Positions 1-64,000 of a stretch of DNA of 64,000 nucleotides are shown here, in pieces (positions within the stretch are counted from its first letter, which is position 1; each line of letters opens with the position of its first letter). The position numbers were made by a program, and so were the translations under genes. The DNA is from an uncultured Bacilli bacterium (lineage in GTDB: Bacteria > Bacillota_I > Bacilli_A > RFN20 > CAG-826): positions 494,350-558,349 of the forward strand of contig CALVUI010000001.1 in NCBI GenBank assembly GCA_944363565.1, in the 5' to 3' direction. The notes under the pieces are model-generated. The model was not told where the DNA came from, did no database searches, and saw only the letters and a program-made list of their open reading frames with translations.

Positions 1-15
1 TGCTGCCTGGGATAC

Positions 16-48
16 AAAACCCCACGTCAGTACAGGACCGACATGGGG
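16..48 (-). terminator. Putative intrinsic terminator downstream of the large lipoprotein gene
   Basis: GC-rich stem 20-28/40-48 (8 of 9 pairs). On the minus strand it is followed by a U-run (plus-strand AAAA 16-19). It lies ~75 nt after the stop at 123. Confidence 0.5.
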
Positions 49-122
49 TATTGAGGCTTTTTATGGATTGTCTACTTTTTGTGGACTACTCCACCGGGGG
101 CGGCTCCAAGGCATTCCTGTGT

Positions 123-3100
123 TTAGTAGGTAACGCTATGGATGGTGATGCTTCCGGCTAGGCCGCTGCTCTTGCAGAACCAGGTGCACTGCTTGAGCTT
201 GCTGCGGTTTTCTTCCTTGATGGCCTCGCCGTAATCAAGGACGAAGGTGTCCTTTCCGCCGGTGGCGACGACGTCCTTTTCATAGGAGTAGCCGCCGCCT
301 TCGATCTTGAAGAGGTAGACGTGGTCCTTGGTCCCGGTGAATTCGAAGGTGATGGTCGGATTCTTGGGATCGACTTCGTGGTCGAAGACGTATTGGGCGT
401 TGACGCTCCACCAGTCAGTGGGGGTTTCGGCATAGTTGATGATGGTATCGGTTCCGGATTCGGAGATGTCGCAACCGAAGTCCCACCACCTGGTGTCGTA
501 GCAGTCGGCCATGTCCTCGAACATCTCGTAGCCGTGGATGGTCAAGGTCCCGGATTGTTCGGGCTGGGTGCAGAAGGCCAGGATGGTGCAGAGTTCCTGC
601 TTCTGGGTATCCCTCATGTTCCGCATGTCGATGATGGCGCTTTGCCTTTCCCCGGTGGCCACGATGTTGGTCGAAGCCTGGACCGAGGGGCTCATGCCCT
701 CGAACTTGAACTGGTAGGCGTGGCCCTTGGTCCCGGTGAACTCGATCTTCAGGGCGTTGATGGTCTCATCGCAGGTGAAGTCGTAGATGCGGGCATTGGC
801 CTCCGACCAGGAAGCGGGGATGTTTTCGTAGGTGATGACATTGTCGGTCCCGCTTTGGGTGACTTCCATGCCGTATCCTTCCCAAACCGGGTTTTCCGGC
901 TGCGGGATGAGGGTGAGGGAGAGGTTGCGGATTTCGATTGTGCAGGGACCGATGTTCCCGGTTTCTTCCTTGCCCAGTTGGATGGAGGTCTTGTAGAAGC
1001 TGCCCTTGGTAAGGCGGACTTCCTTTTCGACGTGGTTGGTGCCGGCTTCGATTTCATAGCCGTGCTGGGTGTCGTTGTCAAGCTTGATGGTGCCGGCCTT
1101 GTCGCTGACGATGTCGTAGCTGAGCTTATAGAGGCCGAAGGTATCGACCTTGAGGCTCTTGAACCAGATCTGGGTGGCGTACCAGGGGACGTTTTCCTCT
1201 TGCTTTTGGTCGGTCGTGACCTTGAAGCCGTTTTTGTCGATGACTTCGGTCTTGACGTTGACACTGGCATCGTTCCAGACGATGACGCTGGAAGGATCGT
1301 CGAGCTGGCTTTCCTCGCCGTTAATGACCCGTTCGATGCAGAAGCCGTTACTACCGACCAGAGGTTCGCGGACGTTGTAGTAGGCGGTGAAGTCGCTCTT
1401 GTTGCCGGCCTTGTCGACAGCTTCCCAGACGGCGTAGTACTCCCCGGCCTGGGTAAGCGTCCCTTCCGAATCGGTGACCGGGAGGCTGCTCTTTTCCTCG
1501 TTGACCGAGAGGGTGGCGCCACCCCGGAAATCATTGACGTAGACGGTGGAATTGAGGTCGAACTTGTCGCCGACGAAGTAAGTCGGGATGGTATTCAGGC
1601 GGATGTTGGGCTTGATGGCGTCGGGCTTTTCCCCTTCTTCGCCATTGGCGTCGGTGATGACGTACTGGAAGTTGCTGAGCTTCACGGTGGCAGGACCGAC
1701 GTTCACGCCCTTTTGGTAGACGCTGGGATGGGCCCCGAAGATGATGGCCATCTCGCCGTAGTTGTTGTTGAAGTAGTTGCTTTCGATGCCGATGGTGGTC
1801 TTGGTGTTGGGCAAGACGTGGTAGGCTTCGTTGCCATACCCGTAGTTGTAGCCGATCTGGAAGTAGCCCTCGACGCTGCTTTCGATGTCGACGGAAAGCT
1901 GCATCCGGTGGGTGGCTCCGCTTTGGACGCGCGGGCTACGGACGAACACCTGGGTAGCGCTCCAGGGATCGGTTTCGGCGTTTTGCTCCGTGGTGACGGT
2001 CAAAACCCCGTCCTTGAAGCCATAATCGGCCTCGTCGTTTTGGCTATAGACGTAACCGATGCTGGTATCATCGTAGCTAAGGTTGGAGGCATCTCCCCTA
2101 CGGAATTCGGCCAAATTGAAGCCGTTGACGACCGGGATGTTCTTCTCGACGGTAAACTCATAGGTGTCCTTGGCCTCGTTGCCGGCCAAATCCTGGATGG
2201 AGTAGACGACCTTGAAGCTCTTCCCGGCGTTGCTTAGGGCAATGACCCCGTCCCCTTCCAAAACCGGGAGGGTCGATTCTTCCTCGATGACCGAGTAAGA
2301 GAGTTCCTCGCCCTTTTCGTCGATGCCCTTGACGTAATCAAGAGCGTCGAACTTGGCCCCGGTGAAGTGGTATTCCGGACGCTCGACCGAGGCCACCCGC
2401 GGGGCGGTCGTATCGGGGAGTAATTTGTCGACCGGACGCAGGCTCATGTTGTCGAAATAGACGGTCGTCACCTCGCTTTCCCCTCCGTTGGTCATGGCCC
2501 CGAATTCCATGGTCAGGGAAAGGTTGTTGAGGTTGGCCCCGGCCACCGCGGTCGAAGCCTCGAAGCGCCAGCTGTAGGTGGCCTTCTCGGTGGTAATGGG
2601 GAAGAAATAGGTTTCCCCGAAGGCGGCCTTGAACCACGGATCGGCGTCGATGATCTCCCCGATCTGGACGTGCATCGTCCGGGCCTTGAGGGCATAGGCG
2701 TCGAACTTGAATTCGTAGACCTGGCCGTTTATCAGCTGGAGGTCGTTGTAGGAAAGCCGGGGCGAGGCCTGGTTCCAACCGATGGCGGTCATGCTCAGTT
2801 CCATCAGGTGGTTGCCTTCTTGCTCCACCACCGCGAGTTCGGAACCCGAGCCCTCGAAGTCGTCCTTGACCCACTTCCCCACGGTCCCGTCTTCGAAGTC
2901 CCCGTTTTCGATGTACTCGGAGAGGGCCTTGGGGGCCACGACGAGGTTGGCGGTCTTTTCGATGGCCTCTTCCCCTTCGATGGCCAGGCGATAGGTAATC
3001 ACGTAGTCGCCCGCGCTGGTCAGATGCTTTTCCTCGTCCATCGGGACGCTATGGATGACCTCGACGAGATCCGTGACGTCTTCGTTTTTGGTGCCGGTGG

Positions 3101-3335
3101 CCGAAACCTCTTCCATGAAGTCCACCGTATCGCCGACGGTGGCATTGATGGTGGCCCTACCGATTGTGAGGGTCGGGGTGTAATGCGGGGTGGTTTCGGA
3201 GGTTCCCGTGTCCGTTTCTGATGTGGATATCGGCGGTTCGGTGCTCGTTCCGGTGCTGGTCGCGGGGTCGCTAGGACCGCAGGACCCCAGAACGAGGACG
3301 GTGGCCGCCAGTGCAAGGCCTAAAGCTTTTTTCAT
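123..3335 (-). CDS. Large modular surface lipoprotein (Ig-like and carbohydrate-binding-like repeat modules)
   Basis: ORF 123..3443 trimmed to ATG 3333-3335, which is preceded by AAAGGAG. N-terminus MKKALGLALAATVLVLGSCGP is a signal peptide plus lipobox, followed by a Thr/Ser-rich linker. Three Ig-like modules, duplicated central modules, and two C-terminal ~125-aa repeats sharing SGTD..I.Y, FTGTK.H.Y.FK.EG and TIH motifs. Confidence 0.85.
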   Translation of the reverse strand: MKKALGLALAATVLVLGSCGPSDPATSTGTSTEPPISTSETDTGTSETTPHYTPTLTIGRATINATVGDTVDFMEEVSATGTKNEDVTDLVEVIHSVPMDEEKHLTSAGDYVITYRLAIEGEEAIEKTANLVVAPKALSEYIENGDFEDGTVGKWVKDDFEGSGSELAVVEQEGNHLMELSMTAIGWNQASPRLSYNDLQLINGQVYEFKFDAYALKARTMHVQIGEIIDADPWFKAAFGETYFFPITTEKATYSWRFEASTAVAGANLNNLSLTMEFGAMTNGGESEVTTVYFDNMSLRPVDKLLPDTTAPRVASVERPEYHFTGAKFDALDYVKGIDEKGEELSYSVIEEESTLPVLEGDGVIALSNAGKSFKVVYSIQDLAGNEAKDTYEFTVEKNIPVVNGFNLAEFRRGDASNLSYDDTSIGYVYSQNDEADYGFKDGVLTVTTEQNAETDPWSATQVFVRSPRVQSGATHRMQLSVDIESSVEGYFQIGYNYGYGNEAYHVLPNTKTTIGIESNYFNNNYGEMAIIFGAHPSVYQKGVNVGPATVKLSNFQYVITDANGEEGEKPDAIKPNIRLNTIPTYFVGDKFDLNSTVYVNDFRGGATLSVNEEKSSLPVTDSEGTLTQAGEYYAVWEAVDKAGNKSDFTAYYNVREPLVGSNGFCIERVINGEESQLDDPSSVIVWNDASVNVKTEVIDKNGFKVTTDQKQEENVPWYATQIWFKSLKVDTFGLYKLSYDIVSDKAGTIKLDNDTQHGYEIEAGTNHVEKEVRLTKGSFYKTSIQLGKEETGNIGPCTIEIRNLSLTLIPQPENPVWEGYGMEVTQSGTDNVITYENIPASWSEANARIYDFTCDETINALKIEFTGTKGHAYQFKFEGMSPSVQASTNIVATGERQSAIIDMRNMRDTQKQELCTILAFCTQPEQSGTLTIHGYEMFEDMADCYDTRWWDFGCDISESGTDTIINYAETPTDWWSVNAQYVFDHEVDPKNPTITFEFTGTKDHVYLFKIEGGGYSYEKDVVATGGKDTFVLDYGEAIKEENRSKLKQCTWFCKSSGLAGSITIHSVTY

Positions 3336-3521
3336 AAGACTCCTTTCGCTGGCCGGGGGTTTCCCCGTAAATATGAGAAGCCACGAAACCGGTTTCGTCA
3401 AGTAGTTTTTGGAAGCGCTTACACTTCGTTTTGAGATACGCAAGGGTCAGCATTTGCCTATTGTTTGGCAATTTGCCATCACGTGAAATTGTAAAGTTGG
3501 GAAACCGGTATAGCGATAACG

Positions 3522-3549
3522 CGCGGGAGGACGCGGGAAGCACGCGGGA
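3522..3549. repeat. Three phased direct repeats CGCGGGA (spacing 10 and 11 nt) in the intergenic region
   Basis: CGCGGGA occurs at 3522-3528, 3532-3538 and 3543-3549, roughly one helical turn apart. The site is ~190 nt upstream of the lipoprotein start. Confidence 0.5.
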
Positions 3550-3689
3550 AAACAAAGGCCTCCGCACCAAAGCTTGGCCCATGGGAAATGAAGACCACGA
3601 AAAGCGATGGCTTCCCTAGCCCCGGGGGTTTTCCGATTCCGGTGACTGGGACGCTTCAAAACTTACTTGTGCGAATTTGCATCAGTAAG

Positions 3690-4172
3690 TCAAAGGCCCC
3701 TTTTCCTCTCCAGGGCCTGCGCCAACCGCGCGTTGGGGTCGAAGAAGTAGGAAGTGCGTCCGGTTTTTTCTAGAAGCCTTTCGACGACCCATTCCTCGCT
3801 TTGGGTATGGTATCCCGGATAAACGGCAATGAGGGATTTGGGCGGAAAGGCCTTGTATAGAAGAGAAGATGGCATTTCCCTGGTATAGGAAATGTACCGG
3901 GTGATGTATCCGAGCCAATATAGGGCCTCGGGATCGTATTTTTCCTTTCCGTAAGCGGACTTTCCAAACTGCCTATCGAGGGAAGAAAAGACTTCCCGCA
4001 CATCGAGGGAAAATAGGGTGGAGGGCCCCTCGTCCATCTTCCTGGCGAACTCGCTTCTATAGTAGCGGCGCAGGAAAACCGGAGACGAGCATTCCTGCAT
4101 CTTTACCGAAGAAAGGAATATTTCCCCTTGGTACTTGGCCAAAAGGAGGCCCTCGGCGTCGAAGTCCCTCAT
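3690..4172 (-). CDS. Hypothetical protein, translationally coupled partner of the DUF3990-like gene
   Basis: 160-aa ORF with host-like codon usage. Its ATG overlaps the upstream stop (ATGA at 4169-4172). No motif recognised; possibly DUF3791-type. Confidence 0.6.
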   Translation of the reverse strand: MRDFDAEGLLLAKYQGEIFLSSVKMQECSSPVFLRRYYRSEFARKMDEGPSTLFSLDVREVFSSLDRQFGKSAYGKEKYDPEALYWLGYITRYISYTREMPSSLLYKAFPPKSLIAVYPGYHTQSEEWVVERLLEKTGRTSYFFDPNARLAQALERKRGL

Positions 4173-5020
4173 TTGAACACCTCGTCTATATATAGGCCTT
4201 GGCCGCGGAATTCCCTACTCGCCAAACGCAGTTTGGTATCGATGGCGTTTTTCCTCTCGCCGGTGTTCTTCAAGGAATCATCCCTCTCCGAAGCCGGGCA
4301 ATAGAGGCGTTCCCTGAAAGTCAGTTTTTCCAAAGCCCGCCCCGTCTTGAAGACGTATTGGTTTCCTAGCCGCGAGGCCGAAAGGGCGTGGATGGCTTGC
4401 AAATCGGTGATGTTCCCTTCCCCGAAATCCCGCATGATCTGGAACATTCTATTGTCGGCGATGGGGGCGATGATGACGTCCTTCCCTTCGATGGAAGAGA
4501 GGCTTTTTTGAAGCAAGGGGTGAGCTTCGTAGCCACCTATCATCCCCCGGTGGTGGCAGACGATGAGCATCCACTCAAGGCCGGGCCCGATTTCGGCGAT
4601 GTCTAGCCCCCGGAGGTCGGCCTCGTAGAGATAGACCGAGGAATGCTCGTAGGATTCGAGGAAGCAAAGGGCGGAAGCGTAACGCCTAGAACAATAGAAG
4701 CCGCGTCCAAAGTCGCAGTTGGCCCTCGAACCGTCCTCCCTTATTTGCTTTAGCCCGTCCTTGGATCCGTGGAAAAGAAGGATCGACCCATCCCTAAGGC
4801 TTTCTCCGTACATCTCCCCCTTCACCGCGTTGAGGCGCAGGCCACGCCGGTAGATGGCCCCGTAGATCTTTTCGAGGGTATCTTGGCTATATCGGCCCCG
4901 GAAGGAGGAAAGAAGGGTCCTAAGGGAAACTCCGGCCAGGGACGCGAAGGCTTCCTTCCCCATGCCGAGGGCCTCGCAGCAGGCCTCGACGTCTTCTTTT
5001 ACCCGGAACTCATTTTCCAT
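4169..5020 (-). CDS. DUF3990-like protein with N-terminal HTH-like segment (putative toxin-type module)
   Basis: 283-aa ORF. LLFHGSKDG and FGRGFYCS motifs resemble the DUF3990 family as I remember it. The N-terminal ~60 aa look like a helix-turn-helix (LGMGKEAFASLAGVSLRTL). Confidence 0.6.
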   Translation of the reverse strand: MENEFRVKEDVEACCEALGMGKEAFASLAGVSLRTLLSSFRGRYSQDTLEKIYGAIYRRGLRLNAVKGEMYGESLRDGSILLFHGSKDGLKQIREDGSRANCDFGRGFYCSRRYASALCFLESYEHSSVYLYEADLRGLDIAEIGPGLEWMLIVCHHRGMIGGYEAHPLLQKSLSSIEGKDVIIAPIADNRMFQIMRDFGEGNITDLQAIHALSASRLGNQYVFKTGRALEKLTFRERLYCPASERDDSLKNTGERKNAIDTKLRLASREFRGQGLYIDEVFK

Positions 5021-5130
5021 GGGCCCATTATATCCGCTTTTGCCCTTCCCTTGAACTTACTTATGCAATTTTGCACAGGTAAGTTTTGGAGAGGGCGGAA
5101 GAAGGGCCTTGTTTTTTTGGAAAAAAGGGA

Positions 5131-5156
5131 AAAAGAAAACCCGCCCACCGGGCGGG
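5131..5156 (-). terminator. Intrinsic terminator of rpsO
   Basis: Perfect 7-bp GC stem CCCGCCC/GGGCGGG (5140-5146/5150-5156) with a 3-nt loop. On the minus strand it is followed by UUUUCUUUU (plus 5131-5139). It lies 17 nt after the rpsO stop. Confidence 0.8.
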
Positions 5157-5172
5157 TAGATGGCCTTCGTCC

Positions 5173-5442
5173 TTACTTGCGGATGCCAAGGGCTTCGATG
5201 ACCTTGGCGTATTCTTCGCGGTCTTTCGCGGCCAGATAGGCCAAGAGGCTATGGCGTTGGCCGACCAAAGCCAATAGGGCCCGGCGGGCGTTGGCGTCCT
5301 GGCCGTTTTTCTTCAGGTGTTCGGTCAAATCCTTGATGCGTTCGGTAAGGATGGCGATCTGGACGGCGCTGGAACCGGTGTCGGCGGCGCTTTTCCCGAA
5401 CTTCTTGACGAGGGCGCTGGTCTTTTCCTTGCTAAGAGCCAT
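5173..5442 (-). CDS. rpsO: 30S ribosomal protein S15
   Basis: 89-aa protein MALSKEKTSALVKKFGKSAADTGSSAVQIAILTERIKDLTEHLKKN...GQRHSLLAYL, a typical S15 sequence. GGAG RBS upstream. Confidence 0.97.
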   Translation of the reverse strand: MALSKEKTSALVKKFGKSAADTGSSAVQIAILTERIKDLTEHLKKNGQDANARRALLALVGQRHSLLAYLAAKDREEYAKVIEALGIRK

Positions 5443-5705
5443 GGTGGTTTTCTCCTTTCATTTTTGACTGGGCCCGACAAAGGAAGCTCCCGGAGATAGG
5501 GGCGGCCAATGCAGGGCTGCGGGACGTATATTAGAACAAAACACCCAAGGATGGAAGGAAAAGGTCACTTTGCCTAGGCATTGAAAATTTTTTTACGTTT
5601 GCGTAACTTTTGTTCAACGCAATTGTAAAAGCGAAGACCGATTCTAACAAGGCCGCCGAAAAACCTTCGGGCTTCTTAGAAACGGAAAAAGAGGGTATTT
5701 CCTTG

Positions 5706-6797
5706 CTATTTCCCGAAATATGAGGCGATTTCCTTCATGCGGGTGCTTTGGCTTACCTTGAAGGGGCATCGTCTATCGCAATGCCCGCAGGAAACGCATT
5801 CGGAGGCCTTGTGGGAAAGCTTTTCGTAATGGCCTACCGCCAAATTGTCGCCTAGCTCCGCCAAATCGTAATACTTGTTGATGAGGCCGATGTCGAGGCC
5901 CTTGGGACAAGGGAGGCAATGGTCGCAATAGACGCACTCCCCGGTGATTTTGGGGCGGATGCCGGTCAAGATCTTGGAATAGTCATTGTCGCCTTCCAGT
6001 TCGTCTATGAGGGCGTCGATGTCTTCCTGGCCCCGGACCCCGGGCAGGGCGGTCACCACCCCCGGGGTGTCGAGGGCGTACTTGAGACACTGGCCGCGGG
6101 TCAAGGCGACGTGGAAGGGGGAGGCGGAGGCATCTAGGAGCTTCCCGCCCAAAAATGGCTTCATGACCGAGATGGCGGCCCCCATTTCCCTGGCCTTCTG
6201 GTAAAGGGCGGCCCTCTCCCCGCTCGAACCCAGGGCAAACTCGTCCCCTTCCTCGAGGTCATAGGCGGCGTTTACGGAAAACATGAAAAGATCGAAGATC
6301 CCGAGGTCCAAAAGGCGGTTAGCGATTTTCGGGGTATGGGAAGAAAAGCCGAGGTGGCGGGCCTTCCCTTCCCTTTTCAAAGACAGGGCCAGGTCGTAGA
6401 TGCCGCCTTTTAGGACCTTGTCCAGATCTTCCTCATCGTCGATGCAATGCAAAAACAGGAAGTCGGCGTAGTCGGTTTTCAGATCGAGGAATTCGCGTTT
6501 AAGCATGGCCTTGATGGCCTCTAGGTCGCGGCTCCAGCCGTACTCCCCTTCTTCCTCGTAGAGGGCCCCGAGGTGGAGCTGGATCTTGATGTCCTTCCGC
6601 CTTCCCTCCATGGCTTCGCCCAGGGGCTTGAAAACCTTGTATCCCCCGGCGGCCAAATCGACGTAGTTGATGCCCCTATCGAAGGCATGCTCGAAGGTGG
6701 CCCTGATGTCTTGGTAGGAGGCCCGGTAGAGGTAGGCGGTCCCTAGGCCGAGCGCGGATATTTCCTCTCCCCCGTGCGGGAGGCGTCTATAAATCAT
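5706..6797 (-). CDS. Aldo/keto reductase fused to a C-terminal 2x[4Fe-4S] ferredoxin-like domain
   Basis: Start trimmed to ATG 6795-6797 (MIYRRLPHGGEEISALGLGT, the AKR N-terminus). C-terminal CVYCDHCLPCP and CVSCGHCDRRCP cysteine clusters. Confidence 0.85.
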   Translation of the reverse strand: MIYRRLPHGGEEISALGLGTAYLYRASYQDIRATFEHAFDRGINYVDLAAGGYKVFKPLGEAMEGRRKDIKIQLHLGALYEEEGEYGWSRDLEAIKAMLKREFLDLKTDYADFLFLHCIDDEEDLDKVLKGGIYDLALSLKREGKARHLGFSSHTPKIANRLLDLGIFDLFMFSVNAAYDLEEGDEFALGSSGERAALYQKAREMGAAISVMKPFLGGKLLDASASPFHVALTRGQCLKYALDTPGVVTALPGVRGQEDIDALIDELEGDNDYSKILTGIRPKITGECVYCDHCLPCPKGLDIGLINKYYDLAELGDNLAVGHYEKLSHKASECVSCGHCDRRCPFKVSQSTRMKEIASYFGK

Positions 6798-6927
6798 GGG
6801 AAAAGTGTAAGCGCACTGGCCTCCCTTTGATAGTGGCACCTCCAATGGCCATTAGGTAAGCGCTTCCTTCCCCTATGAGATTGAACCTTATGGTTCAAGG
6901 GTTTATCCTTCGACACGGAATTTTCAT

Positions 6928-8769
6928 ATGGATATCAGGAACATCGCCATCATCGCCCACGTCGACCACGGAAAGACCACCCTGGTCAACGCCCTCCTAA
7001 AAAGCAGCAATACCTTCCGCGAAGGCGAGGAGATCGCCGACCGGATCCTCGATAGCAACCCCCTCGAGCACGAACGGGGGATCACGATTTTGGCCAAGGC
7101 CACTTCCATCAACTGGAAGGGGACCAAGATCAACATCGTCGACACCCCGGGGCACGCCGACTTCGGAGGCGAGGTCGAACGGATCATGCACATGGTCGAC
7201 GGGTGCCTCCTTTTGGTCGACGCCTTCGAAGGGGTCATGCCCCAGACCCGCTTCGTCCTCAAGAACGCCCTCGAGAACCACATCACCCCGATCGTCGTCG
7301 TCAACAAGGTCGACCGGCCCAACGCCGATCCCAAGAAGGCGGTCGATGAGGTCTTGAACCTTTTCATCGAACTCGGTGCCCCCGAGGAATTCCTCGACTT
7401 CCCGGTCGTCTATTGCTCGGCCCTAAATGACACCTGCGCCCCCAGTAGCGACTTCCTCGACCAAAGGCCGGGGATGGCCCCGCTTCTGGATATGATGGTG
7501 GAGAAGATCCCCTCCCCCGTCTGCGACCCTACTGCCCCCTTCCAGTGGCAACCTGCCCTTCTCGACTATAGCGATTTCGTCGGCCGGATCGGGATCGGGA
7601 CCGTGAGGAAAGGCTCCGTCAAAGTCGGCGATGCCCTTTGGGACATCCGGAAGGACGGAACTAAGAAATCCTTCAAGGCCATGAAGCTCTATACCTTCCT
7701 CGGCATGAAGCGGATCGAGGTCCAGAAGGTCGAGTGCGGCGACATCTGCGCGGTGGCGGGTCTGGATGACCTTTCGGTCGGCGACACCGTCTGCAAGGAA
7801 GGGGTCGACGATCCCCTTCCGCGCCTCAGGATCGACGAGCCGACCCTCCAGATGGAATTCGGGACCAACTCCTCGCCTTTAAGGGGCAAGGAAGGGAAAT
7901 TCGTGACCGCGCGTCTGATCGAGGAACGCCTCTACCGCGAGGTCCAACGCGATGTATCCCTCCGTTACCAAAGGATCCCCAATACCGAGACCTGGACGGT
8001 TTCGGGCAGGGGCGAACTCCACCTCGGGGTCTTGATCGAGACCATGAGGCGGGAAGGCTATGAGCTCGAGGTCAGCAAGCCCCGGGTCATCATCAAGGAA
8101 ATCGACGGGGTCAAATGCGAACCCTATGAGGACCTCCAGATCGACGTCCCCTCCGAATACGTCGGGACCATCATGGAAATCCTCGGTAGCCGTGGGGCTT
8201 CCCTAAGCGACATGGACGACAATGGGGTCACCGCCCGTTTGGTCTACGTGGTTCCATCCAGGGGTCTACTCGGCTTTGTCTCGAACTTCATGACTTTGAC
8301 CCGTGGTTATGGGATCATCAACCATACCTTCAAGGAATACCGCCCGATGGCCAAGACCGACATCGGAGAAAGGAACATCGGGGTTTTGGTCTCGACCGAC
8401 AAGGGGGACGCCACGCCCTACGCCATCGAAAAGGTCGAGGAGCACGGGACCATGTTCATCGCCCCGGGCGAAACCTGCTACGAGGGGATGATCGTCGGGG
8501 AGCACCGCTACCCCAGCGACCTCGCCGTCAACTGCACGATGCTAAAGCCCCAGACCAACGTCAGGAGTGCCCACGCCGACATGACCGTCGTCCTCAAGGC
8601 GCCTAGACGGATGACCCTCGAACAGTGCCTTGACTACATCAACCCCGACGAATTGGTGGAAGTGACGCCGGGCGCCATCAGGATGCGGAAACGTATCCTC
8701 GACACTAGCGAACGGAAAAAGTACGACGCCAAACGGAAGAAGGAAAAGGAAGAGGCCCTCAGAGGCTAA
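6928..8769 (+). CDS. typA: Translational GTPase TypA/BipA
   Basis: 613 aa. G1 [10 protein letters not shown]3 DTPGHADF, G4 NKVD, and EF-G-like domain order typical of BipA. Confidence 0.95.
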   Translation: MDIRNIAIIAHVDHGKTTLVNALLKSSNTFREGEEIADRILDSNPLEHERGITILAKATSINWKGTKINIVDTPGHADFGGEVERIMHMVDGCLLLVDAFEGVMPQTRFVLKNALENHITPIVVVNKVDRPNADPKKAVDEVLNLFIELGAPEEFLDFPVVYCSALNDTCAPSSDFLDQRPGMAPLLDMMVEKIPSPVCDPTAPFQWQPALLDYSDFVGRIGIGTVRKGSVKVGDALWDIRKDGTKKSFKAMKLYTFLGMKRIEVQKVECGDICAVAGLDDLSVGDTVCKEGVDDPLPRLRIDEPTLQMEFGTNSSPLRGKEGKFVTARLIEERLYREVQRDVSLRYQRIPNTETWTVSGRGELHLGVLIETMRREGYELEVSKPRVIIKEIDGVKCEPYEDLQIDVPSEYVGTIMEILGSRGASLSDMDDNGVTARLVYVVPSRGLLGFVSNFMTLTRGYGIINHTFKEYRPMAKTDIGERNIGVLVSTDKGDATPYAIEKVEEHGTMFIAPGETCYEGMIVGEHRYPSDLAVNCTMLKPQTNVRSAHADMTVVLKAPRRMTLEQCLDYINPDELVEVTPGAIRMRKRILDTSERKKYDAKRKKEKEEALRG

Positions 8770-9661
8770 GGAAACGCTCTCTCGTTTCTTCTTCGTCGAG
8801 TTTCAATTGTTTGGAAAGTTCCTCCAACGAGGGGAACTTTTTTTCATCGCGGAGGCGGAAGTAGAAGGCGGTATAGAGGGTCTCTTCGTAGATATCGTCA
8901 TTTTGACCCAGGAGATGGCATTCGACCTTGGGGGCCGTGAGTTTCCCGACCGTCGGGTTCTTCCCGACGTTGACGATGGAGACATAGGGCTTGCCCCTGG
9001 AGTAGCAAAGGGCCCCATAGACCCCTTCCTTCGGGAGGAAGTAAGGGGCCCCTAATTCCATGTTCGCGGTCGGGTAGCCGATCTTATGGCCATTGCCAAA
9101 GCCCTTGGCCACTTTCCCGTTTATCTCATAATGCCTTCCTAGCAGTCGATTGGCCTCTTCGATTTTTCCTTCTGCCAAATCCGATCTGATTAGGGATGAG
9201 CTGACCTTTTGGCCTTCCATTTGGTAGAGGGGCAGGACGCTGGAAGGATATAGGTTGCGTAGTCTCTCTGCGTTCCCCAGCGCTTTATATCCATAGGTAA
9301 AGTCCTCCCCGTAGACCAGACGTTTGGCCTGGAGCTTGAAGAGGACTTCCCGTTCGTAGTCTTCGGCCTCCATCTTCAAGAAATTTTCATCAAAGGATAG
9401 GAGGTAGACGGCCGCGGACCCGTAACTCGATAGAAGGCGGATCTGGTCTTCCGTCGACGTCAAAACTTCCCTTCTTTTTTCGAGGAAATAATCGGGAAAG
9501 GGATCAAAGAGGAGAGCCCCGAACTCCCCTTCCTTTTGGGCTTCTAAAAAGATCCTCCTATGGCCTAGATGCATCCCGTCGAAGGAACCTAAACAGATCG
9601 AAATCGGAAAGGAAGGACGGGGGAAACTGGGATCATTGGCCTTGATTTTATAGATCTCCAT
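8759..9661 (-). CDS. ribF: Bifunctional riboflavin kinase / FAD synthetase
   Basis: Start trimmed to ATG 9659-9661, which overlaps the truB stop (ATGA). Motifs GSFDGMHLGH, PTANM and the C-terminal riboflavin kinase region. Confidence 0.9.
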   Translation of the reverse strand: MEIYKIKANDPSFPRPSFPISICLGSFDGMHLGHRRIFLEAQKEGEFGALLFDPFPDYFLEKRREVLTSTEDQIRLLSSYGSAAVYLLSFDENFLKMEAEDYEREVLFKLQAKRLVYGEDFTYGYKALGNAERLRNLYPSSVLPLYQMEGQKVSSSLIRSDLAEGKIEEANRLLGRHYEINGKVAKGFGNGHKIGYPTANMELGAPYFLPKEGVYGALCYSRGKPYVSIVNVGKNPTVGKLTAPKVECHLLGQNDDIYEETLYTAFYFRLRDEKKFPSLEELSKQLKLDEEETRERFLSL

Positions 9662-10509
9662 CACCAAAGCCCCCTTTCGGCCTCGTAACGGTCTTCGACG
9701 CGATGGTAGACGGCGAGGGCTTCTCCCTCTAGACAAAGGAAGATCTTCTCCCCGTAGTCGGGGAGATAGAAGGGACGGCCGTCGATAACGGCCTTCCTCT
9801 CTTCTTTCCGTATTTCTATGTGTTTGAGGCCACGGATGAACAAAGTGGGATCGAGGAGATCTTCCATGGTAGCTTCCTCGGCTTTCTTTGCTTGGGCAAT
9901 GAGGAAGGGACCGACGCTCAGCCTTCTGAGTTTGATGAGATGGCCGAGGGTTCCGAGTTTTTCGGCGATGTCCTCCCCGAGGGTCCTAACATAAGTCCCG
10001 CGGCTGACGGTAGAAGTGAAGGCGATGGTCTTTTCTTCCCTATCGTAACTAATGAGGTTGATGGAAGAGACTTCGATCTTCCTCTTCTTCAGTTCGTATT
10101 CCTCGCCCCGGGCGGCCCGTTTGTAGGAAGGGACCCCGTTGATCTTGAGGGCGCTGTACTTAGGAGGTACCTGAAAGGATTTTCCCAGGAAGGAAGAAAG
10201 GACGTCCGCGATCTTCTGGGGATCGAGATCGGGAACTTCCGCGGCCTTGAGGGTTTCCCCTAGGAGGTCCCCGGTCGCGGTCTTGGTCCCGAGCTTCAAA
10301 ACGGCGAAGTAGGATTTATGGGCATCGTCGAGATAAGGCAGGAGCTTGGTGGCCTTGCCGAGGGCCAAGACCAAAAGGCCGGAGGCAAAGGGATCGAGGG
10401 TCCCGAGGTGGCCGCATTTTCTCTCGCCTAAAGTATGGGAAACGAGGTTATCGACCTTCCTCGAGGTCACGCCCTCGTCCTTGTCGATCAAAAGAATACC
10501 GTTGGGCAT
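9661..10509 (-). CDS. truB: tRNA pseudouridine-55 synthase
   Basis: 282 aa. NGILLIDKDEGVTS and the catalytic GHLGTLDPFASGLL motif. Confidence 0.93.
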   Translation of the reverse strand: MPNGILLIDKDEGVTSRKVDNLVSHTLGERKCGHLGTLDPFASGLLVLALGKATKLLPYLDDAHKSYFAVLKLGTKTATGDLLGETLKAAEVPDLDPQKIADVLSSFLGKSFQVPPKYSALKINGVPSYKRAARGEEYELKKRKIEVSSINLISYDREEKTIAFTSTVSRGTYVRTLGEDIAEKLGTLGHLIKLRRLSVGPFLIAQAKKAEEATMEDLLDPTLFIRGLKHIEIRKEERKAVIDGRPFYLPDYGEKIFLCLEGEALAVYHRVEDRYEAERGLW

Positions 10510-10531
10510 GGAGCAATTTTATAATGTCCCC

Positions 10532-11653
10532 ATGCCAAAAAGTAAGCACATCCGCGCGGTCTTGGCCGCTTTGCGAAGGGCCGATGCCGATTTCTCTCTT
10601 ATCGATGAAGGTGACCGTATCGCTTTGGGTCTAAGTGGAGGCAAGGATAGCCTTTGCCTTCTATACGCTTTGAGCTTATATGGGAGGTTCGCCGGGAAGA
10701 AGTTCAAGGTCTATCCGGTCTTCATGGATCTCGGTTTTGGAAACGTCGACATCATTGCCCTCAAGGAATATTGTGGAAGTCTCGGCTATGAGCTGACGGT
10801 CAATGATTCGGCCTTCGTCTACGATGTCCTAAAAGCCCATCAGGAAAAGGGGAAGCATCTCCCCTGTTCGATCTGCTCAAGGATGAAGAAGGCCGCCATC
10901 AATGCCGAGGCCAAGAGGCTAAGATGCAACAAGGTGGCCTTTGCCCACCACCAGGACGACGCGGTCGAGACCCTCTTCATGAACATGGTCCATGGAGGGA
11001 GGGTCGCCACCTTCTCCCCGAAGATGGTCCTAAAAAGAAGCGGTCTGACTTTCATTCGTCCCCTCATCTATTGCCATGAGAAGCAAATGATCGATCTAGC
11101 CAAGGAAATGGAACTCCCGGTCTTGAAGTCGGCCTGCCCGGCCGACGGCCATACCGACCGCGAGGAAGTGAAGCATTTGTTGCAAGACATCTATAGGAAA
11201 TACCCGGAAGCCGAGAAGAACTTTGGGTATATGCTGAAGAACCACGAGGCCTTCGACCTCTATTTCGACGACATCGAATTGGAGGGGGAAGTCCCGACCG
11301 GCTATAGCGTCTCCCCCGTCGTCAGTGCCCGTCAAATGCGGGGCCTGAAGCTTTCCTCCAAGAAGGAAAGGGAGGGGGAACGCGACTTCGTCATCAGGAA
11401 AAACCACGAGGTGGTGGGGGAAGTGGCGTTGGTGAAGCTTTTGCCGCACCGTTACGGGCTCTACTACCTAGAAGGGGACGAGAAAACCCTCGCCAAGGGC
11501 TTATCGGTCCTCATCGAGCGCCTTTCCAAGGACGTCTTCCCCTTGACCCTAATCATGGAAAGGGGGCATCCGAAGGTGGCAAAAGCCCTAGGGTTTGCCT
11601 ACCTCCCCGTCCCCGGAAGCGGGAAGAAGGGCTACTTCAGGAAGATCGGCTGA
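10532..11653 (+). CDS. PP-loop ATPase of the TtcA/tRNA-thiolation family with extra C-terminal domain
   Basis: The ORF track starts at 10346, but that region is antisense to truB. I used ATG 10532 (MPKSKHIR); 10508 is an alternative. PP-loop LGLSGGKDS, LPCSICSRMKK motif, and a ~120-aa C-terminal extension of unknown function. Confidence 0.8.
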   Translation: MPKSKHIRAVLAALRRADADFSLIDEGDRIALGLSGGKDSLCLLYALSLYGRFAGKKFKVYPVFMDLGFGNVDIIALKEYCGSLGYELTVNDSAFVYDVLKAHQEKGKHLPCSICSRMKKAAINAEAKRLRCNKVAFAHHQDDAVETLFMNMVHGGRVATFSPKMVLKRSGLTFIRPLIYCHEKQMIDLAKEMELPVLKSACPADGHTDREEVKHLLQDIYRKYPEAEKNFGYMLKNHEAFDLYFDDIELEGEVPTGYSVSPVVSARQMRGLKLSSKKEREGERDFVIRKNHEVVGEVALVKLLPHRYGLYYLEGDEKTLAKGLSVLIERLSKDVFPLTLIMERGHPKVAKALGFAYLPVPGSGKKGYFRKIG

Positions 11654-12616
11654 AGGCCGGCTTAGGGCCTCGGCCGCCTCAAGGTAGAAGGCGGCGAGGT
11701 CTTTTTTGAAGGACGCGGGCTCGAGTATTTCCATTTCCTTCCCGAAGCGCAGCAAGTAGTTGAAGAGCTTGAGGTAGGGCCCTTCGAGGAGGTAGACCCC
11801 CTCCCCCAATGGGGTTACTTCCGGGCGGTTGTGCCAAAAGGCCCGTAGCATCCGCTTCCCTTCCTTGCTTAATCTGACTTTGACGCGCCTAGGCACGTCG
11901 GAAAGGTAGTCGGGCCCTTGGGCCAAGGCCCGGGCAAGCCTTTCCTCCTCTTCCTCGTCGAAGTCGCAGCGAACCAGACTCGGATAGACTTCCCCGAGGC
12001 GGTTGAGGCGGATGGAGGTCACGCGGTCAGCGAGGAGGCCCACCGCGTAGACAAAGTATTCCTCGCGGCTAGGAAGGACGGCATAGAGGCGGAAGAGGGC
12101 CTTGCCCTCCTTCGAGGAAATCTTGACCGCCGTCTTCGAGGAAAGCGCCTCTTCCAAGATCAAGAGGGTATCGCGGAACATCCAGGCTTCCCGTTCGGCC
12201 TGGGGCAAGGAGACGTAGGAATCGAAGAGACTACGGAGGTAGTCGCTCATCGAGCGGTCGCTTAGGTACTCCGACTCGATGCGGTCGATGATCCGTAGGC
12301 ACTCCTTGCTGGGGCGGAAAGAAAGGGAACAGTCGAACTTGGCCTTGAATAGACGCGGGGGCCGGCTTTCAAGCAGAGGCAGCAAGGCCGTGGTGAGCTT
12401 CCCGTACCTCGCCATCTTCTTGAGGGTGAAGGAGCGGACCTTTTCCTCGAGCCTCTTGGAAGCCACCTCGATGTGGGGGAAATAGTTGACGATGAGGGTG
12501 GAAAGGAAGCGGCTTTTGTTGACTTCGTTGCCGCGGTAGAAGCCGAAGCGCTCCATGTCGCTGGTGAGGACATAGTACGTAAGGTAGGTGAGGTTGACCT
12601 TGATCTTTTCTTCCAT
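11588..12616 (-). CDS. WYL + WCX domain protein (putative nucleic-acid-sensing regulator)
   Basis: Start trimmed to ATG 12614-12616 (MEEKIKVNL), preceded by GAAGGGGA. WYL-like core FVYAVGLLADRVTSIRLNRLGEV. C-terminal WCX-like LLRFGKEMEILEPASFKKDL. The 3' end overlaps the convergent upstream gene by 66 nt. Confidence 0.7.
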   Translation of the reverse strand: MEEKIKVNLTYLTYYVLTSDMERFGFYRGNEVNKSRFLSTLIVNYFPHIEVASKRLEEKVRSFTLKKMARYGKLTTALLPLLESRPPRLFKAKFDCSLSFRPSKECLRIIDRIESEYLSDRSMSDYLRSLFDSYVSLPQAEREAWMFRDTLLILEEALSSKTAVKISSKEGKALFRLYAVLPSREEYFVYAVGLLADRVTSIRLNRLGEVYPSLVRCDFDEEEEERLARALAQGPDYLSDVPRRVKVRLSKEGKRMLRAFWHNRPEVTPLGEGVYLLEGPYLKLFNYLLRFGKEMEILEPASFKKDLAAFYLEAAEALSRPSADLPEVALLPASGDGEVGKP

Positions 12617-12758
12617 GGTTTTCCCCTTCGTTCCTTGATTCGGAACCATTTTACAACTTGAATTAAGGATATTCCTAATGTTTCTTGTCATAAACATGAC
12701 CCTTTCATTTATGTTTTTTGCCCCTCTTTTATTTTCCCTAGCGGGATACAATACGCCT

Positions 12759-13305
12759 GCACCCCGGTGAAGTTGGTCTTACAGACCGCCGGGAGGTGCC
12801 CGACATGAGCGGCCCTCGGGGGATACCCCGCGGGAGAGCGAACGCCGCGGCCGATAGCCAAAGGCCGCGGGGAGAGGCGTGAGCCTCCCCGCCGGGCATT
12901 GTGCGGGCATGGTCGACACCTAGACTGCCCGAAGGCGCAGGGGAACAAGTTCCCGCAAGGGACGCCGTCTCCCAACAGTGTGAGAAACTGCGGAGCAAGG
13001 GACGGTATTCTCAAGACAATCCCTCGGAGTTGACGTCGGGGAAACCCGCCTATAATGCGCAATCGGGGCACGAGTAGGGGAAGCTCCAAAGTTTCCATGG
13101 AATGTCGAGATCCGACGTTCCCTGAAAGTCGGGCGAGGCAGATTCGCCCCCAGGCCATCGCAAGATGGTGTCTCATGGCCCTACTAGGGTTCGGGTCGCT
13201 CCCGGGCTCTCGGGGTAGGGTCGCCTGGTCAGTTAGCAAGGCCCAGACCACAACGCCCGTAAGGGGAAGCCCTGCAAGCCAAATGCCGCCCTCGGGCGGT
13301 TTTTG
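12759..13305 (+). ncRNA. Unclassified large (~550 nt) structured RNA candidate
   Basis: ORF-free GC-rich block. TACAAT -10 box at 12747-12752. Many stable hairpins, at least five of them GNRA-capped (coordinates in the findings). Ends in a GC stem plus T5 terminator at 13286-13304. The 5' end is only inferred. Confidence 0.55.
13286..13304 (+). terminator. Intrinsic terminator ending the structured RNA candidate
   Basis: CCGCC-CUCG-GGCGG stem-loop (13286-13299) followed by TTTTT (13300-13304). Confidence 0.65.
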
Positions 13306-13431
13306 GCATGCTCTCCCCTGCCGCTACCGAGCTTGGACGCTCGTCATGGCGACGATATATCGCTTCCTCTCTCTACTGTTTTAAGGCATATGACCGCTGA
13401 CAGAGGGGCGCGGCCTCAGTAGAATTGGCTC

Positions 13432-13725
13432 ATGTTCCACGCCCTCGTCGATTTTTCCGAAGAACGCAACTGGTGTTACGTCCTCATCGTCTACCCTCTC
13501 GTCATTGCCGTCCTTTGCCTCTTCCCAGTCCTGGACTATTTCGGCCTCTACAACTTCGCCGAGGATTTCCTTGGGGTGTTCGCCGACATGGCCCTCATCG
13601 AGTCCCTCGTCAAGGGCATCTTCATGTGGGCCGTCGTCATCGCCGCCGGGGTCTTCCTGGCCGCCCTCGTCTACATCGGCACCTTCGCCCGGGACCGACG
13701 CCACTTTTCCTTCAGCGATTGTTAG
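13432..13725 (+). CDS. Small membrane protein (5' part of a possibly single gene interrupted by an in-frame TAG)
   Basis: 97-aa ORF with strongly host-like C-ending codons. Two hydrophobic helices (WCYVLIVYPLVIAVLCLFPVL; GIFMWAVVIAAGVFLAALVYIGTF). TAG at 13726-13728 is in frame with the next ORF. Confidence 0.65.
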   Translation: MFHALVDFSEERNWCYVLIVYPLVIAVLCLFPVLDYFGLYNFAEDFLGVFADMALIESLVKGIFMWAVVIAAGVFLAALVYIGTFARDRRHFSFSDC

Positions 13726-13749
13726 AACGACATCTTCAACATCCTTTGC

Positions 13750-14334
13750 ATGGGTTCCCTCATCGGGGGAACCGTCACGATGATATGTTTGGCCCGCCTC
13801 GAGGGGTATGAACCCATCGACGTCCGCATCTTCTATTTTTCCTGCATCTTCGAGGGGTGCTTCCTCCACTGCCTCGTCTATAGCCTCTACCGCATGTTTG
13901 CCTGCACCCCATTCCTCAAGACCCTCGTCCGTCCCTTGCTCATCCCCGTCGACCTCCTCTCCGGTTCCTTCGACAAGGCCTTCCGTTACTCTTCTTCCGG
14001 TACCCACAAGGAAATCCGCGACGAGGCCGGTTACGACCTGGAGAGTTACGAATACACGACCACGAGGACGGAAAGCAGACAGGTGACTTCCTACCACGAC
14101 GCCTTCGTAAAGGACGAATACCAAAACGCCAGGCGCATCCGGGTCCAAGTGGATAGCCGTTACGAGGTACCGTTGACCGAAACCCATACGGGGGTCAAAC
14201 GGAAGGACTACCGCCAGAAGAGGGAATACACGATAGAAGAAGGCCAAAAGACCTCGAACAGGACCGGGAAGACCTATTCCTATTCCCGGGTCGTGGGCCG
14301 CAAGAACGTCGGGAAGAAGCGTTACGACGATTAG
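13750..14334 (+). CDS. Hypothetical protein, same frame as 13432..13725 (hydrophobic N-terminus, charged Tyr/Arg/Lys-rich C-terminus)
   Basis: 194-aa ORF with host-like codon usage. That usage also holds for the 7 codons between the TAG and the ATG. The 321-aa minus-strand ORF over the same DNA has antisense-type composition. Confidence 0.6.
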   Translation: MGSLIGGTVTMICLARLEGYEPIDVRIFYFSCIFEGCFLHCLVYSLYRMFACTPFLKTLVRPLLIPVDLLSGSFDKAFRYSSSGTHKEIRDEAGYDLESYEYTTTRTESRQVTSYHDAFVKDEYQNARRIRVQVDSRYEVPLTETHTGVKRKDYRQKREYTIEEGQKTSNRTGKTYSYSRVVGRKNVGKKRYDD

Positions 14335-14843
14335 ACCATCGCCCAAAGCTTTGGGGATCCGTCCGAAGCGATGATAGCCCTATTCTTCCCCGTCTTCTTC
14401 TTTGTCTCCCTTCTTTGCCTCCTCATACCGTTCTTCGATATGGTTGCAAACGTCGTCACCTAGGGTGCCTCGGATCCTCGAAAGGAACTCGTCGAAGATC
14501 ATGGGGGATTCGGGTTCATTTATTCTTGGCTGGCTCGATCATGGAAATCTCCTTCGGGCCCATAGTAGTGCCCGTTGCAAGGGCATCTTGCCTAGGGAAG
14601 GCTACGTGTCCAGGAATCGGACTTCGTTTTTCACTACCCCAAATCCTAAGCCCCACCTAGTATTCCTTCGCATTCTCCGGCTTTCAATCGAACCCGTGAT
14701 TTGACTATGCGAAAACGTGAAAAACCTTGAGATCGTTCCCCTCTTGCCAAGCCTCCGAGCCGAATTTGGAATGAGGCCGCTCATGAACCCCTTTCGACAA
14801 GGAAATCGATGCCTTCGATAAGATGAATGGTTCTATGTTGGAC

Positions 14844-15416
14844 TCACTCCCCCGACGATGGCTTGTCGAAACGAGCGAAAACCAGACGCTTCGGATCGTA
14901 GGTCTTGACCAATACGGTTTCTTGGTTGAACTCCCTACATAGGTCTTCGGCAATCGCAAGTAGGCCGGCGATGTTGATTCCCGTCATTTCGAACGCAAGG
15001 CTGTTCTCGTCGTAAACCCCTCCATCGTTTCCAACATATCTGCCGCGAAGGAATTTGCCATAGGTCCAACCTGTGGGGCCATCGGCGTTCCACATGGCTC
15101 CCTCCATATCCCCGTCATGGCCGTCCCCTTCCAGAAACGCATTGCGTTTCCCTTTGAGCCAACTTAGAAACCGCGCCTTGTTCGATTCCTCGGCACTGAC
15201 GTCCGAAGGCAAGACGATTATCCCACCGCGTTCCTCGGATGGAATTTCGCCTTTTGTCTCCTTCAAGACGACCCTGCCATCATCGTTACGGACGTCGATC
15301 GCCTCATAGAGATGCCTTCTAACGGAATAGGCATTGCCGAGGCCTTCGGCGAAGCCCTTCTCGTTGACCGCTGCGTACTTCCCCAACATCCTTTCGAATT
15401 CCTCGTGCTTTACCAT
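14844..15416 (-). CDS. Hypothetical protein
   Basis: 190-aa ORF (MVKHEEFERMLGKY...) with balanced composition. No recognisable motif. Confidence 0.6.
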   Translation of the reverse strand: MVKHEEFERMLGKYAAVNEKGFAEGLGNAYSVRRHLYEAIDVRNDDGRVVLKETKGEIPSEERGGIIVLPSDVSAEESNKARFLSWLKGKRNAFLEGDGHDGDMEGAMWNADGPTGWTYGKFLRGRYVGNDGGVYDENSLAFEMTGINIAGLLAIAEDLCREFNQETVLVKTYDPKRLVFARFDKPSSGE

Positions 15417-15736
15417 TCCCTAGATTAGCGGGATTTTCCGGCTAAAACGGAAAGGTGTCCTCGAAGTCCGCTTTCCTTCCCCTGTCCGCGAGTAAACGGA
15501 AGCTTTTTCCCGAGCTTTACATAAGGTATTCCCAAAACAAGCTTAGAAAAGATTGAGTTGACCAGCCGTCAATCAAAAAGGGCTGGCCACCTATGTCGGA
15601 GGCGGGTCAGATGAAGACGGCAGGCTTGATTTTTTGACGAGGCATTCAGCGGAATCGCTGGGATTGCAGAATCGGTCCCTTTTAATGTAGATGGATCCAA
15701 ATCGGGCATCATGAAGAATCCGCCCAAGGGGTAATG

Positions 15737-17884
15737 ATGGATTAGCAGAACCTTTTAGCAGGGGTCGGAATCAATCAAACTCTCATCACCTATGACGCTG
15801 TTGTAGATTAGCAGAACCTTTTAGCAGGGGTCGGAATCGCGAACTACGTCCGGACATCGGGGCACTAGGTAGATTAGCAGAACCTTTTAGCAGGGGTCGG
15901 AATCGAAGGGTGCGGAGACCCCGCGGGGGAAGCCGTAGATTAGCAGAACCTTTTAGCAGGGGTCGGAATCGCCTTTAAGGTTCTCTTGAAATCCAAAGAT
16001 GTAGATTAGCAGAACCTTTTAGCAGGGGTCGGAATCTCAACGGGCCAAGCGGTCCGCCCGGCGCTAGTAGATTAGCAGAACCTTTTAGCAGGGGTCGGAA
16101 TCGTCAGGTCCTTTCTTCCGTCCTTCACGCTCGTAGATTAGCAGAACCTTTTAGCAGGGGTCGGAATCGGATCAAGAAGGAATATCCGGAAATCGCGAGT
16201 AGATTAGCAGAACCTTTTAGCAGGGGTCGGAATCTCCTTCCTTTGGCCGTTCGCCCATGCCTGGAGTAGATTAGCAGAACCTTTTAGCAGGGGTCGGAAT
16301 CTGTAGCTGATGTGTTCATTTGTTTGGTGTCGTAGATTAGCAGAACCTTTTAGCAGGGGTCGGAATCCCACCACGATGGCGACGAGATTAGTCATCGGTA
16401 GATTAGCAGAACCTTTTAGCAGGGGTCGGAATCCGGCATGCAAAAAAACGCCCAGGATTACAGTAGATTAGCAGAACCTTTTAGCAGGGGTCGGAATCGC
16501 GTTCGGTCGTCAACTGATAGGTCTCATAGTAGATTAGCAGAACCTTTTAGCAGGGGTCGGAATCGTTGCGCATTACCTGGTTTGTATCAAGCATGTAGAT
16601 TAGCAGAACCTTTTAGCAGGGGTCGGAATCGGCTGCGGGAGAATACGGCGAACACACGCAGTAGATTAGCAGAACCTTTTAGCAGGGGTCGGAATCGCGT
16701 GGGTCATCAGCGCGGAACCCTATCCGGTAGATTAGCAGAACCTTTTAGCAGGGGTCGGAATCTGGTCAGGTTGTCGGCGTTGGTCAGTTTGAGTAGATTA
16801 GCAGAACCTTTTAGCAGGGGTCGGAATCAGATAACGCTTGCCGTCTCTTTCTATTAGGTAGATTAGCAGAACCTTTTAGCAGGGGTCGGAATCATGCACA
16901 ATGAACACCGGGGACATCATTCCGGTAGATTAGCAGAACCTTTTAGCAGGGGTCGGAATCGTCCAAGCGTGTTAACATACGCGCAAAGGAGTAGATTAGC
17001 AGAACCTTTTAGCAGGGGTCGGAATCAAGCGCAAGTATGGCTCTATGCCCATCGCTGTAGATTAGCAGAACCTTTTAGCAGGGGTCGGAATCATGGTTCC
17101 GAACTGCACATCGTATCGCGCCGTAGATTAGCAGAACCTTTTAGCAGGGGTCGGAATCCCCTTTCCATCTCGCCATCGCAAATCAGGCGTAGATTAGCAG
17201 AACCTTTTAGCAGGGGTCGGAATCCGATGGAGGTGAAAATGCTTTGAATCATCTGTAGATTAGCAGAACCTTTTAGCAGGGGTCGGAATCCTCTCCCCAT
17301 ATGAAAACCTCATCGCTTCCAGTAGATTAGCAGAACCTTTTAGCAGGGGTCGGAATCAACGATCAGGTGCGGAAAATGCGAGGCATGGTAGATTAGCAGA
17401 ACCTTTTAGCAGGGGTCGGAATCTCCCCAGATCAACAGATGGTAATGCGGTCTGTAGATTAGCAGAACCTTTTAGCAGGGGTCGGAATCCGATCTCGGCG
17501 ATTACAATCAATTTGTTGCGTAGATTAGCAGAACCTTTTAGCAGGGGTCGGAATCATCAAAACGGATATACCCAAGGGTATACTGGTAGATTAGCAGAAC
17601 CTTTTAGCAGGGGTCGGAATCCGAACATGGAGCAAGTTTGGTTTCCCCATTGTAGATTAGCAGAACCTTTTAGCAGGGGTCGGAATCGCTGGAGCCGAGG
17701 GATTAGGGAGACCGCGGGTAGATTAGCAGAACCTTTTAGCAGGGGTCGGAATCGGCGAGGGTCTTTTCCTCTTGCCCGGGGTGTAGATTAGCAGAACCTT
17801 TTAGCAGGGGTCGGAATCCCACACGGCCCGCGCACTCCTGAGGCGATGGTAGATTAGCAGAACCTTTTAGCAGGGGTCGGAATC
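15737..17884 (-). CRISPR. Type II CRISPR array: 33 x 36-nt repeats, 32 spacers of 29-31 nt
   Basis: Plus-strand repeat GTAGATTAGCAGAACCTTTTAGCAGGGGTCGGAATC, with starts counted one by one from 15737 to 17849. The repeat at 15737 is degenerate (ATGG instead of GTAG), so that is the trailer end. tracrRNA complementarity says the crRNA is the minus strand (repeat GATTCCGACCCCTGCTAAAAGGTTCTGCTAATCTAC). Confidence 0.97.
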
Positions 17885-17894
17885 CTACGAGCAA

Positions 17895-17918
17895 ATTATA
17901 GGCCAAAAAGTGTGTCAA
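17895..17918 (-). promoter_or_regulatory. Candidate pre-crRNA promoter in the short leader
   Basis: On the minus strand, a perfect TATAAT (plus 17895-17900) lies 10 nt upstream of the first repeat. A TTGACA is present (17913-17918), but at a non-canonical 12-nt spacing. Confidence 0.4.
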
Positions 17919-17945
17919 ATAGAAGGTTTTATGGTATTTTGAGTC

Positions 17946-18968
17946 GTGGAAAATTCAGGAAAATTACTTTCAGTCATAACCGTTTTCAACAAAGAAGCCA
18001 AAAAATTTTACGAATTTTCGAGGCTTAATCTGATTTTTGGATACGCAGGATCTGGAAAATCAACCTTTTTATCGCTCCTCTCCTCCATTTTTACCGGCAA
18101 GGACAAACATCACTTGGTCAACGGTACACAGACGGTGGCTAAAGACTTCAACGTCATATATTTGGGAACCGACGATGGGATATCGAATCACCTGAAGCTT
18201 AGTTCCAAAAGCCTATTGAGAAGAATCATCGCGGAAAGCAAATATTCGGACTCGTTTGATCAATCGTGTGAACAAATGTTTAAGGGGATGAACCAAGCCC
18301 AAGAAGAAATTGAGGGCAGGATAAAGGAAATTCTTCCTGGAAGCACGGTCAAGATAACGGATTCTGGGCACCCCTTAGATTTTCTAATCGACAACATGAC
18401 CATAGAAATAGAAGGGGATTCGTCAAGCGAAGAAAAGAAAAAGCTTTTCGGTTTGATTCGCTCCCTTTCCTCCAACACGGCCATCAAGACCATCGTTTTG
18501 ATTGACGATTTCAACGATGACTTCGATGAGGAAACGACATTGAAATTCTTGGAGGAAATAGACAAAAGCAATGCATACTTCTTTTTGACGACAAAACGTT
18601 CCACTCCCCAAACATATCTCGAGGAAGGCGTAAAAATCTTCGCCATGAGGGAATTCGAAGCAATACCACTCCCCGATATCAAGACCTTGCTTCTGAATTC
18701 TTTGGTGGAAAACCAGGAATACAAAACGTTTGAGGAATACATAACCGGCAAGGGGTACGTCGAAAACTCCGGTTTGGCCGAAATGTTCCTGCATTACATA
18801 CAGGGTGACGAAAAAACCAACCTGCTAAGAATCCTGACCGCCAAATCGCCGGTTCTGGCACACGAAAACATACCGGGGAAAGTTACGATTGTGCCAATCA
18901 GCACAGAGGAAGAAAGATTATACAAATCCGTCTTCGAAAGCCTCGGCATACCACTAGATCAAAATTAG
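17946..18968 (+). CDS. ABC/AAA_15-like P-loop ATPase with ~120-aa C-terminal domain, in the csn2 position but on the opposite strand
   Basis: 340-aa ORF with GTG start. Walker A GYAGSGKST. Signature-like GDSSSEEKKKL. Walker B/D-loop IVLIDDFNDDFDEE. Shares the AT-rich codon usage of the cas genes. Its 3' end overlaps the cas2 3' end by 15 nt (convergent). Confidence 0.8.
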   Translation: MENSGKLLSVITVFNKEAKKFYEFSRLNLIFGYAGSGKSTFLSLLSSIFTGKDKHHLVNGTQTVAKDFNVIYLGTDDGISNHLKLSSKSLLRRIIAESKYSDSFDQSCEQMFKGMNQAQEEIEGRIKEILPGSTVKITDSGHPLDFLIDNMTIEIEGDSSSEEKKKLFGLIRSLSSNTAIKTIVLIDDFNDDFDEETTLKFLEEIDKSNAYFFLTTKRSTPQTYLEEGVKIFAMREFEAIPLPDIKTLLLNSLVENQEYKTFEEYITGKGYVENSGLAEMFLHYIQGDEKTNLLRILTAKSPVLAHENIPGKVTIVPISTEEERLYKSVFESLGIPLDQN

Positions 18969-19292
18969 CTGTTCTGCTGTTTCCTTTACTTCCTGCTCGG
19001 TTTTTTCTCCGGCGACAAGCACCATGCTTTCAAATTGGTTTTCCGTCACTTTCAAAATCCTAACGTTGCCGCTTTTCACCGAATAGGACTGAATCCTTCG
19101 CATGTGCTTGGCGGCATCGGTGTCGTTGTTGCAAAAACGGGTATAAACCGAGTATTGGAGCATCATGAAACCGGAATCCATGATGAACTTGCGGAATTTG
19201 GTGTATTCGCGCCTTTGGGCTGCCGTTTCCACCGGCATATCGAAGAGAACGAAGAGCCTCATGTTCCTGTAAGATGGTCCTTCAAAAGACAT
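18954..19292 (-). CDS. cas2: CRISPR-associated endoribonuclease Cas2 (type II)
   Basis: 112 aa. SYRNMRLFVLFDMPVETAAQRREYTKFRKFIMDSGFMMLQYSVY matches the type II Cas2 pattern. Overlaps the cas1 stop. Confidence 0.92.
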   Translation of the reverse strand: MSFEGPSYRNMRLFVLFDMPVETAAQRREYTKFRKFIMDSGFMMLQYSVYTRFCNNDTDAAKHMRRIQSYSVKSGNVRILKVTENQFESMVLVAGEKTEQEVKETAEQLILI

Positions 19293-20199
19293 CGGCTTTA
19301 TCGTTGGGGTAAAACTGGGGCGTTTTCACGACTTTAATATCCCCGGTTCGCATATATTCGACGTAATCGTTCACGAGCATGGATATGGCGTAAGAAATCT
19401 GAAATTTCTTTCCGTCTACCAAGACGTTGTAATTTAGGAGATTGACCATTCCCCTCCTCAATTCGCCGCTTAGGGGGATTTCTATTCCGGCCAGGTTATT
19501 GTAGACGTAGTAGTCTACGACCTGACGGAACGGCTCGACCAAATCGCATGAGAGATTGTTGGCGTTTTTCATGTTGGCGTGCCAGATGCCGAGGCAATCG
19601 TTAAGACCATTGAAGGCAACGCTGCGAATGACGGCACCCGTCAAAACCATGTAGCCGTAATTCAGCGCGGATGAAACCGGCGAGCTGCCGAAACGGATGA
19701 AATCGGGACCGAATAAGCATCGGAAATATTCCCTGGCCGCCTGACCTTCCATGTTTTTCTCGTCACCGAATTTGACTTCTCCCCGATAGGATTTCAAGCG
19801 ATCATAAACGGTAGGATCGTTCACCGTGTTTTCTATTACCGCCATTTGGTTGGCGATTTTTTGACGGATGATGATTTCCCAAACCTTGTTTTTCTTGCTG
19901 GGGAGCATCTTGATTTGACGATCCAACATTTCCGATTGCAAATAATGGCCGTTTATCGGTGCCACGACGGAGGCAGGAACGTAGTCGGAACCGCAGAAGA
20001 CGATGGAAGCTCCGTATTTTCTAAGTTCGCACAATAGACGTGCGGTGACAATGGAATTGGGATCCTCGACGAAAATCAAATCCAAGTCTTCCAGCGGAAA
20101 ACTCAGTGGCCGTTCGGAGTCATCCTTCTTGATTATGACGTTGTTGTCGCAAAGAGAAAGTTTGGCAGCGGACTGGACATAAAGCTGTCGAAATCCCAT
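19282..20199 (-). CDS. cas1: CRISPR-associated endonuclease Cas1 (type II)
   Basis: 305 aa with type II Cas1-like sequence (MGFRQLYVQSAAKLSL...). Lies directly after cas9 (1-nt gap). Confidence 0.92.
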   Translation of the reverse strand: MGFRQLYVQSAAKLSLCDNNVIIKKDDSERPLSFPLEDLDLIFVEDPNSIVTARLLCELRKYGASIVFCGSDYVPASVVAPINGHYLQSEMLDRQIKMLPSKKNKVWEIIIRQKIANQMAVIENTVNDPTVYDRLKSYRGEVKFGDEKNMEGQAAREYFRCLFGPDFIRFGSSPVSSALNYGYMVLTGAVIRSVAFNGLNDCLGIWHANMKNANNLSCDLVEPFRQVVDYYVYNNLAGIEIPLSGELRRGMVNLLNYNVLVDGKKFQISYAISMLVNDYVEYMRTGDIKVVKTPQFYPNDKADVF

Positions 20200-20200
20200 C

Positions 20201-23200
20201 TCAACTTATCTTTCCGAGAACGGAAATAGATTTGACTTTAATTTTCTTGATTTGAGAAATTGTCAACAAAAATCTATCGCCATTGAATTCCAAGTCGTAT
20301 CCATCGCCGAGGGGAGAATAGATTTCAAACAGTCCTTTGGACAACCCTCCGCTATAACAAATAAAATTAATCGGAGATTTCCCGCGAGGCAAGTAGTCAA
20401 GTTCCAAAAGTGAATACCTCGGTATTCTATAAAGCAATTTATAGCCATTTTCGAGCGAATCCGAGTTAATTTGGCAGTTTTGATCGTCTCTACCCCAAAA
20501 CAAAGTATACAAAATTTCAGATTTGTTCTTCGATTGTCGGGACTGTTTATTCTTCAAAATCTGCCAGTAATAGATAGGCACAAAATAATAGATATCACCT
20601 CCATCGCGTTTTTGATAAACGTCAACCCGAATAACCTCGTCATTTTCGGCATATTTCCCATCCGACAAATCGACTTTGTCCTTTGCGATTCCCTCAACAA
20701 TCCTAATATATTTTACGGGTGTCCCCATGTTTTTCCCGATAACGGGATATTCACCCCGATTACTCTCCTCTTTCTCTAGCCATTTTTTACAAGCTTCATA
20801 AATCGCTTTGCTGCCAGATTCGCGATGCTCGATCTTTTCAAGTTTATCAAAATTCAATTTTTTTACAGAAATTTTGTGAACCGTTTGACCGCAGTCGTTA
20901 ACACCCAATATCGTTTCTTTTGAAATCGGCCCACTAACGTTGGTTTTTGGAGAACGCGCGGGGATCAAAACGTGCACCGTCTTGTCAGTGGCTGGCTCGT
21001 CCTTGTAATTAGAAAGGGCATTCAATTTTGAAATTAGGGTTTGTTTATCCCTTTCATATACACGAATCAGGACCTCTTCCCTAAAGTTGCGATATGGGAA
21101 ACGAATTTCCCCGTTTTCATCGTATTCAGGTGAACACTCCTCGTGTTTCTGATAAGCCTTGGTTATACGTTGAATAAGGCGAGGATTGGAACAGGCTATG
21201 ACAGCAGCATCGAGAGCGTGGTGCAAATGGTTAGAGCGATCCTTCTCGTTGCTATCTTTTTGAATTTTCCTCCTTAGACAGGAGAGAATATAAATGCCGC
21301 ATTCGCGCCTTTCCGAATCGTTAGGGTTATTTGATTGCGCGGAAATGGCTTCTTGCAACTCATCGACACCGGTCGCAATGCCTTTCAAATCATTGAATTT
21401 TTCGTAGAAATAAGGATAAAACTCATCGCTAAGAAATAATTTAAGCATTTTATTGTGCAAAAATTTCTTTTCGTCGTCCTTTGATCCTTCCTTATTAATG
21501 GAATGGGGTTCAACTTTAAATGGTAATGGTTCCTTGGCGTTATCAAATTTATACTTGAATACGAGGCTTTTTTTGTTGTTCTCTTTTTCCATCCCTTGGT
21601 AAACATATTTGCTCATGGGCTTGGCTTTATAGTCATCGTATGCAAGATAGGAATGGGTATGGCCGCTCAGACCCCAAATGTCGCGGAGTTTTGCGGTTAT
21701 GCCACCGGAAACGCTACGGCATTGGACGCCTTTCGGCAAAACGTAATAAGTAATGAGCTGACGAGCGAGACGGGCGATGTAAGCATTATCAGTACTGTCC
21801 TTGTTGAGGAAGTCATCGGATATTTTGGTGGCTAGCAACTTCCGTCTTTTGCCAGGTTCGATGGCGTGCGAATTAAGATAGGCATATAGAGGAGCGCTCT
21901 TTTCTTCGGTATTCAGCCATTCCAGAGGTGTACGATTTCGTTTTTCCTGGTTGCATCTCGCTTCCACAAGCACTTTGTTTGAAATCGAATCGTCGAAAGA
22001 ACGAGAATATGGCAGAATATGGTCGATTTCATACCATCCGTCATCGAACAAATAGCTCGCTTTTATTGACTCATTGGTATAGGGGCTCACTCCCCGCTGT
22101 TCACAATACAGGCGATATTTCAGTAAACTGTTTTTCTGCCGTGAAATATTCCCATACGATTTAAACAAACCGGGGTATTTTTCAATCATTTCGTTACGAT
22201 ACCTATCGTTGTTCGAAAGATTGTCGAGCTGCTCCCCTTGAAGCTTCAATCTATCATTGGAGTTCTTTTTTATTTCTCTTCCGAGTTCGATTGCACAATC
22301 ATCGAAAAACCCATACCGGTCGATAATGGCATTTATTATCCTTCTCATCCTAACAAGAGTGTTGCGAACCACGGGATTAGTGAGAGTTTGCTTTGTTTCT
22401 TGGAGACATACATCAAGTTCGGGCATCCGCATTTGATCATTGTTCTGACGAAGACTGGTATGGCTATAGCCAATGTTGGCCATCGCTTTGTCATAGGTAA
22501 ATCCTTTTCTCATTTCTGGTATTAATTTCTTGCAAAGTCCCAGAGAAAGATCGATCGTTCCGCTAACATTTACGTCAAAATCCAAAACGTCGCTGATTTC
22601 TGTTTCGGAAAGATTAAGAGCCCTGAGTTTCGATTTGACTTCAATTTCAAGCGGCTGGTCTTTCTTATCCTTTTCTTCATCTTCCAAATGGAGACAATTA
22701 CGTAATGTGTCATCAGTTTTGTAAAGCCCGAACGCACTTATCAATGCATCAATGCAATCGTCCCCGGCATTTTTAAATCGTTCTTTTTTTCCGATAAGCG
22801 ACAATGCATCAGAACCTTTATAAAAATAGGATTTCCCTAAGGTTTTTCTTTTGTGAAATTTGTAAAAGTCGCCAAGTTTATCGCTCGGAATCTGCATCGT
22901 TTCAATGCCGTTCTCTTCACAAAAAGTCTTGAGGGACTCGTCAAATTTCTTTTTGCCTACGTGAAGGCCTTTAACATCCAAAATCTTATCGGGGTCGATA
23001 CCTACTTTTTTCAGCAATTGTTCATATGTAATCGTCTTCGCGAATAGGCATCCTTTTTCGGCTTTTTCGATTTGCTCGGGAGTCAAACGGGAATATTCCT
23101 TTTGCTCTGGGCTAGTTTTGTAGGAAAAGTTGTTTAAGGCCGAAAGTAAGACAAACCTCTTTGCGGTTATCGTATCCTTAAAAGCCCTAGGTTTTTCGTC

Positions 23201-24010
23201 GAAAATACATTTTCCGATTTTGTCGACAGGCTTGACGTAATAAGGCGAGCCTTCAGCCGGACCATAAGAACAATCGCGCTGTCTAGACCAAAGATCCATA
23301 AAGTCAGCGATGAACTCATCACTGACAAGACCGAATTCCTTTTGTTTATCCAAAAGAGCGCGAATTTCCGGCTCGTACCACTCTCTCCTAACTGTGAGAT
23401 AGAAATGATCAGGATCGTTATGAATTTTCGCACCGATTCCGTTTTTGGAGCGTTCGGCAAAATCTTTCAGCAAGCACACAGTAGGATAAAAAGGCTTTCC
23501 TTCCTGATAATGCTTATTTTTAAAGGCTTCCATAATGGGGAGCAACTTTTTATCGTCGTTATTCTTTGGTTTCTCGCTCTTTCGGTTGCTCTTAAAACCT
23601 CTGAACTTTAAATAATGGTAAAGAGCGATGCAAAGTTCTTCTTTGGTCAAAAGTTCTGTCAACCCCTTCACCTTCAATTGAAACGGGGTGGTAGGCGTAC
23701 CATCTTCGTTAAAAGAAACGGGTAATTTGGCAATGACATCATTGAAGAAATCTAATCCGAAGTATTTTGCAAAGAGATTCCTCCCTTCTTCCAAGCGGGT
23801 TACTCTGCGCCTTCTTTGACGGCGCATGAGACGTTTCTGCCGTCTAACTATATTTTCAGTCTTCCCTTTGTTATCTTCGATTTGGTCGAAAACGTATGAT
23901 CCCAAATCTATTATCTTTTTAGGATTGCCATCTTCGTCATCTTCGAACAAGCACCAGCCGATGCTCGCGATTCCAAGGTCCAAACCTAATGTCTTTTTGC
24001 CCATTGTCAT
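20201..24010 (-). CDS. cas9: Cas9 (1269 aa)
   Basis: RuvC-I LGLDLGIASIGW. Arg-rich bridge helix RRQKRLMRRQRRRR. HNH YEIDHILPYSRSFDDSISNKVLV...CNQEKRNRTP. RuvC-III NHLHHALDAAVIA. RBS AGGAGGA upstream. AT-rich codon usage compared with flanking DNA. Confidence 0.97.
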   Translation of the reverse strand: MTMGKKTLGLDLGIASIGWCLFEDDEDGNPKKIIDLGSYVFDQIEDNKGKTENIVRRQKRLMRRQRRRRVTRLEEGRNLFAKYFGLDFFNDVIAKLPVSFNEDGTPTTPFQLKVKGLTELLTKEELCIALYHYLKFRGFKSNRKSEKPKNNDDKKLLPIMEAFKNKHYQEGKPFYPTVCLLKDFAERSKNGIGAKIHNDPDHFYLTVRREWYEPEIRALLDKQKEFGLVSDEFIADFMDLWSRQRDCSYGPAEGSPYYVKPVDKIGKCIFDEKPRAFKDTITAKRFVLLSALNNFSYKTSPEQKEYSRLTPEQIEKAEKGCLFAKTITYEQLLKKVGIDPDKILDVKGLHVGKKKFDESLKTFCEENGIETMQIPSDKLGDFYKFHKRKTLGKSYFYKGSDALSLIGKKERFKNAGDDCIDALISAFGLYKTDDTLRNCLHLEDEEKDKKDQPLEIEVKSKLRALNLSETEISDVLDFDVNVSGTIDLSLGLCKKLIPEMRKGFTYDKAMANIGYSHTSLRQNNDQMRMPELDVCLQETKQTLTNPVVRNTLVRMRRIINAIIDRYGFFDDCAIELGREIKKNSNDRLKLQGEQLDNLSNNDRYRNEMIEKYPGLFKSYGNISRQKNSLLKYRLYCEQRGVSPYTNESIKASYLFDDGWYEIDHILPYSRSFDDSISNKVLVEARCNQEKRNRTPLEWLNTEEKSAPLYAYLNSHAIEPGKRRKLLATKISDDFLNKDSTDNAYIARLARQLITYYVLPKGVQCRSVSGGITAKLRDIWGLSGHTHSYLAYDDYKAKPMSKYVYQGMEKENNKKSLVFKYKFDNAKEPLPFKVEPHSINKEGSKDDEKKFLHNKMLKLFLSDEFYPYFYEKFNDLKGIATGVDELQEAISAQSNNPNDSERRECGIYILSCLRRKIQKDSNEKDRSNHLHHALDAAVIACSNPRLIQRITKAYQKHEECSPEYDENGEIRFPYRNFREEVLIRVYERDKQTLISKLNALSNYKDEPATDKTVHVLIPARSPKTNVSGPISKETILGVNDCGQTVHKISVKKLNFDKLEKIEHRESGSKAIYEACKKWLEKEESNRGEYPVIGKNMGTPVKYIRIVEGIAKDKVDLSDGKYAENDEVIRVDVYQKRDGGDIYYFVPIYYWQILKNKQSRQSKNKSEILYTLFWGRDDQNCQINSDSLENGYKLLYRIPRYSLLELDYLPRGKSPINFICYSGGLSKGLFEIYSPLGDGYDLEFNGDRFLLTISQIKKIKVKSISVLGKIS

Positions 24011-24032
24011 TCCTCCTAGACAGTGCTATCTT
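24004..24032 (+). promoter_or_regulatory. Candidate tracrRNA promoter overlapping the cas9 start codon
   Basis: TTGTCA (24004-24009), 17-nt spacer, TATCTT (24027-24032). The predicted start is near 24039. Confidence 0.35.
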
Positions 24033-24038
24033 AACATT

Positions 24039-24132
24039 GCTCTCAGTGAGAGCGATTAGCAGAACCGAGCTTAGCAGGACTCGGGATTAACCCCGTGAGG
24101 GGTAAGAAAGTGGGGCCTAGCCCCCTTTTTTT
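24039..24132 (+). ncRNA. tracrRNA (divergent from cas9)
   Basis: The anti-repeat 24054-24088 (GATTAGCAGAACCGAGCTTAGCAGGACTCGGGATT) pairs with the minus-strand repeat as 13+8+8 bp helices with bulges. It is followed by hairpin CCCC-GTGA-GGGG (24091-24102) and terminator GGGGC..GCCCC plus T7 (24112-24132). The 5' end is inferred. Confidence 0.85.
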
Positions 24133-24312
24133 GTTGAGTCCCCATCCGGCAATGCTTCATATAAATAAGGATATAGGAGACAAGTTCCCTTTTAAACAGA
24201 CATCAAGGGATATAAGGCCACTCAACAATCCTTGTCCCAAAAAGCGTACACCTTACCCTTAACCGTCAGTTTTTTGTTTCTCGCCGGATCGGGCGGTGAT
24301 ATCTTCTCTGAT

Positions 24313-24633
24313 ATGGACGCCAAAACGAAAGAAAGAATCCGCCGCTTCAGCATCGACCGGGACTATGACCAGTTCCACTGCCCCGCCAACCTCGCCAAGT
24401 CGATTGCCATCGAAGCGGCCGAACTTTTGGAATGCTTCCAGTGGGACGATGCCCACTACGACGTGGAAGCCGTGAAGGAAGAACTAGCGGACGTCTTGGT
24501 CTATGCCCAGAACCTCATCGAGAAGCTCGGCCTTGATGAGGACGAGATAATCAACGCCAAGATGGACAAGAACGAAGCCAAGTATCCGGTTGCGAAAGCC
24601 AAGGGGCGTTCGACCAAGTACGACAAGCTATGA
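24313..24633 (+). CDS. MazG-like all-alpha nucleoside triphosphate pyrophosphohydrolase
   Basis: Start trimmed to ATG 24313 (MDAKTKERI). Motifs AIEAAELLECFQW and ELADVLVYAQNL (EExxE / ExxD type). The stop overlaps the next start (ATGA). Confidence 0.8.
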   Translation: MDAKTKERIRRFSIDRDYDQFHCPANLAKSIAIEAAELLECFQWDDAHYDVEAVKEELADVLVYAQNLIEKLGLDEDEIINAKMDKNEAKYPVAKAKGRSTKYDKL

Positions 24634-26498
24634 TCATCTATTCCGGTACCCTGGGGCAATTCGACAAGGAAGTGATGGAGGGTGGCATCGCCGACCTCAT
24701 CGAACAGTGCCTCATTGCCCATGGGCTCGGGGGCAAGGGCGAAGCGGAATACCGTAGCTGGAACAACTCCTTGCGCTGCATCCGCGATGCCCTCACATAC
24801 GAAAACAAAATAGACCGCCGCCTCAGGGTGGCCGTGGAATTCCAAATCCCCCAAACCTCCAAGAGGGTCGACTTCATCGTCTCGGGCCTCGGGAAGGACG
24901 TCAAGACGAAAAACGCCGTCATCGTCGAACTCAAGCAATGGGACCATGTCGAAGCTACCGACATGGAAAACGTCGTCGAAACCTTCGTCGGCGGGGCCAA
25001 CCGCCACATGGCCCATCCCTCGTACCAAGCCTATTCCTATTGCCAAACCATCAAGGCCTTCAACCTCGATGCCGAGGACATCGAGCTTTCGCCGTGCGCC
25101 TATCTCCACAACCTCCAACCGCGGGAAGCCGCGGGCATTTGGAATCCGATGTACCGCCAAATCCTCGACCTTTCCCCCTCCTTCATCGCCAACCAGGCCA
25201 TCGGCCTCCGCGATTTCATAAGGAGCAAGATATGGTTCCCCGACCAAGGGGAAACTATCAAGGCCATCGACTCCGGCCGCATCGGACCGACCAAGTCCTT
25301 GCAGGAGGCCATCGGGGAAATGATTGAAGGGAACTCGGCCTTTTGCTTGCTCGATGAACAGAAGGTCGCCTACGAGACGATCCTAGACTACGTCGAAAGA
25401 GCCAAAGGGAAGTCCACCATCATCGTCGAAGGAGGCCCGGGGACCGGGAAGTCGGTCATCGCCATCAACCTCTTGGCCCGCTTGACAAGGGAAGGGAAGA
25501 CCACGGCCTATGTTTCCAAAAACGCCGCCCCGCGGAGCGTCTACGCCAAGGAACTTTCCAAAGGCCACTACACCAAGGGTTACGTCAATACCCTCTTCAA
25601 GGGTTCGGGCTCCTTCGTCGATTGCTATGAAAATGCCTATTCCGTTCTCTTGGTCGACGAGGCCCACCGCCTCGGCCTCAAAAGCGGCCTCTTCCAAAAC
25701 AAAGGCGAGAACCAGATGCGGGAAATAATCCACGCTTCCCGGGTTTCCGTCTTCTTCATCGACGAAAGGCAACGCATCAGCAGTAAGGACTACGGCTCGA
25801 TTGCCGCCATCGAAGAGGCGGCGGCCAAGGAAAATAGCCATATAGTCAAGGGCGATGACCTCAAGCTCCTAAGCCAGTTCCGCTGCAACGGTTCCGATGC
25901 CTACCTTTCCTTCGTCGATTCCTTCCTAGACGGCAAGAATGCCATACCCGAGGACCTCGACTTCGATTTCCGCCTTTATACGGATCCGTGCCGGATGCGG
26001 AAGGACCTCCGTCTCCTCAACGAGGCAGACAACCGTTCGCGGATGCTTTCGGGCTACACGTTCGACTGGATTAGCAAGGCGGGAGGGCGCAACGCTCCTT
26101 ACGACATAGTGTTGTCCGGCGGCTTCAAGGCCCGCTGGAACCTCGGTTCCACCCAAACCTGGGCCATCGACCCCGATTCCTTCGAGGAAGTGGGGTGCAT
26201 CCATACGAGCCAAGGGCTGGAATTTTCTTATGTCGGAGTCATCATCGGCCTCGACATGCATATGGACGAAGGAAAGCTGGTCTATGACCCGAAGAAGAGG
26301 GCTAAGACCGACCAATCGCTCAGGGGAATCGCCAGCCACGGAGGGGAAGCGGCCGCGATGGGCATCATCCGCAACACCTACCGCACCCTTTTGACTAGGG
26401 GGCAAAAAGGATGCTTCGTCTATATCCAAGACCCGGCGCTCCGGGAAAAATTAAAGTCCGCGCTCATCCGAAGCGGCCATACCGATAGGATATTCTAA
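24630..26498 (+). CDS. DUF2075-like SF1 helicase with N-terminal PD-(D/E)xK-like nuclease domain
   Basis: 622 aa. N-terminal RVDFIVSG...AVIVELKQW (D...ExK). Walker A EGGPGTGKS. Walker B LLVDEAHRL. C-terminal HTSQGLEFSYVGVIIG helicase motif. Confidence 0.85.
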   Translation: MIIYSGTLGQFDKEVMEGGIADLIEQCLIAHGLGGKGEAEYRSWNNSLRCIRDALTYENKIDRRLRVAVEFQIPQTSKRVDFIVSGLGKDVKTKNAVIVELKQWDHVEATDMENVVETFVGGANRHMAHPSYQAYSYCQTIKAFNLDAEDIELSPCAYLHNLQPREAAGIWNPMYRQILDLSPSFIANQAIGLRDFIRSKIWFPDQGETIKAIDSGRIGPTKSLQEAIGEMIEGNSAFCLLDEQKVAYETILDYVERAKGKSTIIVEGGPGTGKSVIAINLLARLTREGKTTAYVSKNAAPRSVYAKELSKGHYTKGYVNTLFKGSGSFVDCYENAYSVLLVDEAHRLGLKSGLFQNKGENQMREIIHASRVSVFFIDERQRISSKDYGSIAAIEEAAAKENSHIVKGDDLKLLSQFRCNGSDAYLSFVDSFLDGKNAIPEDLDFDFRLYTDPCRMRKDLRLLNEADNRSRMLSGYTFDWISKAGGRNAPYDIVLSGGFKARWNLGSTQTWAIDPDSFEEVGCIHTSQGLEFSYVGVIIGLDMHMDEGKLVYDPKKRAKTDQSLRGIASHGGEAAAMGIIRNTYRTLLTRGQKGCFVYIQDPALREKLKSALIRSGHTDRIF

Positions 26499-26506
26499 GG
26501 AAGGAT

Positions 26507-27403
26507 GTGCCGTCCATACACCGACTCATCAAAAAAGAAGGCCGTTACTACGTCGATGACGAAATGGACAGCGTCGACATAAGCAAGGAGGATTGGATTG
26601 CCTTGATCGATGACCCGGAGGTGTTCAACGGAAAATCATTGGAAGTGCTTGGCTATTTCTATGAAGAAGAGGACCATCAGGCGTCGACCAAGCAAATAAC
26701 CGATAAATACGGCCTTGCCTCCAAGAACTTCAACGGCGTCATCATCGGCTTGGGCAAGAGAGCCCAGAAGGTTTTGGGACAACGGGCTACCGTGGTCCAG
26801 CAATCCAACCCTTCCGGCTTGTCCTACTGGTGTCTCTTCTTCCATGGCCATGAGGACAACGGCTTCGTTTGGAGGGTCCGCGAACCACTCGGGGAGGCCC
26901 TTCACGAAACCGGCATCCTGAGTGTCTTCCGGGAAGAAAACGAAAAGGAAGATCCCCTTTGTACGGAGATATTCAAAGAAGGGCAAATCACGAAGATTTA
27001 CGGCCGAAAATACGAAAGAAACCCGCAAATCCGCCGCGCCTTCGTCAAAAACTTCAAAAAGAAACACGGACGGGTCTACTGCGAAGCCTGTGGATTTGAT
27101 TTCGGGAAAACCTATGGGAAATTGGGAGAGGGTTTCATCGAAGTCCATCACAACAAACCGATTTCTTCCTTCAAGGACGAACACGAAGTCGATATCGAAA
27201 AAGACCTCAATTGCCTTTGTTCCAACTGCCACCGGATGATTCATGCCAACAAGAAACGCATCCTTTCGGTCGAAGAACTAAGGGCGAAATCGAAAAGGCC
27301 AAAAAGAACTAAACCAAGTTTCACATCAGTAGACAGTTATCTCTTCCTCATTATCAAAAACCCTCCCCATGCGGGGAGGGTCAAGGAAGGAAGGGGAACT
27401 TAA
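26507..27403 (+). CDS. HNH endonuclease (McrA-like) with N-terminal domain of unknown function
   Basis: 298 aa with GTG start after AAGGAAGGA (an alternative ATG is at 26564). HNH core CEACGFDF...IEVHHNKPIS...CSNCHRMIH. Confidence 0.8.
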   Translation: MPSIHRLIKKEGRYYVDDEMDSVDISKEDWIALIDDPEVFNGKSLEVLGYFYEEEDHQASTKQITDKYGLASKNFNGVIIGLGKRAQKVLGQRATVVQQSNPSGLSYWCLFFHGHEDNGFVWRVREPLGEALHETGILSVFREENEKEDPLCTEIFKEGQITKIYGRKYERNPQIRRAFVKNFKKKHGRVYCEACGFDFGKTYGKLGEGFIEVHHNKPISSFKDEHEVDIEKDLNCLCSNCHRMIHANKKRILSVEELRAKSKRPKRTKPSFTSVDSYLFLIIKNPPHAGRVKEGRGT

Positions 27404-27405
27404 GC

Positions 27406-28965
27406 CTATGCTTTTTCCATCACGATGTCGGAATAAGAACTATAAGCGATTTTGCCCGATTCAATCATTAGGGTGCCGTTGGTGGCATCGTAGACCAGAA
27501 CCAAATCGCGGGCTACCCATCCGTTTTCACCCGGGAAGACGAGCGTGTAGATGTCTCCTTCCACCGTCGAGGCCTCGCTATCGATTACGGAGACTTCTTC
27601 GCCTGACGACCAGTTAATATCGTATTCATCGTAGCAAGTAATTTCGGTTTCGGAATCGAAGTCAATATACATGCCATAACCGTCTCCAACCTCGTACGAA
27701 TACCAAGTCGTTCCAATCAAAGCCTCCGGAATCGTGGCCCCGGTCGTGCCTTGGAAGGCATTGACGCTTACGTTAATTGTCTTGGTAATGCTTCCGCAGA
27801 CAACGGTGATCGCGGCTTCGCCCCCGCCGTTTGCGAGCAATATCACCCTTTCCCCTTCGGCGTTATCGCTATTGCCGGTATAATCGAATCCGACGACGGA
27901 AGTGTCTTCGACGCTCCAAAGGATGTCTTCGGTGCAATTGTGGGGCTCGGCATCGGCTTCAAGTTGAATCTCGTCACCTTCGTCAAGGACGATGGTCTCT
28001 GTAACCTCTACCCCGTCTTTGGTAACCGTAAGATCGGTGGCATCGACGAACTTGTAGCCGCTGAAGTCGACCATGACGGCACCCGAGGCATCGGTGTAGG
28101 AAATGGCCAAAGCACTATACTGAGTCCCAATCGTCGCGGTTTCCGCGGGATTCGGATCGTTGTAGTCCTCGGCAAGATAGTAGGTCGAAGAGAATCCATC
28201 ATTACCTACCGGATAGAGGACGAGGTCTTCGAGGACGATGTCCATGCTGCTGTCGGGACTGACGGTATGGAAGTTGACCTTGTCCTTTTCGACCACGACC
28301 GTCACATCAGGAATCACCTGCTCATAAGCGGAGGTATAGGCATAATCCGTGACGGTCAGACTCCCCTTGTAGGTCCCCTGGAGGCTATGGTCAATGGTTT
28401 CGGCGTAGTCCTCCCCGCAGTCGGCGCTGATGAAGGCGCCCCTGAGGACGACGTGGCCGGTGGCCTCGATCTTGAAGTAGTGGGGGGCATAGGTCCATTC
28501 GCCATAGGTGACGTTGTTTTCCATCTCCCCGACTTCGTACCAGCCCTTGCCGTCGCGGCTGACCGAGAGGGTGAGCTTCCCGGTGGTCCCGGTTCCATAG
28601 ACGACCTTCAGGGCCGCCATCTCCCGGATGTAGGTGGTGTTGTAGATGATGCCTCCGCTTTCCATGGTGGTGAGGGTATCGGCGGCCTCATCGCCCGGTA
28701 AGACGGTGCCCATGGGCCCTGCGGCCTGCATCTCGAGGACAGCCCCGTCGGGAGCCACGTGGGTAATGGCCCCGAAGTTGCTAGCCGAAGGGTTGGTGAC
28801 GATGGTGCAGTTTTCGTAGGCGAGGACAAAGGTCCTTTCGTACTCCTGGGCCGCCCCGACTAGTGGGGTCAGGGCATGGCCAGCGAAGTAGGCGGCCGAG
28901 CCGAGAACCGCCCCGCCGGCCACGAGGGCGGCGGCGAGGAGGACGGCTTTCTTGGTGTTTTTCAT
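27406..28965 (-). CDS. Secreted/membrane-anchored surface protein with Ig-like (Big_2-type) module
   Basis: 519 aa. N-terminal MKNTKKAVLLAAALVAGGAVLGSAAYFAG hydrophobic anchor. Ig-like segment ...ILWSVEDTSVVGFDYTG...AITVVCGSITKTINVSV. Confidence 0.8.
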   Translation of the reverse strand: MKNTKKAVLLAAALVAGGAVLGSAAYFAGHALTPLVGAAQEYERTFVLAYENCTIVTNPSASNFGAITHVAPDGAVLEMQAAGPMGTVLPGDEAADTLTTMESGGIIYNTTYIREMAALKVVYGTGTTGKLTLSVSRDGKGWYEVGEMENNVTYGEWTYAPHYFKIEATGHVVLRGAFISADCGEDYAETIDHSLQGTYKGSLTVTDYAYTSAYEQVIPDVTVVVEKDKVNFHTVSPDSSMDIVLEDLVLYPVGNDGFSSTYYLAEDYNDPNPAETATIGTQYSALAISYTDASGAVMVDFSGYKFVDATDLTVTKDGVEVTETIVLDEGDEIQLEADAEPHNCTEDILWSVEDTSVVGFDYTGNSDNAEGERVILLANGGGEAAITVVCGSITKTINVSVNAFQGTTGATIPEALIGTTWYSYEVGDGYGMYIDFDSETEITCYDEYDINWSSGEEVSVIDSEASTVEGDIYTLVFPGENGWVARDLVLVYDATNGTLMIESGKIAYSSYSDIVMEKA

Positions 28966-29001
28966 AGCTTGCTTCCTTTCTCCCCTAAGAAAGGGGAACG
29001 T

Positions 29002-30693
29002 TTAGTAGAGGGTGACGGCTTGGGTCGCGACCCAGACGCTCTTGCCGGTGAAGTTCCCGTCGATGCGGATCCGGGCGTAACGGTGGGCGCTGGCAAACTC
29101 CACTTCGTGGAGGCGGAGGTGGCTCCCGGAGGCATTGGCCCGGAATTCCTCGGTCCAATCTTCCTCTTCGACCCACTCAGTCCCGTCGTCGCTGACTTCG
29201 ACGAAGGCTTCCCAGAAGGAGAGGTTCTCCTCATTGTGGGCAAAAAGGAGGCCGTATTCGAAGCCTAAGCCCTTGAGGGTCTGCCCTTCCCCGGCATCGA
29301 AGATGAGGTCGGCTTCCATCTCGTCCCAGTTGCCGCCGGGTTTGAACATGAAGGCCCTCTCCATCGGATCGAAGCCGAGGTTGTCGGTCGACATGATGTA
29401 GTCGACGTCGACGGTGTCGGGATCGCTGGTGGAGGTGGCGATGGTTAGACCGCCCGTCACCGCGTTTTCATTGGTGACGAGGCCGCTGGCCTGCTTTTCC
29501 TGGAAGGTCAGCTGGGCGACCGGATCAAGGGTGATCTCCGACTGATCGGGTATGACGGTGACATGGAGCTTGTTGGATATGATGCCGGTGATGTCATCGA
29601 CGACGTAGACGTCGGCTTCCCCGACCCCGAGGCCGCTGACGGTCAAGGTCCCTTCGAAGTTATGTTCGATGGTGACCTTGGTCTCGTCGCTGCTCATGGG
29701 AGTGAAGAGGACGGTGTTGGCGTCTTCCGGGAGATAGGTGAAGTCGGCTTCGAAGGATGTCCCGACCCCGATGGTCAGGCTTTGCTCGGGAGCCACGGCC
29801 GCTAAGTTGATCGAGGTGACGTGGGTTTCGACCCAGGGTTCCTCGTCCTTGTAGTCGGCGTAGGTCCGAACGTTCTGCTCGTTGGGTTCGGGCGGCAAGG
29901 TGGCATCAAGCGGAACCTCGGTCAGGCCGTAGCTATCGTCGGTGAGGGAGGCACTGATGAAGTTGGGGTTTTCCTCCTCATAGCCATCAAAGGCCACGAC
30001 CGAGTCGATGATCCCGAGTTCCGTATCGACGGTGAAGCCGTAGTAGATCGGGAGGAAGGAGTCCCAGGCCAGGAAAGCGAAGGCATCGAAGGTGAAGGCC
30101 TCGACGAGGTCCTCGGCCGTGATGTAGTAAATCGGTAGGCCCTGGGGGGCAAACTCGATGTCGCTATAGTCGATGGCCTTGAGGGCCTCGATCATGTACT
30201 GGTAGTCGAGGTAGGTGTTCTGCATCCTGAGGTCGGCCCCGTGGTAACCGTCCTTGAGCCAGGCCTCGCCGTTCCCCTCGTCTTCGAAGTAGAGGTAGCT
30301 ATCGCCTTGGTAGTCATGGTAGTACATGTACTCGGTATAGCCGTAGGTGGCGTAGAAGCTATCGTCGCGGACGATCTTGTAACCCTGGGTGTAGAAGGTA
30401 TAGACCGGGTAGTCCGAGAACGAGGTGGCGTAGTGGGTGGTGAGGTTGGAGTAGTCACCCTCGAGGGCCTTGTTCCAGTCTTCCTCGGGGTTCTCCACCA
30501 CGACCGGGGGAAGCGAGGTCGAGGTTTCGTCGCCGCCATCCGGCGGGGTCGAGTCCTCGTCACCCTCCGAGGTCGAGGTCACAGTCGGATCCTCGCTGGT
30601 GGTGCTACTGGATGTGGGGTTGCCCGGTTCACAGGCGGCCAAGACCATGGCCGCCGGAAGGAGGGCTAAGAGAAGATGTTTGGACTTAAGCAT
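29002..30693 (-). CDS. Surface lipoprotein with Ig-like module and C-terminal discoidin/CBM-like domain
   Basis: 563 aa. MLKSKHLLLALLPAAMVLAACEPGN is a signal peptide plus lipobox. Ser/Thr/Asp-rich linker. Big_2-like LTIGVGTSFEADFTYLPEDAN...LHVTV. RBS AAAGGAGG upstream. Confidence 0.85.
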   Translation of the reverse strand: MLKSKHLLLALLPAAMVLAACEPGNPTSSSTTSEDPTVTSTSEGDEDSTPPDGGDETSTSLPPVVVENPEEDWNKALEGDYSNLTTHYATSFSDYPVYTFYTQGYKIVRDDSFYATYGYTEYMYYHDYQGDSYLYFEDEGNGEAWLKDGYHGADLRMQNTYLDYQYMIEALKAIDYSDIEFAPQGLPIYYITAEDLVEAFTFDAFAFLAWDSFLPIYYGFTVDTELGIIDSVVAFDGYEEENPNFISASLTDDSYGLTEVPLDATLPPEPNEQNVRTYADYKDEEPWVETHVTSINLAAVAPEQSLTIGVGTSFEADFTYLPEDANTVLFTPMSSDETKVTIEHNFEGTLTVSGLGVGEADVYVVDDITGIISNKLHVTVIPDQSEITLDPVAQLTFQEKQASGLVTNENAVTGGLTIATSTSDPDTVDVDYIMSTDNLGFDPMERAFMFKPGGNWDEMEADLIFDAGEGQTLKGLGFEYGLLFAHNEENLSFWEAFVEVSDDGTEWVEEEDWTEEFRANASGSHLRLHEVEFASAHRYARIRIDGNFTGKSVWVATQAVTLY

Positions 30694-30737
30694 ATGCGTT
30701 TGCTTGTTTACCTCCTTTTAGCAAGAAGGAAGACGGC

Positions 30738-30815
30738 AAAAAGACCCCGAAGGGCTCAATGAAAAGAAACGGGGTCTAGTTCTAGCTTAGACCCCCCCGT
30801 CCGCGTGAGACGGGG
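30738..30815 (-). promoter_or_regulatory. Leader with mutually exclusive terminator / antiterminator hairpins upstream of the lipoprotein gene
   Basis: On the minus strand: hairpin CCCCGTC/GACGGGG (30795-30815); GGGTCTA/TAGACCC (30772-30794); and GACCCCG/CGGGGTC (30743-30749/30770-30776) followed by U5 (plus AAAAA 30738-42). The last two share nucleotides 30772-30776. Confidence 0.4.
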
Positions 30816-31336
30816 CAACTTTCCATCCATTCTGTCCGTATTTCCCGAATGCATGGGGGTAAAGATAGGCCCATATCAATATATGTCAATGATTATTTTT
30901 CTGGGGGATGCCCCATCAACCAATATGGAGGAATGACGGATATATATCAGACCGAGGAATTACTATAAGTAAAAACTAGACCAATGGGTTTATGACGACC
31001 TCTACTCGAGGACCGTCATAAAATGATCAAAGATTTCAAATTCATTCGACCCTTGCGGGTATATTCCCACCAACGATTTTCCGAGACAACTTGACAAACG
31101 ACCGGACAAAGGCCCAGAAACATGAGTGTTTTCTTCTCCGATCATCCTCCCTCAATTTGTCGACGAACATGGAAAAATCACCGAATTCCTTTCATGTATT
31201 TTCTTCGTTTCGAATCCCCAATTTTTGAACTAAATTGTGCCTTTCGCATCCATTTCCAAGGGATCCGTAACCCCCTCTCCCCTTTCACGCCTGACAAACC
31301 GAGATGGTTTGCCAACGTTTTGGACACTCCAAAGCC

Positions 31337-31361
31337 AAAAGAAAAGAGGCCGTTAGGCCTC
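31337..31361 (-). terminator. Intrinsic terminator after the LRR gene fragment
   Basis: GAGGCC-GTTA-GGCCTC (31346-31361), with a U-rich run on the minus strand (plus AAAAGAAAA 31337-45). It lies 18 nt past the stop. Confidence 0.65.
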
Positions 31362-31378
31362 CTTTCCTTATGTTGGCT

Positions 31379-31975
31379 TTAGGCCTGGAGATTCCTGAAC
31401 TCCTCGAGGGTGACGTTGTAACGGACGTTGGTCTCGGAGTCACGGAGATAGCTCGAGACGTCACCGGGGGCAGAGGCCCCTTCGAAGCAGAGGATCGGTC
31501 CCTGGTCGGCGAAGTTGTAGAAGGAAGCGGTCCCGATCGAGGTGACGGAGGCCGGGATATAGACCTTCTCCAGGGCCCCGCAGTCGTAGAAGGAATAATC
31601 AGCGAGGGTCTCTAAACCCGAGGGCAGTTCCACAGACGTGAGCTTGGACAGTTCCCGGAAGGCTTGTTGACCAATGCCCTTCAAGGTGGCAGGCAGGACG
31701 AGGGAGGTGACGGCCTTGTCGTTGAGGAAGGCCGATTCCCCGATGCTTTCGACCTTGGTATTGGAAAGGTCGACCGTAGTAGTCAAGGACGAGCAGGTGT
31801 TGAAGGCCCTAGCCTCGATCTTGGTGACGGAAGAGGGCAGGTTCACGGAGGTCAGACCCGAGGAAGAGAAGGCGCTCTCGGGGATGACGTCGATGCCCTC
31901 GGGAAGGGCGATGTTGGTGAGGGCCCTGGTCCCGGCGAAGACCTCGTCCTCAAGGAAGGGGCGGAAGGCGACATC
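31379..31975 (-). pseudogene. 5'-truncated BspA-type leucine-rich-repeat surface protein fragment
   Basis: ~23-aa LRR units (LTSVNLPSSVTKIEARAFNTCSS, LTSVELPSGLETLADYSFYDCGA, etc.). They continue in frame upstream of the GTG at 31846 to about 31975, with no start codon or signal peptide. Confidence 0.6.
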
Positions 31976-32437
31976 AAGACCTTGACCGCCACCATCGAGT
32001 GGTCGGACAAGGAGAAGGGCATCAAGGACCTCTATGCCAGGACCTTGACCGCGAATGACGGGACCAAGCTAGCGAGCTACGACCACTTCTACACCGTCTT
32101 CAGCACCTTCATCGAGTGGGACGGGGCCAGAGATGCCGCCAATGACGCCACCCTCGACATCAGCCTCACCTTCCCCTCCTACCAGAGCTTCCAGAACGAG
32201 GCCAAGGCCATCATCACCCATGGCGATACGACCTACTCCTTCGACTGGTACGGGAACCGATCCGGGGCCCTCGGATCCCAATCCAACCTCCGGGTCAATG
32301 ACGGCTATGTCTCGAAGACCAGCGTCGCCCTGACCCTTTCGAAAGATGGGACGACTCTCACCGTCGACCTCACCTACGCCGAAAGCTGGAGCGATCCGGA
32401 AATCAACCTCCAGTTCAACTTCCAAAAAGCCCAATAA
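31976..32437 (+). pseudogene. 3' fragment of a second surface-protein gene, head-to-head with the LRR fragment
   Basis: Only the distal ~154 aa of ORF 31664..32437 (KTLTATIEWSDKEKG...NLQFNFQKAQ) look protein-like. The proximal part is the antisense of the LRR repeats. There is no credible start. Confidence 0.5.
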
Positions 32438-32449
32438 AGTAGGCCAATG

Positions 32450-32476
32450 GGCCCGGCTAGACGGCCGGGCCTTTTC
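32450..32476 (+). terminator. Intrinsic terminator after the plus-strand fragment
   Basis: Perfect 8-bp stem GGCCCGGC/GCCGGGCC (32450-57/32464-71) followed by TTTTCTCTT. Confidence 0.7.
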
Positions 32477-32519
32477 TCTTGCCTTGTCTTGCAAATAGAA
32501 ATCCTTTTGGTAAAACCAA

Positions 32520-32544
32520 AAGAAAAAGCCACCCGGGGGTGGCT
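32520..32544 (-). terminator. Intrinsic terminator of the infB-rbfA operon
   Basis: AGCCACC-CGGG-GGTGGCT (32527-32544), overlapping the rbfA stop. On the minus strand it is followed by UUUUUCU. Confidence 0.7.
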
Positions 32545-32899
32545 ATTGCCCCATCTTCTTGAGGTCTTCCTCTTCCCTCTTGAGGGCTTCCTCCAGCCTT
32601 TCCGCCTTCTTGAAGCGTTCGTCGAGGACGAAGTGGATCTCCGGAACCTTCCTCAGGTCCATCTTGCTCGAGAGCTTGCTACGGACCAGACCCTTCAGGG
32701 ACTCGAGTTCCCTGAGGTTCCATTCCGGGTGCTTGGCAAGTAGGAAGGAGACATAGACCGTGACGTGGCTATGGTCCTTGCTGACCTCGACCTCGTTGAC
32801 CGAGACCATCCCGATCCGGGGGTTCTTGATCTCGAAGGCGATGATGTCGGAGATGTTCTTGTGGAGGAGGGCCTTGAGGCGGCCAGAACGGTCGGCCAT
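32543..32899 (-). CDS. rbfA: Ribosome-binding factor A
   Basis: Start trimmed to ATG 32897-32899 (MADRSGRLKALLHKNISDIIAFEIKNPRIGMVSVNEVEVSKD). Lies 1 nt after the infB stop. Confidence 0.9.
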   Translation of the reverse strand: MADRSGRLKALLHKNISDIIAFEIKNPRIGMVSVNEVEVSKDHSHVTVYVSFLLAKHPEWNLRELESLKGLVRSKLSSKMDLRKVPEIHFVLDERFKKAERLEEALKREEEDLKKMGQ

Positions 32900-32900
32900 C

Positions 32901-34751
32901 TTAGACCTTCTCCACCAAGCGGTAGGCCTCGATGAGGTCCCCTTCCTTGATGTCGTTGAAGCCCTCGACCATGAGGCCGCATTCGTAGCCTTGCTTGACT
33001 TCCTTGACGTCGTCCTTGAAGCGCTTGAGGGAGGAAAGCTTCCCTTCGTAGACGATGACCCCGGCGCGAAGCAACCTGACCTTGCTCCCGGAGTAGACGG
33101 TGCCACTCGTGACGTAGCTACCGGCCACCGTCCCGACGTGGCTGATCTTGTAGATGTGGCGGACCTCGGCTTCCCCGGTCACCTCTTCCACCATCTCGGC
33201 CTTGTATAGGCCCTTGATGGCGGCCTTCATCTCATCGATCAACTCGTAGATGATGCGGTGGAGGTGGATTTCCACCCCTTCTTCCTCGGCCTTGGCCCGG
33301 ACCCTGGAATCGGGACGGACGTTGAAGCCGTAGATGATGGCGTGGGAGGCATCGGCCAAAGAGACGTCGCTATCGGAGATGGCGCCGGCCGAGGCCATGA
33401 GGACCTTGATCCTGACCTTATCGTCGCTCAGCTTTTCGAGCGAAGCCTTGAGGGCTTCGGCACTGCCGTCGGTATCGGCCTTGATGATGACGTTGACGTC
33501 CTGGACCTGGCCGGCATTGACGAGGTTGTTGAGGTCGCTTAAAGACAAAGCGCTGGTCCCGGACTTTTCCTTGGCCCGCTTTTCGAGGGCCCGCTTCTCG
33601 GCGATGTCCCGGGCTTCCTTTTCGGTCGGGAAAGCCATGAAGCGGTCGCCGGCGCTAGGGACGGCTTCGAGACCCGTGACCGCGACCGGGGTGGCCGGTC
33701 CGGCGGTCTTGAGGACCTCGGCGTGTTCGTTGACCATGCGCCTGATCTTCCCGTAGATCTCGCCCACGACCACGTAGTCGCCGGCGTTGAGGGTCCCGTT
33801 TTGGACAAGAAGCGTGGCCTTGGGCCCTTCCCCGCGGTCGAGGTTGGCCTCGAGGACCGTCCCGATGGCGTAGCGGTCGGGGTTGGCCTTGAGTTCCATC
33901 ATCTCGCTCTTGAGGATGATGGCGTCGAGTAGTTCGTCGATCCCCTGGCCCTTCTTGGCGCTGATTTCGACCATGATGACATCGCCCCCGTATTCCTCGG
34001 CCACGACGTTATGGGCCAAAAGTTCTTCCTTGACGCGACGCGGATCGGCCCCCGGGGCGTCCATCTTGTTGATGGCGACGATGATGGGGCAGCCGGCCGC
34101 TTCGGCGTGGCTGATGGCTTCTAGGGTCTGGGGCATGACGCCGTCATCGGCGGCCACGACCAAGACGACGAGGTCGGTGACACTGGCACCGCGGGCCCGC
34201 ATGGCCGTGAAGGCGGCGTGCCCCGGGGTGTCGATGAAGGTGATGCGGTGGCCCTTGACGGATTTTTGATAGGCCCCGATGGCCTGGGAGATGCCCCCGG
34301 CCTCCCCTTCGGCGACGTGGGAATTACGGATGGCGTCGATAAGAGTGGTCTTCCCGTGGTCGACGTGGCCCATGACGGTCACCACCGGAGGACGGGCCTT
34401 CAAATCCTTGGGATCATCCTTGATCTCGAGGTCTTCGAAGTGTTCGGCGTCGACACTGGATTCCTTTTCGAAGTCGTAGCCGAATTCCAAACAGATGGTC
34501 CCGATCATCTCGTCATCGAGGACCTGGTTGATGGTCACGGCCTTGCCATTCAAAAACAAGAACTTGATGATGGCGGAAGTGGGAACGTTGATGGCTTTGC
34601 TTAGGTCACTGACGGAGATCGGCTTGTTGTAGACGAAAACCCCGCCATTGACCTTGGCGTATTCCTGCTTCTTCTGATGGGGGGTACTGTCGAAGTTGCT
34701 GACCCGGCGTTGGGTCGCCGTCTTCTTCGAGAAATACTTCTTCTTCTTCAT
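32901..34751 (-). CDS. infB: Translation initiation factor IF-2
   Basis: 616 aa. G domain [22 protein letters not shown]. Conserved C-terminal IF-2 domains. Confidence 0.97.
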
Positions 34752-35054
34752 CTAGTTTCTCCTTTCGTCTAGTTTGGCGAGGAAGGCCTTGGCCGCCTTC
34801 CCCTCCTTTATGGAGAGGTAGGCCACCTCGGCTTTCCCAAGGGCCGCCCCGAGCTCTTCCTTGCTAGAGACCTCGATCAGGGGGACGCCTAGTTTTCCCG
34901 CGACTTCACGGGCGCTTTTGTGGCTTCCCGTCTTGGCGTCCCTGGCCACCACGACCAAGGCCGCCTTCTTGCCCTTGGCCTCGTCTCCGAGGTAGAGGCC
35001 CCTCCCCCTCCTTAGCAATCCAAGGAAGGATAGGGCTTGCTTATAGGAGTCCAT
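34752..35054 (-). CDS. ylxQ: L7Ae-family RNA-binding protein YlxQ
   Basis: 100-aa ORF between ylxR and infB. L7Ae-like LVVVARDAKTGSHKSAREVAGKLGVPLIEV. Confidence 0.8.
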   Translation of the reverse strand: MDSYKQALSFLGLLRRGRGLYLGDEAKGKKAALVVVARDAKTGSHKSAREVAGKLGVPLIEVSSKEELGAALGKAEVAYLSIKEGKAAKAFLAKLDERRN

Positions 35055-35295
35055 CGAGGAGCTCCTTCTTGAGGGCCGTCAATTCCACCTCGTCGATTCT
35101 GACGATCCGGACGAGGTGCCTAGGACTTAATCCCTCGATGGCCTTAGGGTCTTTTAGGACGTAGAGCCCGCGCCCGGGCATCTTCATGTCTTTATCGAAG
35201 ACGAGCTTCCCTTCGGCTACCACGAGCCTCAGGAGTTGCTCCCTAGGATAGGACTTCTTGGTCACGACGTCCCGGCGCGGGTTATTTATCTTCAT
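35041..35295 (-). CDS. ylxR: YlxR/DUF448 RNA-binding protein
   Basis: 84 aa. RRDVVTKKSYPREQLLRLV...GRGLYV motif. Conserved position after nusA. Confidence 0.85.
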   Translation of the reverse strand: MKINNPRRDVVTKKSYPREQLLRLVVAEGKLVFDKDMKMPGRGLYVLKDPKAIEGLSPRHLVRIVRIDEVELTALKKELLDGLL

Positions 35296-36983
35296 TACTT
35301 CTCGTCGTCGTAATAACGGTCGTAGTCGGCGATGTCGATGTCGTCATAGCCGGAGGAGTAATCCTCGTCCATCGAGTCTTCCTGCTCGATTTCCTCGAGT
35401 TCCTCGTCGCTATAGATCGGCATGGCGGTGGTGGAAGCGGCGGCCGCTTCGCTCGGTTTGACCCGTTCGACTTCTTCCTCGGTGATCTTCCGAGGCTTCT
35501 TGCGGGTGACCTGGCTGACCGTCTTCTTTTCTTTGGCGGCTTCGAGTTCCTTCTCGAGGCTTTCGAGGCTGGTCGTGGTCTTGACACTGACGTGGACCGC
35601 TTCCTCGGCCTCCTTCTTGGCCTTCTCACGGGCCCTTTCCTCGGCCAGGGCCTTCTCGGCTTCTTCCTGGCGCTTCTTCTCTTCGAGAGCCTTTTCCTCG
35701 GCGATCCGCTCCTCTTCCTTCTTGGCGGCCGCTTCCTGTTCGGCCTTCTTCAAGGCCTCGCGGCGGCTCTTTTCGAGGTAGAGGGCCTTGGCCTTCTCCT
35801 TGCGCTCGTTCTGGGCTTCCTCGCGGAGCTGTTCGATCGGGGTGTAGTCGATGCCGGCTTCCTTGGCCCGGGACTCTTCGACCACGTCGATGTGGTAACC
35901 GGTGAGCTTATTGGCCAGACGGATGTTGCTGCCCTTACGGCCGATCCCGACGTTGCTTTGGCCGTCCCGGATGACGGCGATGGCGTGCCTATTGACGTCT
36001 TCCCCATCGGGGAGGTCGTTGTAGGAGGCGTGCATCTCGACGCCCAGGACCTGGCAGGGACGCAGCGACTCGGCCACGAAGAGGGCGGCGTTCTCGCTAT
36101 AGGGGATGACGTCGATCTTTTCCTTGTCGCTGCCGTTGCCGAGTTGGCCGACGACTTTTTGGATACGGGAACCGCCGGGCCCGATGCAGGAACCGGTCGG
36201 GTCGACGTCCTCGTTGTTGCTATAGACGGCGACCTTGCTACGGACCCCGGCCTCACGGGCGATGCCCTTGATGATGACGGTCCCGTCGTAGACCTCGTGG
36301 ATTTCCTCTTCGAAAAGGCGGCGGAGGAAGCCTTCGCTCGAGCGCGTGACTTCGATCTGGGGCTTTTCTTCCTTGCCGTCCTCCCGTTCGACCTGGCGGA
36401 CCTGCTGGATGTAGACCTTGATCGGTTCGCCGGGCTTGAAGAACTCGTCGCCGATCATTTCCCGGCGGCTCAATTCGATGGAGTTCCTGCCGAGCTCGAT
36501 GACGGCGCCCCTATCGTCCCAGCTTTGGACGGTCCCGGTCACCATCTCCCCGATGTGGTCCTTATAGATCTCGTAGAGGGCGCTTCTTTCGGCTTCCGCC
36601 AACTTGCCACGGAAGGAGTTCTTGACCCCCATGGCCATGGCCTTCCCGCATTCTTCGAGCGAAGCCGGGATCTCATAGTAGTCCCCGACTTCGTACTTGG
36701 GTTTCTTGAGGCCTTCGTTGGCCTCTTCCGGCGAGATTTCCAAAAAGTCGTCGGTGATGTCTTCTTCCTTGGTCACCTTCTTGAGCTGGGCCAAAAAGAT
36801 CTGCCCGGTCTCGCGGTCGATGTGGCAGCTGGCCAGGGCGCTGGGGCCATCCCCGCCCTTGAGTTGGTTGATGAAGGATTTCTTGATGGCCTCCTCGAGG
36901 GCCCAGTAGACGGCCTCGGTCGAGAGGCCTTTGCTTTCGGCCACTTCTGCGACGAAGGGGGCAATGACGTTTTTGCTTTCCAT
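35295..36983 (-). CDS. nusA: Transcription termination/antitermination factor NusA with long Lys/Glu-rich and acidic C-terminal extension
   Basis: 562 aa with NTD, S1 and KH1/KH2 regions (GPGGSRIQKVV, GRKGSNIRLANKLTG). The last ~190 aa are low-complexity (KKEEERIAEEKALEEKKRQEEAEK...DDIDIADYDRYYDDEK). Confidence 0.95.
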   Translation of the reverse strand: MESKNVIAPFVAEVAESKGLSTEAVYWALEEAIKKSFINQLKGGDGPSALASCHIDRETGQIFLAQLKKVTKEEDITDDFLEISPEEANEGLKKPKYEVGDYYEIPASLEECGKAMAMGVKNSFRGKLAEAERSALYEIYKDHIGEMVTGTVQSWDDRGAVIELGRNSIELSRREMIGDEFFKPGEPIKVYIQQVRQVEREDGKEEKPQIEVTRSSEGFLRRLFEEEIHEVYDGTVIIKGIAREAGVRSKVAVYSNNEDVDPTGSCIGPGGSRIQKVVGQLGNGSDKEKIDVIPYSENAALFVAESLRPCQVLGVEMHASYNDLPDGEDVNRHAIAVIRDGQSNVGIGRKGSNIRLANKLTGYHIDVVEESRAKEAGIDYTPIEQLREEAQNERKEKAKALYLEKSRREALKKAEQEAAAKKEEERIAEEKALEEKKRQEEAEKALAEERAREKAKKEAEEAVHVSVKTTTSLESLEKELEAAKEKKTVSQVTRKKPRKITEEEVERVKPSEAAAASTTAMPIYSDEELEEIEQEDSMDEDYSSGYDDIDIADYDRYYDDEK

Positions 36984-36996
36984 ATGGTGACGCTCC

Positions 36997-37452
36997 TTAG
37001 AATTTGACGGCCCGGCGGGCTTTATCGACGGTGTTGACGGGGATGAGGGCTTTCTTCTTCCTCCCCTTTTCGAAGGTGATAAGGACGAGGTTCTCCCCTT
37101 CCATCTCGCCTAGCTCCCCCTCGAGGTCGTTCTTCCCTTCGTAGGGATGGCTGAGGTGGAGGTGGACGTAGCCCCTGGTCGCGGGGAGTTTATCGAGGGG
37201 GATCGGCTTCTCGGCCCCGAGGGAAGAAAGGTCCAAGAGGTAGCTCTCTTCGCTGGGATCGAGGCGGTCGAGGAGATCGGAGATCTTCCCCGAGAGGGCC
37301 TCGAGGTCATTGAGGGAGATCGGATCCTCGCGGTCGACGACGATTTCCAGTCGCTTCTCGGACTTGGTCTTGTACCAGTTCAAGCTCACGAGGTCATAAC
37401 CGGAATTCTCCAGCAATGGTCGGATGTTTTCTTTCAATTCCTCTATTTCCAT
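36997..37452 (-). CDS. rimP: Ribosome maturation factor RimP
   Basis: Start trimmed to ATG 37450-37452 (MEIEELKENIRPLLENSGYDLVSLNWY). Lies upstream of nusA. Confidence 0.88.
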   Translation of the reverse strand: MEIEELKENIRPLLENSGYDLVSLNWYKTKSEKRLEIVVDREDPISLNDLEALSGKISDLLDRLDPSEESYLLDLSSLGAEKPIPLDKLPATRGYVHLHLSHPYEGKNDLEGELGEMEGENLVLITFEKGRKKKALIPVNTVDKARRAVKF

Positions 37453-37568
37453 GTCCCCTCCAAGCAAAAGAGTGGCTAGAGCCACCCCTAAAGGCAACGC
37501 GTCCATCCCTTCCGGATCTACGCGCGATTAAGATAGATTATCGGGCCTAAAAAGGCAAGAAATACCGC

Positions 37569-38486
37569 CTAGGCCCCCTCCCTGACCCGCGGGAAGGCCT
37601 TGAGGCCGAAACAGACATTGGAAGCAATGAGGAAGATATCGGCCAAAGCCGGGAACAAAGCCAAGGAGGTCATGTAGTCGACGACCAGGAAGGGCATCGT
37701 GATCTCGACAAAGCCCATCGGGTCGCGGTACCGTGCCGCATAGAAGAAGACGAGGACGAAGACCGATAGTCCGAGATAGGAATAGAAGGAGATTTTCTTC
37801 GAATTGGCCTTGAAGCCATAGACGAGGTCGCATTCATAGAGAAACAATCCGGCCGTCAGGATGAGGCAAAGCAGATAGAAGGAAATGAGGATGGCGGGAT
37901 TCTCGTCGGAGAAGCCAAAGCCGAAGGAGAAGAGGACGCCCCCGAAAGCGTAGAGAGCCAAGAGGGCCGCGCCCCCTAGGAGGGTCCCGTAGAGTCCCCT
38001 AAGACCCTTCGTAAGGGTCGGAAGGGGTTCGAAGAACTTCGGACGGCGCAGGGTCCAGACCCCGAGGAGATAAAGGGCCAGGAAGGCGAATTCCTCGAGG
38101 AGGAGATAGACGATGACGTCGATCGGGAAGAAGGCGGTCGGATAGTTGGTCCCGATCTCATAGGTCCCGTTGTAAAGGAGGACGAAGGCATAGATGAGGG
38201 CGAAGGCCGCGAGGACCACCCCGACGAGGCCGTTGGCGATGGCCCCATGGGCCGCTCCCTTGGGGGTCAGGGAATGCCGGTAGGCATGGAAGGCAAAGAG
38301 GAGGTAGACCGGGAGGCCGCTGCAAAGGACGAGAGGCAATAGATAGGGAAAGTGCTGGAACCAGTCGGCGTAGGAAGTGAGGGACCCGATCACGTTGCCG
38401 AGGAGATAGACGAAGTAGAAAACGCCGACCGCGGCGAAGACGTAGAGGACCGCTTCGACGATGAGAAGGGAGCCGCGTTTCTTCAT
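37569..38486 (-). CDS. Polytopic integral membrane protein, unknown function
   Basis: 305 aa with about 8 hydrophobic segments. Overlaps the upstream gene stop by 4 nt. Confidence 0.7.
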   Translation of the reverse strand: MKKRGSLLIVEAVLYVFAAVGVFYFVYLLGNVIGSLTSYADWFQHFPYLLPLVLCSGLPVYLLFAFHAYRHSLTPKGAAHGAIANGLVGVVLAAFALIYAFVLLYNGTYEIGTNYPTAFFPIDVIVYLLLEEFAFLALYLLGVWTLRRPKFFEPLPTLTKGLRGLYGTLLGGAALLALYAFGGVLFSFGFGFSDENPAILISFYLLCLILTAGLFLYECDLVYGFKANSKKISFYSYLGLSVFVLVFFYAARYRDPMGFVEITMPFLVVDYMTSLALFPALADIFLIASNVCFGLKAFPRVREGA

Positions 38487-39532
38487 AGGTGGACCTCCGT
38501 GTAGAGGGTCTTCATGTCACGGGAAAGGAAGTAATGGGTCAGGGAGATTTCCTCTTCGTCCCCGAGGGTCAATAAACTCGCCCCCATGAGGTCGAAGCCT
38601 TCGCCATAAGGCGAGTCTTCCTTCTCGACGTGGCCGTAGTAGAGTTCGGGCCCGGTCTTGACCCCGAAGCCGAGGGTCACCCCTTGGTAGGTGACGGTAT
38701 AGGTATCGGCGTGATTATGTCCGCAGAACATGGCCAAACAGTTCCGTTTTTCCGCTTCTTCGAAAAGGCCTTGGTCGTCGGTGGAACCGGAAAGGCTTTC
38801 GAGGGCATAGCCGCCCTCGTAGGTCTTGAGGGGGCCTTCATAATCATGGGCTTCTTGGTAAGCCGGGATCGGAACGTGGAAGTAGAAAATCGAGGGGATG
38901 TAGTCCTCAGGGCCCTCGGGACCGCGGGAGAAGTCGCTCATCCGTTTATACCACTCGACCTGGCTCTCATCGAGGTTGGCATAGCCTAGATCGAAGAAGC
39001 CGTTCCCGGCCGCCATGGTGTCGAAGAGGTAGATCTGGTACTTGGTCGCCTCTCCTTCGACCAGATTGATGACGTAGTTGGAACGCCCTTCGACCCTGGC
39101 CGAGCTATCGTTTTTCACGAAAAGCGAATGGGGATAGGTCGCGGGGTCGGAAAGGACATTGCAAAGCCACGAGGGGGAATAGAGCCCCTGGAAATCGTGG
39201 TTACCGAAAGTGAAAGCGTAATCGACCTCCTTACTTTCGAGGTAATCGAGCAAGGAAAAGACCGCGGCCTTGTTGGCGGTCATGAAGAGGTCGCCGGTCA
39301 GGACCACGAGGTCGGGAGCGGTTTCCGCATAAAGGCGATCCATGTAGGACTCGAGGTAGTCGGTATCGGTCCCGAGGCAATAATGGAGGTCGGTCAGTTG
39401 GAGGATCTTGAAGTCGTCGTGGTAGCTGAGATCCCGGCTCACTCCCCCGTCGTAGTCCAAAGGGGTGCAGCCCTGGAGGCAAAGGCCCAAGAGGGCCAAG
39501 GACAAGAGAAGGCGGCGTTTCGGCTTAGTCAT
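38483..39532 (-). CDS. Calcineurin-like metallophosphoesterase lipoprotein
   Basis: 349 aa. Signal peptide plus lipobox LLSLALLGLCLQGC. Metallophosphoesterase motifs LTDLH, TGDL, GNHD, GHNH. Confidence 0.85.
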   Translation of the reverse strand: MTKPKRRLLLSLALLGLCLQGCTPLDYDGGVSRDLSYHDDFKILQLTDLHYCLGTDTDYLESYMDRLYAETAPDLVVLTGDLFMTANKAAVFSLLDYLESKEVDYAFTFGNHDFQGLYSPSWLCNVLSDPATYPHSLFVKNDSSARVEGRSNYVINLVEGEATKYQIYLFDTMAAGNGFFDLGYANLDESQVEWYKRMSDFSRGPEGPEDYIPSIFYFHVPIPAYQEAHDYEGPLKTYEGGYALESLSGSTDDQGLFEEAEKRNCLAMFCGHNHADTYTVTYQGVTLGFGVKTGPELYYGHVEKEDSPYGEGFDLMGASLLTLGDEEEISLTHYFLSRDMKTLYTEVHL

Positions 39533-40379
39533 CGTGCGGACCGTCGGCGAAATAGAGGATGCCGAGGGTATGGGGGCCGCAGTGGGTACCGATGGTAGAA
39601 CCGGCCTGGGCGGTCCTCACTTCCTTGAAGCCGGCCTTCTTGACCATCTCGCAGGCCATGTCGAGGACATCCTGGGGGGCGGTGCTATAGGTGACGTAGC
39701 AAAGGAAGGGGTCGATGTTGGGATTGTTCTTGAGGGTGTTTTCGATGTATTCCTTGACGATCTTCTTCATCGGACCGCGGTGCTTGGTGCCGCTTCCGAG
39801 CTTGCCGTCGGTCATGACGATTTCGGGCTTGATCCCGAACATGTTGGCGGCAAAGGCCGTGAGGGCGCTGCAACGTCCCCCTTTCCTCAGGTATTCGAGG
39901 GTCTCGATGACGAAACTCACTTGGGTATAGGGGATCCGGGCCTCGACCTTGGAGACGATTTCCTCGGGGGCTAGGCCCTTGTCGATGAGGTGGCGGGCAT
40001 ATTCCACCAAAAGGGATATCCCGGTCGAGAGGACCTTGGAGTCGATGACGTAGATCGGCTTCGAGAATTTCTTGGCCGCTTCCATGGCATGCTCGGTGCT
40101 GGAAGTGATGCCGCTGGAGAGCGAAAGGTGGATGATGGCGTCATTGTCCTTGAGGATGTTCTCGAAATAGTCGACGAATTCCGAGACGTTGATGGCGCTG
40201 GTCCTGGGCAGTTGCCCGGTCTCGTCGGCGAATTTATACAAATCTTCGATGGGACGGTCCCCGTCATGGACCGTCTCCTCCCCCATGATGATGGTATAGG
40301 GGACGCGGTGGACGCCTAAAGTCTTGAGTCTTTCCGGGGTCAAATCGGCCGCCGATTCAGTGGACAGGGCAATTTTCAT
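39525..40379 (-). CDS. DegV-family fatty-acid-binding protein
   Basis: Start trimmed to ATG 40377-40379 (MKIALSTESAADL). DegV-like sequence throughout (SAINVSEF, SLSSGITS, GTHCGPHTLGI). Confidence 0.88.
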   Translation of the reverse strand: MKIALSTESAADLTPERLKTLGVHRVPYTIIMGEETVHDGDRPIEDLYKFADETGQLPRTSAINVSEFVDYFENILKDNDAIIHLSLSSGITSSTEHAMEAAKKFSKPIYVIDSKVLSTGISLLVEYARHLIDKGLAPEEIVSKVEARIPYTQVSFVIETLEYLRKGGRCSALTAFAANMFGIKPEIVMTDGKLGSGTKHRGPMKKIVKEYIENTLKNNPNIDPFLCYVTYSTAPQDVLDMACEMVKKAGFKEVRTAQAGSTIGTHCGPHTLGILYFADGPHDD

Positions 40380-40478
40380 GCTGCTAATACCTCGTTCGTT
40401 TTCATATTCTAACAAAGGAACCAACTATGTTGAGTATTGAATTTTCTAGGTTTTGACCCGGGGGTCCAATCCTTTAAT

Positions 40479-41576
40479 TTAATGGCCGAAAAAGGCCTTG
40501 CATTCCTTGAGGAGGGAGATGACCTTGAGGCCTTGGGGGCAAATGCCCTCGCATTGGCCGCAGGCGATGCAGCTAGAGGCTCCATGGCCGGGCTTAGCCG
40601 CTTCTTCATAAGCCTTCTTGGCCGCTTCGAGGGCCCCGTTTCTCAAAGCGATGTTCCGGGCCTTGAAGATCCCGGGAATGTTGATGGACATCGGGCAACC
40701 CTTGGTGCAATAGGAGCAGGCCGTGCAGGGAATTTCCTTGGATTTGGCATACATCGATTGGACTTTTGCGAGGATTTCCCTTTCCTTCTCGTTTAGGGGG
40801 ACGAAGTTACCGGCAATCCGGCAATTGTCGAGGGTCTGCCCATAATCCGACATCCCCGAGAGGACGGCGAGGACCCCGTCGAGGCCGAAGGCAAAGCGCA
40901 ACGCCCAGGAGGCGAAGGAAGCCTTTGGGTCATAGGCCTTGAAGAGGTCCTGCCCTTCTTTGGGAGGATTGGCCAAGGCCCCGCCCTTGACCGGTTCCAT
41001 GATGACGATCGGCTTATGGTGGCGTCGCGCCACTTCATAGCAGCGTCTGGATTCGATGCCATTTGCTTCCCAGTCGGCGTAGTTGATCTGGAGCTGGACG
41101 AATTCGACGTCGGGGTGTTTGGTCAAGAGTTCGTCGAGGAATTCGGGGGAATCATGGAAGGAAAAGCCGTAGTGGCGGATCAATCCCTCTTCCTTGGCCT
41201 TCTTGACGAAGCCCCAGATGTCCTGCTGGTCGAAGGCTTCGATGTTACGGTGGCTTAGGGCATGCAAGAGGTAGTAATCGATATAGCCGGCCTCGGTCCT
41301 TTTTAGGGAAACCGAAAGCTCTTCCCTCATCTTGCTTTGGTCATCGAGTTTGCAAAGCTTGGTGGCAATGGTGAAGGAATCGCGGGGGTGGCGTTTGATG
41401 AGGCAATCGCGGGCTGCCATCTCGGACTTTCCTTCCTCGTAGGCATAGGCGGTGTCGAAGTAGGTGAAGCCACTACTTAGGAAGAGATCGACCATCCGGC
41501 AGGTCTCGTCGTAGTCGATCTGCCCGTCCTTGTGGGGCAACCTCATGAGGCCGAAGCCGAGTTTCTTGTTCTCCAT
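40479..41576 (-). CDS. Aldo/keto reductase fused to a C-terminal 2x[4Fe-4S] ferredoxin-like domain (paralogue of 5706..6797)
   Basis: 365 aa. AKR N-terminus LGFGLMRLP...FDTAYAYEEGKSE. C-terminal CTACSYCTKGCP and CIACGQCEGICP. Confidence 0.85.
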   Translation of the reverse strand: MENKKLGFGLMRLPHKDGQIDYDETCRMVDLFLSSGFTYFDTAYAYEEGKSEMAARDCLIKRHPRDSFTIATKLCKLDDQSKMREELSVSLKRTEAGYIDYYLLHALSHRNIEAFDQQDIWGFVKKAKEEGLIRHYGFSFHDSPEFLDELLTKHPDVEFVQLQINYADWEANGIESRRCYEVARRHHKPIVIMEPVKGGALANPPKEGQDLFKAYDPKASFASWALRFAFGLDGVLAVLSGMSDYGQTLDNCRIAGNFVPLNEKEREILAKVQSMYAKSKEIPCTACSYCTKGCPMSINIPGIFKARNIALRNGALEAAKKAYEEAAKPGHGASSCIACGQCEGICPQGLKVISLLKECKAFFGH

Positions 41577-41606
41577 ATCGCTAATTCCTTTCTTTGGTCC
41601 ATCCCC

Positions 41607-42215
41607 TCACCTGATGAAATTGGTGCTGGTCCTTTCGATGTTTGGCAAAGGTTCCTTTTCGTCTTCGATGGCCTTCATGAGGAAGTACATGTTGCGGGCC
41701 AGGTTCCGCATGGTGGCGAGACCCTCTAGGTCTTCCTTGGCCTCCCCCGGCCTCAGCCCGAAGACGTCGTTCCAATAGGTCGAGGAGACGATCGGCATCT
41801 GGCAGATGGTGAAGAAGCGGTTGATCTCCTCGAAGGTCGAAACGGTCCCGGCCCTTCTGGCCACGGCAATCGAGGCTCCGACCTTCATCCGTTTCTCGAA
41901 GGAAGCGGAATAGAAAAGGCGTTGCAGGAAGGAAAGGAGGGTGCCGTTGGCGGACGCATAGTAGACCGGTGAAGAAACGATGAGGCCGGCGGCATCCTTG
42001 AAGTCGGCGGCCACGACGTTGACGGTGTCGTCTTTGACGCAGCGACCGTTCTTCTTGCAATATAAACAAGCCGAGCAACCGGTGATCGGGAGATTTCCGA
42101 CCTGGTAGGTCTTAACCTCGACCCCCTTTTCCACGAGGATCTTGGTGACCTCGTCCAAAGCGATGCTGTCATTGCCCCCGATCCGGGGCGAACCGTTGAT
42201 GGCGATTGCTTTCAT
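41607..42215 (-). CDS. NADPH-dependent FMN reductase / iron-sulfur flavoprotein-like
   Basis: Start trimmed to ATG 42213-42215 (MKAIAINGSPRIGGNDS). Cys cluster GCSACLYCKKNGRC. Flavodoxin-like SSPVYYASANGTL. Confidence 0.8.
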   Translation of the reverse strand: MKAIAINGSPRIGGNDSIALDEVTKILVEKGVEVKTYQVGNLPITGCSACLYCKKNGRCVKDDTVNVVAADFKDAAGLIVSSPVYYASANGTLLSFLQRLFYSASFEKRMKVGASIAVARRAGTVSTFEEINRFFTICQMPIVSSTYWNDVFGLRPGEAKEDLEGLATMRNLARNMYFLMKAIEDEKEPLPNIERTSTNFIR

Positions 42216-42365
42216 ATCCGGGTTTCCTTTAAGAAAATTATAGACGCAGAGGGGATGCTGGGTAAGGAGACTTGGAAAGGGTACCGGTAAGGCTAGCAAC
42301 AAAGGGCGCCGCCAGCAAACGCTATCCATCCGTTCATCAACGCAAATCAAAGCATGGAGATATGC

Positions 42366-42653
42366 TTAAAACACCGCAAAACCGACATATCTTTCAAATA
42401 TGTGAGAATCATTTACTGGGTTATGGTCCATTTCGGACACAAAAGAAGGTGTAGAGGGCACCCTCTTCTTGCCATCTTCTGAACCGAAGCGCTTACTCGA
42501 GGCCTTGATGATGTAGGAGGGCTTTAAAGCTTCCATATAGAAATCGAGTCTTTTTGATTTGACCTTGTCCGCTACCTTGACTTCGACGGGGATCGGCTCC
42601 TCCATCTTGCCGAATGTTTTAAAAACGATGTGATTTTGTTCGCCTCTAATCAC
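42366..42653 (-). CDS. Small hypothetical protein
   Basis: 95-aa ORF with GTG start (an alternative ATG is at 42605). Divergent from the XRE gene. No motif recognised. Confidence 0.45.
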   Translation of the reverse strand: MIRGEQNHIVFKTFGKMEEPIPVEVKVADKVKSKRLDFYMEALKPSYIIKASSKRFGSEDGKKRVPSTPSFVSEMDHNPVNDSHIFERYVGFAVF

Positions 42654-42735
42654 ATTGTCCCTATGATGCGGTTTGCCCTCAAATTTTTGAAACCCTACCG
42701 ACTTCCCTAGGGGTAGTTTAAAATATTCCCACTTT

Positions 42736-43473
42736 ATGGGGATCGGTGAAAAAGTCTATATCCTGAGAAGAGCCAAGCGTTTGACCCAGGAACAACTGGC
42801 CGAAATGCTTTCGATTTCCCGCCAATCGGTCAGCCAATGGGAATCGGGCCAGGTCAAAGATATCAAAAAGGAAAACATCGAGGCCTTGGCCAAGATCTTC
42901 GGGGTCACCACCAGTCTTCTTTACGACGACGCGATCAAGCTAAACGAAGATGGGACCCCGATTTATGAAAAGACCAAGGCCGCTGGACCTTATGGCAACT
43001 ATGTCTATGACATTTATTGCCTGGTTAGGCGGAAACTATCGCTTTTTAACACCGCCTTGTTGTTTCTTGAGTTCTTTATCTTGGTCGGCACTTCCTCTTG
43101 CTTAACGGCCAAAGCCTTTCTGAACCCCGTGCCCCTCTACCTCGCCCTTGCCCCCATTGTTTGGCTTTTGTCCGCCGCTATGCTCTATTTAATTCTCAAA
43201 ACTTTTCTTTCCTATCAAAAAGTGAAGATCGGCTTCATGACTCCGGACCAGTTTCATATGGCATGCTTCGACGGAAAGAGCTCATGGGATTTCGATCTCC
43301 CCTTCGATGACATTCTTGCCATCGAGATCTCCGGGCGAAGAAAGGACCGGGGCAGGATCGGCATCCGCCCCAAGGACGGGGGAAGACCATACGGGTTCAG
43401 TGCCCTCATCTACCGCCCGATGGATTTAAGGAAGGCCTTCGAGGATTTCAAGAGGATGAAGGAAGAACAATAA
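42736..43473 (+). CDS. XRE-family HTH protein with two TM helices and a C-terminal PH-like domain
   Basis: 245 aa. HTH LRRAKRLTQEQLAEMLSISRQSVSQWESG. Two hydrophobic helices. Same architecture as 55675..56454. Confidence 0.8.
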   Translation: MGIGEKVYILRRAKRLTQEQLAEMLSISRQSVSQWESGQVKDIKKENIEALAKIFGVTTSLLYDDAIKLNEDGTPIYEKTKAAGPYGNYVYDIYCLVRRKLSLFNTALLFLEFFILVGTSSCLTAKAFLNPVPLYLALAPIVWLLSAAMLYLILKTFLSYQKVKIGFMTPDQFHMACFDGKSSWDFDLPFDDILAIEISGRRKDRGRIGIRPKDGGRPYGFSALIYRPMDLRKAFEDFKRMKEEQ

Positions 43474-43745
43474 ACTGGGAGTTTAGATTTTGCCCCCGCC
43501 CATTTTGCCCGATAAGAGGGCATTTTTTATTATGAATAAATCAACTTACGGTTGAGCCTTTTGTCCGGAAAAGCCCGATGGTTACTAATTTGCAAGCCTC
43601 GCTTGCGAAAGTTCCAAGCCCCGCTTGCTTGCCTCTAAGTTTACCCCCGCCTTACTTTTGGGTCGCCAGGAAGCGGGAACGGAGACGAGACTCCCATCTC
43701 CCGAACCGCGGACTGGCAGTCCATATAAAAAAGGAGGAATTACCC

Positions 43746-45536
43746 ATGGACCAGCCACAAACGCTCGGGAATAGAATCAGAAAGATCCGAACCGAGGCCG
43801 GCCTCACCCAAAAAGAAGTGGCCGCAGCCGTCGGCGTGACCGAGCAAGCCATCAGCAAATGGGAAGCCGACCTCGGCCGCCCCTCACTGCTAAAAAGCCC
43901 CGCCCTCGCCAAGGCCCTCGGCGTGAGCCTCGACTGTCTTTTAACCGGAAAAAAGAAAGCGGGCCCCTGCCCGATGTCGACTTATGAGTACGCCTGCTAC
44001 AGCAACGACGCTTCAGTCATCAAAAACATCTCCTTCTACAAAGAGGACGAGTTCGGGAAAACCCTTCTCGACTACATCATCGAATACGACGCCTTGGAAG
44101 TCTTCGAACATCTCTTATCGGCCTATACACCCTCATTCCCCTCATCAAGGCGGTATCAACCCTTGGACCAACGAATCCTGGAATTGCTTTTCAGGACCCA
44201 AACCATCAAGAAAGTCTATAAGTTCAATTGCCGCGACATGGGGACTTGGACCCTCTCGTCCTATCCCAAAGGTGACGAAGGCGGAGGGCGAAACGCGGTC
44301 TTGGAAAAGTTGATGCAACCGATGTACTTCCCGGCCAAAAACTTCACCTGGCTTTTGACGGCCCACGCCCGGGACTTCGTGGACTCCGAAGGGAAAACCG
44401 TGCCCTTCAACTACGAGTACGCCACCTACCAAACAATGTATCCCCTCTACGCCCAAGCCGCGATGTATGCCAGAAACGAGGAGATGGCCGAACTGATCAT
44501 CAAAACCATCGAAGATGTAAACGCCCAAGCCAAGGAAGAAGCCAAACGGAGCGAAAACTTGCTTCTCACGACCGAGATCCGTTACAAGCATGACCGTTAC
44601 ATAAGTGGTGCGGGGTATCCGTATTATTCTTATATCAGATGCATCGGCATCCCAAAAAACGTCTACGAGGCCGCGATCGCCAATGGCTACCCAGCTTTCG
44701 CCAGACGCCTCGACGCCATCAACAAAGCGGTCGGCAAAGAAGGCTTTGACCTCCGGGAAGCCGAACTCCTCGAGATGAGAAAGGATGGGAAAAACAGTGA
44801 GGACGAGATCCTCCTAGCTTCTTACACCCGGGACGGGATCTTCGAGATCAAAAGGTTCATGGACGATAAGAAAGGTACCAAGGCCTTGCTCGAAAAAGCC
44901 CTGAAACTCCCCCTATTGAGGTTCGAGAAATTCTCCTCGTTATTGAAGAACCGGAACTACCGGAAGGCCTTCGAAATGACGGTCGATGATGAGTTCCCGA
45001 CCCGGCACAATATGATCAAGGGAAAGACCGGGCCGTCCGTCCTCCTCTCCTTCATGGATTACGCAAAGGAAAAACCAAGTCCAGTCGAGAAGACGAACCT
45101 CGATTACATCAAATCCGTCCTCGGGAGGCAGCCTTACGCAAACGTAAAGGAAATGCTTTCCCTCTTCCGGACGGAAATCCTCAAGAAGGCGAAGATCGAA
45201 GAAGACACGAAGGAAGCCATCAAAGACTTCTCGAGCGAAGCCTTGACGCGGGAACTGGAAAAAGGCCGATACCGCCACTTGGCGGCCGACCTCATCACCA
45301 AGCTCGAATTCCTCCTGAGGGCCAAGGCCGAGATCGAAGGCCAGGAAGACGAAGAGTTCGACCTCGTGCAAGCCATCGACAAATACTGCGGCCCCGGGGA
45401 GCAAGAGCTACTGCACAAGATCAGGACCTACCGCAACCAAAAAGTCCATTTACTCCAAAAACCATCCATCAACATCAACGAAGACGATTTCAAGGAGGCC
45501 ATCCGAATCGTCGCCAAACTGGCAAAGGAAAACTGA
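43746..45536 (+). CDS. XRE-HTH protein with large helical middle region and C-terminal HEPN-like (Rx4H) motif
   Basis: Start trimmed to ATG 43746 after AAAAAGGAGGA. HTH IRKIRTEAGLTQKEVAAAVGVTEQAISKWE. C-terminal LLHKIRTYRNQKVHLL contains R-x4-H. Confidence 0.8.
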   Translation: MDQPQTLGNRIRKIRTEAGLTQKEVAAAVGVTEQAISKWEADLGRPSLLKSPALAKALGVSLDCLLTGKKKAGPCPMSTYEYACYSNDASVIKNISFYKEDEFGKTLLDYIIEYDALEVFEHLLSAYTPSFPSSRRYQPLDQRILELLFRTQTIKKVYKFNCRDMGTWTLSSYPKGDEGGGRNAVLEKLMQPMYFPAKNFTWLLTAHARDFVDSEGKTVPFNYEYATYQTMYPLYAQAAMYARNEEMAELIIKTIEDVNAQAKEEAKRSENLLLTTEIRYKHDRYISGAGYPYYSYIRCIGIPKNVYEAAIANGYPAFARRLDAINKAVGKEGFDLREAELLEMRKDGKNSEDEILLASYTRDGIFEIKRFMDDKKGTKALLEKALKLPLLRFEKFSSLLKNRNYRKAFEMTVDDEFPTRHNMIKGKTGPSVLLSFMDYAKEKPSPVEKTNLDYIKSVLGRQPYANVKEMLSLFRTEILKKAKIEEDTKEAIKDFSSEALTRELEKGRYRHLAADLITKLEFLLRAKAEIEGQEDEEFDLVQAIDKYCGPGEQELLHKIRTYRNQKVHLLQKPSININEDDFKEAIRIVAKLAKEN

Positions 45537-45537
45537 A

Positions 45538-46299
45538 ATGAACAAGTACCAGAAGAGCCTATTCCACCTGAATGTTTATTGCGCCAAGGCCAAAAATCAA
45601 CTGAACTACATCAATACCGAGGACGATTACGTGCAGCTAACACAAAACCCGGATCTCTCGATCGACGATTACCAAATCGACTTAATCACCGGTGTTGAGG
45701 GAACCACCGTCGCCAACCTCGAATGGGTCATCGACGGAAAGAAACTCCGGGCCGAACCAATCATGGAAACATTGTCCTATATGAGGGGAATCCGCGCCCA
45801 CTGCCTCTCGCCCGTCTTTTCCTTCCGGGACGAAAAGAAACGACCGAGCGCCGTCATCCTCTACGCCATCAACGACCTGACCGAACCCCTTACCGTCTCC
45901 TTCAAATACGTCAACGGGAACGACGAAGCCTATGCTAAAAAAGTAGCGGAGGAAAAGAAACGGAGGGACAAAGAAGCCATCGGCCTCTTCGTCAAAACCG
46001 GACAGGACGTCATCAATGTCTTCTTCAAATTAGCTTCCGAGGAAGTCACGGAGTCCATCGTCAAGGTCGAAGCCGTCATCCAAATGGGCCATAACCTCTA
46101 CCAGAACTTCCCGGTAGAAGAAAATAGGCTTAAAAGCGCGGTGACCTTTGCCTCTTACAAAGACCTGGCCTATGGGAATTACCTCATCACCGTCAAACAG
46201 CTTTCCAAGGACGGAAAGACCGTCGCCGAAACCAGCATAACTACTAAAATCGAGCCTGAGCACCACGGTCCGGTAAGACCTTGCAACATCATCGGCTGA
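45538..46299 (+). CDS. Hypothetical protein, tightly coupled to the HTH-HEPN-like gene
   Basis: 253-aa ORF starting 1 nt after the upstream stop. No recognisable motif. Confidence 0.65.
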   Translation: MNKYQKSLFHLNVYCAKAKNQLNYINTEDDYVQLTQNPDLSIDDYQIDLITGVEGTTVANLEWVIDGKKLRAEPIMETLSYMRGIRAHCLSPVFSFRDEKKRPSAVILYAINDLTEPLTVSFKYVNGNDEAYAKKVAEEKKRRDKEAIGLFVKTGQDVINVFFKLASEEVTESIVKVEAVIQMGHNLYQNFPVEENRLKSAVTFASYKDLAYGNYLITVKQLSKDGKTVAETSITTKIEPEHHGPVRPCNIIG

Positions 46300-46378
46300 G
46301 GAAAAGCCCGGCAAAAGGTCTTCATCATCCAAGATAGAGCCAAATAGCACTCCGAAGACAACGTTCAGACGGAGGCAG

Positions 46379-46404
46379 GGAGGGCCCTTGGGCCCTCCTT
46401 TTTG
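46379..46404 (+). terminator. Intrinsic terminator
   Basis: GGAGGGCCC..GGGCCCTCC stem (46379-46398) followed by TTTTT. Confidence 0.75.
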
Positions 46405-46956
46405 GTTTGCATCCTTCGAAGGGCGGTCATCTTTAATGGTGGTAACCCGGGGACGAAGAAGTCGCTTCTGAATGGGTAGATCGGATGGGCCGTACAGACA
46501 ATCGGGCCTTTACGAAGTGAATATTGTGTCCTTCAGCTTTTCAAAGATCTTGACGTCGTCGAGGTCGTTTTCTTCCCCGGTCTTGCATTCAATAAGAGAC
46601 AATCTAGGGTCGCATCAGATCACTAAATCTGTCTCTCTACCGTCTTGAAATCTTCGGTCTAATTACAAAATTGAGTTTAGGGAATTGAAATTCCTTTTTA
46701 CGAAAGTACATATTCAAAATCCCTTAACTAAATCAATGCGTAAACTACCCCTACCTCTATTACTAGAGAGGTGCCTTTCTCCAGTTATGAGAATTCGAAT
46801 CAAAATTCCGGGAATATACCCAATGAAAGAAAAATGTCTGCCCCCTATTCGGAGTAGCAGACATCAATGCCTTTGTGCCTCCCAACTACGCTTTTGATAC
46901 AATGCACCCCCTAAGGATTTTACACAGCGTAAAAACAGGGCCTAAATAATCAGATT

Positions 46957-47608
46957 TTATCGATATTTTCCGAAGTATTTCTCTTCGCCAGCCTTTCTGG
47001 CATTGATGGCTTCCCTTTTTGTCTTAAACCTTCCCAGCAAGTGCATCTTTCGCTGGAACATCAGCTGGGCTACCCATAGTCCTCGCTGCCTATCGAAATA
47101 GACTCCTCTGACGCCCGACGTGTTGTTACTGTTGAGCTTCCTGTCGGCCTGAATTCCACACTTCATCGTACCATCAACCAGTCCCCTATCAAGGTTTTGG
47201 AGGTTTGCCCTATTCTCATCGTTCTTGCAGCCACAGAAATGGTCTCTCCAGTGGTAAGCTGTGAAGTAGAAACATAGCAGATATTTCCACACTCACATTG
47301 ACACTTCCAATAGTTCTTTCTGTTCTTGGTATAGGCAAACTCAAGGACGTTCAACCTACCGATCTTCTGACCCGTGAGATCTCTTCTCCTAAATCTCCTG
47401 CAGCCACAGGATTTGACGTGTCCGGTATGGAGCTTGTTAATGTTTACCTCTACTATCTTTCCGAAAACGCAACGGCACTTGTAAATCTTGGTGGAATGGT
47501 ATTTCCTTCAGGTGTCCTTGAAAAGGTCAATTATCCATATTTCTTTCCAATTTTATTGTTCATTAATGTATTGCATCCACCGGTTATAAACATTGCCGAT
47601 GACTTCAT
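46957..47608 (-). pseudogene. Decayed phage-type DNA-binding protein (two W.C.C.CG...SCGC modules + AP2-like domain) with frameshifts and a stop
   Basis: ORFs 47163..47354 and 46957..47292 join only by a 1-nt shift at ~47230 (LTTGETIS / CGCKNDEN). An upstream module YKCRCVFGKIVEVNINKLHTGHVKSCGC follows an in-frame TGA. A further shift separates the MNNKIGKKYG start (47563). AP2-like GVRGVYFDRQRGLWVAQLMFQRKMHLLGRFKTKREAINA. Confidence 0.65.
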
Positions 47609-47748
47609 TGAATAATTTGAAAGAGCACTTGGATTGTCTTCTCAGCATGCACGTTCGAACAGAAAAAAATATTCCGAAAAAGAGAGGCAAGACGTTTTGT
47701 GCTTAAAGTGCATCAAAAATGGTTTTGTCGTTTCTTTAAGTCAATTAG

Positions 47749-48036
47749 TTAAGACCGCCATAGATTCCCGTGCGCGTAAACCTCGAGGTTTCTCATGGAC
47801 AGCTTTTCGTCCTCGCCATCGCTGCGCCTCTCGTAGACCTCGCCATCGACTGAGTAGTATTTGGTCGAATTATCGGATATCGAAATATAAAGGTTGCGCT
47901 TAGGGGCACAGCCCCGGTTTGCCTTGAGATCGTTGTTGTTGATGATTTCTAGATAGCCATAGTCAGAATCATAGTAAGGCAAGAACAGGTTGAAAACTTC
48001 CAAGTCAGCCTCGACATGGATATTGATGTTGAGCAC
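47749..48036 (-). CDS. Small hypothetical protein at the distal end of the giant-protein operon
   Basis: 95-aa ORF with GTG start. The frame is open back into the 3' end of the upstream gene. No motif. Confidence 0.4.
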   Translation of the reverse strand: MLNINIHVEADLEVFNLFLPYYDSDYGYLEIINNNDLKANRGCAPKRNLYISISDNSTKYYSVDGEVYERRSDGEDEKLSMRNLEVYAHGNLWRS

Positions 48037-48112
48037 GGTGCCCTCTTCGAAGTAGGAAGGGCATGCTATGGCGAAATTGATGTCGAAGCGGCGGCGCTCA
48101 TGATATGACGAT

Positions 48113-48898
48113 TCAACTTGAATAAAGGTTTAATCGAGCATGTTGCTTTTTATAGTAGTCGTTTTTCTTCATGATGCCTTTGATCATCGTGCAATCAACG
48201 CCATTGTCCTCAAACTGCTTCTGCAACGCGGAAATATCCTTTGGCAAACAATGTCCACCATAACCTCTATTGTCGGGATAGACGAAGGTATGGCTCTTGC
48301 CTATGCGAGGATCGGCCACCCAAATTTCCCTTGCTTGCTCATAATCAACTCCAAGCTTTTCGCAAAGGTCATATATCTCATTCACAAAGGTTACTTTTGC
48401 GGCGAAAAACGAGTTCTCCATGTATTTTGCCATCTCCGCTTCGGACTCCCCAACCTGATGGATTTCAACATTAGAAGTCATGACGGTTTGATAAGCCTGC
48501 ACCGCTAAGGCAACGTCTTTGGCCGAGCCTCCAAAAGACAGCCATTGCCTTGTGGACAAATCCGCGAATGGGTGCGCTACAGTCTCGCCGTAATATTCCG
48601 GCTGGAAGACGATTCTTTTGTTATATTTATCCTTCATCGCCTTGGTGAAGCCGACCCATACTGTCGAACGGATGACCATCAGTCTGGCTTTGCACCAAGA
48701 GATGACCTCTTCCACGGCCGAGGCGTCGCATGAGCCATCCTCCGCCATCGGGGTTGGCACGCAAATGAAAGCCACATCGCACTGATTGATTTCCTCTTTC
48801 GTGCCTTCGTTCTTGTAAGGGTCATAAACACAGGCGGACTTGAATAGATTCTCCATCGCCCCACCGACGTGTCCGTCGCCGATAATTCCGATTTTCAT
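48113..48898 (-). CDS. Short UDP-glucose/GDP-mannose-dehydrogenase-family protein (NAD-binding + central domains only)
   Basis: 261 aa. Rossmann MKIGIIGDGHVGGAM. Catalytic-Cys motif GGHCLPKD. Lacks the usual C-terminal UDP-binding domain. 4-nt overlap with the upstream gene. Confidence 0.8.
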   Translation of the reverse strand: MKIGIIGDGHVGGAMENLFKSACVYDPYKNEGTKEEINQCDVAFICVPTPMAEDGSCDASAVEEVISWCKARLMVIRSTVWVGFTKAMKDKYNKRIVFQPEYYGETVAHPFADLSTRQWLSFGGSAKDVALAVQAYQTVMTSNVEIHQVGESEAEMAKYMENSFFAAKVTFVNEIYDLCEKLGVDYEQAREIWVADPRIGKSHTFVYPDNRGYGGHCLPKDISALQKQFEDNGVDCTMIKGIMKKNDYYKKQHARLNLYSS

Positions 48899-49758
48899 AA
48901 ATTGCCTCCTTGGATTTTGCCAATATCAATCTCTGATTCATAACTTGCCGTAATGCTTTTCTCAAATGAGAAATAAGGCATCGGGCGATTGTGATGGCGG
49001 TCGCTGCCAATCGTCTCAAATAGGCCATACTGCTTTGCCAATGCCCTCAATAGATCCACGCCTCCGGCCTCAAAATTGGATGAATGGAAGCACTCCAGGC
49101 CATCAAGACCATAAGCAACGAGTTTTGTGAGAATTGCTTTCACGTCATCTTCGTTGAATTTGTAATGATGCTCCCCGCGGAATGGATGAGCCCAAGTCGC
49201 GAAGCCGCCCGCTTTATGTATCAAATCGATTGTTTCCTTTGGGCCAAGGCAATGCAATGCGAAGCCATCACTGATCTCGGGGCTCCTGAAGAATTCCTTG
49301 GCAGCCCCGACATCGATGAAATGGCCTTTCTCAACCAAGCAAGCAATGAGCCTTTGCTTTGTAAGGCCGCTTAGTGAGAGGTCGTTGAAGCGCTTGGCGA
49401 TATATTCGCCCCTCGCCCTTTTTATTTTGGCGTTCTCGGAGCCGTTTTTGACATCCTGCATAACGGATTCGATTAAGTCGCCATCTTTATATGCATGAGC
49501 CAGGATGTGGATCTTCGCGCCTTTGGGAAATCCAAGCCCCTCTTCCGCCAAACTCGCTCCAAGTTCAGCGCCTTTGATGTAAGCAAAGCCCATGGCCACC
49601 GCCTTTTTTTCGAAGAGGTCTTCGTCTTTTGTGGTGTCGTGATTCGTGATAGAGAGGGTTCTGATGCCGCCTTCTTTGGCTCTAAGCAGCAACTCGTCGA
49701 TGGATTGGGTAGCGCAGGTCGAGTAAGGCGCGCAATGACAATGTAAATCGATGTTCAT
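48895..49758 (-). CDS. PHP-domain metal-dependent phosphoesterase
   Basis: 287 aa. MNIDLHCHCAPYS (PHP His motif), ITNHDT and WAHP motifs. 4-nt overlap with the giant gene. Confidence 0.8.
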   Translation of the reverse strand: MNIDLHCHCAPYSTCATQSIDELLLRAKEGGIRTLSITNHDTTKDEDLFEKKAVAMGFAYIKGAELGASLAEEGLGFPKGAKIHILAHAYKDGDLIESVMQDVKNGSENAKIKRARGEYIAKRFNDLSLSGLTKQRLIACLVEKGHFIDVGAAKEFFRSPEISDGFALHCLGPKETIDLIHKAGGFATWAHPFRGEHHYKFNEDDVKAILTKLVAYGLDGLECFHSSNFEAGGVDLLRALAKQYGLFETIGSDRHHNRPMPYFSFEKSITASYESEIDIGKIQGGNL

Positions 49759-52700
49759 TTCTTTTTCCTCTTTATTCCTTGGTATTCCTTCGTGTAGCGT
49801 TCTCTGTATGCTTTGATAACCGCCAAGGCTTCGTCGACCGTCCTCGCGCCGAAGACCTTATCTTCCGGAATGTCTTTATAGCGTTTGCGGTCGTCGATTC
49901 TCGTATTGGCGACTTTACCGCTCCAGCCACTGACGCCTTCGAAGGCAATGATGAGCTTGTAGGTTTCCCAGGCAACGGCGATTTCCTCCAGCGTTCCGCT
50001 GCCACCGCCAATGGCGATGACGGCAGAGGCATCCACGACAAGCTCCGCTCGTTTATGGTCCATTCCCGTAGCGACTTTAAGATCGCCATAGATGTTCCCT
50101 TCGCTTTCATCGCTACCAGGAAGGATCGAGATGGTATCCCCAAACTCGTATTCTTTGGCGTCATGGGCGCCTCTTGAAGAGGCTTCCATCACGCCGTCCA
50201 TCCCGCCGTTTTGGAGGCGATACCCGTTTTCGATCAGAGCTTTGCCCATCTCGCGGGCTATCTTGTATCTAGGATCGTCTTCCTTTATTCCGGCATCGCC
50301 GATGATGGCGACAATCGGTTTCTTTGACATTGCCTTCGCTTTTTCTAGGAGCATCGCTTTAACCTTTCCTTTCTTGTTGATTTCATATTGTTTAGTCCTC
50401 GTTTTGTTTTCCTCGGACGGATCAAAGAAATAGATGACCTCGTCAATGAATTTAGGGTGCCTGGCCGCCTCAACCATCGGCAGCATCATCGCATAGTCAG
50501 TAGCCACTTCAATGTAGCCGCCTTGCGGATCCTTTAGGTTGTTTCCGATATAGCCCGCAAGATATCTCCTAAAGCATTTGGGATGGCACCAGATGTTGTC
50601 TCCGCCCCTATCCCACGCCGAGCGGAACGATTCAAGCGCATATCTCCTCAAAGGCTTATCAAACCTCAGGCAATTGCCGACGGTGAGATCCGCCCCTTCG
50701 TCAAAACTATTCTTTATTGTGGGCAATGCGCTTTCCCCAATCAAAGCGTCATCCCCATCCACGTTCACGATGATTGCATTGGGGTTAATAGCCATCGAAA
50801 GCATTCTCTCGAAATTAGCCAAAGAAGACACCCTGCGCGCATTGGAAACGAGCGTAGACTTTCCTTTGAGCACTGGGTCGTAAGTCAATTTCATCCGAAG
50901 ATATTCGGCGTTTTTGCTCGCTGAGAAATCATCAAAATAAATGAAATGGAAACCTTCGTTTTGGGCTGAAATCGAATCGAGAAGACGCTTGGACCTCTCC
51001 AGCTCAACGTTCCGGCCGCGAGAGAAAACAATCAGGCCGTCTTCGATCTGAGGAAGCCAATCCTTTTCTTCCCCCACGACATCCACAGAGCTATATTGCG
51101 CAGCCGGGATCTTCTTTGCGTTCAGCACCGCGGATATGAGGTTCGGGTTTTTCTTCGTGCCATTTGGGAAATGGACGAAGCCAAAGCCCTTGTGATGAAA
51201 TCGAATGCTTTTATTGGTATCAATAGCGGCATCCAGAGTTCGATGCCATGGCAAGGCGAACTTCCCATCCTTGATTGGGTTTTGAATCGGGAGACGGCTT
51301 TCCAAAGTTTCGAGGTCTATGAAGCAAGAACGCACCTCAACCCGTTTTCCAAATTCCGTTTTGCCTTCATCCAGATGAAGAACGCTAGCCGTTCCGACGA
51401 TCGCCTGGGATTTGCTAAAACGCGCAAACTCTTCGTAGAATTCATCGTGATCGTTTCCAAAATAGGCGATATCCACGTCGGTTTGGAAGACGTAGCGCGT
51501 CTTAATCGCGTCAAAGCCTTTAAGTGTAGTCAGCAATTGCTGCCCGTTCTCGGCATAGGCTTCCGTGCAGCTCTTTCCAAAGTATTTGCGGTAAGTCTCG
51601 AATCCCTCGGCGTTATCGCAAGATACAATCCGATCGATGAGCCCTTCCTTGCTCAATGACTCCAAACGGCTTTTAAGCGCAGCTTCGTCATCTTCTTGGT
51701 AAGCCCGGTTGCGATTCGTCCTCTTCCCGTCCACCACAACAATTCGCTCGGCGAAGCAGGCTCCGTTTTCGAGTTTGAGTATCATCGAACGTATAAAAGG
51801 ATCAACGACCTCATGATCCATCGCACAGCATTTTATTAGGAGCGAGCAGTCCGAAAGCACGTGCGCTTCTTTCTTCTTCAAATCGAATATCAGGTGTTCA
51901 CCAATTGAATTGAGGCTATCAACATCCACGCCATCGTCTTCTTGAACGGACACAATCTCAAAGCCATTTCGGCGGAAGAGGTTTTCGTAAAACCCGAAGC
52001 TCTTGTGATAATCCTTATGGATACCTAAAGGCGTTGCCTTGCCATAAAGGGCCTCGGACTCATATTGGCCAGAATAACCGCTTTGGCGCGTCTCGGTGCG
52101 CTGGACGTCATCGAAGAACATATCGCACACGCTGATGATGGCATGCCCATCTTCGTGCAGGAGACGGTGGATGTTTCTGACGATTTTTTCATCCCACGCA
52201 GAATCCGTCGCACAAAGGACGAGATTGCAGGTAATCAAATCGTAAGTAGCATGCTCCTCTTCGATGTTTTCTATGATTCTGACGTCATGATTCGCCCTAG
52301 ATCTCACAATCGACGAGTCGATATCGAATGCCGCCTTTGTTTTGGCGTGGGCGACATTGATGATTTTGCATTTCCCCGCCCCGTAATCGAGGAGGCTGTC
52401 AGGATGGTATTCAGCAATCCGCTTAAGCACATAGCCATCATGAATGCTTTCCTTGGAACGGATCTCGATTAGTTTTTTGAAGTTTTCGATGCCAAAGCAA
52501 AGTGGGCCGTCTTCCCCAAGATGCGACATGGCCACCACTTTCTTGTATTCGGGGACGGTGAGGTTCGGGTAACGGATCATCTCATATGCCCGCTTGACCT
52601 CTGCTTCGTAGTTTGCATCCGTCAAAGGCACGATGTCCTTGCCATAATCTACAAATCGAAGCGCCCCATTGACGATAAGGAAGTTGTCGCGCTTGATGTT

Positions 52701-55091
52701 TTTTAGAACCAAGCCGCGCTTTCGTAGGAATCGTATCAGCCGAGCAATCTCGATCGCATGGCCGGATTCGTATGTCTCGACCGCCTCCGGACACTCATAG
52801 GCGATCGCCGTGTGGCCATATTCCTTGATGACCTTAATCGGGAACAGCTGGTCTGATTTGCCAAACTCCTGGCCATATTTTTCGAGGATTGAGGTATCGA
52901 AATCATCGTAGAAAACCTTGATGACTTCTTTCCCTTTTCGGAATACCGCACCCTCATTTCCCATTCCCAAAAGCGCAGGCAGCGACAATCCGTTGTCTTT
53001 GGCGAGTTTCAGGAACTTCCTTGATGCCAGATATTTGATTTCCATCGACCGGACGAACTCATACGAGGCGATGACCGTTGATTCGTCTAGAAATGCCAAA
53101 GCCTTCCTCACTAGGTTTTTGACGTCGCTTTCGCCAAAGGGTTGGGCGCGGCCAAGAATCTGAAACAAGCCTAAGTCGCGATAAAGCGAATCGATGAGCC
53201 TGACCAACCTCTTTTTGAATTCGGCCGTGAAGTTCTTAAGATACCCTTCTCTGCTCTTCGTCGTGGGGTTTTCCATTGCCTTGGTGAAGCTAGAGCCCAA
53301 TAGGTCCTTTAGGGATTTCTCCGTCTCCCGTCTCATGTCAAACTCCTGGATGGGGCGATCGTGCAATGTGGCGAAGCTCGAGCCCAGCACTTTGTAGCCA
53401 AGGCTCTTGAGCATCTGCACCCAAAAATAATCGCTTCTCCTGGCTATGGTGTTGTTAAAAACGGCGGACAGGTTAGGGACATCCAAAGCATCGCGATTGA
53501 AAATCAGCGTATTGCCACCTCTAGAATAAGGCTCAAACACACTTTCTTCGCCTACAAAGAGTTTGCGGGAGACCCCCTTCCCGGAAAGGATTTCCTCTAA
53601 AGTTTCGCCTTTTCCGATTGGCAACGGGCATTCCAACGCCGTGTGGTCTTCGGAAAGGTCATAGTAATAGTCGCGTTTGCCATAGCAGGAAGTCTGATAT
53701 AAGCCGGATTTGTTTAGCTTTTCGGCATATACGTAATCCACCAAGGAAGTCCGCAAAACAGATAGGGTTGGCAAAGGGGCATCGCCCGAATAGGAACCTA
53801 CCACCACATCGGCTTTCCCAAAGAAATGAGAAGTAACCGCCTTTATATCCAGCGGAATGGTTTTGAAAGCCCCGTTTTCTCGGACGACGCTCATCAAGCG
53901 CATGTCGTCATCGAACACCCAAATGGCATCCCCGTCCTTTGAGTTTTCCTTCAAATAATAATGGAGGATCATCCGCGAACAGGCGATATCCTCGATATGG
54001 CTCCCGCGAATAAGGCTTGGCCGAATATAGTCGGCGTAAGGCATTTTGCCAAGATCTGATTTCGCTTCATTCAAGGAAAAGAGAAGGCCGAGCCGCTCAA
54101 CCCGCTTCCGATATTCGGCGCCGGGATTTTCTCCGTTGAAGAACACAACTACTTTCAAATCTTCGATATTTTGGCTATCAATATCGTCCAGCAAACGGGA
54201 AGACAAGGCTTCATCGGAGGTTATGAACCCGATGACCAGGCGGCCGCCGAACGGTGAATCAGAATATGGTTTGTACGGTTCCCCTTGATATTGCGGGATT
54301 TGATTTGCAACTTCGTCTTTGCTGAGATCCGTGTAACGGAGAGCCCGCTTGAAGAAAGCTTCCTCGATGTTCTCATCCATGATGCCGGCGTACTTAGAAT
54401 AGAAATATGCCAGGCTCTTTTTCTTTCCGGATGAGCTGTTGGTAAGCCTTGGGCGGTCATCGTGGGCATCAACGTCCAATAACGGGTGGGGAATGTAGGC
54501 GACCTTTGGATTGAGCATCATCACGCGGGTAAAGAAATCGCGGTCGGTCGTGCTGGATATCCCTTCATCGAAAGCGCCAGCCATCAAAAGGGTCTTCAAG
54601 CGGATGAAGGTGTTCGATCCTTGAACGTGTGGATTGACCGCCAAAAAGCTCTTCTGGTTGAGTTCCTCGGGCAGGTCTAGGATGAAGTCTTTGCCATCGG
54701 CTAGGTAGTGGATGAGCCCCACCACCATATCGACATCTGGCTTCAATTCGGCGACGCATCTTTCCAAGTAGTCCGCGTGCCAAGCATCGTCGTCATCAAG
54801 GAAGGCAAGATAGGTTTCTTCGTAGGAAAACGTTTTATCCCCGAGATGCTCCTCAAGAAGGTAGTCGATGGCGGTATTCAGGTTCCCACCATAGTTATGC
54901 GCATATTTGTTTCGAATCAGGGTAGCTTTCCCCTTTAGGAATGCCTTTTCCGATTCGAAGTTTTCTTCTATTGAATCGCTAGAGACGATGATTTCGCACG
55001 CCTTCACAGTCTGGCTCAATGCCGAAAGGACCGCGTTCTCCAATAGCTTAGGGCGATCCCTGGTAGCGATTATTGCGATGACTCTCTTCAT
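49755..55091 (-). CDS. Giant 1778-aa multidomain protein: GT-A / GT-A-like / kinase-like / SAM-methyltransferase / GT-A-like / GT-A / SLOG(LOG,TIGR00725)-like
   Basis: Start trimmed to ATG 55089-55091 after GGGAGAG. Motifs, in ORF-track numbering: GT2 IAIIATRDRP...FLDDDD (41-139); VFDDDM (429-434); kinase-like GMGNEGAVF / VIKVF / LKNIKRDNFLI / VDYG (746-854); MTase motif I LLDYGAGKC (937-945); IVVVDG...QTDVDI (1154-1245); GT2 IVFSRGRN...VNVDGDD (1391-1485); C-terminal IIGDAG...NGGMDGVMEA...IGGGSGTLEE (1633-1740). Confidence 0.85.
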   Translation of the reverse strand: MKRVIAIIATRDRPKLLENAVLSALSQTVKACEIIVSSDSIEENFESEKAFLKGKATLIRNKYAHNYGGNLNTAIDYLLEEHLGDKTFSYEETYLAFLDDDDAWHADYLERCVAELKPDVDMVVGLIHYLADGKDFILDLPEELNQKSFLAVNPHVQGSNTFIRLKTLLMAGAFDEGISSTTDRDFFTRVMMLNPKVAYIPHPLLDVDAHDDRPRLTNSSSGKKKSLAYFYSKYAGIMDENIEEAFFKRALRYTDLSKDEVANQIPQYQGEPYKPYSDSPFGGRLVIGFITSDEALSSRLLDDIDSQNIEDLKVVVFFNGENPGAEYRKRVERLGLLFSLNEAKSDLGKMPYADYIRPSLIRGSHIEDIACSRMILHYYLKENSKDGDAIWVFDDDMRLMSVVRENGAFKTIPLDIKAVTSHFFGKADVVVGSYSGDAPLPTLSVLRTSLVDYVYAEKLNKSGLYQTSCYGKRDYYYDLSEDHTALECPLPIGKGETLEEILSGKGVSRKLFVGEESVFEPYSRGGNTLIFNRDALDVPNLSAVFNNTIARRSDYFWVQMLKSLGYKVLGSSFATLHDRPIQEFDMRRETEKSLKDLLGSSFTKAMENPTTKSREGYLKNFTAEFKKRLVRLIDSLYRDLGLFQILGRAQPFGESDVKNLVRKALAFLDESTVIASYEFVRSMEIKYLASRKFLKLAKDNGLSLPALLGMGNEGAVFRKGKEVIKVFYDDFDTSILEKYGQEFGKSDQLFPIKVIKEYGHTAIAYECPEAVETYESGHAIEIARLIRFLRKRGLVLKNIKRDNFLIVNGALRFVDYGKDIVPLTDANYEAEVKRAYEMIRYPNLTVPEYKKVVAMSHLGEDGPLCFGIENFKKLIEIRSKESIHDGYVLKRIAEYHPDSLLDYGAGKCKIINVAHAKTKAAFDIDSSIVRSRANHDVRIIENIEEEHATYDLITCNLVLCATDSAWDEKIVRNIHRLLHEDGHAIISVCDMFFDDVQRTETRQSGYSGQYESEALYGKATPLGIHKDYHKSFGFYENLFRRNGFEIVSVQEDDGVDVDSLNSIGEHLIFDLKKKEAHVLSDCSLLIKCCAMDHEVVDPFIRSMILKLENGACFAERIVVVDGKRTNRNRAYQEDDEAALKSRLESLSKEGLIDRIVSCDNAEGFETYRKYFGKSCTEAYAENGQQLLTTLKGFDAIKTRYVFQTDVDIAYFGNDHDEFYEEFARFSKSQAIVGTASVLHLDEGKTEFGKRVEVRSCFIDLETLESRLPIQNPIKDGKFALPWHRTLDAAIDTNKSIRFHHKGFGFVHFPNGTKKNPNLISAVLNAKKIPAAQYSSVDVVGEEKDWLPQIEDGLIVFSRGRNVELERSKRLLDSISAQNEGFHFIYFDDFSASKNAEYLRMKLTYDPVLKGKSTLVSNARRVSSLANFERMLSMAINPNAIIVNVDGDDALIGESALPTIKNSFDEGADLTVGNCLRFDKPLRRYALESFRSAWDRGGDNIWCHPKCFRRYLAGYIGNNLKDPQGGYIEVATDYAMMLPMVEAARHPKFIDEVIYFFDPSEENKTRTKQYEINKKGKVKAMLLEKAKAMSKKPIVAIIGDAGIKEDDPRYKIAREMGKALIENGYRLQNGGMDGVMEASSRGAHDAKEYEFGDTISILPGSDESEGNIYGDLKVATGMDHKRAELVVDASAVIAIGGGSGTLEEIAVAWETYKLIIAFEGVSGWSGKVANTRIDDRKRYKDIPEDKVFGARTVDEALAVIKAYRERYTKEYQGIKRKKK

Positions 55092-55103
55092 ATTTCTCTC
55101 CCA

Positions 55104-55143
55104 AGAGAAGAAAGGCGACCGACGGGTTCTTCCGCTGGTCGCC
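55104..55143 (-). terminator. Hairpin plus U-rich tract just upstream of the giant gene (terminator of the 150-aa gene or attenuator)
   Basis: GGCGACC/GGTCGCC stem (55114-20/55137-43) with a 16-nt loop. On the minus strand it is followed by UUUCUUCUCUU, which runs into the RBS of the giant ORF. Confidence 0.35.
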
Positions 55144-55241
55144 TGCTTTCGCAATCTAACCAGATGGAAGCAACCCTGAGGGCGCCTGGGCGATCTATTC
55201 AATCTACCTCAGGCGTTTCAGCTTTCATCTACTTTTTTGTT

Positions 55242-55694
55242 TTAATCCAATCCTGCCTCCGATTCCAAACTCAGATCCCAGTAGGAGGCATCCTCCTTGG
55301 CATACTCCAAAATCGAATCGATCTTCTCTTTGGCTTTCTTTAAGCGATAGGCAAGGATATCTCTTTTGGAATGTTTGATATGTTGATCGGAGATGGCGTC
55401 TTCTTTTTCGGCCCTCTCCATGATCTCTGGGCTAAGATCCTGCTCTTGCCTGCTCGAGCATTTGAGATAAGGATCCTCATTATTGATTTTTTGAAGGATC
55501 TGATATTCCTCAAAATCGATTTCACGGCATTCCAAAACGGCATCTTTCTTATGGTGTTTAACCCTTGGAAGCCAGCGGGCAGCTAAAGTAGCCTCATGGG
55601 CGTTCTCTGCCATGATTGGGAAATCGATGCGGATGAATCTGTCGAGGCCAACATGGCCACATTTGCAAGTAACTCTATAGAGTTTTGATTCCAT
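55242..55694 (-). CDS. Hypothetical Cys/His-containing small protein
   Basis: Start trimmed to ATG 55692-55694 (MESKLYRVTCKCGHVGLDRFIRIDFPIMAENAHEATLAARWLPRVKHHKKD). Overlaps the XRE gene 3' end by 20 nt. Confidence 0.6.
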   Translation of the reverse strand: MESKLYRVTCKCGHVGLDRFIRIDFPIMAENAHEATLAARWLPRVKHHKKDAVLECREIDFEEYQILQKINNEDPYLKCSSRQEQDLSPEIMERAEKEDAISDQHIKHSKRDILAYRLKKAKEKIDSILEYAKEDASYWDLSLESEAGLD

Positions 55695-56454
55695 CGGGAT
55701 TTTCGATGAAATCGCGGAGACCAGCCCAGTATTGAAGCAGTTTCTCTGGCTGAACAATGTAGGGATAGCGGATTGGCTTTGCTCTGCCTAAGACAAAGAT
55801 GCCAACTTCGTTTTCCTTCGCATCTGTAATTTCGACTTTTTCGATTTTATCAAGCGGAATATAAATCGTTCCGTCGCCAATATTGCCTGTGTTCAGTCTC
55901 AAAGCCCGGTCATCCAAAACGCCAACATAGACTCGTTCATGCCTATTGATAAAGGTTAGCATCAAGAACAATATGAAAAGGGATAGGCCCATCATAATTA
56001 AGACGATGCCTGCGACAAGCATGAAATCATTGTGTTTTTGTTCAACTGTTGCCCATAGTGCAAGGATAACAGCTCCTACTACACCGACGGCAATGGCAAT
56101 CAATGATTTTATGATGGAGCGTTTTATCTCCTTCTTTTTAAGAAGTTTTTGATAAATGTGATATTTCGTTGTGGAAAATATGTTCTTGCGAACCGCAAAA
56201 CCTTCTTTATTCAAGATCGCTGCCAAGGTCGCCGAGTCATTTAGGTCTAGGCCTTCGTCTAGCAGGGCGTCAAAGGATACATTGAAGATTTTCGCAAGCG
56301 TGCGAATGTTGTCTAACGTCGGTTCGGTGTCACCATTCTCCCATTTTGAGATTGATTGGCGGCTGATTCCGCTTTCAGACAAAGCATAGCCCAATTGTTC
56401 CTGTGACATCCCGCGCGCTTTACGGATAATCCGGATTTTCTCTGCGAGTTTCAT
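55675..56454 (-). CDS. XRE-family HTH protein with two TM helices and a C-terminal PH-like domain
   Basis: 259 aa. HTH IRKARGMSQEQLGYALSESGISRQSISKWENG. Hydrophobic helices IIKSLIAIAVGVVGAVILALW and LVAGIVLIMMGLSLFILFLML. Confidence 0.8.
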   Translation of the reverse strand: MKLAEKIRIIRKARGMSQEQLGYALSESGISRQSISKWENGDTEPTLDNIRTLAKIFNVSFDALLDEGLDLNDSATLAAILNKEGFAVRKNIFSTTKYHIYQKLLKKKEIKRSIIKSLIAIAVGVVGAVILALWATVEQKHNDFMLVAGIVLIMMGLSLFILFLMLTFINRHERVYVGVLDDRALRLNTGNIGDGTIYIPLDKIEKVEITDAKENEVGIFVLGRAKPIRYPYIVQPEKLLQYWAGLRDFIENPDGIKTL

Positions 56455-56743
56455 CTACTTTCCTCCTTTCCGCCAATATTCTCGATTTCATGGGAGTTTT
56501 CGACTACCAACCGAGGATTGGTATTTTGTCAACTCGGAGTTTACATCCGAGGTTTACATGACACTTTTCACATTATATAGCCTTAATAGTTTTCTTCTAA
56601 AAAATATTGAGCCTGCCATGTCGGGATTAAGTCAAAAACCGCGGATCTTCTTACATAAACTGTTCACAGCACTTATAAAAAGCACGCCTCATTGCTTTTT
56701 AAATATTTAAGAGCAAGAGACTTAGGTTATGCCGATTATATAA

Positions 56744-56775
56744 GAAAAAGTCTGCTTGCTCTTTCAAGCAGCAGA
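56744..56775 (-). terminator. Intrinsic terminator after tRNA-Thr
   Basis: ~10-bp stem 56749-56759/56766-56775 with one bulge. On the minus strand it is followed by UUUUU (plus AAAAA 56744-48). Confidence 0.65.
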
Positions 56776-56789
56776 CATTCGTTTCGGGT

Positions 56790-56863
56790 TGGTGCCCCGC
56801 CGCAGAGTCGAACTACGGACTGGTCCTTACCATGGACCCGTTATACCGTTTAACTAGCGGGGC
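56790..56863 (-). tRNA. tRNA-Thr (anticodon GGU), CCA encoded
   Basis: Manual cloverleaf: acceptor GCCCCGC/GCGGGGC, D arm GTTA-AACGGTA-TAAC, anticodon arm GGTCC-ATGGTAA-GGACC, T arm CGTAG-TTCGACT-CTGCG, then ACCA. 74 nt. Confidence 0.9.
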
Positions 56864-56941
56864 ATCGCGCCTTCGCGCGAGACATATCATAGGAAAAGGA
56901 GAAGCGCTTATCAAGGAAAAACTTACGCGGATCCAAAGTCC

Positions 56942-58222
56942 TTAGATCCTGACCCCGATTAGGCGGTGGGGACCGGCCCTTTCGATCCTGACCTTCACCA
57001 CTTCCCCTTCCTTCAAGGGGGTGTCGCTCGTAAAGAGGATATCTCCGTCGATGTCGTCGGGGGCATTGTAGGCAGCCCTCAGGAAATACTTCCCGTCTTC
57101 CTTCCCGACGACGATTCCTTCGAGGACCTTGTCGATCCGCGACCGATTGAGCTCGAGGGAGATCTCGCGGGCGATTTCCAAGTACAAAAGACGTCTTCTT
57201 TCCTTCTCTTCTTCCTCGACCTGGTCCTTCATGTAATAGGCCGCGGTTTTTTCCTCGCGGCTATAGCTGAAGACCCCGACGTGGTCGAAACGGGCTTCCT
57301 TGAGGAAGGCCACGGTATTCTCAACGTCTTCCTCGGTCTCCCCGGGGAAGCCGGCGATCAGGGTGGTCCGGAAATAACTCTCCGGGACCGCGGCTTTAAG
57401 GTCCTTGATGAGCTTGAGGTTACCTTCGACCGTGTCGGTCCTGTGCATCAGTTTCAGGACGTGGTCGCTTCCCGATTGGACCGGGATATCGAAGTAGGGG
57501 ACGATGGACTTGCTTTTGGAAACGAAATCCACGAAGTCCGCTCCGAGTTCGGACGGATAGAGGTAGAGGAGACGGATGGAATAGAAGCCCATTTCGTCGA
57601 GGGCCTTGAGGAGGCCGAGGAAGGAGGGCTTCCCATCCTTGAAATCCTTGCCATAAGCGGCCGGATCTTGGGAGATGATGGCGATTTCCTTCTTTTCTTT
57701 TTCAAGCAAAAGACGGGCTTCTGCGAGGATTTCCTCATAGAGCCGGCTTTTGTAACGGCCTCTGATGAAAGGAATGGCGCAGTAGGAACAGAAATGGTCA
57801 CAGCCTTCCGAGATCCTAAGATACGCGAAATACGGCGCGGTCGCGTAGACCCTTCTTAGGGGATCAAGCGGAGCCACTTCCCCTTCCGGGAACATCTCCT
57901 TGAGAAGGAGGTGGAGGGAAGGATATTCGTCGATCGAAAGGAAGTAGAGGTTCGGGAACTCCTCGACCAGTTCCTTCTTATAGCGTTGGGTCAGACAACC
58001 GGTGACCAGTAGCTTGGCCTTCTTGTAGGAGGCCAAGCGCCTGATCTCCCCTAAGGACTCCTTCTTGGCGGCTTCGATGAAGGCGCAGGTATTGAGAATG
58101 ATGAGGTCGGCTTCCGATAGGTCGGGAGTCAGTTCAAAACCCTCACCGAAAACCGCCTCCATCATCTCGGAGTCGACGAGGTTTTTCGCACATCCTAAAG
58201 AAACAAGGGCGACTTTCTTCAT
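56942..58222 (-). CDS. rimO: Ribosomal protein S12 methylthiotransferase RimO (radical SAM MTTase)
   Basis: 426 aa. N-terminal SLGCAKNLVDSE (RimO type). Radical-SAM CDHFCSYC. C-terminal TRAM-like domain. Confidence 0.85.
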   Translation of the reverse strand: MKKVALVSLGCAKNLVDSEMMEAVFGEGFELTPDLSEADLIILNTCAFIEAAKKESLGEIRRLASYKKAKLLVTGCLTQRYKKELVEEFPNLYFLSIDEYPSLHLLLKEMFPEGEVAPLDPLRRVYATAPYFAYLRISEGCDHFCSYCAIPFIRGRYKSRLYEEILAEARLLLEKEKKEIAIISQDPAAYGKDFKDGKPSFLGLLKALDEMGFYSIRLLYLYPSELGADFVDFVSKSKSIVPYFDIPVQSGSDHVLKLMHRTDTVEGNLKLIKDLKAAVPESYFRTTLIAGFPGETEEDVENTVAFLKEARFDHVGVFSYSREEKTAAYYMKDQVEEEEKERRRLLYLEIAREISLELNRSRIDKVLEGIVVGKEDGKYFLRAAYNAPDDIDGDILFTSDTPLKEGEVVKVRIERAGPHRLIGVRI

Positions 58223-59694
58223 AGGCGCCCGTGCTTATTTAGAAGCTCCTTGCTCTCCAAGAGAGCCTTGCGGATGACTTCCATGTCCTTCTCGCGGTAG
58301 GTCCAGTTGACGTCATCGATGACCCCGGGGACGTTGATCCTCGCTTCGTTGCCTTTTTCTAGGAGGTCGCTGAGGGAAATGATGGCCCACTTGGCCTTGA
58401 GGGAGAGGAGGAACTCGAGAAGCATATGGACGGTCGTGCCTTCGTAACCCTGTTCCTTCAAGGTAGCATCCCACCTTTCCTTTTCCTCGGGTTTCAGTTT
58501 CTCGACGAAGCCCTTCGCGGTGTCGTTGTCATGGGTCCCGACGTAGGCCACCATGTTTTCCTTGTCGGCCCATTCGCCGGACTTGTTGATGAAGGCCGGG
58601 AAGGTGAATTCCACGACGTTCATGCCCGGGAACCCATAATGGTCGCGGAGGACCAAGACCTCGGGCCGGAGGTCGCCGAGGTCCTCGGCGATGATGTTGA
58701 TATTGTGGTACTTGGCTAGCAATTGATCAAAGAAGGCGTAGCCGGGAGCTAGAATCCACTCACCCTCGATGGCGGTCGGGCAGGAAGAGGGAATCTTCCA
58801 ATAGGTATCGAAGGCCCGGAAATGGTCGAGGCGGATGATGTCGTAAAGCTCGGCATTGGAGACGAGGCGGCGGTTGAGGAAGTCAAAGCCGGTCTCCTCC
58901 AGCTTCTTCCAATCGTAGATCGGGTTCCCCCACCTTTGGCCGGTGGCCGAGAAATAATCGGGCGGAACCCCGGCGATGAAGGTCGGCTCTAAGGTTTCGG
59001 GGTTAAGTAAGAAGAGGGAAGGCTCGCTATAGACGTCGCAGGAGTCGTAACCAACATAGAAGGGGACGTCCCCGACGATCGATAGACCCTTGGAGCGGGC
59101 ATATTCATGGAGCCTTTCGTATTGTTCATAGAGGCGCATCTGGAGCCAGACCTCGAAGTAGTAGCGTTTCCCATACTCTCCCTTGGGTTCGGGCATCTCA
59201 ACCCCCATCTTCTTTTCTTCCTCGCTCCAATATTGCCAGCTCTCCATGTTGTGGAGGCGCTTGTTGGCCATGAAGTAGCCGTAATGCTTGGCAAAGGGAT
59301 GGGCTTCCATGAAGGAGAGGAGTTTCTTCTTCCCCTTCTTGATATCCTTTTCATAGGCCTTTTGGAGATATGGGAACTTGTAGGCCCTGATGTCCTCGTA
59401 GGCGATCTTCTCGTCATCCTGGTGGAAGGGGGCCGGTTCCTCGATCAGGCCGTCTTTGGCGAGGGCCGCGAGGTCGATATAGAGCTCCTCGATGGCGTAG
59501 GAGGAAAAGGGCTGGTAAGGCGAATGCCCATAGCCCAAAGGATTGAGGGGCAAGATCTGCCAGATCTTGTAGCCGCTATCGGCGAGGGCGTCGACGAACT
59601 CGTAGGCGCTATGCCCGAAATCCCCGACCCCATATTTGCTAGGTAGCGAGGCAATGGGGAACAAAATCCCCGCACATCTAAGGTTTTTATCCAT
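58219..59694 (-). CDS. malQ: 4-alpha-glucanotransferase (amylomaltase)
   Basis: 491 aa. GILFPIASLPSKYGVGDFG, LDHFRAF and GTHDNDT motifs of GH77. Confidence 0.92.
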   Translation of the reverse strand: MDKNLRCAGILFPIASLPSKYGVGDFGHSAYEFVDALADSGYKIWQILPLNPLGYGHSPYQPFSSYAIEELYIDLAALAKDGLIEEPAPFHQDDEKIAYEDIRAYKFPYLQKAYEKDIKKGKKKLLSFMEAHPFAKHYGYFMANKRLHNMESWQYWSEEEKKMGVEMPEPKGEYGKRYYFEVWLQMRLYEQYERLHEYARSKGLSIVGDVPFYVGYDSCDVYSEPSLFLLNPETLEPTFIAGVPPDYFSATGQRWGNPIYDWKKLEETGFDFLNRRLVSNAELYDIIRLDHFRAFDTYWKIPSSCPTAIEGEWILAPGYAFFDQLLAKYHNINIIAEDLGDLRPEVLVLRDHYGFPGMNVVEFTFPAFINKSGEWADKENMVAYVGTHDNDTAKGFVEKLKPEEKERWDATLKEQGYEGTTVHMLLEFLLSLKAKWAIISLSDLLEKGNEARINVPGVIDDVNWTYREKDMEVIRKALLESKELLNKHGRL

Positions 59695-59697
59695 GAT

Positions 59698-60564
59698 TTA
59701 TCTATAGGCCGTAGAGGCCTTCCTTTCCTTGAGGAAAATATTAAACCGCGCCTTCATTTCCCGCAAACGGGCTTTGGTGTCGCGGTAATCGAAGATCGAA
59801 CTAAAGCCAAGGCCGATGAAGGGCCCGAAGACAAGTAAGGGTACGGCGGCCCAGATGGCCGGCACAAAGTAGAGAACCCCATCGATGTAGAAATGGGGCA
59901 ATAGGAAGTAGAGGGGCCTCAGGACATCGAGGGTCGAGCCCGGCCCGTTGGCAAGGGCCCCGTTACGGTAATCGCGACTCAAAATATCAAGCCACGTGGC
60001 CTCAGTCAGACCGGCCAGCTTCAGGCAGACCTCATTGAGGAAGACGGTTCCCATATGGGCCATGAAGAGGAAGGAGAAGGTCCAGGCATCCCGGACGTCG
60101 ATCTTGACGATCTTCGCATCGAGCAGAAGGATCGGGACCGTCACCAAGGGGAAGTGGCAAAAATAGAAGCGTATGGCCTCCAGCAAGTTCTCCATCTCAT
60201 AGAGGGGCTCCCCCAATATCGTCGAGGGATAGAGATAGACCAAGGTCCCGGAGATGATGGAAATGAGGGCGGTGTAGCCCTTCAAAAACCGCGGCCCGAA
60301 GAGATAGATGAAGGGGCTCAGCATGATGGTGACCGCGCAGAGGTTTTCGCCGGTCGAGGTCCGCCAAGAATAAGGGGCGTCGGCCAGGTAATAGGGATTG
60401 AGTTGCTTCAAGAAGTGGAGGGCGAAATTGACCCAAAGGAGGCTAAAGCAGAGGATGTAGGCAAAGCGCGGACCCTTCTTTCGGCAGAGGACCATCAAAA
60501 AGGCGGTGCCGAAAATCAGTAGCAAAACGAGAAGGACGTATGGGAGGTTGCCGATCTCGATCAC
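59698..60564 (-). CDS. Polytopic integral membrane protein
   Basis: 288 aa with about 7-8 hydrophobic segments. Sits within the gal/mal sugar operon. Confidence 0.7.
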   Translation of the reverse strand: MIEIGNLPYVLLVLLLIFGTAFLMVLCRKKGPRFAYILCFSLLWVNFALHFLKQLNPYYLADAPYSWRTSTGENLCAVTIMLSPFIYLFGPRFLKGYTALISIISGTLVYLYPSTILGEPLYEMENLLEAIRFYFCHFPLVTVPILLLDAKIVKIDVRDAWTFSFLFMAHMGTVFLNEVCLKLAGLTEATWLDILSRDYRNGALANGPGSTLDVLRPLYFLLPHFYIDGVLYFVPAIWAAVPLLVFGPFIGLGFSSIFDYRDTKARLREMKARFNIFLKERKASTAYR

Positions 60565-61733
60565 TCTAGATCAATGACCTCGTGGCTCCCGAGTTTGGGA
60601 ATGGCGACTTCGACCACGGACTTCGGCCCGTAGTGTTTCTCCATCACTCCCCTGAAGGCGGGAATCTCCTCTTCGTAGAGGAAGTTGAGGGTGGTGCCGG
60701 CAAAGCCCCCGCCCATGAGGCGGGAGGCTCCCCGCTTGAGTAGGGGAGCCGTCAGTTCGACGGCCTCGAGGGGGCTCTTCTCATAACGGCCCGGGACCAT
60801 CGCATTTCTTAATAGATAAGCGGAAGATAGATGGCTGGCCCTGATGATTTCCAAGAAGGCCATTTCGTTTTTCTCCTTGATGGCCCTGACCGCCCGTTCG
60901 ACCCTTCTATTTTCCTCATAGAAGTGGACGGACCTCAGGCGTTCGGCTTCACTCAAATTGCTCGAGCGCATGACCTCGTAGAACTTGCTTTCCTCGACCT
61001 CGGAGAGCTTTTCCTTCCCGAAGAGCGAAGCCACGTGCTTCATGTCCTCGGGGATCGAGGCGTAGTAGGAAGTCAGTTTCCCGTGGCTAAGCCCCGGGTT
61101 GACGAGGAAGAGACGGAGGTCATCGAAGGGCCAGGCCAGGTTTTCGAGTTCGGCCTCGGGCTTGGCAAACGAAATATGGCAAAGGCCCCCGAAGCTCGAC
61201 CCGCATTGGTCAAGGAGGCCCGATGGCTTCCCGAAATAGACGTTTTCGCTATATTGGCCGATCATCGCCAGTTCCAGGCGCGAGATCTTTCCCTCATTGA
61301 AAAGGTCGTTGATGATTTCCCCGACCATCAGCTCATAGGCGGCCGAGGAAGAAACCCCGGCGCCCCGGAAGATGTCGCTATAGAAGACGGCCGAGAAACC
61401 GCCGATCTTCTTGCCGGCCTTGGCACAGCCAGCCAAGACCCCTTTGGCTAGGGCCTTCGGGGTCCCCTTCTCATCCTCGCTGCACTTCAGTTCGTCGAGG
61501 GTGAAGTAGTGGCGCCCGTAGCCGATCGAATCGATGTCGACCAGACGGTCGTCCCGCTTGATGACCGCGGCCTTGATGCCGAGGGTGGCGGGGGAAACGA
61601 GGACCTCGCCCCCGTTATGGTCGGTGTGGTTACCGAGGATCTCGAGGCGGCCCGGCGAGAAGAAGTAACGGACTTCCCCTTCAACCCCATTTCCGAGGAG
61701 TTTTTCCTTTAGTTGCTTGTAATCAAATTCCAT
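60561..61733 (-). CDS. galK: Galactokinase
   Basis: Start trimmed to ATG 61731-61733 (MEFDYKQL). GRLEILGNHTDHNGG signature. GHMP motif GAGVSSSAA. Confidence 0.93.
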   Translation of the reverse strand: MEFDYKQLKEKLLGNGVEGEVRYFFSPGRLEILGNHTDHNGGEVLVSPATLGIKAAVIKRDDRLVDIDSIGYGRHYFTLDELKCSEDEKGTPKALAKGVLAGCAKAGKKIGGFSAVFYSDIFRGAGVSSSAAYELMVGEIINDLFNEGKISRLELAMIGQYSENVYFGKPSGLLDQCGSSFGGLCHISFAKPEAELENLAWPFDDLRLFLVNPGLSHGKLTSYYASIPEDMKHVASLFGKEKLSEVEESKFYEVMRSSNLSEAERLRSVHFYEENRRVERAVRAIKEKNEMAFLEIIRASHLSSAYLLRNAMVPGRYEKSPLEAVELTAPLLKRGASRLMGGGFAGTTLNFLYEEEIPAFRGVMEKHYGPKSVVEVAIPKLGSHEVIDLE

Positions 61734-63219
61734 AACCGGTTCCTTGCAGGAAGGCATGGAGGCCCTTCTTGCCTGCCTCGTCTTTCTTGAAGACGCTGAC
61801 GTCATCGAGGATCAGGCGGCAGATGCCCCCGATGTATTTTTCGGCCGTGAGGCCGTGTTTGAGGGAGGATAGCATCCCTGCGAATCCCTGCAGATCGGGG
61901 TTCTTTTTCACCATTTCCTCATAGCTGAGGCCGCTGGCGGCCGCCTCTTCGACCAGTTTCGACTGGCGCTTCAGACGGCTGGGCAGGATGAAGAGGCCGG
62001 CCGCTTCGATAAGGCCGATCCCCTCCTTCTTGATATGGGCGAATTGTTCTCTCGCATGGAAGATGCCACCGGGATGCTCGGCATCGGTCCGATTGTTCCT
62101 AAGGATGAGATAGATGAGGTAGTTCCCTTCCTTCTTCCTGACGATGATGGTGGAGGTCGAGTGCCTCCCTTCCTCATCGTGGCTCACGATGTTGAGGGAA
62201 GGATTATCGTAATGGGCCCAAGCTTCGATGACCTTGAGGGCGGCTTCGTGGACCTTGGCCTTGTCCTTGCCCTCTAGGCAAAGGACGGTGTCGTAGAAAT
62301 CGACCTCGTGGAGGACGACCCCATCGACCGGACCCTTAAGGGTGTTGAGGAAGGGAACCTTGAGGAGGGGCAATTCATGGCCCCCGCCCTGGAAGTGCTC
62401 GTGATTGAGGATGCTGCCCCCGACGATCGGGAGGTCGCTGTTGGAGCCGATGAAGTAATGGGGGAAGAGATCGGCGAAGTCCATCAAGGAGGCGAGGCTG
62501 AAGCCATCGACCTTCATCGGGACGTGGTCTTCAAGGAAGACGATGCAGTGTTCGCGGTAATAGACATAGGGGGAGAATTGGAGGTACCAGCGCTTCCCGC
62601 CTAGGGTCAAGGGAACGAAGCGGAGATTGCCGCGGCTAGGATGGCCGGGGCGTCCGATGTAGCCCTCGTTTTCCGGGCAAAGGAGGCAACGGGGATAGGA
62701 GACGTCGGCCTTCTTGGTGGCGGCGGCGATGTCCTTATTGCTCTTCTCTGGCTTCGACATGTTGATGGAAATCTCGAGCATCGGCCCCTTTTCGAACTTG
62801 GCGTCGAAGAGGATGTTCTTGTCGACCCGCGACTTCTTGATGTAGTCATTTTCGATCGAAAGGTTGTAGAGGTAGGTGGTCGATAGTTCCGGGTTCTTCT
62901 TGTAGAGCCCATCAAAAGTAGAAATCACTTCCGAGGGAAGCGGGGTCAGTAGACCTAAGGCCCGGTCGGTGATGCGGTCGATCTCGTCGACGCTGAGGCC
63001 TTCTTCGGCATAGCCTTCCCTAATCGGATCGAGGATGGCGTCCGGGGTCTTGAGGGCGGCGATGGCTTTTTCGTCGATCTCGCCCTTATAGGGTTCCTCG
63101 ACCTTCAGTTCCTCCAGTAGGAGATTGCGGACGTAGATGACGTCCTCGTCCCTCAGATAGAGGTGGCTCCTAGCGTAACTCAGGAGCTCTTCGATGGCCT
63201 TGGCCAACTTTTCTTTCAT
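61723..63219 (-). CDS. galT: Galactose-1-phosphate uridylyltransferase (Firmicutes-type, ~500 aa)
   Basis: 498 aa with a long-form GalT sequence (CLLCPENEGY...GGSILNHEHFQGG). Confidence 0.92.
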   Translation of the reverse strand: MKEKLAKAIEELLSYARSHLYLRDEDVIYVRNLLLEELKVEEPYKGEIDEKAIAALKTPDAILDPIREGYAEEGLSVDEIDRITDRALGLLTPLPSEVISTFDGLYKKNPELSTTYLYNLSIENDYIKKSRVDKNILFDAKFEKGPMLEISINMSKPEKSNKDIAAATKKADVSYPRCLLCPENEGYIGRPGHPSRGNLRFVPLTLGGKRWYLQFSPYVYYREHCIVFLEDHVPMKVDGFSLASLMDFADLFPHYFIGSNSDLPIVGGSILNHEHFQGGGHELPLLKVPFLNTLKGPVDGVVLHEVDFYDTVLCLEGKDKAKVHEAALKVIEAWAHYDNPSLNIVSHDEEGRHSTSTIIVRKKEGNYLIYLILRNNRTDAEHPGGIFHAREQFAHIKKEGIGLIEAAGLFILPSRLKRQSKLVEEAAASGLSYEEMVKKNPDLQGFAGMLSSLKHGLTAEKYIGGICRLILDDVSVFKKDEAGKKGLHAFLQGTGYGI

Positions 63220-64000
63220 CTATTTTCCTCCACTTCGATCGTGATTCTGCGGGAATAACGGCGGTTGGGTTCCACGACCATGGTGGCGTAGTCCAAAGGC
63301 GGATAGACCGGTTCGAGGGCGACCGAGCCATGGAGCTTTTCGGGCCAGACCGTCGTCTCGATCGGGGAATTCGAAAGGAAGTTGTCGGTATAGATCTGGA
63401 TGGCCGGGGCGTCGCTATAAAGCTTGATGGTCAGCCTCTCCCCCTTGAGGGTAGCGAGAGGTTCATCGTAATCATGGTCGCCCCGGTAGAAGCAATGGTC
63501 ATAGCCCTGGGTATTGGTCTCGTAGAGTTCGGGCGCCAGGATGTTCTGCCCGATCGGCTTGGCCGTATTGAAGTCGGTGGCCTCGTCGAGGGCCACGAAG
63601 CCGAGGGGAATGAGGTCCTTGCGGTAGCTCATGACACGGCTGGCCTTGATCTCGAGCCGCTGGTCCAAGACGTCGAGGTCGCCCCCGGCGTTGTAGAAGG
63701 CATGGTTGGTGAGGTTGACCAGGGTCTTCTTGTCGCTTTCGTATTCGTAAACGATGTGGAGCTTGCCCTTTTCGATCTTGTAGATGACGTCGAGACCGAG
63801 GTTCCCCGGGAAGCCGTTGTCCCCGTCTTTCGAATCGAGATGGAAGAGGACTCCGTCCTCGAGGAGTTTGACTGCGAATTCGCGGAAGGCGAAGTTGTGG
63901 GGTCCCCCGTGGAGGGCATTCTTCCCTTCATTGGGCGGGACTTCGAGGTGGATGCCCTCGTAGTCGAGGAGGCCGTTTTCGATCCGCCCGGCGAAGCGCC
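63216..64000 (-). CDS. galM: Aldose 1-epimerase (5' end outside the window)
   Basis: The reading frame is open from the window edge (...GRIENG...NEGKNALHGGPHNF...) into ORF 63216..63668. The TTG at 63668 is only an ORF-finder artefact. Confidence 0.85.
   Translation of the reverse strand, partial: RFAGRIENGLLDYEGIHLEVPPNEGKNALHGGPHNFAFREFAVKLLEDGVLFHLDSKDGDNGFPGNLGLDVIYKIEKGKLHIVYEYESDKKTLVNLTNHAFYNAGGDLDVLDQRLEIKASRVMSYRKDLIPLGFVALDEATDFNTAKPIGQNILAPELYETNTQGYDHCFYRGDHDYDEPLATLKGERLTIKLYSDAPAIQIYTDNFLSNSPIETTVWPEKLHGSVALEPVYPPLDYATMVVEPNRRYSRRITIEVEENR

Follow-up and report, generated by a model that had tools for sequence, protein, structure and literature searches.

ROOL RNAs have been known since 2017 (Weinberg et al. 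2017, PMC5737381), and their cage structure was solved in 2025 (PMC12286853, PMC12990946). They are bacterial and phage RNAs of ~550–600 nt that fold as flat multi-helix monomers and assemble into protein-free hexameric or octameric cages, for which no function and no protein partner are known (PMC12286853, PMC12990946). GOLLD, likewise without a known function, is a large cage-forming RNA found, like canonical ROOL, in phage and tRNA-array contexts, and OLE is a large ornate RNA paired with OapA. Among proteins, WYL1 is an ssRNA-binding accessory of the type VI-D CRISPR-Cas13d system that has high affinity for ssRNA and disfavours dsDNA (PMC6547453). Here, we describe a deeply divergent, GC-rich member of the ROOL family that lies back to back with a gene for a WYL1-like protein (Table 1) in the window, the 64-kb stretch of DNA that was analysed. 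The ROOL family itself was already known; what is new is the neighbour, which comes from an RtcB-associated family, and a literature search found no paper mentioning ROOL together with RtcB or WYL. We assign a probability of roughly 60% to the joint reading in which a chromosomal ROOL is controlled by the WYL protein through palindromes and has an RNA-repair role in a defence island, where both the regulation and the function are what we infer.

Table 1. Features of the WYL–ROOL locus (positions in the window).
Feature	Position	Strand	Remarks
WYL1-like protein gene, 342 aa	11588..12616	-	divergent from ROOL; double RHH-like, WYL beta-barrel, WCX
Palindrome GTTCC-N7-GGAAC, candidate operator	12630..12646		14–30 nt upstream of the WYL start codon
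Palindrome GTCAT-AAAC-ATGAC	12687..12700		intergenic region; read from the sequence
Palindrome TCCC-TAGC-GGGA followed directly by TACAAT	12735..12752	+	candidate operator plus -10 box, or RNA 5′ tail
ROOL RNA (RF03087)	12747..13284	+	~540–560 nt including terminator; full-length cmscan match
Variable linker (~35 nt)	13083..13117	+	local-end region of the cmscan alignment; two local hairpins
Intrinsic terminator, A-tract/GC stem/U5, bidirectional in shape	13278..13307	+	-23.1 kcal/mol, z -5.8

What kind of RNA is it? When the window was compared with Rfam by cmscan, ROOL was the sole match, with no OLE and no GOLLD. The match to RF03087 covers model positions 1–574 without truncation and scores 113.6 bits (E 1.4e-22), which is 14.5 bits above the gathering score of 99.1 bits; the RNA is also found by an nhmmer profile. 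Typical ROOLs reach 237–404 bits and those of the sister strains 124.9 bits, so that a score this low, yet above the gathering score, indicates a strongly divergent ROOL and not an orphan class. The earlier note, made from the letters of this DNA, had recognised a plus-strand noncoding RNA that is large, GNRA-rich and multi-helical and ends in a terminator of its own, and it had named the right class (OLE/ROOL/GOLLD). Its description of the element as an orphan does not hold, because the check that it had named, cmscan against Rfam, gives a confident match to a known family, above the curated threshold and over the full model. Indeed, the ROOL sequence blocks are all present and in order (CCnGUGAAG, GGAUAC, GUGC, UAUAA, AGUAG, UGAAAGU, GGGUCGCUCCC and GUARGGnGAAG), and the RNA matches exactly the pattern GGGTCGCTCCC-N{40,70}-GTARGGNGAAG, which elsewhere retrieves ROOLs and a few chance matches. 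It keeps 121 of the highly conserved (upper-case) model positions (167 aligned, 181 in model coordinates) with a GC content of 63% and ~43% identity to the family consensus. Since the Rfam model only just reaches such a GC-rich relative, the ROOL family is probably wider than listed.

The idea that the region is no ROOL at all, but a GC-rich false positive or a 180-aa ORF on the minus strand, is almost certainly wrong. It could draw on the small excess over the threshold and the distance from typical scores, and on the gene callers that put a 179-aa ORF across the region in the sister contigs. However, the match is full-length with every hallmark motif in order, 72 pairs are compensatory with respect to the consensus, the substitutions between strains preserve pairing, and an intermediate relative, the ROOL of a second lineage (L080), scores 167.8 bits. 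The 815-nt gap between the WYL/WCX start at 12616 (minus strand) and the next plus-strand CDS at 13432 also behaves as had been described: its GC content rises from 42.5% (12600–12799) to 68.5% (12800–12999), and its ORFs (109, 86 and 58 aa, plus a minus-strand one of 180 aa) match no family, Pfam giving nothing even with the cutoff relaxed to E 0.1, on which ground a protein-coding reading of the gap was rejected.

For the structure, script-parsed cmscan alignments were used together with 22 ROOLs aligned by MAFFT. Standard pairs are formed at 118 of the 159 model pairs, and 72 of them are changed on both sides relative to the consensus; the multi-junction P1–P19 structure is thus retained through compensatory changes. 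Between the window ROOL and that of L080, 49 pairs are altered on both sides, with an identity of 40% in paired and 60% in unpaired columns. In the MAFFT alignment, built from sequence only, 61.1% of cells are paired, against 52.3% after shuffling (reached in 0/500 shuffles) and 36–49% when the structure is slid, and double-changed pairs number 90 versus 44–63 in the slid controls. The weak parts in the cmscan alignment are P1 (4/16 pairs) and two long-range helices (5/16), together 9/32. Because the minus strand beats its shuffles (z -3.0) as the plus strand does (z -3.9), strand and identity rest on the covariance-model match and not on folding energy.

Nine hairpins had been proposed from the letters. 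Six of them coincide with ROOL helices, namely 12817–12830 (GAUA loop), 12845–12870, 12876–12885 (GUGA), 13037–13048 (GAAA), 13131–13149 and, roughly, 13155–13168. Two others (13079–13096 and 13099–13121) fall in the variable linker, where folding energy is what speaks for them (-20.8 kcal/mol, z -3.4); in solved ROOLs, the linker has no ordered structure and sits within the cage (PMC12286853). The remaining one, CCC-GUAA-GGG at 13256–13265, is probably in the wrong register, the hairpin conserved by homology being AGGG-GAAG-CCCU at 13262–13273. The proposed terminator, in turn, was recovered as a stable hairpin followed by U5 (Table 1). By its family membership, the window ROOL would form a homo-oligomeric cage.

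Comparison with a sister strain (L077) reveals how strongly the RNA is held. The ROOL is 98.8% identical between the two, versus 91.4% for the WYL CDS (16/13/59 substitutions by codon position), 94.5% for truB and 83.1% for intergenic DNA, and homology ends ~20 nt beyond the ROOL terminator, after which the DNA cannot be aligned. When the seven substitutions in ROOL are mapped on the predicted cmscan pairs plus one helix in shifted register, four affect paired positions, and in every case pairing is preserved or newly created. The segment 12747–13306 is a noncoding ROOL of the plus strand, under strong purifying selection, whose 3′ end lies at an intrinsic terminator.

The divergent gene starts at 12616, a start codon fixed by the N-terminus MEEKIK that is invariant in nine homologues. 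Its product carries a WCX domain (Pfam, E 4.5e-6) and a WYL domain (PADLOC model, E 4.9e-12), and PF13280 (WYL) is recorded for many members of its family. The AF2 model (pLDDT 78.7) contains a strand-helix-helix unit twice, E5-9/H11-23/H34-66 and E96-100/H104-116/H123-135, consistent with two predicted N-terminal ribbon-helix-helix (RHH) motifs. The top Foldseek match is WYL1 (6OAW, E 8.8e-15, TMq 0.68, full-length), followed by DriD, PafBC, CapW and BrxR, and a profile search against PDB sequences again finds WYL1 (E 6.1e-17).

The WYL start codon and the ROOL are separated by 131 nt in the window and by 121 nt in L080. The palindrome GTTCC-N7-GGAAC occurs once in the 64 kb, where 0.10 occurrences are expected and 10 of 100 shuffles contain at least one match, and all ROOL-linked WYL loci, from either lineage, have it in the same place (L046, L077-79, L080-84, L088). 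In L077, the arms of this palindrome are conserved and its spacer has changed, and the same is true of TCCC-TAGC-GGGA. The latter, with its adjoining TACAAT, resembles a module found family-wide upstream of WYL genes, CCCT-TTT-AGGG plus TACAAT/TACTAT. The TACAAT box reported at 12747–12752 is indeed there; since it aligns with positions 1–6 of the ROOL model, in the 5′ tail, it may be part of the RNA rather than a -10 box. A promoter scan found no sigma-70-like or otherwise canonical promoter for the RNA. Across the WYL family, the half-sites of the promoter palindromes covary (CCCT..AGGG / CACT..AGTG), and this covariation together with the conservation of the palindromes points to DNA binding by the proteins of this family.

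A different role for the WYL1-like protein has to be weighed here. Its main task might be to bind ROOL RNA directly (in an RNP, as a chaperone, or as a sensor with ROOL as its ligand) rather than to act as a transcription factor. The best match in both structure and sequence, WYL1, is a high-affinity ssRNA binder that disfavours dsDNA, so that regulation through DNA binding is not assured for the window protein; besides, ROOL offers a single-stranded variable linker and is without a known protein partner. We regard such a role as unlikely in the face of promoter palindromes that are conserved family-wide with covarying half-sites, and of the other structural matches (DriD, PafBC, CapW and BrxR), which are transcription factors. 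The two roles are not mutually exclusive.

Does the adjacency of the two genes mean anything? The earlier note had held that the WYL neighbour matters, and a distant, second lineage has the divergent WYL–ROOL pair as well. The nearest WYL homologue outside the cluster of the window protein (at least 90% identity) is P0039, which is 33% identical and is encoded in a 36%-GC Bacilli MAG (L080), with the L080 ROOL divergently upstream of its gene. The two ROOLs are mutual nearest relatives, with 49–50% identity and 18 shared departures from conserved consensus positions. In L080, ROOL is followed by RtcB, the terminator ending 20 nt before the RtcB ATG. The pair is known from just these two independent lineages, which probably go back to one ancestral event, so that its retention is suggestive and not a proof of function. 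The window copy represents a deep chromosomal, non-phage ROOL branch inherited with a divergent WYL1-like gene.

It could still be argued that the two genes are island cargo co-inherited by linkage, with ROOL expressed independently and the WYL protein regulating only itself or other genes of the island, such as the nearby type II CRISPR-Cas. The pair does lie in a variable island of ~21 kb that contains type II CRISPR-Cas9, an AbiO/Nhi-like helicase and a type IV restriction-like gene; the island backbone, typA-ribF-truB-PP-loop gene followed by rbfA-infB, is uninterrupted in L126 and holds other cargo in L124 and L125. The nearest named relatives of its TypA, "Bacilli bacterium" and "Candidatus Enteromonas pullicola" (76–77%), suggest that the host is one of the uncultured Bacilli. 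The PADLOC model that recognises the WYL domain is a CRISPR-associated one, and window-type WYL genes are missing from the canonical ROOL loci examined and are known to accompany ROOL in two lineages only. We nevertheless find this explanation rather unlikely, since the surroundings of L080, which have no CRISPR or defence genes, keep the same WYL–ROOL geometry and the palindrome. The pair has outlasted a divergence to 33% protein identity, ~50% RNA identity and GC contents of 36% versus 56% while its surroundings were replaced, and elsewhere in the WYL family, the divergent position is without exception occupied by the gene set that the family tracks. Should the link be mere co-inheritance after all, the finding would shrink to one more, unusually divergent ROOL.

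A remnant of a ROOL-carrying prophage is a far less probable origin, which we reject as unlikely. ROOLs are typically phage- or prophage-borne and close to tRNA arrays, the Clostridia-type loci lying within such arrays, and the conserved ROOL pattern matched 45 IMG/VR loci. However, the window ROOL is outside this usual context: the single tRNA of the window is 43 kb from it, and no integrase or other phage family appears among the Pfam matches of the proteins tested. Neither the WYL profile nor a clade-specific ROOL pattern has a match in IMG/VR, and with the RNA as a blastn query (distant mode), no match turned up among phage and plasmid records.

On the other side of ROOL, the CDS from 13432 (plus strand) encodes 97 aa with two hydrophobic segments, and a pairing reminiscent of OLE and OapA had been suggested for it. 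This ORF has no family match, is a singleton at 90% clustering and is absent from the sister strains, where homology is lost ~20 nt after the terminator; it is thus not a partner of ROOL, and an OapA-like partner is ruled out. The genes that follow the ROOL of the window lineage differ between strains.

What, then, might this ROOL do? Of the 33 metagenome WYL loci, at least 17 have RtcB in their divergent unit, and other loci carry DUF2828/DUF7788(+VWA), Band_7 or AAA/M41 genes. DUF2828/DUF7788 is possibly Ro60-like; a PDB sequence search with DUF2828/DUF7788 for Ro60 homology found nothing. Several loci have tRNA-like elements, possibly akin to Y RNAs, and repeated stem modules between the WYL and DUF2828 genes. 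The divergent position of most other examined members of the WYL family beside RtcB and/or DUF2828/DUF7788, together with the ROOL-RtcB arrangement of L080, makes a repair role the most likely one for ROOL. In our preferred reading, the WYL protein would bind the palindromes of the 130-nt shared control region and set the transcription of ROOL and of its own gene according to a nucleic-acid ligand sensed by the WYL domain, as DriD, PafBC, CapW and BrxR do. ROOL would fill the ncRNA slot of a WYL-linked RNA-repair module beside CRISPR-Cas9, as the noncoding component of an inducible RNA-damage or repair response carried as defence-island cargo.

More tentatively, ROOL could be the RNA part of a WYL-sensed RNA-damage response and the functional Y-RNA counterpart of Ro/RtcB operons, in which its cage, or ROOL as a decoy, might shelter, sequester or present damaged tRNA or RNA, or the nucleases that act on them. 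In this reading, the WYL1-like protein would be the first dedicated regulator or binding partner of ROOL. Phage tRNA arrays may counter host tRNA-cleaving defences, and a damage-response role, if true, would explain why phage ROOLs lie inside such arrays. Whether ROOL in general shares the link is doubtful, given the canonical loci examined. None of 20 non-redundant canonical loci has the window-type WYL family or RtcB within the flanking DNA covered, and when 76 canonical loci were searched by tblastn with the WYL family, RtcB, DUF2828, Band_7 and FtsH-like proteins, none was found. Pfam assigns 67 families to 80 ORFs that flank 20 non-redundant canonical ROOLs, and neither WYL nor RtcB is among the 25 commonest of them. 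Conversely, nhmmer found no ROOL in the 32 other WYL loci and four syntenic relatives. Even so, a chromosomal, strongly selected and WYL-coupled ROOL branch gives a testable clue to ROOL function.

How does the locus compare with described systems? With canonical ROOL, the window RNA shares the full-length model match, the order of motifs and helices, a similar length and a predicted independent, terminator-ended noncoding transcript; it differs in that P1 retains only a few pairs, the linker is short (~35 nt), the locus lies in a chromosomal defence island of an uncultured member of the Bacilli and a WYL1-like gene adjoins it. GOLLD has no Rfam match here and is unrelated in sequence and fold, and the likeness to OLE and OapA stops at a large ornate RNA beside a small membrane-protein ORF, without a match to either OLE or OapA. 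WYL1 (PDB 6OAW; PMC6547453, PMC5935466) has the same architecture as the window protein (two RHH, WYL and a C-terminal dimerisation domain) at 16–17% identity in the Foldseek alignments. However, WYL1 accompanies Cas13d, whereas the family of the window protein tracks RtcB, DUF2828 genes and ROOL; no Cas13d is present among the window proteins scanned, which include Cas9, Cas1 and a Csn2-like ATPase. Unlike WYL1, the window protein is also associated with operator-like palindromes, which suggest DNA binding. DriD, PafBC, CapW and BrxR likewise combine WYL and WCX, and their genes adjoin, often divergently, the stress or defence operon that they control, a position comparable to that of the window WYL gene. 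The ligand of DriD and CapW is ssDNA according to PDB entry titles, that is, a nucleic-acid fragment. These four regulators have winged-HTH DNA-binding domains where the window protein has RHH-like units, and its target, unlike theirs, appears to be an RNA gene.

The closest parallel in gene order is the Salmonella rsr-yrlBA-rtcBA operon with RtcR (PMC7790460). There is no RtcB or DUF2828 gene in the 64-kb window and, unlike the Salmonella operon, it has no RtcA or Ro60-like gene either. RtcR is a CARF/sigma-54 activator and the regulator of the family described here is a WYL protein, just as the operon RNA is a Y RNA in Salmonella and a ROOL in L080. In the Salmonella system, a nucleic-acid-sensing regulator is divergent from a unit that opens with structured ncRNA and includes RtcB. 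L080 mirrors this layout, as do many members of the WYL family; ROOL takes the ncRNA position in L080 and in the window, and tRNA-like elements and repeated stem modules, which may or may not be Y RNAs, take it in related WYL loci.

The GC-rich block at 12745-13306, which the earlier note had presented as an orphan RNA candidate, belongs to a known class: cmscan against Rfam 15, the check proposed there, returned a single match in the whole window, the ROOL RNA (RF03087; 113.6 bits against a gathering score of 99.1, E 1.4e-22), untruncated over model positions 1-574. ROOL, the "Rumen-Originating, Ornate, Large" RNA (Weinberg et al. 2017, PMC5737381), assembles as hexameric or octameric cages without protein in cryo-EM studies (PMC12286853; PMC12990946), and the window RNA would form a cage as the solved ROOLs do. 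The gap between the minus-strand gene start (12616) and the plus-strand ORF (13432) is as previously described: GC content is 42.5% at 12600-12799, on the promoter side, followed by a block reaching 68.5%, and the only ORFs inside are Arg/Pro/Gly-rich and without Pfam match, in agreement with the claim that none is credible. Both strands fold better than shuffled sequences (z -3.9 and -3.0), so that folding energy alone cannot assign the strand. The element is a divergent, strongly constrained ROOL RNA gene without coding function; its class is not new, and what we describe is a divergent variant in an unreported genetic context.

According to the parsed cmscan alignment, 118 of the 159 model pairs are standard, 72 of them with both sides changed relative to the AT-rich consensus, and the others are non-standard (24) or gapped (17). 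The RNA keeps 121 of 167 highly conserved positions, with an overall consensus identity of 43%. The weak helices are P1 (4/16 pairs) and the long-range pairing of 12906-12926 with 13233-13274 (5/16); one long-range helix pairs well in a shifted register (GCGGGC 12903-12908 with GCCCGU 13254-13259). Six of the nine hairpins listed in the note coincide with model helices and two fall in the ROOL variable linker, while CCC-GUAA-GGG gives way to the conserved hairpin listed in the table. The terminator anticipated at the end of the element is indeed there.

Coordinates of the features in the window and of the stem modules in WYL-family loci
Feature	Location	Strand	Remarks
ROOL RNA	12747-13284	+	cmscan RF03087
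Conserved AGGG-GAAG-CCCU hairpin	13262-13273	+	ROOL homology
Terminator hairpin and U5 tail	13278-13307	+	-23.1 kcal/mol, z -5.8
CRISPR array	type II locus, 15802-24010		~31 units, 36-nt repeat GTAGATTAGCAGAACCTTTTAGCAGGGGTCGGAATC
340-aa Csn2/AriA-like ATPase	17946-18968		strand opposite to cas genes
Cas2	between Cas1 and Csn2/AriA-like ATPase
Cas1	19282-20199	-
Cas9	20201-24010	-
AbiO/Nhi-like Schlafen-type helicase	24630-26498
Type IV restriction-like gene	26507-27403
Two large unknown proteins	27406-30693		shared with L124
Stem modules between WYL and DUF2828/DUF7788 genes	L099 4448-5000	-
Same	L103 1927-2781	-
Same	L108 2573-3114	-
Same	L112 4508-5000	-
Same	L120 4361-4751	-

How far has this RNA departed from other ROOLs? 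An exact pattern made from two conserved blocks, GGGTCGCTCCC-N{40,70}-GTARGGNGAAG, found 45 loci in IMG/VR and 30 in species-representative genomes (Clostridia, Phascolarctobacterium, Coriobacteriaceae, Atopobiaceae). The ROOLs of the genomic loci score 237-404 bits, which places the window RNA at the edge of the model's detection; blastn of the RNA against phage and plasmid records found nothing similar. We projected the window-derived structure on a sequence-only MAFFT alignment of 22 ROOLs and compared it with 500 shuffles and with 3′ partners slid by 1-3 columns. Paired cells amounted to 61.1% (shuffled 52.3%, slid 36-49%), pairs changed on both sides to 90 (shuffled 71.9, slid 44-63) and the covariation score to 0.273 (shuffled 0.142, slid at most 0.155), and 0/500 shuffles reached the observed value in any of the three.

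Sister strains (contigs L077-L079) carry the same RNA (124.9 bits) and WYL proteins ~94% identical to, and in one 90%-identity cluster with, that of the window. Between the window and L077, the RNA plus terminator (12747-13306) is 98.8% identical, with 7 substitutions, compared with 94.5% for truB, 91.4% for the WYL coding sequence (substitutions 16/13/59 by codon position) and 83.1% for the 130-nt intergenic region, and homology is absent from ~20 nt past the terminator. No other segment of the neighbourhood is as constrained as the RNA, whose 3′ limit is the terminator. Mapped by hand on the cmscan-derived pairs plus the shifted-register helix, four of the seven substitutions fall in predicted pairs, and in each case pairing is preserved or gained (A-U to G-U, U.C to U-G, U-G to C-G, G-C to G-U). 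At the 5′ side, the TACAAT reported at 12747-12752 is present, preceded by the palindrome TCCC-TAGC-GGGA, and could be a -10 box; however, the 5′ tail of the ROOL model falls on it, and a promoter scan gave no sigma-70-like site for the RNA.

The neighbouring WYL gene recurs with the RNA elsewhere, as the note had suggested checking. A single-sequence search of 5.8 billion proteins gave only eight WYL relatives, and the closest outside the window's own cluster, P0039 (33% identity, "MAG: Bacilli bacterium", locus GC 36%), adjoins a divergently transcribed ROOL of 167.8 bits (contig L080, 7286-7880) at a spacing of 121 nt, against 131 nt in the window. The two RNAs are mutual nearest relatives among 25 ROOLs (49-50% identity) and have 18 deviations from the conserved consensus positions in common. 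Of the 93 pairs (in model coordinates) that are standard in each of the two, 49 have changed on both sides; paired columns are less identical (40%) than unpaired ones (60%), the mark of an RNA fold that is conserved. A further shared feature is the palindrome GTTCC-N7-GGAAC, located 10-30 nt upstream of the WYL start codon in either lineage; it occurs once in the 64-kb window (0.10 expected; at least one match in 10 of 100 shuffles). The pairing of a divergent ROOL with a WYL1-like gene is conserved in two distant lineages, and the simplest reading is one ancient unit kept since a common origin. It would have been retained while the protein diverged to 33%, the RNA to ~50% and GC by 20 points, and all its other neighbours would have changed meanwhile.

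The downstream 97-aa ORF, for which an OLE-OapA-like pairing with the RNA had been evoked, was discarded as a partner. It encodes two hydrophobic segments and has its own promoter-like site (13397-13425), matches no family and is a singleton at 90% identity clustering; sister strains have other genes in its place, including an AbiLi-like ATPase.

The 342-aa WYL protein matches Pfam WCX and the PADLOC WYL model. Its AlphaFold model (nine homologues, pLDDT 78.7) begins with two strand-helix-helix units, continues with a beta-barrel and closes with an alpha/beta domain at the C-terminus. The best full-length Foldseek match in the PDB is WYL1 of the Cas13d system (6OAW, E 8.8e-15, TMq 0.68), followed by DriD, PafBC, CapW and BrxR, and a sequence profile against the PDB found WYL1 and only WYL1 (E 6.1e-17). 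WYL1 combines a pair of RHH motifs with a WYL domain and a C-terminal domain for dimerisation, and its binding of ssRNA far exceeds that of dsDNA (PMC6547453).

The host falls among uncultured Bacilli by its TypA relatives, with 76-77% identity to proteins labelled "Bacilli bacterium" and "Candidatus Enteromonas pullicola". Genomes whose TypA is 81-89% identical share a backbone in which typA-ribF-truB-PP-loop ATPase gene is followed by rbfA-infB-nusA. The PP-loop ATPase/rbfA junction is uninterrupted in L126 (81% TypA identity), holds other cargo in L124 and L125, and in the window accommodates a ~21 kb variable island (11.6-32.5 kb) with WYL and ROOL, small variable ORFs and the defence genes of the table. 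At the island edge, the WYL (-) and PP-loop ATPase (+) genes overlap convergently at their 3′ ends by 66 nt (11588-11653). In Logan contig L046, the CRISPR array region is only ~420 nt, collapsed or different. The sole tRNA of the window lies 43 kb from ROOL, and IMG/VR contained neither a WYL-family member nor a match to the clade-specific ROOL pattern; together with the defence genes, this assigns the WYL-ROOL pair to the cargo of a defence island rather than a phage.

Canonical ROOLs live in other surroundings. tRNA arrays enclose the Clostridia-type loci, and arrays adjoining canonical ROOLs in Oscillospiraceae and Clostridiales contain tmRNA/permuted-tmRNA matches (L056 6328-6752, L059 7577-7962). 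Within 3 kb of 20 non-redundant canonical loci, Metallophos_2 (calcineurin-like phosphoesterase) was the commonest Pfam family (5 of 80 ORFs), and phage integrase, MutS2/Smr, Abi_2, HipA and Macro domains were also present. Neither this WYL family nor RtcB appeared in the flanking DNA searched, nor RtcB in the window, which argues against generalising a WYL/RtcB link. The structural papers know no partner or function for ROOL (PMC12286853, PMC12990946), and our literature search gave no paper linking it with WYL or RtcB. Its unreported WYL context is a concrete, testable lead to ROOL function.

A profile search brought the WYL family to 172 members, many of them recorded as WYL-domain proteins from Erysipelotrichaceae, Clostridia or Bacilli MAGs. 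The loci examined, 33 from metagenomes plus several further contigs, gave no nhmmer match to ROOL outside the two lineages. The divergent neighbour is elsewhere the RNA ligase RtcB alone, a DUF2828/DUF7788(+VWA) protein, possibly Ro60-like, followed by RtcB, a Band_7 protein or an FtsH-like AAA/M41 protein. RtcB occurs at at least 17 of the 33 loci, and the family is generally associated with RtcB-type modules. In L080, 20 nt separate the RtcB start codon from the end of a long hairpin with a U8 tail that follows ROOL; this leaves no room for a separate promoter, so transcription of RtcB probably reads through from the ROOL unit. Riboswitches were seen in L080 (fluoride, 3992-4070, before a Na+/H+ exchanger gene) and L094 (TPP, 1535-1621).

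The 170 nt upstream of WYL-family genes (L085, L086, L089-L120) contain two TGACC[C/A]CT copies ~50-56 nt apart, likely operators of the family. The proximal one is palindromic, its half-sites covary (CCCT-TTT-AGGG or CACT-TTT-AGTG), and a TACAAT/TACTAT box follows at once; this covarying palindrome favours a DNA-binding role for the proteins. Rfam and ARAGORN place tRNA-like elements, encoded on the strand of the operon, in the 390-855-nt gaps that precede DUF2828 genes (L103, L108, L112, L113, L120). Once aligned, the gaps show two to four tandem repeats of a stem module, GACGC..ACAGCAA ... GCGTCTTG, and the tRNA-like part with its GGTTCGAATCC T-arm sits inside one of these. Only the tRNA model of Rfam matches the modules, which look like candidate arrays of YrlA-type Y RNAs. 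ROOL would hold the place that such Y-RNA-like elements take in sister loci; the WYL protein would control and/or bind it, and the RNA would serve an inducible RNA-damage/repair or conflict response.

In Salmonella rsr-yrlBA-rtcBA, the divergent regulator RtcR senses cleaved tRNA (PMC7790460; see also PMC4201824). Bacterial Ro60/Y-RNA/RtcB units such as this one have a layout like that of the WYL-DUF2828-RtcB loci. Immediately after the WYL gene, L099 (6061-6939), L108 (4177-4515) and L112 (6159-7197) contain arrays of 4-10 tRNA genes, and these arrays of RtcB/DUF2828 loci recall the setting of canonical ROOL and GOLLD among tRNA genes.

Follow-up and report, generated by a model that had tools for sequence, protein, structure and literature searches.

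A divergent, inverted Csn2-superfamily protein with an intact P-loop in a type II CRISPR–Cas locus of an uncultured Bacilli bacterium

Type II-C CRISPR–Cas systems are defined by only cas9, cas1 and cas2. Csn2, the least understood part of type II-A adaptation and a dead ATPase in textbooks, occurs in a short form (PF09711; PDB 3qhq, 3toc, 3v7f, 3s5u and 6qxf) of about 220 amino acids that has no P-loop and is Ca2+-dependent, and in a large form of roughly 330–350 amino acids represented by Stu0660 (PF16813; 3zth) of S. thermophilus CRISPR1-like type II-A systems. A homotetrameric ring that takes up dsDNA ends and associates with Cas1–Cas2 is characteristic of the Csn2 superfamily. RecF, an ABC/SMC-class DNA-repair ATPase, works as an ATPase with a DD-type Walker B motif. 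Reviews describe Csn2 as an 'inactivated P-loop ATPase' (PMC10734277), canonical Csn2 slides on DNA without requiring energy (PMC3695520) and Stu0660-type csn2 genes are co-directional with cas9–cas1–cas2 (PMC3737331). To judge from the title of PDB entry 6qxf, solved Csn2 acts with Cas1–Cas2 before integration.

Here we analyse a type II locus in a window of 64,000 nucleotides (the whole stretch of DNA under study, from contig CALVUI010000001.1) in which one gene, termed gene X and located between cas2 and the array, is inverted and encodes an intact nucleotide-binding motif. Gene X represents a known CRISPR component in a distinct variant form, not a new system, and is probably a divergent Csn2-superfamily adaptation protein that keeps the nucleotide site of a RecF/SMC-like ABC-ATPase ancestor. 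Its novelty is reduced, not removed, because it has homology to the Csn2 family and many inverted examples exist.

Organization of the locus and its leader

The order tracrRNA, cas9, cas1, cas2, gene X, array given in the initial annotation is confirmed, and the opposite strand of gene X, its 15-nt overlap with cas2 and its 61-nt distance from the first repeat all match the sequence. The features of the locus are as follows.

15737..17884, minus strand: CRISPR array, 33 repeats of 36 nt and 32 spacers of 29–31 nt; crRNA sense is minus (GATTCCGACCCCTGCTAAAAGGTTCTGCTAATCTAC)
15737–15772, minus strand: degenerate terminal repeat at the leader-distal end of the array, the leader end being 17884
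17885..17945, no strand: leader spacer from the first repeat to gene X, 61 nt; CRISPR leader with back-to-back putative promoters
17896–17901, minus strand: TATAAT, about 8 nt ahead of the repeat; putative array promoter box
Within 17885..17945, plus strand: TGGTATTTT, about 8 nt ahead of the gene X GTG; putative promoter box
17946..18968, plus strand: gene X, inverted Csn2-superfamily protein; GTG start, 340 aa, P-loop intact
18954..19292, minus strand: cas2, 112 aa; TIGR01573, E 1e-22
19282..20199, minus strand: cas1, 305 aa; type II Cas1 model TIGR03639, E 9e-73
20201..24010, minus strand: cas9, 1269 aa; TIGR01865, E 3e-143; HNH_4 and RuvC_III domains
24054..24132 (approximate), plus strand: predicted tracrRNA, divergent from cas9, from sequence reading and folding
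24054–24090, plus strand: predicted tracrRNA anti-repeat
24091–24102, plus strand: tracrRNA hairpin CCCCGTGAGGGG, predicted by folding
24112–24124, plus strand: tracrRNA terminator hairpin GGGGCCTAGCCCC, followed by a T-run, predicted by folding

Pfam, NCBIfam and PADLOC all back the identities of Cas9, Cas1 and Cas2. Among solved structures the window's Cas9 is nearest to the Nme- and Geo-type II-C enzymes of N. meningitidis and Geobacillus (E 1e-84 to 1e-72), with SaCas9 and St1Cas9 farther away (about 1e-37), and the repeat end TGCTAATCT is presumably similar to that of the Neisseria repeat, whose 3′ end is -10-like. The II-C gene set is nevertheless exceeded by a conserved fourth gene, gene X, whose 3′ end overlaps that of cas2 with a TAG stop in both. 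The contrast between AT-rich codon usage in the module and GC3-rich flanks holds (GC3 of 0.53 for gene X and 0.44 for cas9 against 0.61–0.83 for flanking genes, or 0.64–0.83 leaving aside a 298-aa open reading frame adjoining a helicase at 0.61), but for cas1 and cas2 (0.60–0.61) it is weaker than had been implied. The neighbourhood within the window is rich in defence genes, and a WYL-type candidate regulator lies near but apart from gene X.

Of the 33 repeats, 32 are identical, against a chance expectation of 0. The leader adjoins gene X, because the tracrRNA, the degenerate distal repeat and the spacer polarity of sister arrays agree. Two such arrays (L001 and L021) have 22 X-distal spacers in common and differ in their X-proximal 20 and 33 spacers; such loci therefore acquire spacers in nature. 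Arrays in related loci reach 81 repeats, and in eight related loci anti-repeat copies lie beyond cas9 in the same place and sense. A crRNA on the plus strand was rejected: the tracrRNA would then lie on the minus strand and run into the cas9 start codon without a terminator. A megablast comparison of the array with a phage collection gave no match, hence no protospacer or protospacer-adjacent motif (PAM).

The leader spans the 61 nt between the end of the repeat (17884) and the GTG of gene X (17946), with CTAC (GTAG on the minus strand) abutting the repeat. An array-side extended -10 element (TGnTAtAAT-like) and an ATAG|repeat junction are kept in more than ten loci, and divergent -10-like boxes fill the 38–80-nt spacer in all loci compared. 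In a strict sigma-70 and terminator scan of positions 17700–19400, the leader showed no consensus promoter, and no terminator separated gene X from the convergent cas2. The boxes suggest two divergent promoters in the leader spacer, in keeping with the proposal in the initial annotation that the promoter of gene X must share the leader; gene X and the pre-crRNA would thus be transcribed divergently from a leader of 40–80 nt with two -10 boxes. At 38–80 nt, with its -10 boxes and ATAG junction, this compact arrangement is a handy minimal model of how a type II integrase recognizes its leader.

Throughout the clade, the inverted layout is fixed. In every X-clade locus with visible neighbours, X lies opposite cas9–cas1–cas2 with the array adjacent, and in every locus its 3′ end overlaps cas2. 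Sampling by Cas1 recovered the same layout in 3/3 loci (Cas1 identities of 57, 48 and 43%), and the nearer relatives P0053, P0060 and P0069 are always inverted. Other cas9 loci thus carry the same inverted gene, and the linkage to cas9–cas1–cas2 and the array wherever neighbours are visible bears out the suggestion that gene X belongs to the cas module. The canonical one-strand order was found in L015 and L028, and beyond the clade the nearest Cas1 relatives in a word-indexed search (36% identity) come from a canonical II-A locus. Plasmid and phage collections held no copies of gene X; a scan of genome contigs, by a pattern method that restricts its reach, found only two species representatives.

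Relationship of gene X to Csn2 and RecF

The PADLOC Csn2 model PDLC01597 matches gene X over residues 16–273 (E 6.3e-16), and two further PADLOC Csn2 models match more weakly. Pfam Cas_Csn2 (PF09711), Cas_St_Csn2 (PF16813) and TIGR01866 gave no match to gene X itself, and Pfam and NCBIfam scans yielded sub-threshold generic P-loop matches only. A family profile recovered 134 representatives among 1.8 billion proteins; 90 of the 96 tested match PDLC01597, and 3/96 are members of Pfam Cas_St_Csn2. By hhalign, the X family aligns with Cas_St_Csn2 over X residues 10–264 (97.9% probability, E 6e-13), with a Csn2-like family in the canonical position (99.2%, E 2e-19) and with RecF (98.9%, E 2.5e-17), so that gene X is about as near to RecF as to Csn2.

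An AlphaFold 2 model of gene X (pLDDT 80, pTM 0.73) displays a P-loop-like α/β head and a helical 'leg' hairpin. Its best PDB fold match is Stu0660 (3zth), a moderate one (E 5.5e-8, TM 0.53/0.52, r.m.s.d. 8 Å), and short Csn2 structures reach target-normalized TM scores of 0.47–0.52. Generic ABC ATPases (GajA, OLD and ABCG2) score nearly as high as Stu0660. A Foldseek search of a viral library returned generic ABC ATPases only, neither gene X nor the family profile had a significant sequence match in PDB, Csn2 included, and a second homologue search with a broad alignment found no named proteins. Of the comparisons proposed at the outset, profile–profile alignment thus matched both Csn2 and RecF, and the fold search put 3zth on top. 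The initial annotation placed the gene in the csn2 slot; the slot is correct, and by PDLC01597, hhalign and the Stu0660 fold match its occupant is a Csn2 homologue rather than merely a gene in that position.

The following elements of the protein carry these similarities.

18039..18062, plus strand: Walker A GYAGSGKS, residues 32–39; aligns with the RecF P-loop GxNGSGKT
18189..18215, plus strand: HLKLSSKSL, residues 82–90; start of a long helical hairpin, candidate Csn2-type 'leg' or DNA-contact element
18411..18437, plus strand: signature-like DSSSEEKKK, residues 156–164; placed by hhalign at the RecF signature LSRGQxK
18492..18533, plus strand: Walker B and acidic D-loop-like IVLIDDFNDDFDEE (IVLIDDF...DEE), residues 183–196; aligns with RecF LIDDxxAELD
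18678..18965, plus strand: C-terminal helical domain, about residues 245–340; motifs TFEEYxxGxGY and NxLRILTxxxP are (near-)invariant

The Walker A, the signature-like SSSEEKKK and the Walker B/D-loop are all present as first read, and across 45 homologues the Walker core is invariant: G32, S36 and K38 in Walker A (G37 is at least 90% conserved), and D187, D188, F189, D194, E195 and E196 in Walker B and the D-loop. GYAGSGKS and IVLIDD correspond to the GxxxxGK[ST] and hhhhD[DE] motifs of the ABC/SMC/RecF class. At the signature position (DSSSxEK) Ser and Lys are kept and the canonical Gly and Gln are replaced (SSSxEK versus LSGGQ), and the Walker B Asp is followed, as in RecF, by a second Asp in place of the usual catalytic Glu. 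With this altered signature and DD Walker B, hydrolysis by gene X could be slow or absent. In the HLKLSSKSL element, K84, K88, S89 and L90 are invariant in the same homologues; it aligns with IKLSKxSMM of Cas_St_Csn2 proteins, lies at the start of the hairpin formed by helices 79–97 and 102–129 of the model, and may have a DNA-binding role. Members of the family are 35–82% identical, and for a pair of relatives at 89% identity dN/dS is 0.10; gene X is real and under purifying selection.

The C-terminal domain, modelled alone (pLDDT 80), had no match among PDB folds (best E 2.7), and no helix–turn–helix (HTH) or DNA-binding fold among them, in agreement with its initial description as unassigned. 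A winged helix, guessed from the order of helices and strands, received no support from this search.

Among the described systems, Stu0660, the best fold match, has several features in common with gene X. The two are similar in size, the profile–profile match spans head and leg, both have the KLS(S)KS motif and an extra C-terminal region relative to short Csn2, and both are encoded beside cas2 and the array. They differ in that the P-loop (GxNIxxK) and Walker B (ILEN) of Stu0660-type proteins are decayed and those of gene X are intact, the gene X Walker B aligning with the decayed IVILENIDHL; moreover, their C-terminal parts do not align. Short Csn2 occupies the same slot and has the same head and helical leg, but shows no detectable sequence similarity to gene X, and its gene runs in the direction of the cas operon, as in L028. 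Clear homologues are found in the Walker A-intact Csn2-like families of PADLOC models PDLC01597 and PDLC02142, such as that of P0078 from a Lachnospirales metagenome-assembled genome, the family of the 99.2% hhalign match; it has the Walker A, Walker B and TFEEY/TLDDY motifs in common with gene X, but is 287 aa long and encoded in a one-strand cas9–cas1–cas2–csn2–array order, unlike the inverted gene X. The alignment with RecF spans the P-loop, the signature position, the DD-type Walker B with its acidic D-loop and the final β-strands; RecF differs in a far larger helical domain II, a true LSxGQ and the lack of cas linkage, and gene X adds its own C-terminal domain.

Intact Walker motifs do set gene X apart from the textbook Csn2, as the initial annotation held, but they are not unique to it: Walker A GxxxxGK[ST] is present in most of about 130 distant Csn2-like representatives, and one intact-P-loop family occupies the canonical co-directional csn2 position. 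In other branches of the superfamily the P-loops are visibly decayed, still within cas loci. In profile similarity, the X clade takes an intermediate place, with RecF on one side and the Csn2 families with decayed motifs on the other. This position, together with the conserved nucleotide site, makes the origin of Csn2 and the role of its head domain testable.

No public annotation names the X family, which Pfam and NCBIfam miss; P0078-type families are likewise 'hypothetical protein' in public records. A full-text search of an open-access library found no description of such a family or of a Walker-positive Csn2. A 'putative ATPase' has been noted in the Aminomonas paucivorans locus (PMC3737331). 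Typing by Pfam or NCBIfam would accordingly give type II-C plus a hypothetical protein, and PADLOC-type profiles would give II-A.

Proposed function and competing readings

Of the three roles first suggested for gene X, an active-ATPase adaptation factor fits best, with ATPase activity as its predicted part. As a divergent Csn2-superfamily protein, gene X would act in adaptation with Cas1–Cas2 and probably also with Cas9 for PAM selection. It may oligomerize around free double-stranded DNA ends, the prespacer substrates, or clamp them, through its α/β head and helical-hairpin leg in the manner of solved Csn2, forming a putative ring. The Walker A/B site would bind and probably hydrolyse ATP and thereby gate the engagement or release of DNA, as in the ATP-dependent dimerization of RecF. 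A bolder proposal, which we hold only tentatively, is that Csn2 of the X clade hydrolyses ATP and preserves an ancestral RecF-like state, the clade defining a distinct type II variant with energy-dependent capture of prespacers or their hand-over to Cas1–Cas2. If so, the inactivated Csn2 families would descend from an X-like ancestral state, the variant would be marked by a Cas9 of about 1250–1300 aa, a bidirectional mini-leader and a csn2-ATPase in inverted orientation, and nucleotide would serve in this natural system as an on–off switch for the role of Csn2.

The degenerate signature and the DD rather than DE Walker B are also what would be expected if gene X were a Csn2-type adaptation factor whose P-loop is a nucleotide-binding relic, one that holds ATP or ADP at most in a structural role and does not hydrolyse it, the protein forming a passive DNA-end ring. 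The decayed P-loops retained in cas loci by other branches and the energy-free sliding of canonical Csn2 (PMC3695520) lean the same way. Against this, the invariance of G32, S36, K38, D187, D188 and DEE at 35–82% identity, with dN/dS of 0.10, is hard to explain by a relic, and RecF is a working ATPase with the same DD Walker B; we consider the relic unlikely. The similarity to RecF, as strong as that to Csn2, and the position of the gene beside the leader–repeat junction, the site of integration, raise another reading, in which a RecF-like gene X acts after integration by recognizing the single-strand gaps beside a new spacer at the leader-proximal repeat and recruiting gap repair. No RecO or RecR partners were seen in the loci examined, long alignment gaps mark the lack of the large helical domain II insertion of RecF, and solved Csn2, by the title of 6qxf, acts with Cas1–Cas2 before integration, which together make this role improbable.

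A place for gene X among independent defence or abortive-infection ATPases (AriA-, GajA-, OLD- or AbiL-like), hitch-hiking in a cas locus, is hinted at by weak PADLOC matches to AriA (4e-11), mad8, AbiLi, GajA and PtuA, by fold matches that include GajA, OLD and retron ATPases, and by the defence-rich neighbourhood. All these matches span the generic ABC head only, and the Csn2 models score highest. OLD, Gabija GajA and PARIS AriA have an ABC head fused to or paired with a TOPRIM or nuclease domain; gene X has no such domain and no conserved partner gene. It was never found without cas9–cas1–cas2 where neighbours were visible, including in the Cas1-first sampling, and the constant cas2 overlap and absence from the plasmid and phage collections agree. 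We thus reject the suggestion of an unrelated single-gene defence ATPase, which we regard as highly improbable. Least probable of the readings is that gene X is chiefly a regulator of pre-crRNA or cas expression acting divergently from the leader. The 38–80-nt promoter region that it has in common with the array in all loci and the conserved C-terminal helical domain without known function would suit such a role; the lack of an HTH or DNA-binding fold match for that domain, a conserved core that consists of the ABC head and Csn2-like leg, and the separate WYL-type candidate nearby all speak against it.

Layout of the locus and conservation of gene X

The window contains a complete type II CRISPR-Cas locus, whose cas genes are recognized by Pfam, NCBIfam and PADLOC:

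15737-17884: CRISPR array, 33 repeats of 36 nt
17946-18968, + strand: gene X, an ORF of 340 aa with a GTG start
19292-18954, - strand: cas2
20199-19282, - strand: cas1
24010-20201, - strand: cas9

All repeats but the distal one (15737), which carries two mismatches, are identical, making 32 exact copies where chance predicts none. The 3′ ends of gene X and cas2 share 15 nt, TAG is the stop codon of both genes, and X starts 61 nt from the nearest repeat. This layout, the overlap, the gap and the motifs quoted in the initial annotation were all found in the sequence. Its proposed contrast in codon composition with the flanks (GC3 of 0.61-0.83) holds for X (0.53) and cas9 (0.44), with cas1 and cas2 in between (0.60-0.61). 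The window as a whole has ~56% GC, and the lower GC of the cas module is consistent with its having been acquired horizontally. Many of the ORFs of 50-140 aa on both strands of 16204-17918 are translation artefacts of the CRISPR repeats, and these share the peptides RLAEPFSRGRN and GFRPLLKGSANL.

Gene X is a real, functional gene. Its full-length homologues from metagenomes and MAGs form 46 clusters of 35-82% identity and about 325-347 aa, and one pair of relatives that are 89% identical gives a dN/dS of 0.10. Invariant positions include G32, S36, K38, K84, K88, S89 and L90 in the P-loop and KLSSKS regions, as well as D187, D188, F189, D194, E195, E196, E263, Y271, R295 and a few others. Pfam and NCBIfam scans of X returned P-loop matches only, all below threshold, and tblastn with X against plasmid and phage collections gave no matches.

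Relationship of gene X to Csn2 and RecF

Against the PADLOC library, which includes several Csn2 profiles, residues 16-273 of X match Csn2 profile PDLC01597 (E 6.3e-16); two further Csn2 models and generic defence ATPases of the ABC type match more weakly. An exhaustive search of 1.8 billion representatives with a profile of the X family retrieved 134 proteins, RecF being the weakest matches. Among the 96 of these that were tested, 90 match PDLC01597 and 50 match the Csn2 profile PDLC02142, smaller subsets match other Csn2 models, and three are bona fide members of Pfam Cas_St_Csn2. Profile-profile comparison aligns the X family with Cas_St_Csn2 (97.9%, E 6e-13; X residues 10-264 with residues 2-273 of the type of Stu0660, the large Csn2 of S. 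thermophilus), with a Walker-positive Csn2-like family in the canonical position (99.2%, E 2e-19) and with RecF (98.9%, E 2.5e-17). Where X has its P-loop and IVLIDDF, Stu0660-type Csn2 has a decayed GxNIxxK and IVILENI, whereas HLKLSSKSL of X recurs there as IKLSKxSMM. The RecF signature LSRGQxK aligns with DSSSxEK of X, and RecF LIDDxxAELD with LIDDFnnDfDEE.

The initial annotation had proposed comparing a structural model with Csn2 and with ABC and OLD ATPases. The best PDB match of an AlphaFold2 model of X (pLDDT 80, pTM 0.73) is Stu0660 (3zth; E 5.5e-8, TM 0.53/0.52), followed by GajA, ABCG2, retron ATPases and OLD; short Csn2 structures reach a TMt of 0.47-0.52. The last 100 residues of X modelled alone (pLDDT 80) gave no matches in a PDB fold search. 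X belongs to the Csn2 superfamily; it has kept a nucleotide site like that of RecF, and its C-terminal domain is specific to the X family.

Inverted orientation and array polarity

In every X-family locus with visible neighbours (compared in the window, L001/L002, L003, L006, L007 and L017-L024), X converges on cas2-cas1-cas9, and the array lies upstream of X wherever the contig extends that far. The layout extends to the more distant X-like proteins P0053 (29% identity) and P0060 (23% identity). Because choosing loci by X is biased, we sampled a second time through Cas1: an inverted, Walker-positive gene adjoins the array in all three loci with 57, 48 and 43% Cas1 identity, and the locus with 36% identity is a classical SpCas9-type II-A system with a short, co-directional Csn2. 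The comparison with other cas9 loci suggested at the outset found many inverted examples, and the inversion is clade-specific and fixed. The related loci come from gut-type Bacillota MAGs (uncultured Firmicutes genome; Ca. Alloenteromonas). Nme- and Geo-type II-C enzymes are the nearest solved structures to the Cas9 of the window (E 1e-84 to 1e-72), with SaCas9 and St1Cas9 at about 1e-37 and no match to SpCas9; the next Cas1 relatives found outside the X clade are II-A.

On the + strand, an anti-repeat at 24054-24090 leads into two hairpins, first a GC hairpin and then a terminator with its T-run. Judged from sequence, these elements make up the predicted tracrRNA, transcribed away from cas9, and its sense therefore places crRNA on the - strand, in the direction of the cas genes, with the leader on the X side. 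The degenerate repeat at the array end far from X agrees with this polarity, as do anti-repeats at the same place in eight related loci. So do the sister arrays L001 and L021 from different samples, which have 22 X-distal spacers in common, in the same order, and differ by 20 and 33 spacers at the X-proximal end. These differences also show that spacer acquisition takes place naturally at X-type loci.

In all loci, a gap of only 38-80 nt separates X from the first repeat. The array-facing strand of this gap has, 8-10 nt ahead of the repeat, a conserved extended -10 that is TGnTAtAAT-like and reads TATAAT in the window; -10-like boxes occur on the strand that faces X. A strict consensus scan left these promoter-like boxes uncalled, so promoter use in the gap is something we infer. 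On the crRNA strand, a conserved ATAG (GTAG in the window, within 17885-17900) abuts the leader-proximal repeat in the window, L001, L003, L006, L007, L017, L018, L020 and L023. It is a candidate anchor for the integrase at the leader. Read on the - strand, the repeat (array 15737-17884) ends in TGCTAATCT, which is extended -10-like and probably resembles the 3′ terminus of the II-C repeat of Neisseria, where crRNA promoters lie inside the repeat.

Array size varies among these loci. The X-type locus L006 (array at L006 7838-7940), from the complete 'uncultured Firmicutes' chromosome OX437086.1, has only two repeats and one spacer; the others have 15-81 repeats. A Logan assembly from the strain of the window (L005 6900-7365 versus window 15600-17946) collapses the 33-repeat array into one repeat, so arrays beside X genes are under-reported by short-read assemblies. 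The Csn2-like protein P0073 (L008 1-1183, 359 aa) matches PDLC01597 strongly along its full length (2e-48). Only 103 nt separate its start from the end of a contig, and the genes after it are not cas2 but cation efflux and other non-cas genes; this locus either has a different architecture or has its cas genes past the assembly break.

Function of gene X and its neighbourhood

The accessible literature describes Csn2 only as an inactivated ATPase, in long and short forms (PMC10734277; PMC3695520), and Chylinski 2013 noted uncharacterized fourth genes, with a 'putative ATPase' in one locus and no further analysis (PMC3737331). The contrast drawn initially with inactivated Csn2 stands in that the P-loop of X is intact, but such a P-loop is not special to X: GxxxxGK[ST] is present in 116 of 146 BLAST-linked Csn2-like proteins and decayed in some branches. 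The P0078 family (Lachnospirales MAG, annotated 'hypothetical protein') is Walker-positive in a canonical, co-directional cas9-cas1-cas2-csn2-array locus. An intact P-loop being common among distant Csn2-like proteins, P0078 included, it does not by itself set X apart.

The reading with the best support takes X for an ATP-binding Csn2 that works alongside Cas1-Cas2 in spacer acquisition. Its Csn2-like leg and DNA contact would be the helical hairpin of residues 79-129, where the invariant KLSSKS lysines lie, and the RecF-like head would provide nucleotide-gated DNA engagement. Among the rivals to this reading, a relic P-loop is the only one with substantial weight. We give no substantial weight to X acting in post-integration gap repair, as an independent defence ATPase or as a regulator. 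The X locus is not a new system, and an existing Csn2 profile already detects X; its clade is a distinct, previously unnamed one inside the known Csn2 kind, with two conserved oddities, the inversion with a shared mini-leader and the intact ATPase site. Interest lies mainly in the prospect of an energy-dependent Csn2 and an evolutionary link between RecF-like ATPases and Csn2.

Further features flank the locus:

11588-12751, - strand: WYL-domain protein, 387 aa (PADLOC 'WYL, Cas-associated signalling', E 7e-12; WCX in Pfam)
12747-13284, + strand: full-length ROOL RNA (Rfam RF03087, E 1e-22; 113.6 bits, gathering score 99.1)
24232-24633, + strand: MazG-like gene
24630-26498, + strand: Schlafen-group-3-like helicase (weak PADLOC matches to PDC-S41, Nhi and AbiO)
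within 24232-27403, + strand: 298-aa protein with a weak type IV restriction match

The region 24232-27403, adjoining the tracrRNA and cas9, is likely a defence island, and a similar Schlafen-group-3 helicase also flanks L001, there on the array side. WYL proteins are frequent regulators around CRISPR-Cas and defence loci. ROOL, a large structured non-coding RNA, lies ~2.5 kb past the trailer end of the array, and the ORFs listed over it are probably spurious.

Follow-up and report, generated by a model that had tools for sequence, protein, structure and literature searches.

In a 64,000-nucleotide stretch of the genome of an uncultured Bacilli bacterium (hereafter the window), we found a locus built around a giant multi-enzyme gene (49755..55091, 1778 aa) that we tentatively interpret as a mobile, self-contained cytoplasmic glycan assembly line, most likely engaged in host-parasite conflict (anti-phage in a broad sense) rather than in a host capsule, O-antigen or teichoic-acid pathway. 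We put the probability of this interpretation at roughly 0.45. All features described below, apart from the island as a whole, lie on the minus strand.

Architecture of the giant protein

The giant gene starts at an ATG (MKRVIAII); the mechanical open reading frame runs further, to a TTG at 55202. Its product is soluble, with no membrane helix. Gene call, profiles and AlphaFold2 (AF2) models delineate two GT-A domains, a helical spacer, a kinase-like module, a SAM-dependent methyltransferase, two further GT-A domains and a LOG/TIGR00725 (SLOG) domain, in this order. A first-pass annotation had proposed these seven domains, and all seven calls survive profile and predicted-structure searches. 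Every motif that it quoted could be located, namely FLDDDD (97-102), VFDDDM (392-397), GMGNEGAVF (709-717), VIKVF (723-727), NIKRDN (798-803), VDYG (814-817), LLDYGAGKC (900-908), QTDVDI (1203-1208), VNVDGDD (1442-1448), NGGMDG (1628-1633) and GGGSGTLEE (1695-1703), and those for metal and cofactor binding are invariant across a family that includes both bacteria and archaea. It had also named no characterised system with this architecture; consistently, the giant has no match in PADLOC v2, and a literature search returned no paper on such an arrangement.

Four GT-A domains in two pairs

Module 1 (54282..55091; aa 1-270) is a GT-A/GT2 glycosyltransferase (PF00535, 58.6 bits, cut-off 23.3) with an invariant DDDD at 99-102 and Foldseek matches to WrtF, AvpGT, SpsA and TarP, followed by module 2 (53262..54245; aa 283-610), a divergent GT-A-like domain where the invariant D394 and D396 come after a beta-strand. 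Module 5 (51057..51866; aa 1076-1345; D1205 and D1207 invariant) is GT-A-like according to AF2/Foldseek similarity to K4CP and LARGE1. Module 6 (50337..51056; aa 1346-1585; D1445, D1447 and D1448 invariant) is GT-A/GT2-like, contains a second PF00535 stretch, and matches PDB 5hea at profile positions 1382-1426 and TarS, RmlT and CgT in Foldseek. In an alignment of 40 homologues, the DxD-type aspartates of GT-A domains 2-4 are invariant. The best Foldseek matches of these three domains in the AF2 models (pLDDT 91.5 and 92.7, pTM 0.90) are the dual-GT-A polymerases PmHS2, K4CP and LARGE1, to which the region of modules 1-2 also aligns over 620-720 columns. As modelled, the giant is made of two tandem GT-A pairs, each resembling these two-site glycosaminoglycan polymerases.

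The top Foldseek matches (PmHS2, K4CP, LARGE1, TarP, TarS, RmlT, WrtF) are all capsule, glycosaminoglycan, teichoic-acid or O-antigen enzymes, that is, envelope-glycan enzymes, which counts against a role in conflict and favours the main alternative, one that we hold to be possible, if on the unlikely side. According to it, the giant would decorate envelope glycans, working at the cytoplasmic membrane face on an envelope precursor that is polymeric or linked to a lipid (O-antigen, teichoic acid, capsule or, in archaea, dolichol-linked N-glycan) and adding a complex side chain with a methyl-phosphate cap, to be exported by the existing machinery of the host. Surface antigens would be altered and phage receptors masked, by analogy with the prophage-encoded TarP of Staphylococcus aureus; a second analogy may be drawn with the multi-module polymerase-terminators of ABC-transporter-dependent O-antigen pathways. 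Indeed, ORF6 of Klebsiella pneumoniae O7 is a single soluble protein that contains two GT2 domains and a coiled coil along with a methyltransferase-kinase terminator (PMC11231755). Moreover, decorating enzymes require no exporter of their own and often reside on mobile elements.

A kinase-like module lacking the catalytic aspartate, and a methyltransferase

A helical spacer (52992..53261; aa 611-700), consisting of four long helices by DSSP on the AF2 model (pLDDT mostly >87), precedes module 3 (52452..52991; aa 701-880), a protein-kinase-like ATP-binding module recognised from its profile against the PDB and its invariant columns. The family profile matches the kinases CDKL5 (E 8.5e-8) and TTK (E 1e-6), and the Gly-loop (G709, G711, G714), K725, N803 and D815-x-G817 are conserved. 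The kinase-fold assignment therefore stands as far as the fold is concerned, but the KRDN previously described as catalytic is not an HRD motif: the position of the catalytic Asp is occupied by Asn798, a replacement shared by at least 90% of family members, and without the Asp the module may be inactive. This type of module occurs almost exclusively in the giant-family architecture. The module is not close to WbdD, a kinase-bearing O-antigen terminator that is not among the best 60 PDB matches of its profile, which argues against envelope decoration. Module 4 (51867..52451; aa 881-1075) is a class I SAM-dependent methyltransferase (PF13489 Methyltransf_23, 33.5 bits, cut-off 27) with invariant D902, G904 and D923, which matches PDB 3g5l by profile (E 2e-10) and 3g5l and 3e8s by Foldseek.

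The SLOG/LOG-like module

The C-terminal module 7 (49758..50336; aa 1586-1778) is a SLOG cluster 4/TIGR00725 (LOG-like) Rossmann domain, matching PF18306 clearly (95.9 bits, E 2.4e-27) and TIGR00725 barely above cut-off (107.7 versus 106.9 bits). Profile searches of the PDB retrieve 1rcu (E 6e-19), Moco carrier proteins and LOG enzymes, and Foldseek also retrieves 1rcu (TM 0.83). The LOG motif residues, GGGSGTLEE and an upstream Arg, are retained; LOG-type catalysis is nonetheless putative, because TIGR00725 relatives include pure binders such as the Moco carrier.

Operon partners and leader

The giant gene overlaps by 4 nt with a gene for a PHP-family phosphoesterase of the TrpH/YciV type (48895..49758; 287 aa; PF02811, 33.9 bits), which in turn overlaps with a gene for a shortened UDP-glucose dehydrogenase-like protein, hereafter mini-UGDH (48113..48898; 261 aa). 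Both overlaps are real, and both are ATGA. The phosphoesterase has NCBIfam matches below cut-off to nucleoside bisphosphate phosphatase (E 5e-18) and RNase RNM (E 9e-14), and profile matches to 7ug9 and 3e0f in the PDB. The mini-UGDH was said to lack the UDP-binding domain, and Pfam indeed gives only the N-terminal NAD-binding (PF03721, E 2e-11) and central (PF00984, E 3e-27) domains of a nucleotide-sugar 6-dehydrogenase and no third, C-terminal nucleotide-sugar-binding domain. It retains the catalytic-Cys motif GGHCLPKD, aligns to residues 74-301 of the 450 of 3gg2, and scores 154.9 bits against TIGR03026, under the cut-off of 189.8.

The operon is headed by an XRE-family HTH regulator (55675..56454; 259 aa; HTH_3, E 9e-16) that is membrane-anchored as proposed, with C-terminal membrane segments (Kyte-Doolittle peak of 2.86 at aa 146) and capH/RmrA-type HTH matches in PADLOC. 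There follows a gene for a small protein (55242..55694; 150 aa from the ATG at 55694) with no match in Pfam, NCBIfam, PADLOC or PHROG. This gene is present as announced, but a label of Cys/His protein suits it poorly, as its 150 aa include only 4 Cys and 6 His. Its start is uncertain: in a near-identical locus (L001, see below) the called gene begins from the Met that corresponds to 55613 and encodes 123 aa. Regulator and small protein are lineage-specific rather than core: the small protein is not kept across the family, and a homologue of the regulator precedes the module in a single further lineage, which is distant (L036, E 2e-44).

The leader of the giant gene (55092..55250) is structured (RNA fold z-score -4.06, none of 200 shuffles being as stable) and contains a terminator-like hairpin, GGCGACC...GGUCGCC, then UUUCUUCUCUU, directly 5' of the ribosome-binding site; it matches no Rfam family. 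The small orf95 (47749..48036) is a candidate coding sequence that is also present in L001 and has no match in Pfam or NCBIfam.

A mobile island

By blastn, the whole locus is embedded in an island of ~10 kb (46876..56863), extending from a tRNA-Thr(GGT) gene (56790..56863; ARAGORN; Rfam tRNA, 53.3 bits) to ~0.9 kb past orf95, that is 97% identical in nucleotide sequence to locus L001 of another Bacilli genome. The proteins flanking it in the two genomes are far more diverged (MiaB-like, 50% identical; GH77, 53%). The block had been described as AT-richer than the chromosome and abutting a tRNA gene, and both features are evident, the GC content being 0.476 versus 0.544 elsewhere. The giant module is transferred horizontally as one unit. 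That hosts with a mere 50% or so identity between their core proteins share a near-identical island favours a role in conflict and argues against envelope decoration. The window's genome also encodes CRISPR-Cas9 and a Schlafen-type helicase close by.

A rare family with variable partners

The giant family is rare, with a patchy distribution (269 of 185,579 species genomes, bacterial and archaeal), and its six-module core is constant. Its range includes archaea, Mollicutes, Dehalococcoidia and Planctomycetes, which is hard to square with a host-specific envelope acceptor; since these hosts comprise wall-less Mollicutes and archaea as well as diderm and monoderm bacteria, a common envelope acceptor is also unlikely.

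Across 73 species-level loci, SLOG is present in 49 (fused to the giant in 11, a separate gene in 38) and thus missing from about one third, mini-UGDH is adjacent or fused in 30, and an epimerase occurs in 9. The PHP phosphoesterase is a rare accessory (3/73) and not a defining partner. The giant is itself fused to mini-UGDH (L044, L048, P0113, P0117), epimerase (L032, L041), radical SAM (L030), PHP (P0031), His_Phos_1 (L065, L069, L071) or CE4 deacetylase (L059, L073, L083). As family members have these enzymes either next to the giant or fused to it, they would serve one product, a modified hetero-glycan. This lends substance to the earlier suggestion of an assembly line for a glycosylated, phosphorylated and methylated product, with the reservation that the kinase-like module has no catalytic Asp. 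UGDH, epimerase and CE4 deacetylase are also classic components of polysaccharide pathways, a point in favour of envelope decoration and against conflict.

A tailoring set of radical SAM, CE4, phosphatases, methyltransferase, dehydrogenase and epimerase, together with an APH-like kinase assigned by motif only, is typical of sugar natural products. We regard it as unlikely, though worth stating, that chemical defence is the role of the module, its product being a compound of the glyco-nucleoside or oligosaccharide type that diffuses or stays in the cell. The LOG-like domain, with its motif residues retained, would release a base or ribose-5-phosphate from a nucleotide, the GT-A sites would join (uronic) sugars, and kinase-like, methyltransferase, radical SAM, deacetylase and phosphatase enzymes would tailor the product. 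Hexuronyl-nucleoside antibiotics of the blasticidin S/gougerotin type may follow a comparable logic, and viperin products may offer a second analogy. Phosphatases occur in 8 of the 73 loci, always alongside SLOG (8/8), and such a compact module would need no host-envelope acceptor. Against this, the pairing of the four GT-A domains into two polymerase-like units points to a longer glycan, a transporter and a self-resistance gene are absent, SLOG is not universal, and the radical SAM partner matches pVip models partially (E 4e-10), over the generic radical-SAM core only.

Genomic neighbourhoods

In none of 11 contexts does the giant gene sit in a locus for capsule, O-antigen or teichoic acid, the setting that would have suggested a conventional polysaccharide synthase, and no priming transferase, flippase, ABC transporter, ligase or export gene adjoins the module in these contexts, which weighs against envelope decoration. 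Defence-type genes lie within 10 kb of the giant in 8 of 11 independent contexts, including GmrSD, SLFN/AlbA, TIR/SEFIR, BrxL, nSTAND3, AAA_11/12 helicases, AAA_15/21+HNH, type II and type ISP-like restriction-modification, and recombinases. In sub-lineages, the operon itself includes a DEDDh exonuclease (PADLOC DEDDh, E 1e-7) and an orphan 640-aa protein (24 members) with invariant RNxNxH and RNFxxH, a HEPN-like signature on motifs alone, for which Pfam, PADLOC and PDB searches were empty. These accessories support a role in conflict and, like the LOG-like domain and the RNase AM/pAp-phosphatase-type PHP, are foreign to envelope pathways. However, guilt by association carries little weight where single families are concerned, no defence neighbours were seen in the Pasteurella, Mesomycoplasma and L090 contexts, and the missing PADLOC match of the giant, the lost HRD Asp, the pure binders among TIGR00725 relatives and the motif-based HEPN assignment all call for caution.

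The nuclease-type accessories and the frequent neighbourhood of restriction-modification, GmrSD and other modification-dependent nucleases would also fit a further scenario, which we consider very improbable. The giant would glycosylate, phosphorylate and methylate DNA or RNA as a self-mark, and HEPN-like, DEDDh and PHP exoribonuclease-like nucleases would attack the unmodified invader, as in restriction-modification. A Pseudoalteromonas plasmid encodes a distant GT1-GT2 relative that adjoins genes of the GTP cyclohydrolase II-like and asparagine-synthase-like kinds, with a DGQHR protein nearby, which points the same way. Yet no DNA- or RNA-binding domain was detected in the giant by Pfam, NCBIfam and PHROG profile searches, there is no hydroxymethylase or other maker of a glycosylatable base, most of the 73 loci have no nuclease, and the family has no match in phage genomes, although DNA glycosylation is common in phages. 

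The earlier alternative of a defence module gains from the genomic context, and it and the assembly line are not separable computationally.

A possible mechanism

If the locus is a glycan assembly line acting in conflict, each GT-A site would add one sugar from a nucleotide sugar with a divalent metal, the four sites yielding either two alternating co-polymers or a tetrasaccharide of defined structure. Uronic acid would come from the mini-UGDH, fused to the giant or docked on it, which may act on a hexose that the giant already binds because it has no nucleotide-binding domain of its own. The kinase-like and methyltransferase pair would add a phosphate (or nucleotidyl) and a methyl group, perhaps capping the chain as WbdD and K. 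pneumoniae O7 ORF6 do. In the LOG-like domain, we see a module that would bind or cleave a nucleoside 5'-phosphate, supplying a primer or acceptor or sensing a nucleotide signal, and the PHP phosphoesterase would take phosphate off its intermediate, with the operon held under control by the membrane-anchored XRE protein. The product would stay intracellular, with the nucleotide pool, nucleic acid or translation as its universal target; alternatively, it could be a small antiviral glyco-nucleoside-like compound.

Comparison with known systems

K. pneumoniae O7 ORF6 and O12 WbbB, and E. coli O9a WbdA with WbdD, are polymerase-terminators of ABC-transporter-dependent O-antigens, with one GT module per linkage and a kinase and methyltransferase that add a methyl-phosphate cap (PMC11231755). 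The giant is likewise soluble and multi-modular, with several GTs and a kinase/SAM-methyltransferase pair joined via a helical spacer. It differs in its order (GT-GT-kinase-MTase-GT-GT, with four GT-A domains), in a kinase-like module not close in sequence to WbdD and devoid of the catalytic Asp, in the additional LOG/SLOG domain and mini-UGDH partner, in having no Wzm/Wzt transporter, WecA or ligase nearby, in its location on mobile and defence islands, and in a host range that includes archaea and Mollicutes.

The best structural matches of both halves of the giant are the E. coli K4 chondroitin polymerase K4CP, the Pasteurella heparosan synthase PmHS2 and human LARGE1 (Foldseek E 1e-14 to 1e-16), which share tandem GT-A domains, each with its own DxD site, and whose use of UDP-GlcA fits the UGDH partner. 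Identity is just 11-15%, TM-scores of 0.2-0.33 indicate that domain orientation differs, and the giant has two GT-A pairs, three more enzymatic modules and no capsule export locus. TarP, TarS and RmlT, all among the Foldseek matches, are cytoplasmic GT-A enzymes as well. These are single-GT, poly-ribitol-phosphate-specific proteins of Firmicutes (~300-600 aa) with trimerisation domains, TarP being prophage-carried and altering phage susceptibility; none of them carries a kinase, MTase, SLOG or UGDH module.

Module 7 shares its fold and GGxGTxxE/Arg motif with Thermotoga TM1055 (1rcu), the Moco carriers 2iz5 and 6y01, and the cytokinin-activating LOG phosphoribohydrolases. SLOG domains serve as nucleotide-ligand sensors in defence systems, such as Thoeris ThsA; that of the giant family accompanies a glycosyltransferase machine, by fusion or as a neighbour, rather than a SIR2, TIR or membrane effector. 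Finally, the mini-UGDH has the NAD-binding Rossmann domain, central helical domain and catalytic Cys motif of UGDH, AglM and TuaD, but is shorter (261 versus ~390-450 aa), having lost the C-terminal domain and ~40 aa of the N-domain, and in archaea it is fused to the N-terminus of the giant.

Modular architecture of the giant enzyme

The 1778-aa protein (49755-55091, minus strand) was proposed in the first-pass annotation to consist of seven modules, four of them glycosyltransferases (GT). This reading is correct, since Pfam/NCBIfam and PDB profile matches, confident AlphaFold2 models, Foldseek and invariant motif residues all agree, and each motif that had been cited is found where it had been placed. 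Module 1 is a GT2 domain (PF00535, 58.6 bits against a cut-off of 23.3, aa 7-135) with a second stretch in module 6; when a profile built from 40 family members was run against PDB sequences, it likewise picked up a second match of GT2 type (aa ~1382-1426). Modules 2, 5, and 6 have the GT-A fold, as their AlphaFold2 models align to dual-GT-A enzymes. Both halves of the protein were modelled as compact structures (pLDDT 91.5 and 92.7, pTM 0.90 each), and for both of them glycosaminoglycan (GAG) polymerases with two GT-A domains rank first among PDB structures in Foldseek (PmHS2, 1e-14; K4CP, 1e-12 to 1e-16), with LARGE1 also at the top, followed by the single-domain GT-A enzymes WrtF, AvpGT, SpsA, TarP, TarS, and RmlT. 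The methyltransferase is of the class I SAM-dependent type: it matches Methyltransf_23 (PF13489, aa 896-1048) with 33.5 bits against a cut-off of 27, carries LLDYGAGKC as motif I and invariant D902, G904, and D923, and the C-terminal half retrieves the SAM methyltransferases 3g5l and 3e8s in Foldseek.

In an alignment of 40 sequences, whose members are 28-57% identical to the window protein, the DxD-type residues of all four GT-A domains (D99-D102, D394/D396, D1205/D1207, and D1445/D1447/D1448) are invariant; also fully or almost fully conserved are the Gly-loop and residues K725, N803, and D815/G817 of the kinase module and motif I of the methyltransferase. Nowhere is the protein hydrophobic enough for a membrane helix (highest 19-residue Kyte-Doolittle mean, 1.25). 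We conclude with high confidence that this is the anatomy of a glycan assembly line.

The third module had been described as a kinase with a catalytic KRDN motif. The eukaryotic-like protein kinase (ePK) fold is indeed present (G709/G711/G714, K725, N803, and D815-x-G817 invariant or nearly so), but the catalytic Asp of the HRD motif is not, its place being taken by Asn798 in at least 90% of members. The full-family profile matches protein kinases of the PDB at aa ~709-833 (TTK, E 1.5e-5), and a kinase-only profile retrieves CDKL5 (E 8.5e-8) and TTK (E 1e-6); the consensus of the latter profile reads vltNikkeN against vhrDikpeN in kinases, with Asn at the HRD-Asp position. Because of this replacement, the module is an atypical kinase, a pseudokinase, or the catalyst of something besides standard phosphotransfer. 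At E<=1e-3 it is matched by 160 representatives in 1.84 billion, nearly all of them at position ~700-1000 of proteins of 1100-2100 aa, and it is a family of its own.

The C-terminal domain belongs to SLOG cluster 4/TIGR00725, as indicated by PF18306 (95.9 bits against 26.3, aa 1592-1726), TIGR00725 (107.7 against 106.9), and the TIGR00725 structure 1rcu (E 6e-19; Foldseek TM 0.83). It scores well under the cut-offs for LOG phosphoribohydrolases (TIGR00730, 35.6 bits against 96.35; CtkRMPhLog, 21.6 against 300). The Arg and Glu of the LOG motif do align in the domain, and are also common to Moco carrier proteins, which only bind a ligand.

Locus organization and partner enzymes

The minus strand carries tRNA-Thr(GGT) (56790-56863) and the genes for an HTH protein of the XRE type that has membrane segments (55675-56454), an unassigned small protein (55242-55694), the giant enzyme, a PHP phosphoesterase (48895-49758), a 261-aa UGDH-like protein (48113-48898, hereafter mini-UGDH), and a 95-aa ORF (orf95, 47749-48036). 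The junctions giant/PHP and PHP/mini-UGDH are ATGA overlaps, in line with the 4-nt overlaps noted earlier, and the block is AT-richer than its surroundings, as had been claimed (GC 0.476 vs 0.544). Of the two proteins encoded at the head of the operon, only the membrane-anchored XRE regulator has a counterpart elsewhere, in one other lineage (locus L036); the small protein does not recur.

The leader that separates the small gene from the giant one (55092-55250, minus strand) has an unusually stable predicted fold (z -4.06), ending in a terminator-like hairpin and U-rich tract directly before the ribosome-binding site of the giant gene. This element may serve as an attenuator, or it may terminate the upstream unit. 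A search of this leader against Rfam gave no match and no riboswitch, and the counts from a promoter and terminator scan were no different from those in shuffled sequence.

The dehydrogenase is truncated, as was first thought: it retains the NAD-binding and central domains with the catalytic Cys motif, and the whole C-terminal nucleotide-sugar-binding domain is missing. It is therefore not a full UGDH-family member, with PF03721 (partial) and PF00984 found and PF03720 not found, 154.9 bits against the TIGR03026 cut-off of 189.8, and an alignment that ends at residue 301 of a 450-aa UGDH. The phosphoesterase is a genuine PHP protein (PF02811, 33.9 bits against 26.4; DLHCHC at the N-terminus) of the TrpH/YciV type. 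It is most closely related to a 5'-3' exoribonuclease and to 3',5'-bisphosphonucleotide phosphatases, and it lies far under the equivalog cut-offs for pAp phosphatase and RNase RNM.

The window protein has 265 relatives among the scored clusters, and the family is found in 269 of 185,579 species-representative genomes. Bacterial hosts comprise Bacilli, Clostridia, Bacteroidales, Wolinella, Pasteurella multocida, an E. coli-binned MAG, Mesomycoplasma, Dehalococcoidia, several proteobacterial classes, and Planctomycetes, and archaeal hosts are Bathyarchaeia, Thermoplasmata, and methanogens. Throughout, the GT-GT-kinase-MTase-GT-GT core is unchanging. Among 73 species-level loci, SLOG accompanies this core in 49 (fused in 11, a separate adjacent gene in 38) and mini-UGDH in 30, either downstream, upstream, or fused at the N-terminus. 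Rarer partners are an NAD epimerase/dehydratase (9 loci), a PHP or histidine phosphatase (8, all of which also have SLOG), a radical SAM protein (8), an orphan 640-aa protein that we call c7 (6), an APH-like small protein (5, assigned by motif alone), a DEDDh exonuclease (4), and a CE4 polysaccharide deacetylase (3, fused every time). PHP, taken at first as a defining partner, is a rare accessory across the family.

In some members mini-UGDH, the epimerase, radical SAM, SLOG, PHP (protein P0031), His_Phos_1, or CE4 is fused directly to the giant enzyme, and such Rosetta-stone fusions tie the partner enzymes to one product. Together these predicted activities describe a hetero-glycan of uronic acid and N-acetyl-hexosamine with phosphate and methyl decoration. 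From what is known of the families concerned, each GT-A site would account for one sugar, mini-UGDH would provide the uronic acid within the complex, phosphate and methyl groups would form a cap, the LOG-like domain would deal with a nucleotide-derived primer or signal, and PHP would carry out a dephosphorylation. The nucleotide-related parts also suit a small antiviral glyco-nucleoside or oligosaccharide; given an assembly line of four glycosyltransferases, we regard such a small product as improbable.

In Clostridia, c7 lies inside the operon; the protein belongs to an orphan family that comprises 46 clusters. Just 38 columns are invariant across 24 members, and they include the motifs RNxNxH and RNFxxH, a candidate double HEPN-like signature. 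Searches against Pfam, PADLOC, and PDB profiles gave no match, and all c7 homologues are unannotated. The family occurs solely within the giant-enzyme module in Clostridia (L020, 14811-16748, with homologues in L021, L022, L034, L036, L039, L081, and L090). The DEDDh accessory matches the PADLOC model of a CRISPR-associated DEDDh protein (E 1e-7). Nucleic-acid hypermodification, which these nuclease-like partners might call to mind, is a less likely prospect still than a small antiviral compound.

Two members call for comment on their sequence. In the E. coli-binned MAG (L024, contig CAVGNR010000006.1, 10001-15324) the giant gene is split into ORFs of 1253 aa and 519 aa, which reflects a frameshift, a stop, or an assembly error. 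Complete E. coli genomes contain no DNA match to either the window or this copy, and the binning is therefore doubtful. In the wall-less Mollicute Mesomycoplasma neurolyticum (L089, LR214951.1, 10001-14744) a 1315-aa member is found with a 264-aa mini-UGDH; its translation under table 11 differs from the database protein, presumably because UGA encodes Trp in this species.

A mobile island at tRNA-Thr

Window positions 46876-56863 and positions 8226-18041 of L001, a locus in another Bacilli genome, share 97% DNA identity. Just outside, the flanks are syntenic, and their proteins are only 50% (MiaB-like radical SAM) and 53% (GH77 glucanotransferase) identical. Because of this disparity, the block of ~10 kb that extends from tRNA-Thr to shortly after orf95 is a recently transferred island, shared by distantly related Bacilli at the same site. 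The island does not encode an integrase, and a search of its far border for an att-type direct repeat of the tRNA was negative. On the far side the cargo differs: where the window has a 652-aa HTH protein and then a 253-aa protein, L001 has a DUF2726 helicase, which is the pattern of a variable hotspot.

The window cargo consists of three genes (42736-46299, plus strand) in the low-GC stretch between the island and an aldo/keto reductase, coding for a 245-aa HTH protein, the 652-aa protein (RmrA/capH-like, its HTH_3 domain at aa 67-119), and the 253-aa protein, which has no family match and whose gene begins 2 nt after the preceding one. Since L001 has a DUF2726 helicase there, these may be another variable cargo or defence pair. 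The island tail (46876-47700) contains a 111-aa ORF (46957-47292, minus strand) with a weak AP2-domain match, and a 159-bp segment (47237-47395) that is missing from L001 and is flanked by the 14-nt direct repeat TCTTGCAGCCACAG / TCCTGCAGCCACAG; this ORF and segment may be what is left of a gene of homing-endonuclease-like or integration type.

Genomic neighbourhoods

Had the system been a conventional polysaccharide synthase, its homologues would be expected inside capsule or teichoic-acid loci. In the window and 11 independent contexts, this is not the case: we found no priming transferase, flippase or ABC exporter, polymerase or ligase, or sugar-nucleotide neighbours. Since all 11 homologous loci are free of nearby export and priming genes, we do not take a capsule or teichoic-acid synthase as the main reading. 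The main rival, a portable envelope-glycan decoration that masks phage receptors, would be in keeping with both the glycan-building anatomy and the mobility of the island; facing the same lack of export genes, it seems to us a somewhat unlikely explanation.

Defence-type or mobile-element genes occur within 10 kb of the module in 8 of the 11 contexts, a plain count that together with horizontal transfer makes a defence-island setting a candidate. These neighbours are GmrSD, serine recombinase, SLFN/AlbA, N6/N4 methylase, SEFIR/TIR, and helicases in L004; an AAA_11/12 helicase with DUF2726, an nSTAND3/Schlafen helicase, and SNF2 in L001; a 1216-aa AAA_11/12 protein with kinase and PP2C in L007; an integrase, transposases, and AAA_15/21 with HNH in L009; a type ISP-like R-M enzyme and a Schlafen helicase in L086; GIY-YIG, GmrSD, and a deaminase in L087; Band-7, an nSTAND3 ATPase, BrxL, and TIR in L088; and an integrase, antirepressor, AccI R-M, and ParB-methylase in L094. 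The Pasteurella, Mesomycoplasma, and L090 contexts have no defence-type neighbours within 10 kb.

The window also contains a type II CRISPR-Cas system, with an array (15724-~17900) of at least 33 copies of the 36-nt repeat GTAGATTAGCAGAACCTTTTAGCAGGGGTCGGAATC at a period of 66, adjoined by Cas1 (19282-20199, minus strand) and a 1269-aa Cas9 with HNH_4 and RuvC_III (20201-24010, minus strand). This system occupies a second region of low GC (0.41-0.46). A 622-aa Schlafen group 3 helicase (24630-26498, plus strand; PF09848, E 1e-87) is of a type also found in L001, 7.5 kb from the module.

The module is not a known defence system: in PADLOC-DB v2.0.0 there is nothing for PHP or mini-UGDH, and the sole match of the giant enzyme is a marginal one of its MTase region to mad2 (E 0.003). 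Nor is it a phage gene, as tblastn against 50,697 phage records gave no match. In IMG/VR, relatives occur on only 4 of 2.9 million contigs; of these, L094 was examined and proved to be an integrative element with R-M systems. A plasmid search returned distant, partial relatives only. On a Pseudoalteromonas donghaensis plasmid (L096, NZ_CP032092.1, 8986-15508), a 1116-aa relative of the GT1-GT2 half lies among conjugation genes, followed by GTP cyclohydrolase II-like, asparagine-synthase-related, and arylamine N-acetyltransferase genes, with a DGQHR-domain gene near; this looks like a different, nucleotide-themed partner set.

A possible role in immunity

Our literature search found no mention of TIGR00725 and no account of a GT-kinase-MTase-SLOG protein in defence islands, and all members are named 'TIGR00725 family protein' or 'glycosyltransferase' in the databases, with nothing further. 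The parts are of known kinds; the conserved architecture, the partners, and the setting are undescribed. Our preferred reading, to which we give a probability of roughly 0.45, is that of a conflict module performing glycan chemistry on the cytoplasmic side.

More tentatively, and with odds well short of even, the giant enzyme, SLOG, and mini-UGDH may be the core of an unrecognised class of prokaryotic immune system, glycan-building or draining, that stops phage replication. The LOG-type nucleotide-binding domain would control or prime a cytoplasmic glycosyltransferase machine, which would build a capped glycan containing uronic acid, with a nucleotide, a nucleic acid, or another universal target inside the cell as its acceptor, or alternatively drain nucleotide sugars, ATP, and SAM. 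By either route phage replication would be halted, and some lineages would couple the machine to HEPN-like or DEDDh nucleases.

Were this so, glycan synthesis would be a further chemistry of anti-phage defence, and a function could be assigned to both the TIGR00725/SLOG cluster 4 family and the domain-truncated UGDH. A portable surface-glycan decorator would instead be a single-gene route to a complex capped heteroglycan crossing phylum and domain borders, and would matter for the host range of phages, for serotype switching in Pasteurella and in gut bacteria, and for glyco-engineering. Either way, the family is a compact, well-defined, and experimentally tractable unit of two to five genes.

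Comparison with known glycan polymerases

The closest working models for the giant enzyme are the multi-module polymerase-terminators of ABC-transporter-dependent O-antigen synthesis and the two-site GAG polymerases. In K. pneumoniae O7, ORF6 carries GT modules and a kinase-methyltransferase cap-adding pair on one soluble polypeptide (PMC11231755). WbdD is not among the best 60 PDB matches of either the kinase profile or the full profile. WbdD-type terminators have a C-terminal coiled-coil ruler with a membrane-binding helix and are partnered by an ABC transporter with a cap-binding CBM. The giant enzyme has a helical spacer, which may or may not act as a ruler, and no ABC transporter gene is adjacent to it in the 11 contexts. 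Unlike O-antigen and GAG systems, the family shows no export or priming genes at all in these contexts, its hosts include wall-less bacteria and archaea, and the same island has moved between hosts with very different core genomes. Its nucleotide-themed parts (LOG-like, RNase AM/pAp-phosphatase-like PHP, DEDDh, and HEPN-like) and its probable defence-island setting depart from these models as well, and it is because of these misfits that we favour a conflict module acting in the cytoplasm.
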